Below, in pieces: positions 1-38,295 of a DNA stretch of 38,295 bases. Origin of the DNA: a virus (taxonomy: Duplodnaviria > Caudoviricetes); IMG/VR virus record IMGVR_UViG_3300044513_001921, positions 1 to 38,295 of that record; one strand, 5' to 3'. Below the pieces are notes generated by a model. The model had not been told where the DNA came from, did not search any database, and saw only the letters and a program-made list of their open reading frames with translations. Both the position numbers and the translations under genes were made by a program. The stretch's first letter is position 1. Every line of letters begins with the position of its first letter.

Positions 1-1
1 T

Positions 2-3000
2 GATTTTGAAAAAATTGAAGAAGGCAATTTCTATACACAAGATACTGTCGCAGTTGATATTATTGCTGTTGGAGAAGGTGCCTCTGGCACACCTTTCTTG
101 AAAGAATGGAACTATAATAGATTTAGAAAGTTAGAAGGCGATCTAGATACTGACAACGGATACATTTTCCAGAACTACAATAGCGTTCTGGAATATGGTT
201 ATGGTTACGTTGCCAACCCCAAAGCACTTAGAGTTGCTCTCAATGACAACTTAAACAACGCTGGAACTGAACCAGCAACTAAAACTCACTCACCAATCAT
301 TGGATTTGCATATGATGGCAACCCAATCTACGGTCCCTTTGGTCATCAAAATCCATTAGATCCACAATCTGCTATTGTTAGAATGACTTCTAGTTATTCT
401 ATAAAGAATACCAGAACTGGTGGTCCAGCCGTTAACAGATATCCTTTAGGGACTTTTGTTAATGACTATCAGTATGTTCATCGTAGTGGATCTTTAGATC
501 AAAATAATGGAAGATTTTGTATTACTCCAGATTTTCCAGAAGGAACCTATGCTTACTTCATCACTATTGATGCAAATCAAACACCTAAGTTCCCTTATAT
601 CATAGGAGAGAATTTCTATTCATTGCCAGTGGATAGTAATTACAATTCTCCAATTAATCAAAATGATATTCCAAAAAATGCTAAGAGACTTTATACTCCA
701 GGAATGTCCAGAAATGGTGAGGGATTAATTGCCAGTATTTCTGAAATTTCTTCTGGTACAGTAGATAGTATTAATTCTGTAAGTTCTTCTAATAATTTTT
801 CTGTAAATTCGAAAGTATACTTTGATAATAGAGGAACAGAAGGCGATAAGGTAGAAGCAAAAGTCTCATCTGTCAAAGGAAAACAAATTAATTATCTTCA
901 AAGTAAAGAAGATAAAGTTGTAAGACTTACAACAATTCAAACAGCGTTCTTGTTTGGTGATGATACGTTAAGACAACCATCCTCTGGAGCTAGGGGAACG
1001 ATTATTGGTACTGTAGCAAATGACAACGTAATTGTTCTGAAAGAGGTTGTAGGAGAATTTGATAATACTGGAACTTTCTCCGCTGATATTAAGACATTCT
1101 CTCTTCTTCTAGATCAAGATAGTTCCTATACAGAAGGAGCAAGACTGCAACTGACAAACGGCATAGACTTGCCAATTGCTGCAGCAGAAATACTAGAAAG
1201 CACAAATCGTCAAAATGTTGTTACTATTAAAGTAGTAAATCTAACAGAAGAAGACGGATATCCTGCTGGAACAGATTTGCCAAGTAATTGGATAATTGAT
1301 GATGATTACTTCCTGAGATCTTCAAATCTTTTCAATACTGTAGGATCTAGAATTGTAACCCTTACATCCTTAAGCGATAACTTAGAACCATTCGAAGTTA
1401 ATCAAAGTGTTGCTTTGGTTGAAACAGCAACTCCACATGGTCTCGGTATTGGTGATAAAGTAACGGTTGATATTAATCCAGATGATACCACCAAAACAAA
1501 GACTTATTATCTAAGAAAGCGTCTATATCAAGAAGCAACACTTATTGCGCCAACTGCTGAAACGGAAATTGATGATACTGGTGTTGGAAGATTTCAAATT
1601 TTAAATGGTGGAGCTGAGTATACTCCAGGAACTTATAGTAATGTGCCATTAACTGGAGGAAGTGGATCTGGTGCTACTGCTATTATTGTTGTGTCTGATG
1701 CAGGAGTTGTGTCATCTTTACAAATTCAAGAGAAAGGATCTGGATACAGCAAGGCAGATTACCTTGGTGTTGATGATGAGAGTTTAGTAAGATCTACTGC
1801 TTCTCTCGGAACAATGAGATTAGTAGTTTATGTTGATCATGTTGGATTTGCCTCTGGAGCGTCAATTCTAAAAGTTAAAGATGGTACAAAATATTCCGAG
1901 GGAGATTTGATTTCTATCGGCAATGAAGTTTTAGAGATTAGTTCAATCGATGGTAATGCTCTTACTGTTTTGACGGGTAAAGAAGGAACAAAACAAGTTG
2001 ATCATTATAACGGTCAGCAAGTATCTCTATACAATCCAAGATACAATTTTGATCCTAATTACCAGATTTTCTCTGGGAATAACTCAGGATATATTCAATC
2101 TTATGATAGAGAAACTCAAAAAATTGTCATTGTCTATGATTATGGAACTTTACTGGAAAGCGCAAACTCTGTGAATTTAAGTTCTGGTTTCTTTGATAGC
2201 AGCACACCTTCCAGATTAGTAAAAGTTAGATCTGCCAGTGAAGTTGATTATAAGTTTGAATTCTCAGAAGATAACGTTACTTTTACTAAAAATCCTAATA
2301 TTAATGTTCAAGAGTATTATAGGTACGTATTTGATACCTCACATTCTAGTTTGACTGGAACATATTTTGATATGTCTCCAAGTAGAAGTTTAAATTTAGA
2401 AACTCTAGAAAAAACTGCTTCCAATATTCTTCCTGGAAGTGTTGGAGCATTTACTGATGTTAAGTTTGGATTTGGTCCCAGATTAACTCAGAACACATAT
2501 CAAACAAAAACAGGAACTAATTTCACCAATTTCTACTATTATGATAGAAAGGGTGTAGTAAATTCTGATGGATCTTTCCTAAAGGTCATCACAGATCCCC
2601 TACAAGGAACAAAAACAATCAACTATGTAACATCTAATAGATTTGTATATGATATTTCCAGTGAACCACTATGGGATGGTTCTGGATCTATCCAGTATAC
2701 AACAAGTGGTCAATTTGCTATTGGAGAAATTAACGAATACTCAATTACCAACCTCGGATTGAATTATAAAAAAGTTCCTGTAATTCAAGGAGTAGATCCA
2801 AATCCAGATTTTAAAGCATATGCTACCGTTTTATTTGATACTAATTTAAATTTAATTACTGGTGTTAATATAACTGAAAGAGGTTCTAATTATGTCAATC
2901 CAAAGATTGTCATTACAGATGGCGATGGAGTAAATGCTGAGTTTGATATTATTGTAAGAAACGGAGAGATTTTCTCAATCACCGTAAAAAATCCTGGTAG

Positions 3001-6000
3001 AAGTTTTACATACAAACCAGAGATTGAGATTGTTGAAGGCGAAGTTGAAGCATACGCAGAAAGCGCCACCATTGGCATTCCAAGAAGTATCACCATCGTC
3101 AACAATGGAGGAGCATATCACTTAGACAAAACAGTATCTTCTACGTTTAGTTCAAATCTTGTTTTGAATTTGTCTTCTGTCAATGGAGATTTCCAAAACG
3201 GTGAAGTTGTTGTACAAAGAATTGGAAATCAAGAAGTTTTTAGAGCAACAGTAGTTGAATGGAGAGAAGGATCAAATCTACTTAAAATTAAGAATGCTCA
3301 GGGTAAAGTTAGAGAAAATCTAGAAATCAGATCTACTTTAACAAATCCAGCAACTGGAATTGTCAATGCTGTTTTTGTGACAACATTTACTGACAAGATC
3401 AGTAGTTTCTATGACAACATTGGTTACTTTAAATCTGATAGAGGTAGGATTGGCAATTCAAATCAGAAGATCTTAGATAGTTTCTTCTACCAAGATTATT
3501 CGTATGTTGTAAAATCTAAGACACCAATTGATCAGTGGCGAGAACTTATCAAGTCAACTACACACCCAGCAGGATTTAAACTGTTTGGTCAAGTAGACAT
3601 CGAAACTGAAGCTGCCACCACAATGCCAGAAGAGATGCCAAAAGCATCTCACTTCAGTGTTATTCAACTTTGGGATCCCGAAAAGAATAGAATTACTGTA
3701 GAGAATACTACAAGGGTTGTTACACAGTCTATTCAAAAAGTAGAAAATCAAAGAATTCGTAAAGCAGTTGGTTCTGCATCTACTACAGAATTCAATTTCA
3801 ATGAAATGCGTGCATTTGAGGTTACTCTTGCTGCGCCATTTGATGGATACTATGATACTGATGGTAGGTTACAAGGAACTACAACTTTCCAACTACTAAA
3901 TGATTTGAATGTTCCATTCACTCCATATGATGAGAAAAATCTTATCATTAGTTTAGATGGTGTTCTTCAAGATCCAGGAGTTTCTTATACAGTTTCTGGT
4001 GATAATATTATCTTTAGTCAACCTCCTCTTGGTCCATATCAAAAACAAACTGGCGAAGGACAGACAGATGTTACTTCTTACAAAGGAGTTACTTTCTATG
4101 GCAAATACGTAGCATTCAAAGACAATCAGTATAACAACAGATATTTTAAAAAGATTAGAAATATTTTCCAAAGAAATGGAAGATGGTTAGATGCTGCTAA
4201 TCAGGTAGAAAGGAATAGAGAATTTATTGTAGAAGAAACTGTTGAATATGGAAGAGAGACTTATCCATCTTTAGATTGGAGCACCAAGAGAGATGATTAT
4301 GAAGAAAACTTGAGATCTGTTCTTGAAGCATATGAGCATGATTTAAGATTTGGTGGAAATGTAAAGACCGTTGACTATACATCAATTTTCAACGAAGATG
4401 ATGATTATCTTTATATTCAAAATAATAGAACAGAAACTAGAGATATCTTTAGTTATGCCACACGCCTAGCAAAACTTGCTGTCAGAAATTGGGATTATGT
4501 AGATACATCAGTTAGCTACATTCAAGGTTCTCGACAAATGACGATTACAGACACTTCCAATATTGCTATTGGAATGTTTGTAAGTTCTGGCAGAGCATAT
4601 CCTGTTGGAACCCATGTTGTTTCCATTGATAGTGATACTCAAGTAACACTTAACAATGGTGCTTTGGCAAACTCTGGTGGCAGCGGTGGTGCTCCAGCAG
4701 GAACTACCTTGTTAAGTGGAACATCAACTGGTGGTTCTATTCCAACTGATACGGGTGCTGTCGCTCCTGGTGACACATATGAAGTTCCTCCTGGCATTAC
4801 TGTTACTGCTCCACTGTCATTCTCTGGTGCAGATCAGGCGACATTCTCTTGGAGTGGCATTAATAATGGAACGTTCTATGATGCTGCCAATTTAATCGAA
4901 GCAAATAAGGCATACATCCAAGAGGAAACAATTGGATGGGCAGAAGCAACTTATCCTGGTATTGATTGGAATTCAAAAGGTGCTAAGTGTCAGAGAGATC
5001 TAGGTTTCTTAGTAGATGCTTATGTTTACCACCTTCGCTTTGGTGGCAATCAAAAGATTGTTGAATTTGGACAATTATATTATGTAAAAGCAAAATATCC
5101 AGAATCTGAGAACTTACTATTCATCAACAACGAACTAACAGAAAGTCTCGCTGCATTTGAATATGCAAAAGACTTAATGATCCAAGCAATGAGAAATACT
5201 CTCGGTGCTGGAACCTATACTTCTATTTCTCCTGTAGTTGACAACAGTATTCTCATTGATACTCAACTTCCATATTGCATAGAAGTTGAGAGTGCCTTAG
5301 ACAATTTCAATAGCATTGTCGATACTATTCTTTCAGAAGGAAAGGGTCTTGTAGAAGTATCTACTCAAAATCCAAATAAAGAAGGTAACTGGTCGAAAAA
5401 ACTTACATATTCAAATTACAACATCATTAATGATCCTCTACTACTCAGTCAAGAGTGCAACGATGTAATTTCGTCTCTAGATTCTTTATATGATAATGTT
5501 GACACTATCTTGCAGCAGCAATCCGTAGGAAAAACGTTGCCAGACTATGTTGATGGAGAAACAAAAGAGTTCGAATTGTTCTGGGATGATGGATCCAATG
5601 TTATCTTAGAACAAGATGAAAATCTATTCTTGTCTTTAAATGCGGTTCTTCAAAGATCAAAGTATTCGGAAGAATATCCCCCATCTGATGCATATTTTAT
5701 TGATAAGTCTGTAATTCCAAACCGAATTAAATTTGATGTTGCTCCAATTTGGGATCAAGATTTTAGTGCCAAGAGTATTGGAGAACCAACGGCAGTAGAA
5801 AAAGTTGTTGGTGTTGGTGTTGGTAATTATAAGAGACTTACCATTGATTATGATTTGGTTGACGAAGTAAAATCTGGTCCGTTCCTAATTCTAGATGTAG
5901 AAGATAATACTGTTCAATCTGTAGAATCTCAAGATAACCTTTATGTATTTTTGGACGGTGTTCTTCAAAGAAGAGGATATTCATATAGAATATCTGGTCC

Positions 6001-8404
6001 AAACATTTATTTCAATGTTCCTATTCTTAAGGATATGAAGATTGATATGAGATATCTCTATGGTAGAGATGTTGGACAAATCTTAAATATCTATGACTTT
6101 GCTCCAGATACTTATTACGCCGTTGCTAGATTTAGTATTGAAGGTGTACCATCAGTAGAAAGCGATTTATATTCGAAGTATTTCTGGATGGGAGATAAAG
6201 TAGGTCTTCCAATTGATTGTTGGCAGTTAAAAGCAGATGGAACTTATAATGTCATTGGTAATGTAAGTAACTTGTTTGTTGCATCAGATGGTACTATGAA
6301 TTGGGATGTAAGATCTCACAATGGTGCTATTATAGATGGATTGCCCATCATCTTTGGTGTTAAAGGATACTATGCTTTAACTTATACAATTTCAAATTAC
6401 ACCAACACTGCATTAGTGTATAACACTGATGATGTTGGAAGAAAACTCCTTCAAGATACCAATGGTATTTGGGCAGGAACTGTAATTGGTAAGTCTTATA
6501 GAAATCCCTTCTTGTACCTTTCTAATGGAGATAAAATCCGTGTAGAAGGAGAAGATAAGTTTAGAGAAATTAAGAGACTTCCCGAAGTAGTTACGAGTAA
6601 AGATGGCAGAGACGGCGAGATGCTTACCGATGATATCTTCGGTGCAGTATCAGTAGAATCTTATACTGGTGTTACTCGTGGAGAGGGACTATCTGTAATT
6701 GCAAATATTGAAAATGGTTCTGTTGTTTCATTGACATGGAACCAACGTAGTTATGAACCAATAACCCAACCAACGGCATATCAATACTTCACTCCCCCAG
6801 TATTGAAATTTATTCCTGAAAATGGTGAGGGTGGTGGCGCAAAAGCTGCTGTTATTGTTGATGGTTTAAGAGGTCAAGTAATTAGCGTTGATCTTATTGA
6901 TGGTGGATCTGGTTATACAGAAGCACCTCGCGTAGTTGTTTCAAGAAGATTTGAAATTCTTACAGAAAGAGATATTGGCGTTTCTCTGATTAATCTCAGA
7001 ATGAGCCCGATTGTTTCTGGATTTGGTATGACTGCCGTATCTACTATTGATACTATTAGTGATGCTGGTCTTCAAGCAATCGATAGCATTTCTAGTGTTA
7101 CATTTGGAGAACCAAATGAGGCATCTATTGATATTCAGAGACAACTAACTCCAGATGAAATCGAAGTATTCTCTATTGGAGGAACTCTCGATCCTAAGAG
7201 AGATTATGTAGAGGTCTTTAGTGAAACAGGAACTTCTGCTGATGAAGTACAAGTCATTGATACATTCTACGAAGCTACTGTTGTTACAGCAGAAGTTCAA
7301 GATATTGTATCTGTCAACTCTGTTTCTACAGTAAGTAGATTAATTACAACTACCCTAGAGAACTTAATTCCTAACGATGCGTTGTCTAATGTCAACTTCT
7401 ATGAGGTTGGCGCATATCTACAGGTCGATCTTGATCCTACAGATACTGTCGTATACATTGCAGATACTACCAAGTTCGATAACTTCGGACTTCTCTTAAT
7501 TGGTAATGAGACCGTCAGGTATCCTAAGAAGATCTCTGATCGTTTCTTGAGAGTAGAGAGAGGCGAGAAAGGAACAACTCCGCAATTCTGGGCAGCAGGA
7601 ACATTCCTAAGACAAATCCCAGATGTTGTATCTGTAGCATTTGGTGGAGTTGTAGAGGTTCAGAGCGAAAGCGATGTCTCTATGGTCAGTGCATCGTCTA
7701 CTGCGGGTGGTGTTGAGAGAACTACACAAAGACAAATTTCTTCACCAGCAGATTTCTCGATAACAAGAGAAGCATTGGAAGTATTGATTATTCCACCACC
7801 TGGAGGAGTAATTGACAGATATGAAGAGACTGTCTTCATCTCGGATCCATTGGAGCAAAGAAATGGCAATTTCGTAGATCTTGTTACAGCATCTGATGGA
7901 AAATATTATGTAACCAGGAGAGATACTACCGAACAAGTAATTACAAATAGCTTGTATACAGGAACATCTGAATATATTGGCAATTACACAAAGACTAATG
8001 CTGGACACAGAATTGGTCACTTCGATGGTATCTTTGATGATGGATTTGCTGATGTGTCTGGATTATCAATCTTAGAATTCGACACTTATTTCCCAGCTGT
8101 AACAATTAGAGATTTTTCTGAAAGATCTAATTCTAGTTATACAATTAGTGGCGAATACTTTAACTTAATGCCTCCTTCTATTCAAAGTCCAGTCACCATA
8201 ACTTCATCATCGGGAACTATTGCTGGAACTATTATTGTTGTAGACACAACACATTTCCCAGATGAAGGATACTTGTTTACAAGTGGTGGAGTTGTAATTG
8301 AGTACACTGGTAAGACATCTACTTCATTCACTGGATGTTCTGCTCTAAGGGGAGGAACAACCATTGCAAATGGTCAAGAGATAATTCCATTCTCGATTAC
8401 CTAA
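2..8404 (+). CDS. gp7: Giant baseplate wedge initiator (T4 gp7-like, cyanophage type), 5'-partial
   Basis: The frame is open from position 2 (DFEKIEEGNFY...PFLKEW), so the TTG at 98 is not the true start. It contains the wedge motif ILDSFFYQDYSYVVKS...WRELIKSTTHPAGFKLFG (~3470-3590), a YHYH-like domain, repeated GG.GY and LDGVLQ modules, and lies directly upstream of gp8. Confidence 0.85.
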   Translation, partial: DFEKIEEGNFYTQDTVAVDIIAVGEGASGTPFLKEWNYNRFRKLEGDLDTDNGYIFQNYNSVLEYGYGYVANPKALRVALNDNLNNAGTEPATKTHSPIIGFAYDGNPIYGPFGHQNPLDPQSAIVRMTSSYSIKNTRTGGPAVNRYPLGTFVNDYQYVHRSGSLDQNNGRFCITPDFPEGTYAYFITIDANQTPKFPYIIGENFYSLPVDSNYNSPINQNDIPKNAKRLYTPGMSRNGEGLIASISEISSGTVDSINSVSSSNNFSVNSKVYFDNRGTEGDKVEAKVSSVKGKQINYLQSKEDKVVRLTTIQTAFLFGDDTLRQPSSGARGTIIGTVANDNVIVLKEVVGEFDNTGTFSADIKTFSLLLDQDSSYTEGARLQLTNGIDLPIAAAEILESTNRQNVVTIKVVNLTEEDGYPAGTDLPSNWIIDDDYFLRSSNLFNTVGSRIVTLTSLSDNLEPFEVNQSVALVETATPHGLGIGDKVTVDINPDDTTKTKTYYLRKRLYQEATLIAPTAETEIDDTGVGRFQILNGGAEYTPGTYSNVPLTGGSGSGATAIIVVSDAGVVSSLQIQEKGSGYSKADYLGVDDESLVRSTASLGTMRLVVYVDHVGFASGASILKVKDGTKYSEGDLISIGNEVLEISSIDGNALTVLTGKEGTKQVDHYNGQQVSLYNPRYNFDPNYQIFSGNNSGYIQSYDRETQKIVIVYDYGTLLESANSVNLSSGFFDSSTPSRLVKVRSASEVDYKFEFSEDNVTFTKNPNINVQEYYRYVFDTSHSSLTGTYFDMSPSRSLNLETLEKTASNILPGSVGAFTDVKFGFGPRLTQNTYQTKTGTNFTNFYYYDRKGVVNSDGSFLKVITDPLQGTKTINYVTSNRFVYDISSEPLWDGSGSIQYTTSGQFAIGEINEYSITNLGLNYKKVPVIQGVDPNPDFKAYATVLFDTNLNLITGVNITERGSNYVNPKIVITDGDGVNAEFDIIVRNGEIFSITVKNPGRSFTYKPEIEIVEGEVEAYAESATIGIPRSITIVNNGGAYHLDKTVSSTFSSNLVLNLSSVNGDFQNGEVVVQRIGNQEVFRATVVEWREGSNLLKIKNAQGKVRENLEIRSTLTNPATGIVNAVFVTTFTDKISSFYDNIGYFKSDRGRIGNSNQKILDSFFYQDYSYVVKSKTPIDQWRELIKSTTHPAGFKLFGQVDIETEAATTMPEEMPKASHFSVIQLWDPEKNRITVENTTRVVTQSIQKVENQRIRKAVGSASTTEFNFNEMRAFEVTLAAPFDGYYDTDGRLQGTTTFQLLNDLNVPFTPYDEKNLIISLDGVLQDPGVSYTVSGDNIIFSQPPLGPYQKQTGEGQTDVTSYKGVTFYGKYVAFKDNQYNNRYFKKIRNIFQRNGRWLDAANQVERNREFIVEETVEYGRETYPSLDWSTKRDDYEENLRSVLEAYEHDLRFGGNVKTVDYTSIFNEDDDYLYIQNNRTETRDIFSYATRLAKLAVRNWDYVDTSVSYIQGSRQMTITDTSNIAIGMFVSSGRAYPVGTHVVSIDSDTQVTLNNGALANSGGSGGAPAGTTLLSGTSTGGSIPTDTGAVAPGDTYEVPPGITVTAPLSFSGADQATFSWSGINNGTFYDAANLIEANKAYIQEETIGWAEATYPGIDWNSKGAKCQRDLGFLVDAYVYHLRFGGNQKIVEFGQLYYVKAKYPESENLLFINNELTESLAAFEYAKDLMIQAMRNTLGAGTYTSISPVVDNSILIDTQLPYCIEVESALDNFNSIVDTILSEGKGLVEVSTQNPNKEGNWSKKLTYSNYNIINDPLLLSQECNDVISSLDSLYDNVDTILQQQSVGKTLPDYVDGETKEFELFWDDGSNVILEQDENLFLSLNAVLQRSKYSEEYPPSDAYFIDKSVIPNRIKFDVAPIWDQDFSAKSIGEPTAVEKVVGVGVGNYKRLTIDYDLVDEVKSGPFLILDVEDNTVQSVESQDNLYVFLDGVLQRRGYSYRISGPNIYFNVPILKDMKIDMRYLYGRDVGQILNIYDFAPDTYYAVARFSIEGVPSVESDLYSKYFWMGDKVGLPIDCWQLKADGTYNVIGNVSNLFVASDGTMNWDVRSHNGAIIDGLPIIFGVKGYYALTYTISNYTNTALVYNTDDVGRKLLQDTNGIWAGTVIGKSYRNPFLYLSNGDKIRVEGEDKFREIKRLPEVVTSKDGRDGEMLTDDIFGAVSVESYTGVTRGEGLSVIANIENGSVVSLTWNQRSYEPITQPTAYQYFTPPVLKFIPENGEGGGAKAAVIVDGLRGQVISVDLIDGGSGYTEAPRVVVSRRFEILTERDIGVSLINLRMSPIVSGFGMTAVSTIDTISDAGLQAIDSISSVTFGEPNEASIDIQRQLTPDEIEVFSIGGTLDPKRDYVEVFSETGTSADEVQVIDTFYEATVVTAEVQDIVSVNSVSTVSRLITTTLENLIPNDALSNVNFYEVGAYLQVDLDPTDTVVYIADTTKFDNFGLLLIGNETVRYPKKISDRFLRVERGEKGTTPQFWAAGTFLRQIPDVVSVAFGGVVEVQSESDVSMVSASSTAGGVERTTQRQISSPADFSITREALEVLIIPPPGGVIDRYEETVFISDPLEQRNGNFVDLVTASDGKYYVTRRDTTEQVITNSLYTGTSEYIGNYTKTNAGHRIGHFDGIFDDGFADVSGLSILEFDTYFPAVTIRDFSERSNSSYTISGEYFNLMPPSIQSPVTITSSSGTIAGTIIVVDTTHFPDEGYLFTSGGVVIEYTGKTSTSFTGCSALRGGTTIANGQEIIPFSIT

Positions 8405-8411
8405 ATATTGC

Positions 8412-8425
8412 TATAAATATAAATA
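8412..8425 (+). promoter_or_regulatory. Two overlapping T4 late promoters (TATAAATA at 8412-8419 and 8418-8425)
   Basis: The sequence TATAAATATAAATA gives two exact T4 gp55 late consensus matches about 40 nt upstream of the gp8 ATG. A CTAAATA variant at 8401-8407 overlaps the gp7 stop. Confidence 0.85.
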
Positions 8426-8462
8426 ACTCAGGCACAAACTACAACGTCGGAACGAAGAACCA

Positions 8463-10271
8463 ATGGCTGCTATTATTTCTGATAAGTTTCGTATTTTTAA
8501 CGCGAAGCAATTCCTAGAATCCCTAACAGAGGGAACATCTGAAACTGATCCAGATCGTTCTAGAATGTATTTCTTTGTGGGTCGTCCACAACCTTGGAGA
8601 GCATATTTAGAAATCTACTCCAAAAATACAACAGGTTTCACAGTTGGTGATGAAGTTTATGTTGGAACTTATCCTGGTACGTTCCGCGCCACTATTGCCA
8701 ATGTTTATGAAAGTGCCCTTCTTCTGACCGACGTTTTTGGCAGCAATGGTATCAACTCAACCCCAGGTCCTGGTGCTGATCTAAAGTGCCGTACTGGCGG
8801 TCAAGCAGGTTCTGACACTGGTGCTCAAGCAAAAGCAGGTGTCTATCGTTATGGTGATGAGAACATTCCCCCACTTCCTCTAGACAACCAAAGAGAGAAG
8901 ATTAATCTCTATGACGAGTTGATTGCTGCAAAACGTATTACTAGTGCATTTGCTAGAACTGTCATTCGTCGTTATAACTGGGATATTCAAGTAAACCCAG
9001 TTTACGATATGTGGAAACCAGATTATTCAGCAACCCCAGGTGGCGGTGGTCAAATTGGTAAAGAAACCGCAACTGGTGCTACTAGTATTGCTGATGCTAA
9101 GTTCTATGTAATGAACTCTCAGTATGAAGTATTCAAGTGCCTCTTCAACGGAGACCCCACATCAAACCAAAATGCAACCGAAGAACCATCAGTAGCTGGT
9201 GCTAACTATGACGCCGCTACTGGTCTTTATACAGAGACAACTGGTAACGGTTATGTTTGGAAGTATATGTACACAATTCCAACCGATGATGTTCTGAAGT
9301 TCCTTTCTTCTGACTTCATGCCAATTGTTCTTCCAAACAATGCATCACGTCAGGCAGTTGAAGCATTAGCAATTGCTGGTGCTATTGACGCCGTTGTTGT
9401 TGAAGATGCAGGAACAACCAATTCACTCCCCGCTTCATCAACACTATATGCAGCGATTGTAGGTGATGGAACTGGTGGTGTTGTTCAAATTGTAACTGGC
9501 GGTAGTGGAACTATTACTTCTGCTAGCGTTGCTGCTCGCGGATCAGGTTATACCTACGCAAACATTCTACTAGGCAGTCTTTTCACTGATCCTGCATTAT
9601 CAACCGCATATAGCGGTCCTGCTTATAACGGAAATGCTTCTGTTGAGGCAATCCTTCCTCCTCCTGGTGGTCATGGTTCTGATCATGAAACAGAACTTAA
9701 TGGTAAGCGCGTAATGACAAACATTCGCCTAACCTATGCTGAGGGTGGTGGTGACTTCCCTGTAGATAACGACTTCCGTCGTATCGGCATCATTGCAGAT
9801 CCTATTAAGAGATCTACCGATGTTGTTGCAATTGATGACACACTATCTGGTTTGAAAGCACTAAGAATTACTGGTGCTAGTGCCGACTATGCGGTTGACG
9901 AAACCATCGTTCAGACCGTTACTGGTGGTACTGCAAAGGGTACAGTAGTTTCTTGGACACTAGATGGTGGATCTACTACTGACGGTGTTTTGAAGTATAT
10001 TCAAACAAATGATGCTCACTCAGATGGTGGTGTTGTGAGAGAATTTGAAGATCCAAATACCAATTCTGCTCAAGTTATTGGCGAGCAATCAACTGCTCAA
10101 GGTTCAATTACTCTCTATACTAACAATCTACTTGGTTCAGAATTCCAAGACGGTATTGCTCAACCAGACATCAAGAATAATTCTGGTGAGGTAATCTACA
10201 TCGAAAACCGTCGTCTCATCACTCGTGCTCCTGACCAGATTGAAGACATCAAACTAGTCATCGAATTCTGA
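8463..10271 (+). CDS. gp8: Baseplate wedge subunit (T4 gp8-like)
   Basis: N-terminus MAAIISDKFRIFNAKQF, motifs FYVMNSQYEVFKCL, GYVWKYMYTIP, DFPVDNDFRRIGII and C-terminus YIENRRLITRAPDQIEDIKLVIEF are typical of cyanophage gp8. Synteny after gp7 agrees. Confidence 0.9.
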   Translation: MAAIISDKFRIFNAKQFLESLTEGTSETDPDRSRMYFFVGRPQPWRAYLEIYSKNTTGFTVGDEVYVGTYPGTFRATIANVYESALLLTDVFGSNGINSTPGPGADLKCRTGGQAGSDTGAQAKAGVYRYGDENIPPLPLDNQREKINLYDELIAAKRITSAFARTVIRRYNWDIQVNPVYDMWKPDYSATPGGGGQIGKETATGATSIADAKFYVMNSQYEVFKCLFNGDPTSNQNATEEPSVAGANYDAATGLYTETTGNGYVWKYMYTIPTDDVLKFLSSDFMPIVLPNNASRQAVEALAIAGAIDAVVVEDAGTTNSLPASSTLYAAIVGDGTGGVVQIVTGGSGTITSASVAARGSGYTYANILLGSLFTDPALSTAYSGPAYNGNASVEAILPPPGGHGSDHETELNGKRVMTNIRLTYAEGGGDFPVDNDFRRIGIIADPIKRSTDVVAIDDTLSGLKALRITGASADYAVDETIVQTVTGGTAKGTVVSWTLDGGSTTDGVLKYIQTNDAHSDGGVVREFEDPNTNSAQVIGEQSTAQGSITLYTNNLLGSEFQDGIAQPDIKNNSGEVIYIENRRLITRAPDQIEDIKLVIEF

Positions 10272-10287
10272 TTTATCAGACATTATC

Positions 10288-10318
10288 AAATCCTCCCAGC
10301 AATGGGGGGATTTTTTTT
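10288..10318 (+). terminator. Rho-independent terminator after gp8
   Basis: Stem TCCTCCCA (10291-10298) pairs with TGGGGGGA (10303-10310), with a GCAA (GNRA) tetraloop, followed by T8 (10311-10318). Confidence 0.9.
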
Positions 10319-10320
10319 AT

Positions 10321-10362
10321 CTCTACTAAATACTAGGGACTAGATACTAGTATTTGGCGGAG
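10321..10362 (+). promoter_or_regulatory. RBS-sequestering RNA hairpin
   Basis: CTCTACTAAATACTAG (10321-10336) pairs with CTAGTATTTGGCGGAG (10347-10362) at 15 of 16 positions, including two G-U pairs. The 3' arm contains the SD-like GGAG. Confidence 0.7.
10325..10332 (+). promoter_or_regulatory. Late promoter variant ACTAAATA
   Basis: CTAAATA variant of the T4-like late consensus, directly after the terminator and ~35 nt upstream of the ATG at 10367. Confidence 0.7.
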
Positions 10363-10366
10363 TACG

Positions 10367-13300
10367 ATGCCTCAGAAGACTAACCTCAATGTAAATCCTT
10401 ATTACGAGGACTTTGACGCGAGTAAGAATTTTTATAAGATTCTATTCCGTCCTGGTTACTCTATCCAGGGTAGGGAATTAACTCAAGTTCAATCCATTCT
10501 TCAAAACCAAATTGAGAGTTTTGGTAGATATGCTTTTAAGCAGGGAGAACAAGTAATTCCTGGTGAGGTAGGTCTTAATACAAAATTAGATTATGTAAAG
10601 TTATCTTCAGTATCAGAAGTTGCTGTTTCTGATGGCACCGATATTGTATACAAGAAATATGATATCAGTCAGTTAGTTGGTCAGCAACTAGTTGGTCTTA
10701 CTTCTGGGGTCATTGGAACAGTTCTAGCTACAAGATTGGCAACAGAAAGTTCTGCTGATACTGTTTTTGTTAGTTATATTAATAGTGGCAACTCCAATAC
10801 AGAACCAACATTCCGTCAAGGTGAAACTCTAGAAGTTGTTGATGGTGTCAATACCCCACTTTTGGTTGTTGGAACTGATGGTAGCGTTCTTCCTACTAGC
10901 ATTCAGGTCACAAACCCAGACACTGGAGAGGTAACATCCCTCGAAAGTCCAGCAATGGGTTATGGATCTGCTGTTAAAGTTCAGGAAGGTATCTATTTTA
11001 TTAATGGATATTTTGTCCGTAATGACGAACAGCTTTTAGTTATTGAAGAATATTATGACAAACCATCCGCAAAAGTAGGATTTACAATTAAAGAAGAAAT
11101 TGTAACCCCAGAAGAGGATGCATCTTTATATGATAATGCAATTGGTTCATCCAACTACACTGCACCTGGAGCACACAGACTTAAAATTAGTCTAGAGATC
11201 AAAGAGTTTGCTCTTAATGCAATCACAGATAAGAATTTCATTCAGCTTCTCACAGTTAAGAGAGGAGTTGTACAAAGAAAAATTTCACCTACCGATTTTA
11301 GTGTTCTTGAGCAAACGTTAGCAAGAAGAACATTTGATGAGAGTGGAGATTATGTAGTAGATAACTTTGATATTGATATTAGAGAATGGGCACAAAAAGA
11401 CAGAAACAAAGGTCTTTATGCTGCCGATGAATTTGGTCTATACAATGGATATACTGCTGGGGAAGCTTCCAGAAAAATGGTTGCTAGCATTGGTCCTGGT
11501 AAAGCATATATTAAAGGATATGAGATTGTCAACAAAGAGACTAAGTATCTTGAGATCAACAAAGCAAGAGAAAGTCTAACTAGTGATAATGTAACGCTGA
11601 AGACAAAAGGACTTCCATCTCTTACTGTAACGAATGTTTTTGGAAGTGTACCTCTCAACAAAGAGGGATCAGATCTTACTGCATATCCAGATGTTTTTCT
11701 GTATGGAACTTTTGGTGATGGATCTGTAGGTTTGAATGGAACTGAGGCAGTAACGGATCATAGACAAACTATTGCTAGAAGAGGTCTTTCTTTTACTGCT
11801 AATGATGCTATCAAAACTATTACCATTGATGTCTTAGGTCTAAATGGTCAACCTGCTCTGGGTGCTATTACAGATGCAACTTTCCAAACCGACTACAGTA
11901 CCATTTACTTTATCAAATCTAGAAGTGAAACTGGCACAGCAACATCTATTGGAACTTTAACTACTCTAGCATTTGCTACTATCAATAGACCAGGAATTAA
12001 TCCAAACGAGAATAAGCAGTTTTTAGAGCTTACCGTTTTTGGAAATAAAGCAGAACTAGAAAATCTCCTCTTAGAGTATGATGAGGGAGACAATGAAAAG
12101 AAAAGGAAGCTATTCCTTTCAAATGGAGATGCTCAATCAAATACTGACTATTGGGGAGAAGTTGTAGATTATCGTTCTAGCATTACTCCAGTAATTGGTA
12201 AGGTAAAACCAAGCAATTTCTTCCTCAAACAAAGAGGAGCTGGTTTCAACTCAGATTCTGACATTGTTCTTTCAAAAGGACGTTTAAGTGGCGGAACAGA
12301 AAGTTATAACAGCGTTTTTAGTTTCTCATATTTCGATCCTCAGTTCTTTACTAGAATTCTATTAGAAACTGTACCTGCTGGATTTGATGAAGGTAAGTAT
12401 GTATTTGGTCTAGAAAGTGGCGCTTATGGTGTTGTAGAAGGACCAGCTTCTGGTGTTTATACAACCGATAGACTTTTGTTTATTAAAACTCTATCTGGAA
12501 CCTTTAAGTCTGGAGAGACGATTAGAGATGAGGATTCTAATACAGTAAGAATTGCAAAAGACAACACTATTTCCCATTTTGTTGTCATTGAGAGAGGATC
12601 TGGTTATTCTGCTGGGGCAGAAATTCTCTTGAATGGTGTTACTTATGATTCATCTAAACTCGAACCAACTGTCTACGGTGGTAAGGTTTATAAAGTTGCA
12701 ATCAACAATCAAGCGTTTTTGAGAAGTCTTGAGTTCTCACAACCACCAGAAATTATTGTCACTGGATCTACAGATAGTGCAGGCGCAGCAGAAGTTCGTG
12801 CAGTCCTTGTTAGAAATGCTGTAACTACATATACTCCACAAAATGTAAAATCTATTGGTGGATCTTATGGTTCTGGTGGAACTAATAAATTTACTGCAGA
12901 TCTCGTAGTTGATAACCAAACATATTCAAATATCACTGCAGTTACTGACTATACATTCTTTGGTAAGAAAGGAACTTTATTTGTAGAATCTACAAGTTTT
13001 AGTGCGGATGCTGCTAGTGTTGTTCAGCAGGGTGATCTAATTCAATTCTCCGATGCAGACAATAATCTAGTTCGTGCAATTGTCCAGTATGCAACGAAAG
13101 CAGAGGGTTCTGCTAAGACAAGAATTTATTTAGATACAGCACTTCCTGGTGACGTTACTAATACAAGTATTGTCCGTCTCAGACCAAGACCAGAGAATAC
13201 TAGTGGTGGAACACTACTATTCCCAACTGGCAGTAAGCAAGTAGAGCAAATTTCTGCAGGTGGAGATGACACAAAGATCAAGTATTACTTCCGTAGAGAT

Positions 13301-16300
13301 TTTGTAACAACCGCTGCTTCTGGTGATGGTATCATCACGTTTGCTGCACAACTTCCATTCGGCACACAAAGATTTGCAGCATTTACAGAGGAAAATTATA
13401 TTATCACCGTTTTAAATCCTGGTGATGCTCCAGATATTTCTGTTGGTGATATTGTTTATATTCCAGCAGATGCTGTTGAGATTTCATCTTCTACTGATAC
13501 TGCTAGTGGTTTAACTTCTGGTAGTATTAATTTGAAAATTCCTTCTGGATATTTTGGTACTATTCCTTCTAACGGAACATTCCCCAAACTTAAGTTAACG
13601 GCAACTCTAGAAGTATCTAACGCAAAACCAAGACTTAAGACTGCTGTAAGAAATAAGAGAATTATTGTCACTGCTTCTGGTGATAGAGTTATTCCATTAA
13701 GAGGAAATGACTACGATAGTGAGGTAATTGATAAAATTTCATATTCAGACGTATTCAAACTACGTTATGTTTATGAAGGTACACCATCGCAGCCACCAGA
13801 AGTAGATACCGCTGGCAATCTCGTAACTGGTGTAGATGTTACAGACAGATATACCTTTGATGATGGACAAAGAGATACAGTTTATGATGTTTCAAGACTT
13901 GTTCTAAAACCAGGATTTGAAGCATCTGTAGGTCAACTTGTAATCGCATTTGATTACTTTGTTCATTCCCAAGGAGATTTTGTTACCATTGACAGTTACC
14001 TACATGAAGCTGGAGTTCCAGAAGATGAAATCCCATCCTTTAACTCTCCTGTTCTTGGTAATGTAGAACTCAAGAATGTAATTGACTTCAGACCTAAAGT
14101 TGATAGTAATGCTATTATCCCTGGTTTCCTAGACAAATCAATTTTAGAAGTTACCGAAGGTTCATTCTCTGGTTCAGGTGCTGTCATTTCAAGCACTCCA
14201 GCACCTGATGCTGGAATTGAATATACATTCTCATTCAGTCAAATTCAGTATCTTGATAGAATTGATGGAGTTTTCCTCAACAAGAAAGGTGAATTTATTG
14301 TCAAAGAAGGAAATTCTTCATTAAATCCATCAAAACCAGATCCTATTGATGACGCAGTTCCTTTGTTCTATGCGTATATTCCTGCATATACTAAGACAAG
14401 CAAGGATGTAAGAATTACTCCAGTTGATAATCGTCGCTATACAATGCGCGATATTGGTAAGTTGGAGAAGCGCATTGAGCGTCTTGAGTATTACACTACT
14501 CTTAGCATCCTTGAGCAGCAAGCTCTTAACATGCAAGTCAAGGATGAAGTTGGTCTAGACAGATTTAAGTCTGGTTTCTTTGTTGATAACTTCGAAGCAC
14601 ATAAAGTTGGAAATCTAACTTCTCTCGATTATGCATGTGCTATCGATCCTCAACAATCAGTTCTACGTCCTCAATCAAAAGAAGATTCAATTAAACTAGT
14701 AGAAGTAAATGTAAGAGAAGATCAAAGATCTGTTTCTGGATATAAGAAGACAGGTCAGATGATCACTCTTCCATACACCAACTTATCTCTGCTTGGAAAT
14801 TCTTCTGCATCAACAACAATCAATCCAAATCCATTCGTTGTTCTGCAGTATGTTGGTGATGGTGAACTATCTCCATCTATCGATCAATGGTATGATCAAA
14901 CAGAAGAACCATTGGTAGTTGACACAAACACAAGTCTGTTCAATATTTTCTTAGCAAAAGAAGATATTAAAGAATCATTCTCAAGTATTCATAATTCCTT
15001 TATTGTCAACTGGGTGGGTTCTTCCCCATCATTTACTTCAATCAATTCACTTGGAGAAGTAAATACTCAACAGGCATCTACAAAAGTTCAATCTGCTTCT
15101 GTTTCCAGTTCTTCAAATATCAGTCCACAGAATAATGATATTGGAAAGGGAGTACAGACAAAGACGGTAAGAGGAAATCTTGTTTCTAATTCTCTATCTT
15201 TCTTCGCTAGAAGCATACCAGTTAAGTATGTAATTAGAAGAATGAAACCAAACACAAGGATGTATCCATTCCTTGAAGGTAGAAACATTGGTCGTTGGGT
15301 AAATCCAGATTTGAGATTTACTGGAATTGCTGGAAACTCTCTGTCTGCATTCAACGGTCCTATTACAACGGACGAATATGGTAATGCATCTGGTCTTATC
15401 ATTCTTCCTGCTGGTTATCCACCACTAGAAAATGCTACGTGGTCTGGAAGTATTGATACTGTATCATATGACACTAGTGCTGAAGAAGTTTCTATTACTT
15501 CAGGAACTTTGACATTTAGATTTACTTCTAGCTCCACAAATGCACCTAAAGATGAAGTAGATAGTTACACAGAAATCAAGTATTATGCAACTGGTATTCT
15601 TCCAGAAAACCCTGGAACTATCGTATCTACCAGACCTTCATACTTCAAGTCTAATGAAGGTGTTCAATTAATTGAAAGCAACACCGATAATCCAGTAAGA
15701 CCTAACCCACTAGCACAAACCTTTAAGGTAGAAAATCTAGAGGGTGGATGTTTTGTAACTAGTGTTGATCTTTACTTTAGCAAGAAGAGTAGCAACATTC
15801 CAATCAAGACATACATTACTAATGTAGATTCAGAAAAACCAGGAAAAAATGTTATTCCTGGCACAGAGAAAGTTCTATCTCCAAATACATTCCTTAAGTG
15901 CTATACAAATGGCGATGTCTCTGTATATAAAGGAGAGAATGTAACTGGAGTAAGTTCTGCTGCTTCTGGTCCTATTCTAAAAATCTTCGATAAGAATAAT
16001 GTTGAGTTAGTTGCCACATCTTCTGGTAGATACAGCTTGACCAACGAGCAGGTTTATACTTTTGTTCTTAGCAATCACAACGGCAAGTCATTTGTTCAAA
16101 ATGAAGATTTGACTATTCCATCTGTAACTCTAGCAAATGCAACTGGCGGATCTACATCCAAAGTTACTATTGCAAAAGATAGCGGAAAAGTATCAAAAGT
16201 AAGAGTTACCAATCCTGGTCAAAATTATGATAGTGCTATTTTGACTATCGAAAGTCCACAACTTCCTGGAGGATCTACTGCTACCGCTTCAATTGGAGTA

Positions 16301-18451
16301 TCTGGTGGTAGAATTTACAATGCAGAGGTTGCTCTTTCTGGTTTTGGATATACAGAAGCACCATCAGTCGTCGTCAAAGGCGTCGGAAATGGCGCTGGAG
16401 GATGCGAAATTCAAACTTACATTGAGATAGATACCCCAGCAGTTAGAATGGGCGTAGCGGTCGATAGCGAGGGAGTTACGAATTCTACAACTCCTACAAA
16501 TTTTGCATTCGAATATCCCGTTTATCTACAAAATGATACCGAATATGCTCTTGTAGTAGAGACAGATTCTACAGATTATGCTATCTGGTCATCTAAACTT
16601 GGATCAACCGACATTGCTACTAGCACTGTTATTACAACTCAACCTTCTCTTGGTTCAGTATTTAAGTCGCAGAACACTGAGAGTTGGACAGAGGATATCT
16701 TTGAAGATCTTAAGTTCACTCTATATCGTGCAGAGTTTGATATTAGCAGACCAGCTGAGTTGATCGTTAAAAATGACAACTTAGGATATGAACTTTTGAA
16801 TTCCAATCCATTCGAAACTAACTCATCCTCAAGCACAAACGCAACTGCTAAATTGTTTAAAAACAATAACGCTATTGTCAAGGTTTCTCACAGAGACCAT
16901 GGTTTCGAACAAAGTGGAAAATCTTATGTTTTCTACAGATCAGCGAAAGAAACAGGAGGAGTTACTGCCGATGTCTTGAATAGCACATTATTTAAAATTT
17001 CTAATAGTGGAATTGATACTTATAATATTACGTCAAGTGCAAAAGCATCCAGCAATTCTTTCGGTGGTGGATCAAATGTCTATGCTACGCACAATAGAAA
17101 ATTTGAAACTCTATATCCACAGATTGGATATCTATCATTTACTGGAACAAAACTTGAGAATTACGTAAAGACAACTAATGTAGTTCCCGTAGATTCTTCA
17201 ACCACAAACTATACATCTTATTCTCAAACTGACTATGAAAGAACTTTCTTAAATGAACCACAATATTTCACAAATCAAAAACTTATTGCTTCCGAGATTA
17301 ACGAAACTCTCAACAGCATTCAAAGTTCTTTGAATTACAAGATGGTTCTTTCTTCTACAGTATCTCACCTTTCTCCGATTATTGATCTTTCCAGTGCTTC
17401 TGTGAAGACATCTTCAAGTAGAGTTGAAAATGCATCTGGACAAGAGAATAGATTTGGTAGAAAAGATCAAATTATTAAGTTCTATCCAGTCTATCAATTC
17501 CAACTTGCTGGAAATGGTGGAACTGAAATTGTAGAAGGTCAGACAATCAAAGGAGCAACAACAAAAGCTTCTGGAACTATTGCTAGAGTAAATGGCGCTG
17601 TAGTTTATGTTCGTGTCAAGACTGCCCAATTCTTCCAAAAGGGAGAAGGTGTCGCTCTTGGTTCTCAAGAAAGTTTGACAAACGTAACTGTTGATTCTAA
17701 CCCAGTTGAGTTGTTCTTCGACATTGCAGATGCTGCGACTATTACAGCAAGAAATCCAGCAGTGATTTTAGAATCTTATGATAATAAGATCACAGGAAAA
17801 ACTGTTATCTGGAATAATAAAACACAGGAACTTATTCTCAGAAATGATGTACAACCAATTAATGATGACTTTACTGGAAAAATTACCGACAATGATGATT
17901 TTGCAAGAAATGCTCTTACACAGGAGCAAACATCCGATATCTTCCGTGTGGGTGATTTTGTTAAGTATCCAACACAACCAGAAGAAGAAGCATCATATCT
18001 AGAGATTGGTCAGATTACATATTCTAACGGTATTGATTTTGTCTCTGAAGATTTGTCTAAGAATGGTTCTTCAGTTGCTAAGTATGTAACTAAGGAAATT
18101 GCTATTGGCAATCCTGGATCATCTATTGATGTAAGACTAACTGCCAATGTAAAAGACATCTCTAATATTAGAGTTCTTTACAGATTTAAAAAGGCATCAA
18201 GTCAAGAAAACTTCGAAGATATCGATTGGGAATACTTCAATGTTGATGGTAATCCAGATACAGTTGAAATTGCAACTAGCGAAAATAGCATTTCTGGAAT
18301 TGTTGAGAAGCAATCTTCATATCAAGAACTTAAGTATAGTGTCGCAGATCTACCAGAGTTTTCTTCATTCGCAATCAAGATTGTAATGAAGACTGTAGAT
18401 CCTTCATATGTACCAAAAGTTCAAGATATTCGTGCTGTTGCTTCTTTCTAA
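10367..18451 (+). CDS. Giant virion structural protein, VrlC-like / DUF4815 family
   Basis: N-terminus MPQKTNLNVNPYYEDFD..KNFYKILFRPG..IQGRELTQ.QSILQNQI, plus APGAHRLKI, LARRTFDESGDY, RRYTMRDIGKLEKRIERLEYYTTLS and PLAQTF, are recognisable motifs of this family. It occupies the usual position after gp8 in cyanomyoviruses. Confidence 0.85.
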   Translation: MPQKTNLNVNPYYEDFDASKNFYKILFRPGYSIQGRELTQVQSILQNQIESFGRYAFKQGEQVIPGEVGLNTKLDYVKLSSVSEVAVSDGTDIVYKKYDISQLVGQQLVGLTSGVIGTVLATRLATESSADTVFVSYINSGNSNTEPTFRQGETLEVVDGVNTPLLVVGTDGSVLPTSIQVTNPDTGEVTSLESPAMGYGSAVKVQEGIYFINGYFVRNDEQLLVIEEYYDKPSAKVGFTIKEEIVTPEEDASLYDNAIGSSNYTAPGAHRLKISLEIKEFALNAITDKNFIQLLTVKRGVVQRKISPTDFSVLEQTLARRTFDESGDYVVDNFDIDIREWAQKDRNKGLYAADEFGLYNGYTAGEASRKMVASIGPGKAYIKGYEIVNKETKYLEINKARESLTSDNVTLKTKGLPSLTVTNVFGSVPLNKEGSDLTAYPDVFLYGTFGDGSVGLNGTEAVTDHRQTIARRGLSFTANDAIKTITIDVLGLNGQPALGAITDATFQTDYSTIYFIKSRSETGTATSIGTLTTLAFATINRPGINPNENKQFLELTVFGNKAELENLLLEYDEGDNEKKRKLFLSNGDAQSNTDYWGEVVDYRSSITPVIGKVKPSNFFLKQRGAGFNSDSDIVLSKGRLSGGTESYNSVFSFSYFDPQFFTRILLETVPAGFDEGKYVFGLESGAYGVVEGPASGVYTTDRLLFIKTLSGTFKSGETIRDEDSNTVRIAKDNTISHFVVIERGSGYSAGAEILLNGVTYDSSKLEPTVYGGKVYKVAINNQAFLRSLEFSQPPEIIVTGSTDSAGAAEVRAVLVRNAVTTYTPQNVKSIGGSYGSGGTNKFTADLVVDNQTYSNITAVTDYTFFGKKGTLFVESTSFSADAASVVQQGDLIQFSDADNNLVRAIVQYATKAEGSAKTRIYLDTALPGDVTNTSIVRLRPRPENTSGGTLLFPTGSKQVEQISAGGDDTKIKYYFRRDFVTTAASGDGIITFAAQLPFGTQRFAAFTEENYIITVLNPGDAPDISVGDIVYIPADAVEISSSTDTASGLTSGSINLKIPSGYFGTIPSNGTFPKLKLTATLEVSNAKPRLKTAVRNKRIIVTASGDRVIPLRGNDYDSEVIDKISYSDVFKLRYVYEGTPSQPPEVDTAGNLVTGVDVTDRYTFDDGQRDTVYDVSRLVLKPGFEASVGQLVIAFDYFVHSQGDFVTIDSYLHEAGVPEDEIPSFNSPVLGNVELKNVIDFRPKVDSNAIIPGFLDKSILEVTEGSFSGSGAVISSTPAPDAGIEYTFSFSQIQYLDRIDGVFLNKKGEFIVKEGNSSLNPSKPDPIDDAVPLFYAYIPAYTKTSKDVRITPVDNRRYTMRDIGKLEKRIERLEYYTTLSILEQQALNMQVKDEVGLDRFKSGFFVDNFEAHKVGNLTSLDYACAIDPQQSVLRPQSKEDSIKLVEVNVREDQRSVSGYKKTGQMITLPYTNLSLLGNSSASTTINPNPFVVLQYVGDGELSPSIDQWYDQTEEPLVVDTNTSLFNIFLAKEDIKESFSSIHNSFIVNWVGSSPSFTSINSLGEVNTQQASTKVQSASVSSSSNISPQNNDIGKGVQTKTVRGNLVSNSLSFFARSIPVKYVIRRMKPNTRMYPFLEGRNIGRWVNPDLRFTGIAGNSLSAFNGPITTDEYGNASGLIILPAGYPPLENATWSGSIDTVSYDTSAEEVSITSGTLTFRFTSSSTNAPKDEVDSYTEIKYYATGILPENPGTIVSTRPSYFKSNEGVQLIESNTDNPVRPNPLAQTFKVENLEGGCFVTSVDLYFSKKSSNIPIKTYITNVDSEKPGKNVIPGTEKVLSPNTFLKCYTNGDVSVYKGENVTGVSSAASGPILKIFDKNNVELVATSSGRYSLTNEQVYTFVLSNHNGKSFVQNEDLTIPSVTLANATGGSTSKVTIAKDSGKVSKVRVTNPGQNYDSAILTIESPQLPGGSTATASIGVSGGRIYNAEVALSGFGYTEAPSVVVKGVGNGAGGCEIQTYIEIDTPAVRMGVAVDSEGVTNSTTPTNFAFEYPVYLQNDTEYALVVETDSTDYAIWSSKLGSTDIATSTVITTQPSLGSVFKSQNTESWTEDIFEDLKFTLYRAEFDISRPAELIVKNDNLGYELLNSNPFETNSSSSTNATAKLFKNNNAIVKVSHRDHGFEQSGKSYVFYRSAKETGGVTADVLNSTLFKISNSGIDTYNITSSAKASSNSFGGGSNVYATHNRKFETLYPQIGYLSFTGTKLENYVKTTNVVPVDSSTTNYTSYSQTDYERTFLNEPQYFTNQKLIASEINETLNSIQSSLNYKMVLSSTVSHLSPIIDLSSASVKTSSSRVENASGQENRFGRKDQIIKFYPVYQFQLAGNGGTEIVEGQTIKGATTKASGTIARVNGAVVYVRVKTAQFFQKGEGVALGSQESLTNVTVDSNPVELFFDIADAATITARNPAVILESYDNKITGKTVIWNNKTQELILRNDVQPINDDFTGKITDNDDFARNALTQEQTSDIFRVGDFVKYPTQPEEEASYLEIGQITYSNGIDFVSEDLSKNGSSVAKYVTKEIAIGNPGSSIDVRLTANVKDISNIRVLYRFKKASSQENFEDIDWEYFNVDGNPDTVEIATSENSISGIVEKQSSYQELKYSVADLPEFSSFAIKIVMKTVDPSYVPKVQDIRAVASF

Positions 18452-18460
18452 TTTCCGCAC

Positions 18461-18667
18461 ATGTCTTACATCAAGGTTCTTGGGCATGACGGTCTCGTAA
18501 GAGACGAGAACACAGGTGCTATCATCAATCAGGACGATTCTGCCATTGCTGCAAGACGTAAGTCAAAACAGCTAGGTTCCGCGTTAGAAGACATAAATAT
18601 GTTGAAGAATGAAATCTCTGAAATAAAATCACTACTGAGAGAGTTAATCAAAAATGCCAGCAGTTAA
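18461..18667 (+). CDS. Small conserved cyanophage protein with C-terminal coiled coil
   Basis: 68-aa ORF filling the gap between two large genes, with motif IKVLGHDGLVRDENTGAIIN and heptads LEDINMLKNEISEIKSLLREL. Confidence 0.8.
   Translation: MSYIKVLGHDGLVRDENTGAIINQDDSAIAARRKSKQLGSALEDINMLKNEISEIKSLLRELIKNASS
18592..18599 (+). promoter_or_regulatory. Late promoter CATAAATA, internal to the 68-aa ORF
   Basis: ATAAATA core ~55 nt upstream of the ATG at 18654. Confidence 0.6.
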
Positions 18668-21600
18668 CGTCGCAAGAACCGATACCTTTGAACAGCAAAG
18701 GATCAAGATCAATCAAATTGGTGATCAACTTTTTAATGTTACCTCTGGTGGTAGTGACCTCGCAGCGGGAAATATTAAGCTTGGAGATGGTACACAGACA
18801 GCTCCATCTCTAGCATTCGATAGCGATGCTACGCTTGGTTTCTATAAACCAAGAACAGGAACTATTGGTTATGTTTCTTCATCTAAAAAAATATTTGATA
18901 TTACTTCTTTGGATGTCTTATTTTACAAAGATGTAAATATTAGACAAGAAAAAATTTCAGATACTGGTATTACATTCAATAGTTTTGGTCAAAATTATGA
19001 TACTGGATCTTATGGCGATATTCTTTTAACTGGAGGAACTGGTTCTGGAGCTATTGCCAATTTCTCAGTAACGGCATTTGATGGAACTTTAGTTACTGGA
19101 TCTGGATATATTGAAGGAGATTATACGAGCATTTTAATGGCTGGGGGAGCTGGAACTGGAGCAGAAGCTGAGTTTTCCGTTCCTGGAATTGAGGGACAGA
19201 TTACTAATGCTGGATCTGGATATGTTCCTGGGTTTTATCAAGATGTTCCACTTACTGGAGGAACTGGTAGCGGAGCAGAAGCTGAAATCACTGTAGTTGG
19301 TGACGTAGTTATAAACGGTAGTATTACAAACGCTGGAAGTGGATACGCAACTGGGTCTTATACTAATGTAACTGTTTTTAATACGCCTGCACAAACTTTT
19401 GTTGTGACGGCAAACGGAACCAGTAATTTTATTATTGATGGCACACCGAGTGCATCAATTACTGTTAATAAAGCAAACAGTTATAGGTTTGATGTTTCCG
19501 ATCCTACAAATGCTGGGCATATTCTTGTCTTTAAACAAACAAATGGAGATTTTATAGGTTCTGAATTTGTAGCTTTATACAGTGGAACTGCTGGAAATGC
19601 TGGTGCTTTTGTAGATCTAATTATTAGTGATGTTGCTCCCACTGGAACATATGAATATGATTGTCAAAATCATCCAGGAATGTCTGGTCAACTTACCGTT
19701 GGCACAGGAACAACAGGTATCTATGGAAGATATGCACTTGTTGATATCGAAGTTGATGCCAGTGGTAATATCACGGATTTAACTTTTGTTAGCACAGGAT
19801 CTAATTATAAAGCTACAGATACATTTACAATTGATCCAAATGCAACTGGAAATGGTTCTGGATTTTTGTATACTGTTTCATCTCTATCATATAATGGAAC
19901 GATTGACAATGTAACGCTAACCGCTAGTGGTTCTGGTTATTCTCCTCAAGATGAGTTATCTGCTAATGATGTAGACCTAGGTGGTGGCGGAGGATCAAAC
20001 TTTACCTTTACAGTTTCAAATTCTCCTGGCATTCCTATAGGATTTAATTTCATAACAAAAGGATCTGGATATCAAGTTGGAGATCAATTAACTCTCCCAA
20101 CTGGTGTTAGTGGATTAACAACTACGGTAACAGCTTCTGTTATAGGACTTGCGACAGTTTTAAGCACTTCTAGCACTCAAATTACTGTTTCATCAACAAC
20201 TGGTATTCTACAAGGAATGCAGGTTTTTGGTGGAGGCACAGATCCAGGACAATTAGCACCAGAGACAACAGTTGCATCAGTAGATGGTCCAACAACCCTC
20301 ACATTGTCTGCTTCTCCAATCTCTGACGGTTCAGCAACTTTAGATTTTCAACCAGCGGGAAATTCTTCAGAAATTACTGTCAGTTCTACAACTGGTATTC
20401 TTGCTGGTTCTTTTGTTACACAAACTGGCGGAACTGGATCAATTCCCGCTGGAACTACAGTATTTTCTGTCGTCGATGAGACAACGTTAATTTTATCCAC
20501 AACTCCAACACAATCAGGATCTCTAACTTTAAGTTTTGCTCCACCTTATGGAACCCCAACAACTCCATTAACTTTTACCATCGACGCTCTTGGAGTTGTT
20601 GATGAATTCATTCTTGCAGATGGTGGTGTTGGATATACTGTTGGTGATATAATTTCAGTTGACCCAACAGATTTGGTTCAACCAAATGTAATTATCGTAA
20701 CTGTCAAAACTTTACAAACTCTAGAATTCCCTGCATCGACTTATGCAGCAGGGACATTTTCTGTCGGTGGATTTGTAAAACAACCAGATGGTCAAGTAAC
20801 ATCTATTTCCCCTTCAAATTCTGGAACAACACTAGCGGGTCAAGAAGATGCAATATATGCTGGCGTTTCTGTTGTTGGTGGCAGTGGTACTGGATTAACT
20901 GTTACTCTTACTAGAGATTCAATCGGAGCATTAAGTAATTGGACTATTGATACATCTGGTACAAATTATGCACAAGGAGATCCAATTACAATTTTAGGAA
21001 CATCTGTTGGCGGTGCAACCCCTGCAGATGACATAGAATTTTTTGTAGACACTGTTACAGAATCTACAGATTTAGAAGTATACAGAATTTCAGAAAGTGG
21101 CGGATTTGTAAATTCTATTTTAGTTGATTCTAGTGGAATTTCTGATGGAGATGTTATTGTAAAAATTGGAAGTGCAACTCAGTACACTGTTGATAGTGCT
21201 AGTGGTATTACATATCGCTATTTCTTTGACGATCAATTAACACCAAATTTAACTTTATATGCTGGAAACTCATATCAGTTTGATGTTAGCGACACTACCA
21301 ACGATGCACATGGACTAGCTTTCTCTGAGTTTAGGGATGGACCAAATCCTCCAAGTGCGATTACAAATTTAACCACAACGTTATCTTCATCAAGTCCACA
21401 AATAACAGTATCAAGTACAGTTGGAATTCTACCTGGAATGTTGGTTGTTGAAGTTTTGAGTGATGGAGGAGCTTTAATCCCAGATACTAGAGTTTTAAGT
21501 GTAGATGACGCCACCACTGTAACTTTAACTAAAACTCCACTTACTTCTGGGGGAATTACAGTATCATTTACTGGTTTTACTTATACAGATGGAGTTTCTT

Positions 21601-23738
21601 CCGATGTTGGAACAGTAACATTAAAAGTTACCGATGAAACTCCAACGTTATATTACTTCGATGCTAACGGAATTAATGATCTTGGCGGAGAAGATAATGC
21701 AGAGGGTGTTTTAACTATCGATTCAAATAATCCAAAAGTTTTTGGATCTGGATTTAATTTCACCGTAGCAATTCTACAAACAACAGATGTAATATCAAGT
21801 AATGTAACTAATGGAGAATTTAGAGCATTAGAATTTATTGGCGACGAGGCGACCATTACTAATGCAACTATCCAACAAACTTTAGAATCTAATACTGTAG
21901 TATCTCCATCTTTGCAAGTAACTAATATTACATCTGCAGATACTGGAAATACAATTACATTAACTGCTGATAATTTTACTTTAGATACCAATGTAGACAT
22001 TGGTGATACTATCGAAATTACAGCAATAACTGGAAAAATTCAAACTACTGGAGAGATTAAAACATTAAACCAGTTTAATTCTAATGATGCATTGTTTATC
22101 AGTAGTGCTGAGATCAGCTCAGCTACGGCAACGGATATTGAGTTAAGTCCAGCAGCAAATAGAGTTGCTAAAGTAAATGGAACAACTGCTCTAATTATTC
22201 CTTCTGGTAATAATACTGATAGACCTGGACCTGGAATTGTAGATGACGGTGCTATTAGATTTAACACCCAAACAAATCAGTATGAAGGATACTCCACCAC
22301 TACGACATCTTGGTCATCTCTTGGCGGAGTTAGAGATATTGATGGCAACACATATATTCTTGCAGAAGAAAGTGTAGGTGCTAATGACAATAAACTTTGG
22401 TTCTATAATGATGACGTTCTCAGTCTTAGACTAACAAAAGACTGGATGGAATTCATGAATGCAGATGCCATCAGATCTTTAAATACTGCAGCTCCTGCTT
22501 ATAGTGATTGGAGAGCAAATACACTTGTTACTGCTGGAGAGTATTTAAAATATGCATCGAGCATTTATTTTGTAGTATCTACTGGAACAACAGCAACTTC
22601 TGGAAATGAACCTTCCGATACATCTGGAAATGACTTCACAAATGGATCTGCTACTCTCAGATGGCACGTCACCGCAGTAAAAGATCTACTGTTCTCGGAA
22701 ATTGCAACTTTGAAAGTTGGTTCTACGGTTGATACTCTTCCACTGTCAATCAATGGAGATTTGCGACTTAGACAAAATATTATCTCTACAGATACTAGTG
22801 ATCTTCTATTAAAACCAAATACTGGTAAGAAAGTTGTTATTGATACTGTTACTTCACTGGTAATTCCAGTTGGAAGTGAAAATGATAAAGGTTCTGCTTC
22901 CACTGGATCTATTCGCTACAATACAACCAACCAAAACTTCGAAGGTTTCAATGGTGCTCAGTGGGGATCTCTTGGTGGTGTCAAAGACGTAGATCAAAAT
23001 ACTTATATTATTCCAGAAACATCTCCTGGTGCTAATGAGAACATTCTGTACTTCTATAACAATAATGTCAATACATTAAATGTTACAGAGACCGAATTGA
23101 GATTTGAAGGTATTAATACTATTACAACTCCATTTGATAATAGTCTTGAGATTACAACTAGCACATTTACATTAGATAACAGTGCAACAACTATTGACAA
23201 TACAAATCTAGATAGAAGTGTATTGAGCACTTCAAAGCAGTATCTTGACCTTGCTCTGTCTACTGGATTAAACGTAGATCCCGTATTGAGATTGGATGAT
23301 CTGGGTGATGTTTATTTGAATGTTGGATTTGGATCTGGCGTCTTTGATGGCGTTAAAGTTTTTGACAAAGATCTTTCTGCTATTGAGATTGCTAAGTATA
23401 AAATTGTTACAGCAGTTACAGAACTGACAAAAGGAGGAACTGAATCTGGCGCTACAGTTCTATATGATCCTGGATCTGACAGGTCTTCTCGTGTTGAAGT
23501 TGTTGTCCACAATACTACAACAGGGAATAAAGAGTTTATTGAACTATCTGTTATTGATAATGGACCAGATATTTTCTTTACAGAAATTGGAACGGTTCAA
23601 ACAGGTGGAGGATTAATTGATTACACCTTGGATTTCAATGTTCAGGGTAATGTTCGTTTTAATTTTTCACTAAACTCTTCCGTATCAAATACCCACGTTG
23701 TAAATATTACAGTAGTTTCTCGCGTAATTAAAAAGTAA
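18654..23738 (+). CDS. Repeat-rich virion structural (baseplate/fibre) protein with cupredoxin-like module
   Basis: N-terminus MPAVNVARTDTFEQQRIKIN. Contains Gly/Thr-rich LTGGTGSGA and GSGY repeats, three ~60-aa ITVSSTTGIL repeats, a H...CQNHPGM motif and two C-terminal G.IR.N...EG...W.SLGGV.D.D.NTYI repeats. Confidence 0.8.
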   Translation: MPAVNVARTDTFEQQRIKINQIGDQLFNVTSGGSDLAAGNIKLGDGTQTAPSLAFDSDATLGFYKPRTGTIGYVSSSKKIFDITSLDVLFYKDVNIRQEKISDTGITFNSFGQNYDTGSYGDILLTGGTGSGAIANFSVTAFDGTLVTGSGYIEGDYTSILMAGGAGTGAEAEFSVPGIEGQITNAGSGYVPGFYQDVPLTGGTGSGAEAEITVVGDVVINGSITNAGSGYATGSYTNVTVFNTPAQTFVVTANGTSNFIIDGTPSASITVNKANSYRFDVSDPTNAGHILVFKQTNGDFIGSEFVALYSGTAGNAGAFVDLIISDVAPTGTYEYDCQNHPGMSGQLTVGTGTTGIYGRYALVDIEVDASGNITDLTFVSTGSNYKATDTFTIDPNATGNGSGFLYTVSSLSYNGTIDNVTLTASGSGYSPQDELSANDVDLGGGGGSNFTFTVSNSPGIPIGFNFITKGSGYQVGDQLTLPTGVSGLTTTVTASVIGLATVLSTSSTQITVSSTTGILQGMQVFGGGTDPGQLAPETTVASVDGPTTLTLSASPISDGSATLDFQPAGNSSEITVSSTTGILAGSFVTQTGGTGSIPAGTTVFSVVDETTLILSTTPTQSGSLTLSFAPPYGTPTTPLTFTIDALGVVDEFILADGGVGYTVGDIISVDPTDLVQPNVIIVTVKTLQTLEFPASTYAAGTFSVGGFVKQPDGQVTSISPSNSGTTLAGQEDAIYAGVSVVGGSGTGLTVTLTRDSIGALSNWTIDTSGTNYAQGDPITILGTSVGGATPADDIEFFVDTVTESTDLEVYRISESGGFVNSILVDSSGISDGDVIVKIGSATQYTVDSASGITYRYFFDDQLTPNLTLYAGNSYQFDVSDTTNDAHGLAFSEFRDGPNPPSAITNLTTTLSSSSPQITVSSTVGILPGMLVVEVLSDGGALIPDTRVLSVDDATTVTLTKTPLTSGGITVSFTGFTYTDGVSSDVGTVTLKVTDETPTLYYFDANGINDLGGEDNAEGVLTIDSNNPKVFGSGFNFTVAILQTTDVISSNVTNGEFRALEFIGDEATITNATIQQTLESNTVVSPSLQVTNITSADTGNTITLTADNFTLDTNVDIGDTIEITAITGKIQTTGEIKTLNQFNSNDALFISSAEISSATATDIELSPAANRVAKVNGTTALIIPSGNNTDRPGPGIVDDGAIRFNTQTNQYEGYSTTTTSWSSLGGVRDIDGNTYILAEESVGANDNKLWFYNDDVLSLRLTKDWMEFMNADAIRSLNTAAPAYSDWRANTLVTAGEYLKYASSIYFVVSTGTTATSGNEPSDTSGNDFTNGSATLRWHVTAVKDLLFSEIATLKVGSTVDTLPLSINGDLRLRQNIISTDTSDLLLKPNTGKKVVIDTVTSLVIPVGSENDKGSASTGSIRYNTTNQNFEGFNGAQWGSLGGVKDVDQNTYIIPETSPGANENILYFYNNNVNTLNVTETELRFEGINTITTPFDNSLEITTSTFTLDNSATTIDNTNLDRSVLSTSKQYLDLALSTGLNVDPVLRLDDLGDVYLNVGFGSGVFDGVKVFDKDLSAIEIAKYKIVTAVTELTKGGTESGATVLYDPGSDRSSRVEVVVHNTTTGNKEFIELSVIDNGPDIFFTEIGTVQTGGGLIDYTLDFNVQGNVRFNFSLNSSVSNTHVVNITVVSRVIKK
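22190..23075 (+). repeat. Two ~75-aa intragenic repeats (about 22190-22420 and 22855-23075)
   Basis: LIIPSG..GAIRFNTQTNQYEGY..WSSLGGVRDIDGNTYILAEESVGANDNKLWFYN versus LVIPVG..GSIRYNTTNQNFEGF..WGSLGGVKDVDQNTYIIPETSPGANENILYFYN. Confidence 0.85.
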
Positions 23739-23739
23739 A

Positions 23740-24246
23740 ATGGCAGACTTAAAAACTTTCGAGACCCTTGGTGGTCTATCAGTAGATACAACAACTGTTG
23801 TTGATTTCGAGAGAAATCTACTAAATGTAAATTCTCTAGAAGTAAAGAATAGCAATTTTGACAATGCTAGAACAACAAATTATGTTTTAACAGGAACAGA
23901 TACAATTATTTTGTCTTTAGATACTGTTGCCAGATCAATTGACTTAAGACAAAATTCTTTAAACTTTATCAATACCTATGTTGCTGCAGTTAATGCTACT
24001 GGTGCTGGATTATTAACACTCAAATTGGAAAGTGCAGTAACATGTGACGGATCTGGAGATGTCGTAGAACTCTCAACTATGACAACTACAATCAAAGACA
24101 GTGTTCCATCTGGTGAGGAATGGAGCATTGTTCCATATACAGCTGGTGCTACTTACAAATTTAGTTATGCTGCTACAAAAAATGGAGTTGGTCCACTTGT
24201 AAGGTGGTTTGCATATGTCCAGATTGTAAGTGTTGATTGGACCTGA
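23740..24246 (+). CDS. Hypothetical protein, probably structural
   Basis: 168-aa beta-rich ORF starting 1 nt after the upstream stop, within the structural module. Confidence 0.75.
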   Translation: MADLKTFETLGGLSVDTTTVVDFERNLLNVNSLEVKNSNFDNARTTNYVLTGTDTIILSLDTVARSIDLRQNSLNFINTYVAAVNATGAGLLTLKLESAVTCDGSGDVVELSTMTTTIKDSVPSGEEWSIVPYTAGATYKFSYAATKNGVGPLVRWFAYVQIVSVDWT

Positions 24247-24249
24247 GTG

Positions 24250-24256
24250 CTAAATA
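24250..24256 (+). promoter_or_regulatory. Late promoter variant CTAAATA
   Basis: Intergenic, ~35 nt upstream of the ATG at 24291. Confidence 0.65.
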
Positions 24257-24290
24257 GATAAGAATAAAAGCGCGGTATAGGCTGTAAGAA

Positions 24291-27200
24291 ATGAGCTTTC
24301 AGATTAATTCCGATAGGGAAAAAATTACTGGTAATAAAACCAGTATTTTGGGACAGCAAGAAGTCACACTGCGATCAGGTAGTGGAAATCAAGAAGTAGA
24401 GATTATTCGTGCTCAAGTTGATCCAAATACAAACCTTCCCCGTGTAGGTATTAATAGAAGCGGAAATAGAGTTGAAAAAATCACTGTCACGAATGGTGGT
24501 ATTGGATATTCTCTAGAACCAACTGTAAATATTTCTGCTCCAGATGATCCAACTGGAGCTCAAGCTCTTGCTAGCGCATCCATCTTTAATGGTCAAGTTA
24601 GTGGCATTACTATCAACGATTCTGGTAGTGGATATTTTTCTCCACCAACAGTAACAATTACTGGTGGTAATGGTGGTGGTGCAACTGCAGAAGCAGTTCT
24701 CGACACCATTGACTATGAACTTGATATTAACGGTGCTATTAGAACGTCCACGTCTATCATTTCTGATACGGCGAGAATTCTAAACATAGACGTTGACAAT
24801 TTTGTCACTCCAGACCTTGAATTGCGTGGTCCGCACTTCAAGACCTACATGAACAACACTGGCATAGAATTGCTGCCAACTCCAACAACTCTGTTTAAGG
24901 GAGACTACAGATGGGTTGGATCAAACGTTTATGAAGCGTTGAATGATGGTCAGACAGCAACTCTCCTCCCACTTCATGATGATGGTATCGAAACTTCTGG
25001 AACTGTACAACTGAAGCACATTGGTTTCAGAATTACCGATCCTAATGGATATCTTTATAACGAAACTGGTGAATCGGGTATTTTCCCACGTTCTATTACT
25101 CCACAACTAGGAGATAGATCAGATAAAATTGCAACTACAGAATACGTCCTTAACCTAGCAACGAATGACGTTGGTGGTCGTATCTATGTTTCTCAGCAAA
25201 TTGGTAATGATGCTAACGATGGTCGCTCGGCAGTTGCTCCTGTTAGAAGCATTAAGAGAGCATGTCAATTAGCATGGGCAACTCCTGGTGTAAAAGAAAC
25301 AATCATCGTTGCTGGTGGAGATTATACAGAAGATAACCCAATCTCCATCCCACCAGATGCTTCTGTCGTTGGTGATAACCTCCGTCTTGTAATTATCAGA
25401 CCAGCAAACCCACAGAAGCACATCTTCAAGTTTGGTGATAAGAACTATGTCATTGGTGTTACTTACAGAGACTATATTGACGTAAATGGCAGATCCCAGC
25501 ATACATGGGATTTCGCAATGGTCTTTGATGATAAGCAGCGCATCACATATGACCTGAATACAAACGGAGATTTTGGACTTGATTGGCCAATTGGTCACCA
25601 ATATTTTGGAACCCAGCAATTCTTATCAACGTTCGTTTCAAACCTAGGTTTGACACAATTAACAGCTGGTCAATTTGTTAAAGGTTCTTCTGGTGCTTCT
25701 CTGGGACAAATTCTAGAAGTTACTTTTGATGAGACTGATACTAACGAACCAGATCACCACCTGACTGGTACAGCTCTGTTTAAAGTTCTTGCTGGTGCAT
25801 TTACTCAGACAGATGTATTCAGATATGGTGGTATCGGAGCAAAAGAATTTGAAAACGATACTGCATATGCATTAAATGATATTGTCTGGACACCAGATTT
25901 CACTTATACAGTATCTGTAGCTGGTACATCACCAGCTTCTGGTGCTCCAACTCACACTACAGGCGCTGTAACTCTCGGAACCGCAGAATTTACTTTCTTA
26001 AGAAACACATATACTTTCTCTTCCAGAGAGATTAGATCAACTCGTGCTGAGGGTGAAGTTGTATATTCAAACACTCAAACAGAAGAAGCTTATGCTACTA
26101 CTGCTGGAGGAGAAGTACCTATTGTAAGACTTGACTTTACCCAGCAAGGAACATTCACTGGTGGTTTTGGTGGAGATGATGATGTTGGCGGTATTGTATT
26201 CTACACCAACGCACTGATTGGATTTAATAATATCCACGACTTTAAAGAGGGTGATGAAATTTTCATCTCAGGAATGCCAACTGATGCACCCGATCTTTCC
26301 TTCTTAAATGGATACCAAAGAATTTACAAAGTTCTAGAAGATGCTGATGGTCGTGCAAGAAGATTTGTAATTCCTAAGAAAGCACCAGCTGCTGAAGGAT
26401 ATCCAAATACAGATAACTATATTCCTGGATCAAACGCAAAGGTAAGATTTGCTTGTCATTCGGCAACTTTCACTCTACTAAACTCACCAAACAAATTTGA
26501 ACCAGCAACACCAGTTGCAAGACGTTTCCAAGATGCTTGCTTACAGATCAGAAACAATATTGATTATATTGCAGATGAAGTAGTAGGTAGAGTTAATGCG
26601 GAGTTTGCAAAATACTACTACTCTGCTTATGAGGTTGTTGATGTTGGATTAAATACGACCTTTAAAATTTACCTAGGTTCTTCTACATACACCCACACTT
26701 ATATTAGTGGTGGTACTGTAACTGTAGGTGGCACTGTATATAATGTAGACAATTTTGTTTGGGATAATTTCTCTACTGGAGAAGCGACATTAACACTAGA
26801 TCAATTAGTTACTATCGCAGAAGACGAAACTGTAAAGATTGAAAATCTACTCCTTGAGTGTTCTTTAGGTCAAAAAATCTATCCAAGTTTTAGTATTCCA
26901 GTAAGTGATGACAAGTGTAAGCGTGACGTTGGACACTTCATCAATGCTATTCTACAGGACTTGGAATTTGGTAGCAATATTCATACAATCAGAGCTGCTG
27001 AGAAGTATATTGCTAATGCTCAAATTACATATGTAGATGGTGAGATTATTCAAACTGTACGTGCATTTGAATATGCTCGTGAGTTAATGATTTACGCGAT
27101 GCGTAAATGGAGAACTGGAAATGGAACTCCAGCAGATACTCTATATGCAGCATCATATACAAGTCTAATTCCATATATCGATCCAACAGTCATCGATGAT

Positions 27201-30200
27201 ACGGCATCTCCTGCCTGTGCAAACGTAGCATCTGCTATTGATACACTTGTATATCTTTTTGTTGATGTTGTAACAAATAACACTAGTGGAACATATCTAG
27301 ATGCTGCATATCTGATTGCAAGAAACAAAGATCTTATTGCAGATCAAGCATATCTAAACACCAAAGTTCAGTATCCATCTTTAGGTCTTGATGACATCAA
27401 TGAGAGAAAGTGCCGTAGAGATATTGGATATATTCTCTCTGGTCTAGTACGAGACTTGTGCTTGGGCGGAAATGCTGGTGTTGTCGAAGCAGCAGAAGCA
27501 TACTTCAGTGGTTCCGATCTTACTGGAATTCCAGAAGCACAAAGAGACGAAACTGTATACGCATTTAACGAGACAAGAACTCTATCTATCGCAGCAATGC
27601 GTAATTGGAGCGATGGTCTAGGATTTAATACAAAGGTCAAGACATTTGATGACGTAGACGATTATGTTCGCGTAACTGCAGATTCTACTCTGTCATTTGG
27701 AACTGGAGCAATCACCGCAGAAGCATGGTGCTATTGGGATAGCACCAACTCTGGAACTACAGAAGATGCATTCGAAGTATTTGGTTCAAGCAACGACAAC
27801 TTCAACTTCTTCTTTAGCGAAACTAACATTGGTTTCTGGGCTGGCGGGGGAGTTGTTACTAACTTCCCAGTTACAATCACTAAAGATGAATGGCACCATG
27901 TTGTAGTAACTAGAGATGGAACTGGAACAAACCAAGCTAGAATTTATCTAGATGGTGTACTGGCAGGAAACTGGACATGGAGCACTGATTATGCTGCGTT
28001 TGCTACTTATCTGTTGATTGGTAGAAATAATCTTGCTGGTAGCGTATTCGCTGATGGTAAGATGACCAATGTGAGGGTTAGTAATTCCTCACTCTATAGT
28101 GCCAATTTCTCAGTACCAACTCACACTTTACCAACACTAGGATCGACAGTATTCAACTACTTCAATGTCGGTGAAGAATTTACTAATGGAATGGCAGTCA
28201 CCGATATTGGTGGTATTGGTCCCGCTGTAGAAGAATATATTCTCAGAACATTTACTACTACATCTTCTCCAATTCCTCAGTTTACTGATGCAACAATCCT
28301 AGAAGACACTGGATCTCCTGATTGTGCAGGTGTAGCTGCTACAATTAACACAGAGTTTGACACAATTCAAGATATTCTTGATGGAACTGTAGCAGCTGGT
28401 GCTACCAATAGAACTTATGGTATTACATACGATACCTCCAGTATCGAAACTTATCCAGATAATTATATTACTGACCTACAAGGCAACATTGCCACTATCA
28501 GATCGGTATATGATGATCTCCCAATCATTGAAGCATCTCCATATACACAGAACTCTTCCATCATTTCATTCAAAGGTGGTAGTGGTGCTCTGGTTGATGG
28601 TTCTAAAGTTAAGCAACCAAACTGTCCATTTGCTGGTCTAAACCCAGATGGAACAGCAGAATTCCCCAACCAGGGTAAATCGATGGTTGCATCCGCATTC
28701 ACCATCGTTTCTCAGGGTGGTAGTGCAACAGGATATAAAGTTATCAATGATGGTTACACCCAGTTGGTTTCTGTCTTTGTTATCTTCTGTCAAGACGGTG
28801 TTCTTTCTGAGAGTGGTGGTTATGCTTCTATCACTAACTCTGCTACAAACTTTGGTATCTATGCTCTAAGAGCAACTGGATACAGAGCGGAGGCATATAG
28901 TTTCGACAGAGGATATGGAGAAGGCGCTTCATACCAGAGAGCAACTGTTGATACTGTAACAGAATCCGTAACTGGAAGAACTGAATTTACTATCTCAAAA
29001 TTAGGTAGATCTCCTCTTGAGCACTACATTGTTAAACTAGACGGTTATCGTTCAATTGATGAAGAAACAGAATATTTCATCGACTTTATTGATCCAACAA
29101 CGGTAACACTTGGTCCAGACTTCGGAGCAAAGGTTACGCTATCAGATGGAACTGGTGCTTCTCCAGCAAGATATGTTGATGAATTAACTGATCAAGAAAT
29201 CGATCCTCTGGAACTAGTAAACTATCATCAGTCAACTTACGGAACCACTCTGAAGGTTTCTCTACATAGACCTTCAATTGTTAACTCTTCTTCCCACACC
29301 TGGGAATTTGCAGGTTCTGGTACTTCATATGAGGCACTACCAGAGAACGGTGGAACCAAGATTGAGGCATACGAGCAAGTATCAGAAAACTACGGTCGTG
29401 TTTACTGTTCTGGTACTGATGAACTAGGTGACTTTAAGGTTGGTACATTTGCACAGATTGAAAACAGAACTGGTAATATTACCTTTACTGGTACGGTTAC
29501 CATCTCGGAAGTTGAATTCTTGAAACTGAGAGGCGGTGACGTTGTTGTTACTGGTTTCGATGCTGATGATAACCTTGGTGGTGCTACTTCAAGCAACTCT
29601 AAACTACCAACTCAAAAGGCAGTTAGAGATTACATTACCAATAACCTCGGTCCATATCTCAATAAACCATATTCAACTAACCCAGTTCCTAGAGCACTAG
29701 TTGAACTTACTGATAGTGGTAAGATTAACATTGACCAGATCCCTGCTCTAAGACCATTTAACGTCTTCACAGTTGCAGATCTAGATGAAAGATTGGCATT
29801 AGAAGGTGCTCTTGCTGGTGATATCGCAATTCAGCAAGACACCAATGGATCATACATTCTAAACAATGACAATGATAGTCTATTCCTTGGTTTTGCTGTA
29901 GATCCAACTATTCAGTTTACTCTAGGTGATGTATTCACTGGTAGTGTATCTGGTGGTAGATTACAAGCAACAGAATACAGACAGGGTGTTGTATATCAGA
30001 TTACGATTACAGACGCAGGATCTGGATATGTTACCGCTCCTGCGGTAACAATTTCTGGAGGAAACCCACAAGCAGGTGCTGTTGCTGCACTAGCTACTGC
30101 AGAAATTGCTGGTGGTCAGGTAGTTGCTGTTACTATCGAACTCTATAATGGATACATCGGTGGTAAAGGATATACTATCCCACCAACTGTTACGTTTAGT

Positions 30201-33200
30201 GGTGGTCTAGGAGCTAACGGTGTTGCTGCACAAGGTGTTGCTTTAATTGAAAGCAGACTTTATGGTGATATTGTTAACAGGGTCAAGATGACCGAAGCTG
30301 ATGAGTTTGATTCTAGCGATACTGTTCCAACAACAGTACCAGTTGATAGAGTTATCAACACATCTGCATCTGATGTTAACAACTGGGTATCTCTCGCATC
30401 TACAAGTTTCTCTGCTTCTCAGATTGTTGAGGGTATTATTTCAACTGCAAGATTGGCAAGCAACTCCAGTTCTGCAAACTCATTCACATTCCTAAGAGGA
30501 GACCAATCATACGCTCCTACTGTTCAGTCAATTAAGGGTGCTGAAACTAGATACTTTGCTGTCCTTTCCCAGACAGCAAATATCAATGCTACTCAGTTAA
30601 TATTCCCAGCAAATGGTAATATGCTGATTGGTAATGAACTTGTTTCTGGTAATGGAATTCAAGCAGACACTACAATTTCTGCTGTAACCACAGAAGGTTC
30701 TGCAACTACAATTACTATTGACAGACCTCTGACAGCACAGATTAATTCTGGTTCCGTCGTTGAATTTAACAGAGGATCATCTCCACTAATTTTTGAAGCA
30801 AGTTATACACAGAACCAATTCATTGATCAGGTTCTTATCCTGAACGGTGGTAGTGGATATGCTGCGGATCTTGGAGGTAACAACGTTTACTTTGACGTTC
30901 CTCTAACTGGAGGAAATGGAACGGGACTGAGAGCAAATGTTAGGGTTGACAATGGTGTTGTTACTAAGGTAACTGTTACTTCTCCTGGTACTGCTTATGA
31001 TCAAGATTTTACTGTTAATGCTGATCCACCAGAGATTGGATCTGGATCTGGTCTAGTTCTTCTCGCCAAGACATCTACTGTAAATAAGAACTACGCAAAC
31101 GTTGCTATTGACGTTGCAAGAGCTGGTGGCGAAGGTTCTACAATCAGTACCGATGACTATGGAACAGTTGGTGTTGTTAGACTTCGTAAGTCACAATTCA
31201 CCATTGGTGCAGATGGAAATGGTTCGGTCACACTTAAAACTGGTGCTGGTAGTGGACTAAACGCTGACCTTCTTGATAACAGACAAGGTGAGTTCTATCA
31301 GAATGCTTCTAACATTCTAACTGGAACATTGGATCCAGACAGATTATCTGGAACTTATTCAATTGATGTTGATGGTAATGCAACTTCAGCATCAAGACTA
31401 CAGTCTGATATCAGTGGTGCTACTACCGCACCTGCTCCAACTCTATACCTTGGTGGTATGCAGTTGGAGAACAAGTTCAACAACACGGTCAATCTATATC
31501 AGCAATGGCCAGAGGTAGGTCTACAAGATGCTACAACTGGAAACTCTGGTAGACATGCTCTGTTAACTGTCAGACCTGGAGGTTCTGGTTCTGATACTCA
31601 GTATGGTGGTCTCAAGCAAATTGCCTTCTCTGATACTGGCAATGACGAAAGAACCAACATGTACATCCGTGGTACTGGTTTCGGTGTCACTCAGTTCGGT
31701 GATTGGAATAAGATTTGGACTTCTGGTAATGACGCTTCTTCTGGCAGAGATGAAGGTCCTGACGCATTCAGATTTAAGAACAAAACATCTGAGTGGTACA
31801 GAGATGTAACTCATCACAATGAGGGTGAGTTGTTTGATAGCAGACTTCCTGGATTTATGTCTGCTAAAGGATTTGATAATAAAATCGAAATTAAAGAACC
31901 TCTAGCACAATCAGGAAATGCTCTCTTGTCTGGTAAGAAAGCATACAGAATTCTCTTTGATAATGTAATCCTAAATGATGCTCAGTATGGAACTATCTTC
32001 GGTATTGGTAATACTATCAACATCTATGATGTAACTGGTGCTCAGGCATTGGGTCAGGTATACATCAGGAACATGGAACCATTCCCAGATTCCAATGATC
32101 CTACAAATAACTATAGCATCCTAACGGCAATTCTATTGACTGGTGGATTTGCTGGATCATATCAGTTGGGTCTAGCATCTGCTACTGCTGTTACTAAGTA
32201 TGCTGCTTGGACAGATTTTGCTCTAGCAGATGATAACACATATACCGCTGCATCTCTCGAAGTTGATTCTGGCACAGCAAACCTAAGACTTGGTAGAAGA
32301 ATTGCTGCTAATACAGGTACATCTCCTGGTATCTACTTCAGTTCTTCCCAGGCATTTGCTCCAAACTATAACTCTGCAATTGTTGCTTCTGGTGGTACTT
32401 CATCGGATGGTAGTGGTTCTCTAAACATTCTAGTTGGATCTAACACTGCACTCACTGCAAATAATAGTCCAATCTGGCATGAAGGAAACACAGAGTTTAC
32501 TTCCACCATCGGTTTCTCCACTTTCACTGGTCAAACACTGAATGTAAGAAACGCTGTAATTCGTGACACAACTGGAAGTTTTGAAGCACATGATATTACC
32601 CTGATCAATGATGCTCAAGGTAATGCTGGACGTATTATTGGTGCTGCATCACTCAACGTTCTGAAAGCTGGCGACAGCATGACTGGAACGCTGAACATTC
32701 TTAACTCTGGTGGTCCAACTGACCCAACTTCTAACCTCTATGTTGAGGGTACACTAACGGTACAAAGAGAAGTTGCATTTGCTCGCAATGTTAATGTTGA
32801 CGGTAACGTATTTACTGTTGACTACACCAACGACAGAGTTGGTATTAACACTTCACAGGCAAATGCAAGACGCCCACTGCATGTAAGTTATGCTTCAACA
32901 GAAACTGATGTTGCTGCTGGCGTAATTGGAATGACAGCGGGAACTACTGCTGGTGCTCTAATTCAGAATACCAACAGCAGTGCAAATACATTTGCTGCTC
33001 TTGACTTCCGTGCTGAAACCGCAGACGGTAGAATTGCGTATAAGAAGGATATTAGTGGTAGTGATCAAGCATCGTTCTACTTTGTTGCAGAAGCTCCAGC
33101 AGCAACTGCTAACACTGTACTGATCGTTAAAGGAACTGGTCAGTTAATTCCTAAGCAAGATGGTTATGGTGAACTAGGAACTTCAGCAGTAAGATGGGAT

Positions 33201-33920
33201 AAACTCCATGCTGACGAAGTACATGCCACTGAGTACATGGCAGTTAATAGAGGCACCACTAACACTGGAGCTTATCTATATCTACAAGGTGCAACTGGTG
33301 GATCTTACGCTGGTGGTCATCTATCTAACTTCCGTCTCACCAACCAAGTTATTGCAGATGACGTATTTGCAATTCAAGCAACTGATGGAAGTGGTGCTGC
33401 TACCTATCAAGCAACGCCAGCTCTTGCGATTAAGGGTACTACCAATAGAGTTGCTATCAATACCACTGCATTCTCTGGTGTTGATACTTCCGATGGAGGT
33501 AATGTCACCAGAGACTACAACCTGAACGTCCAAGGTGATATTAACATCAACGGTCAGTTGTTCCAGAACAACGCCGAGTTTGTTACCTCAAGATGGACAG
33601 AAGCGACCAACGGAAATGATATCTACAGATTGTCCAAGGTTGGTATCAACATTGTTGATCCTTCTTACGAATTGGAAGTTGGCGGTAGACTTAATTTCAA
33701 TGGAACTACAATGACTGGTCAAGCAGTTGAGCAGACAATGTATATCAACGGTGATAGACAGTGGTTGGATCCATATGGTGTTATGAAGACAAACCGTAAC
33801 TCTATTAATCAATCGATTACGGTTCCTTCCACATCCAACACATTAAGTGCTGGTCCTATCACTATAAATAGTGGAGTAATAATCACCATTGCAAATGGTG
33901 GTGTATGGAGTATCGTATAA
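24291..33920 (+). CDS. Giant multidomain tail fibre / virion structural protein
   Basis: Contains GG.GY..P.V.I repeats, a KIATTEYV fibre motif, a pectin-lyase-like beta-helix start (IYVSQQIGNDANDG..APVRSIKRA..GDYTEDNPI..SVVGDNLR), a LamG/ConA-like domain, helical KCxRD modules, GSGLNADLLD and RVGIN fibre motifs, and the C-terminal SAGPITINSGVIITIANGGVWSIV cap seen in marine phage fibres. Confidence 0.8.
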   Translation: MSFQINSDREKITGNKTSILGQQEVTLRSGSGNQEVEIIRAQVDPNTNLPRVGINRSGNRVEKITVTNGGIGYSLEPTVNISAPDDPTGAQALASASIFNGQVSGITINDSGSGYFSPPTVTITGGNGGGATAEAVLDTIDYELDINGAIRTSTSIISDTARILNIDVDNFVTPDLELRGPHFKTYMNNTGIELLPTPTTLFKGDYRWVGSNVYEALNDGQTATLLPLHDDGIETSGTVQLKHIGFRITDPNGYLYNETGESGIFPRSITPQLGDRSDKIATTEYVLNLATNDVGGRIYVSQQIGNDANDGRSAVAPVRSIKRACQLAWATPGVKETIIVAGGDYTEDNPISIPPDASVVGDNLRLVIIRPANPQKHIFKFGDKNYVIGVTYRDYIDVNGRSQHTWDFAMVFDDKQRITYDLNTNGDFGLDWPIGHQYFGTQQFLSTFVSNLGLTQLTAGQFVKGSSGASLGQILEVTFDETDTNEPDHHLTGTALFKVLAGAFTQTDVFRYGGIGAKEFENDTAYALNDIVWTPDFTYTVSVAGTSPASGAPTHTTGAVTLGTAEFTFLRNTYTFSSREIRSTRAEGEVVYSNTQTEEAYATTAGGEVPIVRLDFTQQGTFTGGFGGDDDVGGIVFYTNALIGFNNIHDFKEGDEIFISGMPTDAPDLSFLNGYQRIYKVLEDADGRARRFVIPKKAPAAEGYPNTDNYIPGSNAKVRFACHSATFTLLNSPNKFEPATPVARRFQDACLQIRNNIDYIADEVVGRVNAEFAKYYYSAYEVVDVGLNTTFKIYLGSSTYTHTYISGGTVTVGGTVYNVDNFVWDNFSTGEATLTLDQLVTIAEDETVKIENLLLECSLGQKIYPSFSIPVSDDKCKRDVGHFINAILQDLEFGSNIHTIRAAEKYIANAQITYVDGEIIQTVRAFEYARELMIYAMRKWRTGNGTPADTLYAASYTSLIPYIDPTVIDDTASPACANVASAIDTLVYLFVDVVTNNTSGTYLDAAYLIARNKDLIADQAYLNTKVQYPSLGLDDINERKCRRDIGYILSGLVRDLCLGGNAGVVEAAEAYFSGSDLTGIPEAQRDETVYAFNETRTLSIAAMRNWSDGLGFNTKVKTFDDVDDYVRVTADSTLSFGTGAITAEAWCYWDSTNSGTTEDAFEVFGSSNDNFNFFFSETNIGFWAGGGVVTNFPVTITKDEWHHVVVTRDGTGTNQARIYLDGVLAGNWTWSTDYAAFATYLLIGRNNLAGSVFADGKMTNVRVSNSSLYSANFSVPTHTLPTLGSTVFNYFNVGEEFTNGMAVTDIGGIGPAVEEYILRTFTTTSSPIPQFTDATILEDTGSPDCAGVAATINTEFDTIQDILDGTVAAGATNRTYGITYDTSSIETYPDNYITDLQGNIATIRSVYDDLPIIEASPYTQNSSIISFKGGSGALVDGSKVKQPNCPFAGLNPDGTAEFPNQGKSMVASAFTIVSQGGSATGYKVINDGYTQLVSVFVIFCQDGVLSESGGYASITNSATNFGIYALRATGYRAEAYSFDRGYGEGASYQRATVDTVTESVTGRTEFTISKLGRSPLEHYIVKLDGYRSIDEETEYFIDFIDPTTVTLGPDFGAKVTLSDGTGASPARYVDELTDQEIDPLELVNYHQSTYGTTLKVSLHRPSIVNSSSHTWEFAGSGTSYEALPENGGTKIEAYEQVSENYGRVYCSGTDELGDFKVGTFAQIENRTGNITFTGTVTISEVEFLKLRGGDVVVTGFDADDNLGGATSSNSKLPTQKAVRDYITNNLGPYLNKPYSTNPVPRALVELTDSGKINIDQIPALRPFNVFTVADLDERLALEGALAGDIAIQQDTNGSYILNNDNDSLFLGFAVDPTIQFTLGDVFTGSVSGGRLQATEYRQGVVYQITITDAGSGYVTAPAVTISGGNPQAGAVAALATAEIAGGQVVAVTIELYNGYIGGKGYTIPPTVTFSGGLGANGVAAQGVALIESRLYGDIVNRVKMTEADEFDSSDTVPTTVPVDRVINTSASDVNNWVSLASTSFSASQIVEGIISTARLASNSSSANSFTFLRGDQSYAPTVQSIKGAETRYFAVLSQTANINATQLIFPANGNMLIGNELVSGNGIQADTTISAVTTEGSATTITIDRPLTAQINSGSVVEFNRGSSPLIFEASYTQNQFIDQVLILNGGSGYAADLGGNNVYFDVPLTGGNGTGLRANVRVDNGVVTKVTVTSPGTAYDQDFTVNADPPEIGSGSGLVLLAKTSTVNKNYANVAIDVARAGGEGSTISTDDYGTVGVVRLRKSQFTIGADGNGSVTLKTGAGSGLNADLLDNRQGEFYQNASNILTGTLDPDRLSGTYSIDVDGNATSASRLQSDISGATTAPAPTLYLGGMQLENKFNNTVNLYQQWPEVGLQDATTGNSGRHALLTVRPGGSGSDTQYGGLKQIAFSDTGNDERTNMYIRGTGFGVTQFGDWNKIWTSGNDASSGRDEGPDAFRFKNKTSEWYRDVTHHNEGELFDSRLPGFMSAKGFDNKIEIKEPLAQSGNALLSGKKAYRILFDNVILNDAQYGTIFGIGNTINIYDVTGAQALGQVYIRNMEPFPDSNDPTNNYSILTAILLTGGFAGSYQLGLASATAVTKYAAWTDFALADDNTYTAASLEVDSGTANLRLGRRIAANTGTSPGIYFSSSQAFAPNYNSAIVASGGTSSDGSGSLNILVGSNTALTANNSPIWHEGNTEFTSTIGFSTFTGQTLNVRNAVIRDTTGSFEAHDITLINDAQGNAGRIIGAASLNVLKAGDSMTGTLNILNSGGPTDPTSNLYVEGTLTVQREVAFARNVNVDGNVFTVDYTNDRVGINTSQANARRPLHVSYASTETDVAAGVIGMTAGTTAGALIQNTNSSANTFAALDFRAETADGRIAYKKDISGSDQASFYFVAEAPAATANTVLIVKGTGQLIPKQDGYGELGTSAVRWDKLHADEVHATEYMAVNRGTTNTGAYLYLQGATGGSYAGGHLSNFRLTNQVIADDVFAIQATDGSGAATYQATPALAIKGTTNRVAINTTAFSGVDTSDGGNVTRDYNLNVQGDININGQLFQNNAEFVTSRWTEATNGNDIYRLSKVGINIVDPSYELEVGGRLNFNGTTMTGQAVEQTMYINGDRQWLDPYGVMKTNRNSINQSITVPSTSNTLSAGPITINSGVIITIANGGVWSIV
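27645..28160 (+). other. Laminin G / concanavalin A-like domain within the 3209-aa protein
   Basis: FDDVDDYVRV...FGTGAITAEAW...DEWHHVVVTRDG...IYLDGVL...LLIG...FADGKMTNVRVSN matches the Laminin_G_3 pattern. Confidence 0.8.
33863..33870 (+). promoter_or_regulatory. T4 late promoter TATAAATA inside the 3' end of the fibre gene
   Basis: Exact consensus 57 nt upstream of the ATG at 33927. Confidence 0.7.
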
Positions 33921-33926
33921 TCTAAG

Positions 33927-34772
33927 ATGAGTACACTAAGACTGTCACAGATTGAGGGAAGCAATCAAACAATTACGGTTCCAAGTGGACACAAACTAGT
34001 AATTGAGGGGAATTTCAGAGTTCCCCTCTGGACTGCTGCATCACGCCCCGCTGTTCCAGAGATTGGATTTATTGGTTATAACACTGATGACGAAACTTTT
34101 GAAATCTATAATGGAGCAGAATGGGTAATTGCTGGCGGAGATGTTGCTCCCGATGGATCTTCACCAGACAAAGCATCTACCAGTGGATTGCAACTGGCAT
34201 CTGATTTTCCATCCAGTTCCAACGGTCTATATTACATCAAGTCACCAACAATGACACAACCAGTTCAGATGTATGTAGATTTTATTGAAGATGGTGGTGG
34301 ATATGATTTCTACTATACTTCAGGTGGTCCTGGTATTTCATATGTTAATGACCACAACGCTGGTAACTTCTACGGACTAAATCTTTGGGAAGGTAGATCA
34401 CAGAATAATTGGAGAGCTGCTGCTAGAGCAGTACAAACTTTTGACAATGGAAACTTTGCCTCGTATTGGGAAGGTGTAGGTCACGTCTACAAACCAAATG
34501 GTGGTGGTAACTACACTGGATGTATCATGAGAAGTGGTTACTATGGTGGTAACAACTGTGGTGAGTGGAGAGTTAGAAGTGGTCAAAGATGGTGGATCAG
34601 AGATAGCACACACTCAGAACCAAACGGTGACTATAACGGTAATGGTTTCCTAAGAATTTACGGTAGTTCTAGACCCAATGGAACTAACATTAGCACCAAC
34701 ATGGGTTATAATGATGGTGGTGCATATGGTATCGGTTCTCGCTACCTATTATCCACAAACACCAAAACGTGA
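33927..34772 (+). CDS. Short fibre/adhesin-like protein with fibrinogen-like domain (paralog 1)
   Basis: N-terminus MSTLRLSQI, a P.WT..SRP..G.IGYNT...EIYNG.EW module, then DGSS..A..S..NGLYYIK..VQMYVDF..GGG, resembling the start of a fibrinogen-related domain, and a Gly/Asn/Tyr/Trp-rich C-terminus. Confidence 0.7.
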   Translation: MSTLRLSQIEGSNQTITVPSGHKLVIEGNFRVPLWTAASRPAVPEIGFIGYNTDDETFEIYNGAEWVIAGGDVAPDGSSPDKASTSGLQLASDFPSSSNGLYYIKSPTMTQPVQMYVDFIEDGGGYDFYYTSGGPGISYVNDHNAGNFYGLNLWEGRSQNNWRAAARAVQTFDNGNFASYWEGVGHVYKPNGGGNYTGCIMRSGYYGGNNCGEWRVRSGQRWWIRDSTHSEPNGDYNGNGFLRIYGSSRPNGTNISTNMGYNDGGAYGIGSRYLLSTNTKT

Positions 34773-34776
34773 TGTA

Positions 34777-34784
34777 AATAAATA
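34777..34784 (+). promoter_or_regulatory. Late promoter AATAAATA
   Basis: Intergenic GTAAATAAATA, ~20 nt upstream of the ATG at 34804. Confidence 0.6.
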
Positions 34785-34803
34785 CCTTATATGATGACAT
34801 TGT

Positions 34804-35517
34804 ATGAAACTCTTTTTTGATGCTAATAACACGAAAGTCTTCGACGATGTTTTAGATCCCGAAGACTTTTCTAGTCTTTTTGATATGTTCAATTACCAAC
34901 CATACATTTTCCGAGAAAGTCAAGGAGAATGGAATAAAGTTTGGTCGTTGAAAGATGGACAGATCTTAATGGGTCGTCAAGTAATGTGGGCAATTAATGA
35001 AGAACCAGATCTTGACGGGGAGTATAAAATTCTGTTGCCCTATATCAGAAAGGTCAATGACATGATAACAAACTCTGGTTTGTTTGATTTGGATGATGTG
35101 TCTATGATTAGTATGACACCATATGTTTGGCCTCCAGAAACTGGATTGAGTTGGCATAACGATAGTCATTATCTTGGTGCCGTTACTTTCTATACACATA
35201 AAGAATGGAATCCAGAATGGGGAGGTGAATTTTTGACCTGTGAAGCGAACGAATATATCCAAGAGAATAAAGAAAATCTCACTTGGAAAATATTTGAAAA
35301 TAATGATTTGCATAATTTAATTATGGAAAGTGGATCTGGTCATTATTTTTATCCAAAACCAAATAGAGCTATTGTCAACAAAGGAGGTAAACATGGCATC
35401 CTCCATAAGGTTAATAAAAGCACAGCAAATAGTGGTCCCAGATTAACGTTGCAGTGTTTTATTCACTCAGTAGCACAGTTTCCAAAAAACGCAAAAACCC
35501 CACCAGTATATTTTTAA
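34804..35517 (+). CDS. 2OG-Fe(II) oxygenase (prolyl-4-hydroxylase-like)
   Basis: HxD motif (WHND), WNPEWGGEF, PKPNRA, a distal His (LHKV) and the 2OG-binding Arg (PRLTLQ). Confidence 0.85.
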   Translation: MKLFFDANNTKVFDDVLDPEDFSSLFDMFNYQPYIFRESQGEWNKVWSLKDGQILMGRQVMWAINEEPDLDGEYKILLPYIRKVNDMITNSGLFDLDDVSMISMTPYVWPPETGLSWHNDSHYLGAVTFYTHKEWNPEWGGEFLTCEANEYIQENKENLTWKIFENNDLHNLIMESGSGHYFYPKPNRAIVNKGGKHGILHKVNKSTANSGPRLTLQCFIHSVAQFPKNAKTPPVYF

Positions 35518-35519
35518 TC

Positions 35520-36203
35520 ATGCAATACGAAAATTTTGAATTGTTTCCGACTGTCGTAACTAGATACTCTTACGATCCAGACAAAATTGAAACTATCAAG
35601 GAAATCTGTAAGGAGATTAGAGAAAAAACTCCTAAAGATAGTCCAGAATATAGCACCAACATTAATGAGCAAGGATTGCATCATTATTTTAATCAATCTG
35701 GATTGTCTATTCTCCATGAAATTCCAGAACTACAAGAACTAAGAGAATGGTCTCAAGATTGTGCCAGACATTTTCTAACTCAAGTTCTTGATTGGAAAGT
35801 AGAAGACGACAATAAAATGTTGATTACAGATTCTTGGATGAACGTATGCGAGGAGAGAGCAAGTCAGCAAGATCATAACCATCATAATTGTATTGTTTCT
35901 GGTACATACTATGTTCATCGTGAGGAGTGGGTGCATTCTGGTATTGAATTTTATCACCAAAACATTGAGATGTGGCCTACACTAATGCTACAGAGAGATT
36001 GGAATGATAATTCCAATAAATATACAAGAAGGGTAGAAACTCTATATCCCTCTTCTGGAGATCTTATTCTTTGGTCTTCAAATTTACGTCATGGTTATTA
36101 TGGCATGACAAATTTCTGGGAAGGTAGAACAACAATTTCTATGAATTTCCTACCACAAACTATAGATAATGGTAAGTATACTTTCACAATTAAGGAACGA
36201 TAA
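35520..36203 (+). CDS. Putative 2OG-Fe(II) oxygenase (TIGR02466 / 2OG-FeII_Oxy_5-like)
   Basis: The likely start is the ATG at 35520 (MQYENFELFPT), not 35454. Motifs: LFPT, SWMN, HNHHNCIVSGTYY, GDLILWSSNLRH, RTTISMN. Confidence 0.85.
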   Translation: MQYENFELFPTVVTRYSYDPDKIETIKEICKEIREKTPKDSPEYSTNINEQGLHHYFNQSGLSILHEIPELQELREWSQDCARHFLTQVLDWKVEDDNKMLITDSWMNVCEERASQQDHNHHNCIVSGTYYVHREEWVHSGIEFYHQNIEMWPTLMLQRDWNDNSNKYTRRVETLYPSSGDLILWSSNLRHGYYGMTNFWEGRTTISMNFLPQTIDNGKYTFTIKER

Positions 36204-36205
36204 AA

Positions 36206-36496
36206 ATGGCAATGAATTTTCCAAGAAAAAGATCTAAATTCCGTGAATGGTCTGATGCTAGGAACAAGCAGATGGGTAAGTTCATTGAGGATCGTGGTAA
36301 TGCATACGGTCCTTTAGGAAAGCAATTAGACTTGCTCTGGCATGATATGGATAGTGGCGCAGTGCCTGGAAAGAATGGAAAATTTTATGCATATATTGCT
36401 AGTGTAAAATCTTCAGTGAGAAAACCAGAATGGGATATGGATGAGTATGTAAATTATGATTTCTCAAAAGAGAATTTTGAAGAAGATTTGGACTGA
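36206..36496 (+). CDS. Small phage protein, tail-fibre-associated/chaperone-like
   Basis: R..AY.PLG.QLDLLWHD...G.....FY..I..VK....KP resembles the 'YP.I.EQLD.LWHD' motif family found next to marine phage fibre genes. Confidence 0.65.
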   Translation: MAMNFPRKRSKFREWSDARNKQMGKFIEDRGNAYGPLGKQLDLLWHDMDSGAVPGKNGKFYAYIASVKSSVRKPEWDMDEYVNYDFSKENFEEDLD

Positions 36497-36506
36497 TACT
36501 TAGAAG

Positions 36507-36513
36507 ATAAATA
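36507..36513 (+). promoter_or_regulatory. Late promoter ATAAATA
   Basis: Intergenic, ~20 nt upstream of the ATG at 36534, followed by an SD-like AGGA. Confidence 0.65.
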
Positions 36514-36533
36514 GCACTGTATAGGATTTAGAC

Positions 36534-37424
36534 ATGTCTCAGTTAAACGTTGGAACTGTTAATATATCAGATTCATTAGTTCTTCCAAATTACACTACAG
36601 CGCAACGTCCAAGTGGTGCTGCTGTAGGAACGTTGATTTTCAATTCAGAAGATCTTACCGTAGAAATCTGGACTGGAGAAGAATGGACTAGTATTGGTGG
36701 TGGCGGCGGTGCCGATGGATCTTCTGCAGAAAGAGCTGCTAACAGCGTTTCCGAGATTTTAGCTTTAAATCCAAGTGCAGCAAATGGAGCGTATTGGCTA
36801 AACGTTCCAAATATTGGACCAAGACAAATTTATTGTGACATGTCCAACGGTGGTTGGATGTTGGTGATGAGAGGAGCAGGAAATGATTCTGTAGCATATG
36901 ATGATAGTAGATGGACATCAACTGGAGATGATGGCGCTAACCTGTTGATTGCAGGATCGTATGGTAGTTTTGCTAAATCTACAGCATTTACTGCTTTCAA
37001 CACATGCAGTCAAATTAGAGTTACTGCTGGTGGATTTAGTGGAGCGGGTGCCGATGGTTCCTATAGATCATTTGAATTTAGTTTTGGAGGAACGGCATCT
37101 CCAAAAGATTTGATGTTCACAACACAATATTCAATGACTTGGAACTCATCATATAGTTCATGGAGATCCACATTCGGTCAAGATCGTCAAGGAGATCCAT
37201 GCTTCCAAAGATATGGAAGTAGTGCTTCACAATCAGTAGGACAAAATAGAGGTCTTCGTGGTTGCGGTAAAAATATGATGTTTGGTTTCAATTCTCATGA
37301 TAACGGAAACTGTGTTAACTCTGGACTAGGAACTCACCCAAGTTATTGTGGTGGATCTCCTGGTAGATTTGCTGGTGGTTCTTGGATGGGCAACGGCGGT
37401 TCTGTACAAATTTGGGCAAAATAA
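36534..37424 (+). CDS. Short fibre/adhesin-like protein with fibrinogen-like domain (paralog 2)
   Basis: MSQLNVGTV, LP.YTTAQRP..GTLIFNS...EIWTGEEW, then DGSSAERAANS..NGAYWL..RQIYCDMSNGGWMLV (fibrinogen-related YCDM..GGW motif), ending VQIWAK. Confidence 0.75.
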   Translation: MSQLNVGTVNISDSLVLPNYTTAQRPSGAAVGTLIFNSEDLTVEIWTGEEWTSIGGGGGADGSSAERAANSVSEILALNPSAANGAYWLNVPNIGPRQIYCDMSNGGWMLVMRGAGNDSVAYDDSRWTSTGDDGANLLIAGSYGSFAKSTAFTAFNTCSQIRVTAGGFSGAGADGSYRSFEFSFGGTASPKDLMFTTQYSMTWNSSYSSWRSTFGQDRQGDPCFQRYGSSASQSVGQNRGLRGCGKNMMFGFNSHDNGNCVNSGLGTHPSYCGGSPGRFAGGSWMGNGGSVQIWAK

Positions 37425-37425
37425 A

Positions 37426-37659
37426 ATGGATAAAGCAAATTTCGTATCTAATCATCAATCAGTTGCAAAAGCATCTGACACTGAAAGATTTAATAGATGG
37501 CAAAAATGTCAGGTATGTGAGCAATTACAAGGAGACTATATTGGTGCCGAAAATCGTTGGGAATCTGACGATAAGAAAAAAGATTGTTCGGTTGAAAAAT
37601 GTCCCGCTTTCTGGTATACTCAATTTAAAGATGCAAAGTGTCCTCTTAATAAATGGTAA
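37426..37659 (+). CDS. Small Cys-rich protein (DUF6171-like)
   Basis: The likely start is the ATG at 37426, 1 nt after the upstream stop. Pattern R...CxxC...C....C...CPLNKW. Confidence 0.7.
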   Translation: MDKANFVSNHQSVAKASDTERFNRWQKCQVCEQLQGDYIGAENRWESDDKKKDCSVEKCPAFWYTQFKDAKCPLNKW

Positions 37660-37920
37660 ATGAAATTTGATAAAAATTTTGTTACTGATGCCACTGAATT
37701 AATTAAAAGTGGATTGGTAAAAAATTCTCTACAAAAAGAAAGGATTTCTATTTGTGAGAACTGTGATGATTATATTCCAATGTATATTGGCGGAGAATAT
37801 AATCCAGAAACTGGGGGATATGGTGTTTGGACACCACGAGTAGAATGCAGACATTGTGGATGCAATATGCCGTGGAAGACTAAATTTAAAGCAGCATCAT
37901 GTCCACTTAAAAAGTGGTAG
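37660..37920 (+). CDS. Small Cys-rich protein (DUF6171-like)
   Basis: ERISICENC...CRHCGC...KTK....CPLKKW; abuts the upstream paralog. Confidence 0.8.
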   Translation: MKFDKNFVTDATELIKSGLVKNSLQKERISICENCDDYIPMYIGGEYNPETGGYGVWTPRVECRHCGCNMPWKTKFKAASCPLKKW

Positions 37921-37921
37921 A

Positions 37922-37928
37922 ATAAATA
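37922..37928 (+). promoter_or_regulatory. Late promoter ATAAATA
   Basis: Directly after the stop at 37920, upstream of the ATG at 37956. Confidence 0.6.
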
Positions 37929-37955
37929 TTACACACACTATTCAACGTGATAACT

Positions 37956-38147
37956 ATGGATCCCGCAACACTAAAGAAAAACTTTGAAGATCAAATTGCA
38001 GAAACAGAAAAGCAAATTGCTGACCTGGAGAAAAATTTATCCAAAGCAAAAGAGTATAAGATCAAACTTCAAGGTGGTCTTGAAACTCTGGGACTTCTAG
38101 AGCAAGAACCAGAAGCAGAAACAGCACCAACCGAAGTAGTAGAATAA
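37956..38147 (+). CDS. Small coiled-coil hypothetical protein
   Basis: MDPATLKKNFEDQIAETEKQIADLEKNL...KLQGGLETL. The ATG at 37956 is preferred over the GTG at 37947. Confidence 0.75.
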   Translation: MDPATLKKNFEDQIAETEKQIADLEKNLSKAKEYKIKLQGGLETLGLLEQEPEAETAPTEVVE

Positions 38148-38152
38148 ATACT

Positions 38153-38192
38153 AAATCCCTTCTTCCCATAAATAGGTAAGAAGGGATTTTTT
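38153..38192 (+). terminator. Terminator-like hairpin with late promoter ATAAATA (38168-38174) in its loop
   Basis: AAATCCCTTCTT (38153-38164) pairs with AAGAAGGGATTT (38178-38189), plus CC/GG, and ends in a T6 run (38187-38192). Confidence 0.75.
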
Positions 38193-38199
38193 GTGTGTA

Positions 38200-38295
38200 A
38201 TGGCATCTCCAAGTTCTAGGGCTGATCTTATCACTTACTGTAAGAGGCAGCTTGGTGAGCCTGTCCTCCAAGTTAATATTGACGACGAACAGGTA
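38200..38295 (+). CDS. gp13: Neck protein (T4 gp13-like), 3'-partial
   Basis: Not in the ORF track. The ATG at 38200 gives MASPSSRADLITYCKRQLGEPVLQVNIDDEQV, matching the gp13 N-terminal motif (Y..R.LG.PV..VN...EQ). Confidence 0.85.
   Translation, partial: MASPSSRADLITYCKRQLGEPVLQVNIDDEQV

What the first reader, a model, noticed from the sequence alone, without database searches (positions are those of the whole stretch)
4190..5515. Nested pair of the same phycobiliprotein-like modules in baseplate protein gp7
Seen: the inner module DAANLIEANKAYIQEE..TYPGI (4880)..KCQRDLGFLVDAYVYHLRFGGN (Cys 4988)..AFEYAKDLMIQAMRN..PYCIEVESALDNF (Cys 5276) is uninterrupted. The outer module DAANQVERNREFIVEE..TYPSL (4190)..HDLRFGGN..LAVRNW (4492) appears to be completed only by QECNDVISSLDSL (Cys 5456), after the inner module. 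The outer copy has lost the KCxRD Cys (RDDYEENL) but keeps the C-terminal Cys. Inference: one module is inserted in the loop before the last helix of the other. Independent loss of one Cys argues against the two Cys being an obligatory disulfide pair.
Basis: partly seen in the sequence, partly recalled or inferred. Interest (0 to 1): 0.8.

Follow-up and report, generated by a model that had tools for sequence, protein, structure and literature searches.

The report
Nested pigment-protein domains in phage baseplate
A giant baseplate protein of a marine cyanobacteria-infecting virus contains two domains related to the host's light-harvesting pigment proteins, one predicted to sit inside a loop of the other, and they keep three pigment-attachment-type cysteines, so the virus particle likely carries bile pigments, which has not been tested.

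Summary
All coordinates are confirmed. The ORF at 2-8404, in the gp7 position of a T4-like cyanophage close to S-WAM2, holds two phycobiliprotein-like globin domains.

Homology: the family profile hits phycobiliproteins in 27 of 28 PDB rows (HHalign 96.5%). The inner module's model (pLDDT 88) matches phycoerythrin beta at Z 15.4, rmsd 2.4 A.

Nesting is supported by the AlphaFold model and by homologues with one, two or three modules between the same flanks. The single-module form looks like a later collapse.

An obligatory disulfide is ruled out. Family-wide, the CxRD cysteine co-varies with its Arg, Asp and a pocket Tyr. The outer module has lost that site but keeps a beta-155-like Asp/Cys pair in 31 of 31 sequences.

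Lyase gene cpeT occurs in 9 of 12 module-bearing cyanophage genomes and 0 of 7 without (hand-picked). Best reading: covalently bilin-bearing virion domains (about 0.55); a role in light-dependent adsorption is speculative. P-SSM4 counts against: it has cpeT but Cys-less modules.

I found no description in the papers searched. This scan found the same family, and this nested pair, before on other genomes.

The parts
2..8404 (+). Giant virion protein in the gp7 (baseplate wedge initiator) position; 5' end cut by the contig edge
   Evidence: PHROG 4406 'virion structural protein'; followed by gp8 (PF09215); S-WAM2 orthologue lies between gp6 and gp8
4184..4492 (+). Outer phycobiliprotein-like module, helices A-G. 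The CxRD site is degenerate (Cys to Tyr at 4298); the beta-39-like Asp at 4190 is kept
   Evidence: (PF00502 E 3.2e-4 at 4142-4315, below cut-off)
4493..4849 (+). Beta-rich insert in the G-H loop of the outer module, ahead of the inner module
   Evidence: strands 108-226 of the model; weak matches to phage tail beta domains, Z 6.6-7.7
4871..5341 (+). Inner, uninterrupted phycobiliprotein-like module, with CxRD Cys at 4988 (alpha/beta-84 type) and C-terminal Cys at 5276 (beta-155 type)
5342..5446 (+). Linker returning the chain to the outer module
   Evidence: low-confidence coil in the model; conserved NW..YSNYNI segment
5447..5515 (+). Last helix (H) of the outer module, with Cys at 5456
   Evidence: helix 426-448; outer-module globin alignments reach residue 449-454; same distance to the downstream PDY anchor as helix H of un-nested homologues
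26526..27278 (+). Third module, in the tail-fibre ORF 24291-33920, interrupted between helix B and the CxRD helix; both Cys kept (26916, 27216)
27294..28382 (+). Fourth module, in the tail-fibre ORF, with a LamG domain inserted in the G-H loop; both Cys kept (27411, 28323)
   Evidence: (PF13385 at aa 1121-1268)

Best explanation
The two modules are phycobiliprotein-derived globin domains built into a baseplate protein, one predicted to be nested in the loop before the last helix of the other, and they likely act as sockets that carry covalently bound bilin on the virion. SHOWN: homology to phycobiliproteins, loss of the N-terminal X-Y helices, conservation of the Cys-x-Arg-Asp site, and variable nesting across homologues. 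PREDICTED: the globin fold and the packing of the last helix onto the outer module. INFERRED: during infection, host-made phycoerythrobilin or phycocyanobilin is attached by thioether at the inner CxRD Cys (spontaneously or by host lyases) and at the two C-terminal Cys (by a T-type lyase, plausibly the phage's own CpeT). This would give up to three bilins per chain here. The outer module has likely specialised to the beta-155-type site only. Nesting arises because the domain's ends and loops tolerate insertions, so it behaves as a stackable cassette. What the pigment does (sensing light for adsorption, photoprotection, or rigidifying the domain) is open.
For: Homology: the A2 profile against PDB gives 27 of 28 rows as phycobiliproteins, best E 0.002. 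HHalign of 400 modules against 22 phycobiliproteins gives probability 96.5, E 7.7e-10; the reversed control gives 0.1. Inner model pLDDT 88 matches phycoerythrin beta at Z 15.4, rmsd 2.4 A, 143 residues, chain 34-184. Site conservation: Cys/Arg/Asp are invariant in 22 of 22 phycobiliproteins and 94/95/98% in 1644 phage modules. Co-variation: with the Cys, Arg is 1505/1546, Asp 1546/1546 and a downstream Tyr 1541/1546; without it, 46/90, 61/90 and 52/90, while other conserved columns do not change (e.g. 1522/1546 against 89/90). That is the pattern of a ligand site. Second site: the C-terminal Cys aligns with the beta-155 Cys. The beta-39-like Asp, the counter-ion of that bilin in phycocyanin (PMC6614406, passage), is present in 47 of 50 modules with that Cys against 66 of 488 without, and in 31/31 outer modules. 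T-type lyases serve Cys-155 (PMC2327270, passages). cpeT is found in 9 of 12 module-bearing genomes and 0 of 7 module-free ones (Fisher p 0.003). It lies 1.3-1.5 kb upstream of a module-bearing tail gene in S-WAM2 and S-PM2. CxRD globins outside the phycobilisome (BBAGs) bind bilins without lyases (PMC10151467, passages).
Against: No pigment binding has been measured. P-SSM4 has cpeT and a bilin reductase, yet its three modules lack the CxRD Cys, and the two whose last helix was covered lack that Cys too. S-SKS1 has a module and no cpeT; ACG-2014f has only an 11-bit trace. Bilin reductase genes do not track the modules: present in 2 of 5 module-bearing complete genomes tested and in module-free P-SSM2. 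The Asp/C-terminal-Cys link is confounded with lineage (not significant within the 6 mixed proteins, p 0.30), and 15 of 31 inner modules have Lys there while keeping the Cys. The genome set is hand-picked and related. The B-E loop that shapes the 84 pocket is about 7 residues shorter than in phycobiliproteins. Non-bilin globins score nearly as high structurally (Z 12.3 against 15.4).
Confidence: 0.55

Rival explanations
1. Pigment-free structural spacer. The globin fold was captured once and is used only as a rigid helical building block. CxRD is kept for folding or for inter-chain disulfides that stabilise the particle outside the cell.
For: Up to 37 matches per protein in giant proteins. Degenerate Cys-less modules persist: the outer module here, 90 of 1636 modules, and P-SSM4. 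Non-bilin globins have the same fold.
Against: Arg, Asp and Tyr decay together with the Cys while other columns do not. The lost Cys is replaced by Phe, Tyr or Trp in 46 of 90 cases, as if filling an empty cleft. Both retained Cys map to the two canonical bilin sites. cpeT co-occurs with the modules.
Confidence: 0.25
2. Phycobiliprotein mimic acting inside the cell or at the cell surface. The domains bind host antenna partners (lyases, linkers, NblA) or free bilin during assembly, or serve as an adhesin, without a stable chromophore on the mature virion.
For: All cultured carriers found have cyanophage names: 379 of 50,697 records and 176 with a second query. They sit in baseplate and fibre proteins.
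Against: The X-Y helices are absent, and the invariant Arg (91) of the alpha-beta interface is Asp in 78% of modules; the interface role of that Arg is recalled. The residues conserved are pocket residues, not interface residues.
Confidence: 0.12
3. The arrangement is crossed rather than nested: the first C-terminal helix completes the outer module and the last one completes the inner module, or the last helix belongs to neither.
For: The terminal helix is a weak profile match (4.9 bits). The two-module model has pLDDT 64 and a poorly predicted linker. Helix H of the un-nested homologue resembles inner helices more than outer ones.
Against: The inner module alone folds as a complete globin at pLDDT 88. 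In the two-module model, inner alignments span about 230-390 and outer alignments about 1-450. The terminal helix matches the un-nested helix H better than all 10,000 shuffles.
Confidence: 0.08

Closest known systems
Phycoerythrin and phycocyanin subunits (Pfam PF00502; CpeA/CpeB, CpcA/CpcB)
   Same: Globin core from helix A to H (Z 15.4 to phycoerythrin beta 5aqd_M), CxRD site, a Cys at the start of the last helix as in beta subunits, and an Asp at the beta-39 position. Helices A-E are closer in sequence to alpha subunits.
   Different: No X-Y helices and no alpha-beta interface Arg; shorter B-E loop; below the Pfam cut-off; fused in one to dozens of copies into giant virion proteins; loops carry inserted domains, including further copies of itself.
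ApcE (LCM) bilin-binding domain
   Same: Phycobiliprotein domain inside a large protein, tolerating a long loop insertion; Z 13.1, rmsd 2.3 A.
   Different: ApcE is a phycobilisome linker whose Cys position differs from the canonical one (recalled); here the domain is repeated and viral.
Bilin biosynthesis-associated globins (BBAG-1/3) and photoglobins/photocobilins
   Same: Non-antenna CxRD globins that bind bilins without lyases (PMC10151467, passages); structural match to photocobilin domains, Z 10.4-10.8.
   Different: They are cellular and stand-alone or B12-fused; three of the four BBAGs tested are described as photoinactive or photoinert in the passages read. No BBAG sequences were compared here, so a BBAG rather than antenna origin is not excluded.
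T4 gp7 baseplate wedge initiator
   Same: Gene order gp25-gp6-X-gp8; the module-bearing gene in P-HM2 is annotated gp7.
   Different: About 3,400 residues in the S-WAM2 orthologue; no Pfam match to gp7; many inserted domains.

Membership tests
Phycobiliproteins (PF00502) | Globin-type core fold, helices A-H | tested here: met
   (predicted model)
Phycobiliproteins (PF00502) | Detectable sequence homology | tested here: met
   (HHalign 96.5%, reversed control 0.1%)
Phycobiliproteins (PF00502) | Score above the Pfam gathering cut-off (22.2 bits) | tested here: not met
   15.4 bits for the outer module; no hit for the inner module
Phycobiliproteins (PF00502) | Cys84-x-Arg86-Asp87 site | tested here: met
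   inner module 31/31; outer module not met, Tyr 31/31
Phycobiliproteins (PF00502) | N-terminal X-Y helices for alpha-beta heterodimers | tested here: not met
   alignments start at chain residue 34-38; upstream sequence is baseplate protein
Phycobiliproteins (PF00502) | Covalently bound bilin | not testable with these tools
   needs spectroscopy or mass spectrometry
Phycobiliprotein beta subunits | Cys-155 site with Asp-39 counter-ion | tested here: inconclusive
   Cys aligns; Asp 31/31 in the outer and 16/31 in the inner module; the Asn-35 position is not kept; geometry not measured
BBAG-1/3 | CxRD globin that groups with BBAGs and is encoded beside pre-PcyA, V4R and Fe-S genes | not tested
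   no BBAG sequences fetched; the 10 window ORFs of 150 aa or more show no such neighbours
T4 gp7 | Position between gp6 and gp8 | tested here: met
T4 gp7 | Sequence or structure match to T4 gp7 | tested here: inconclusive
   PHROG 'baseplate wedge subunit' matches in the N-terminal part; no Pfam gp7 hit

The most novel reading that the evidence does not exclude
T4-like cyanophage particles are biliproteins. The baseplate and fibres carry bilins attached in part by the phage's own CpeT, and light absorbed by them gates adsorption. This would supply the missing substrate of phage CpeT and a mechanism for light-dependent adsorption. The four phages with known behaviour fit: P-HM2 (5 matches) and S-PM2 (10) need light; P-SSM2 and P-SSP7 (0) adsorb in the dark.
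Probability: 0.2. Interest if true: 0.95.

Novelty: new variant of a known kind. Interest (0 to 1): 0.75.

Why it matters
Phage bilin genes are usually read as support for host light harvesting, and the papers read leave their purpose open (PMC10452541, PMC11480375, passages). A phycobiliprotein-derived domain with intact attachment sites in the virion proteins of many cultured cyanophages offers a phage-side substrate, and it can be tested at once on S-PM2, P-HM2 and S-WAM2. The nested pair adds a natural experiment: one module keeps both sites, the other only the beta-155-type site. It is also a clear case of recursive self-insertion of a globin domain, with one, two or three modules in the same slot.

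Tried and rejected
Single-sequence searches were blank or nearly so: Pfam (in one search only 1 of 30 members hit PF00502, E 0.08), PDB sequences and the ESM Atlas. Foldseek E-values stayed above 0.001, although the top ranks were phycobiliproteins. HHalign of the shallow nested alignment was weak (19.7%).

Rejected readings: (1) An obligatory intra-module disulfide. (2) L060/L061 as the ancestral un-nested state: they fall inside the triple-nested clade on a flank tree, and their last helix is closer to inner helices (outer better in only 5 of 31). (3) 'Phage bilin reductases exist to supply these modules', for the cultured set.

Not answered or not run: the survey of non-cyanophage homologues found none among cultured phages, but the hosts of the metagenomic array-bearing phages (G003, G004, G007; 16-20% complete) are unknown. 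No complex prediction of CpeT with a module was run (enzyme-substrate pair, low expected value). Gasper et al. 2017 on phage CpeT is not held; I saw only its reference line.

Literature searches that showed no description of this domain. The library lacks most subscription journals, and supplements were not read.

Full report
OBSERVATION. The window is a 38,295-base viral contig, about 20% complete, carrying the structural gene block of a T4-like phage: a 5'-truncated 2,800-codon ORF (2-8404), gp8, a VrlC-like gene and tail-fibre genes. The closest cultured phage listed is Synechococcus phage S-WAM2, 87.9% identical over the inner module, where the orthologous gene lies between gp6 and gp8. 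'gp7' is therefore an assignment by position.

HOMOLOGY TO PHYCOBILIPROTEINS. Single sequences find little. A profile of 30 modules searched against PDB sequences returns 28 rows at E up to 10, of which 27 are phycobiliproteins (counting one 'bacterial fluorescent protein alpha' entry); the best is phycoerythrin alpha at E 0.002. PF00502 matches the window only at the outer module (E 3.2e-4, 15.4 bits, below the cut-off). HHalign of 400 modules, sampled from 866 near-complete ones, against 22 phycobiliproteins gives probability 96.5 and E 7.7e-10. The alpha-only set gives 95.5, allophycocyanin 90.8, the beta-only set 78.9, and reversed controls at most 0.6. In the beta alignment the C-terminal Cys falls on the beta-155 Cys. 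The inner module alone is predicted at pLDDT 88, pTM 0.86. Its best structural match among 48,161 chains is phycoerythrin beta (Z 15.4, rmsd 2.4 A, 143 residues, chain 34-184). Allophycocyanin and ApcE follow (Z 12.2-13.4), interleaved with a non-bilin globin at Z 12.3. Every Foldseek row shown is a phycobiliprotein, best E 0.005. The match begins after the X-Y helices, so this is the globin core only.

NESTING. The 458-residue model from a shallow alignment (24 sequences) has pLDDT 64 and pTM 0.51. It shows helices at 4-104, strands at 108-226, helices at 232-389, a low-confidence linker and a last helix at 426-448. Structural alignment yields two kinds of globin match: ranges of about 230-390 (ApcE Z 12.6, rmsd 2.3) and ranges of about 1-450 with 107-136 aligned residues (e.g. 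DosC globin Z 11.2, rmsd 3.0, 130 residues). The second kind requires the last helix to complete the outer domain. Only ranges were available, not contacts. Homologues agree. Between the same upstream anchor and the same downstream PDY motif the span is 158 residues with one intact module (L060, L061), 443-452 with two (window type), 604-606 with three (a further module inserted between helix B and the CxRD helix of the inner one), and 723-743 with an extra beta-rich insert at that same loop (33 rows had both anchors). In all 33 rows the last Cys lies 28-30 residues before the anchor. The window's last helix scores 35 against the un-nested helix H, and 0 of 10,000 shuffles reach that. Against a simple history, the un-nested pair sits inside the triple-nested clade on a flank tree (30 rows, midpoint root), and its last helix resembles inner helices more (mean 45.7 against 29.5). 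It is more likely a later collapse than the ancestral state. The two tail-fibre modules of the window are interrupted at the same two loops.

THE CYSTEINES. The profile finds 1,643 clusters at E up to 0.001 among 1.84 billion representatives, with up to 37 matches per protein; only the best 150 were retrieved, which favours long arrays. In 1,671 module hits from the 167 proteins held, CxRD is 94/95/98% conserved (n 1,644), whereas the C-terminal Cys is at 13% (n 814). Of 866 near-complete modules, 74 have the C-terminal Cys (all with CxRD) and 628 of 675 without it still have the CxRD Cys. The window's outer module shows the reverse state: Tyr for Cys in 34 of 45 distinct outer segments, Cys in 11. 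An obligatory disulfide is excluded in both directions. When the CxRD Cys is lost (90 of 1,636 modules, from 50 proteins), Arg falls from 97% to 51%, Asp from 100% to 68% and a downstream Tyr from 99.7% to 58%, while other conserved columns stay put; the replacement is Phe, Tyr or Trp in 46 of 90. These modules are not independent samples, but the pattern is that of a ligand site. For the second site, the beta-39-like Asp accompanies the C-terminal Cys in 47 of 50 modules against 66 of 488, a link confounded with lineage (p 0.30 within the 6 mixed proteins). It is invariant in the outer module (31/31) but Lys in 15 of 31 inner modules. In phycocyanin, beta-Asp39 binds the pyrrole nitrogens of the Cys-153/155 bilin (PMC6614406, two passages).

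DISTRIBUTION AND CONTEXT. Matches among 50,697 cultured-phage records all carry Synechococcus, Prochlorococcus or Cyanophage names, except one marine single-cell virus: 379 records with the inner module and 176 with an array-type query. I tested 19 hand-picked complete genomes. Twelve have modules: S-WAM2 15 matches, S-PM2 10, P-TIM40 8, P-HM2 5, S-H38 4, ACG-2014d 4, P-SSM4 3, Syn9 3, S-RIM2 3, S-CAM7 2, ACG-2014f 2, S-SKS1 1. Seven have none: P-SSM2, P-SSP7, S-SSM7, S-SM2, S-CRM01, P-TIM68, S-N03. cpeT (PF06206) is found at E up to 0.001 in 9 of the 12 and 0 of the 7 (Fisher p 0.003, or 0.009 without the podovirus). At a looser threshold, run on 5 of the 19, ACG-2014d passes the cut-off, ACG-2014f shows a trace, and S-SKS1, P-SSM2 and S-SSM7 show nothing. 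In S-WAM2 and S-PM2, cpeT lies 1.3-1.5 kb upstream of a module-bearing tail gene; in P-HM2 it does not. T-type lyases attach bilin at Cys-155 (PMC2327270, passages). Against this reading, P-SSM4 has cpeT with Cys-less modules, and bilin reductases are present in only 2 of 5 module-bearing complete genomes and also in module-free P-SSM2. The window's 10 ORFs of 150 aa or more contain no bilin gene, but the contig is a fragment.

LIGHT-DEPENDENT ADSORPTION. PMC6628666 (passages) reports no dark adsorption for P-HM2, reduced dark adsorption for P-SSM2 and light-independent adsorption for P-SSP7. It cites S-PM2 for light-dependent adsorption that does not need host photosynthesis, and names host receptors or tail fibres as the possible light-sensitive part. 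Module presence follows this in 4 of 4 phages. But n is tiny, P-SSM2 is light-enhanced without modules, and three of the four BBAG globins tested are described as photoinactive or photoinert (PMC10151467, passages). The idea of checking adsorption came from an earlier scan note.

MECHANISM AND VERDICT. The most likely reading (0.55) is bilin-bearing globin cassettes on the virion, with the outer module reduced to the beta-155-type site. Rivals are a pigment-free spacer (0.25), a host-protein mimic (0.12) and a crossed topology (0.08). It works like a phycobiliprotein core but is not a member in the strict sense (no X-Y helices, below the Pfam cut-off, bilin untested). Six literature searches and passages of PMC10452541, PMC13198022, PMC11480375 and PMC13446030 showed no description of such domains in virion proteins; the library omits most subscription journals and I read no supplements. 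Earlier notes of this scan report the same family on at least 10 genomes and this nested pair twice; they are AI notes and are not counted as evidence. Interest 0.75.

Noticed in passing
L053:1908-3700; P0015; L063: Triple nesting: a third module is inserted between helix B and the CxRD helix of the inner module, and all three keep CxRD.
   Followed up: yes
L060/L061:2001-2500: gp7 with a single intact module in the same slot; it appears to be a secondary collapse within the triple-nested clade.
   Followed up: yes
L036-L043, P0018-P0167: Giant proteins (up to about 6,400 residues) with tandem arrays of up to 37 matches, mostly with CxRD but no C-terminal Cys; the three contigs checked are 16-20% complete, implying very large phage genomes with unknown hosts.
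   Followed up: partly
window 26538: An extra Cys in helix A of the first tail-fibre module, also seen in an S-PM2 module; I could not map it to a known bilin site.
   Followed up: no
W07 (P-SSM4) 70569-75686: Three degenerate modules without the CxRD motif in a Prochlorococcus phage that still encodes cpeT and a bilin reductase.
   Followed up: partly
L200 (S-PM2 record NC_006820) 165928-177267: The record lists 16 tRNA features inside the module-bearing short tail fibre gene; this looks like an annotation coordinate error.
   Followed up: no
window 34804-36203: Two adjacent 2OG-Fe(II) oxygenase genes follow the tail-fibre block.
   Followed up: no
window 104-586: YHYH domain (PF14240) in the N-terminal part of the gp7-position protein.
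   Followed up: no
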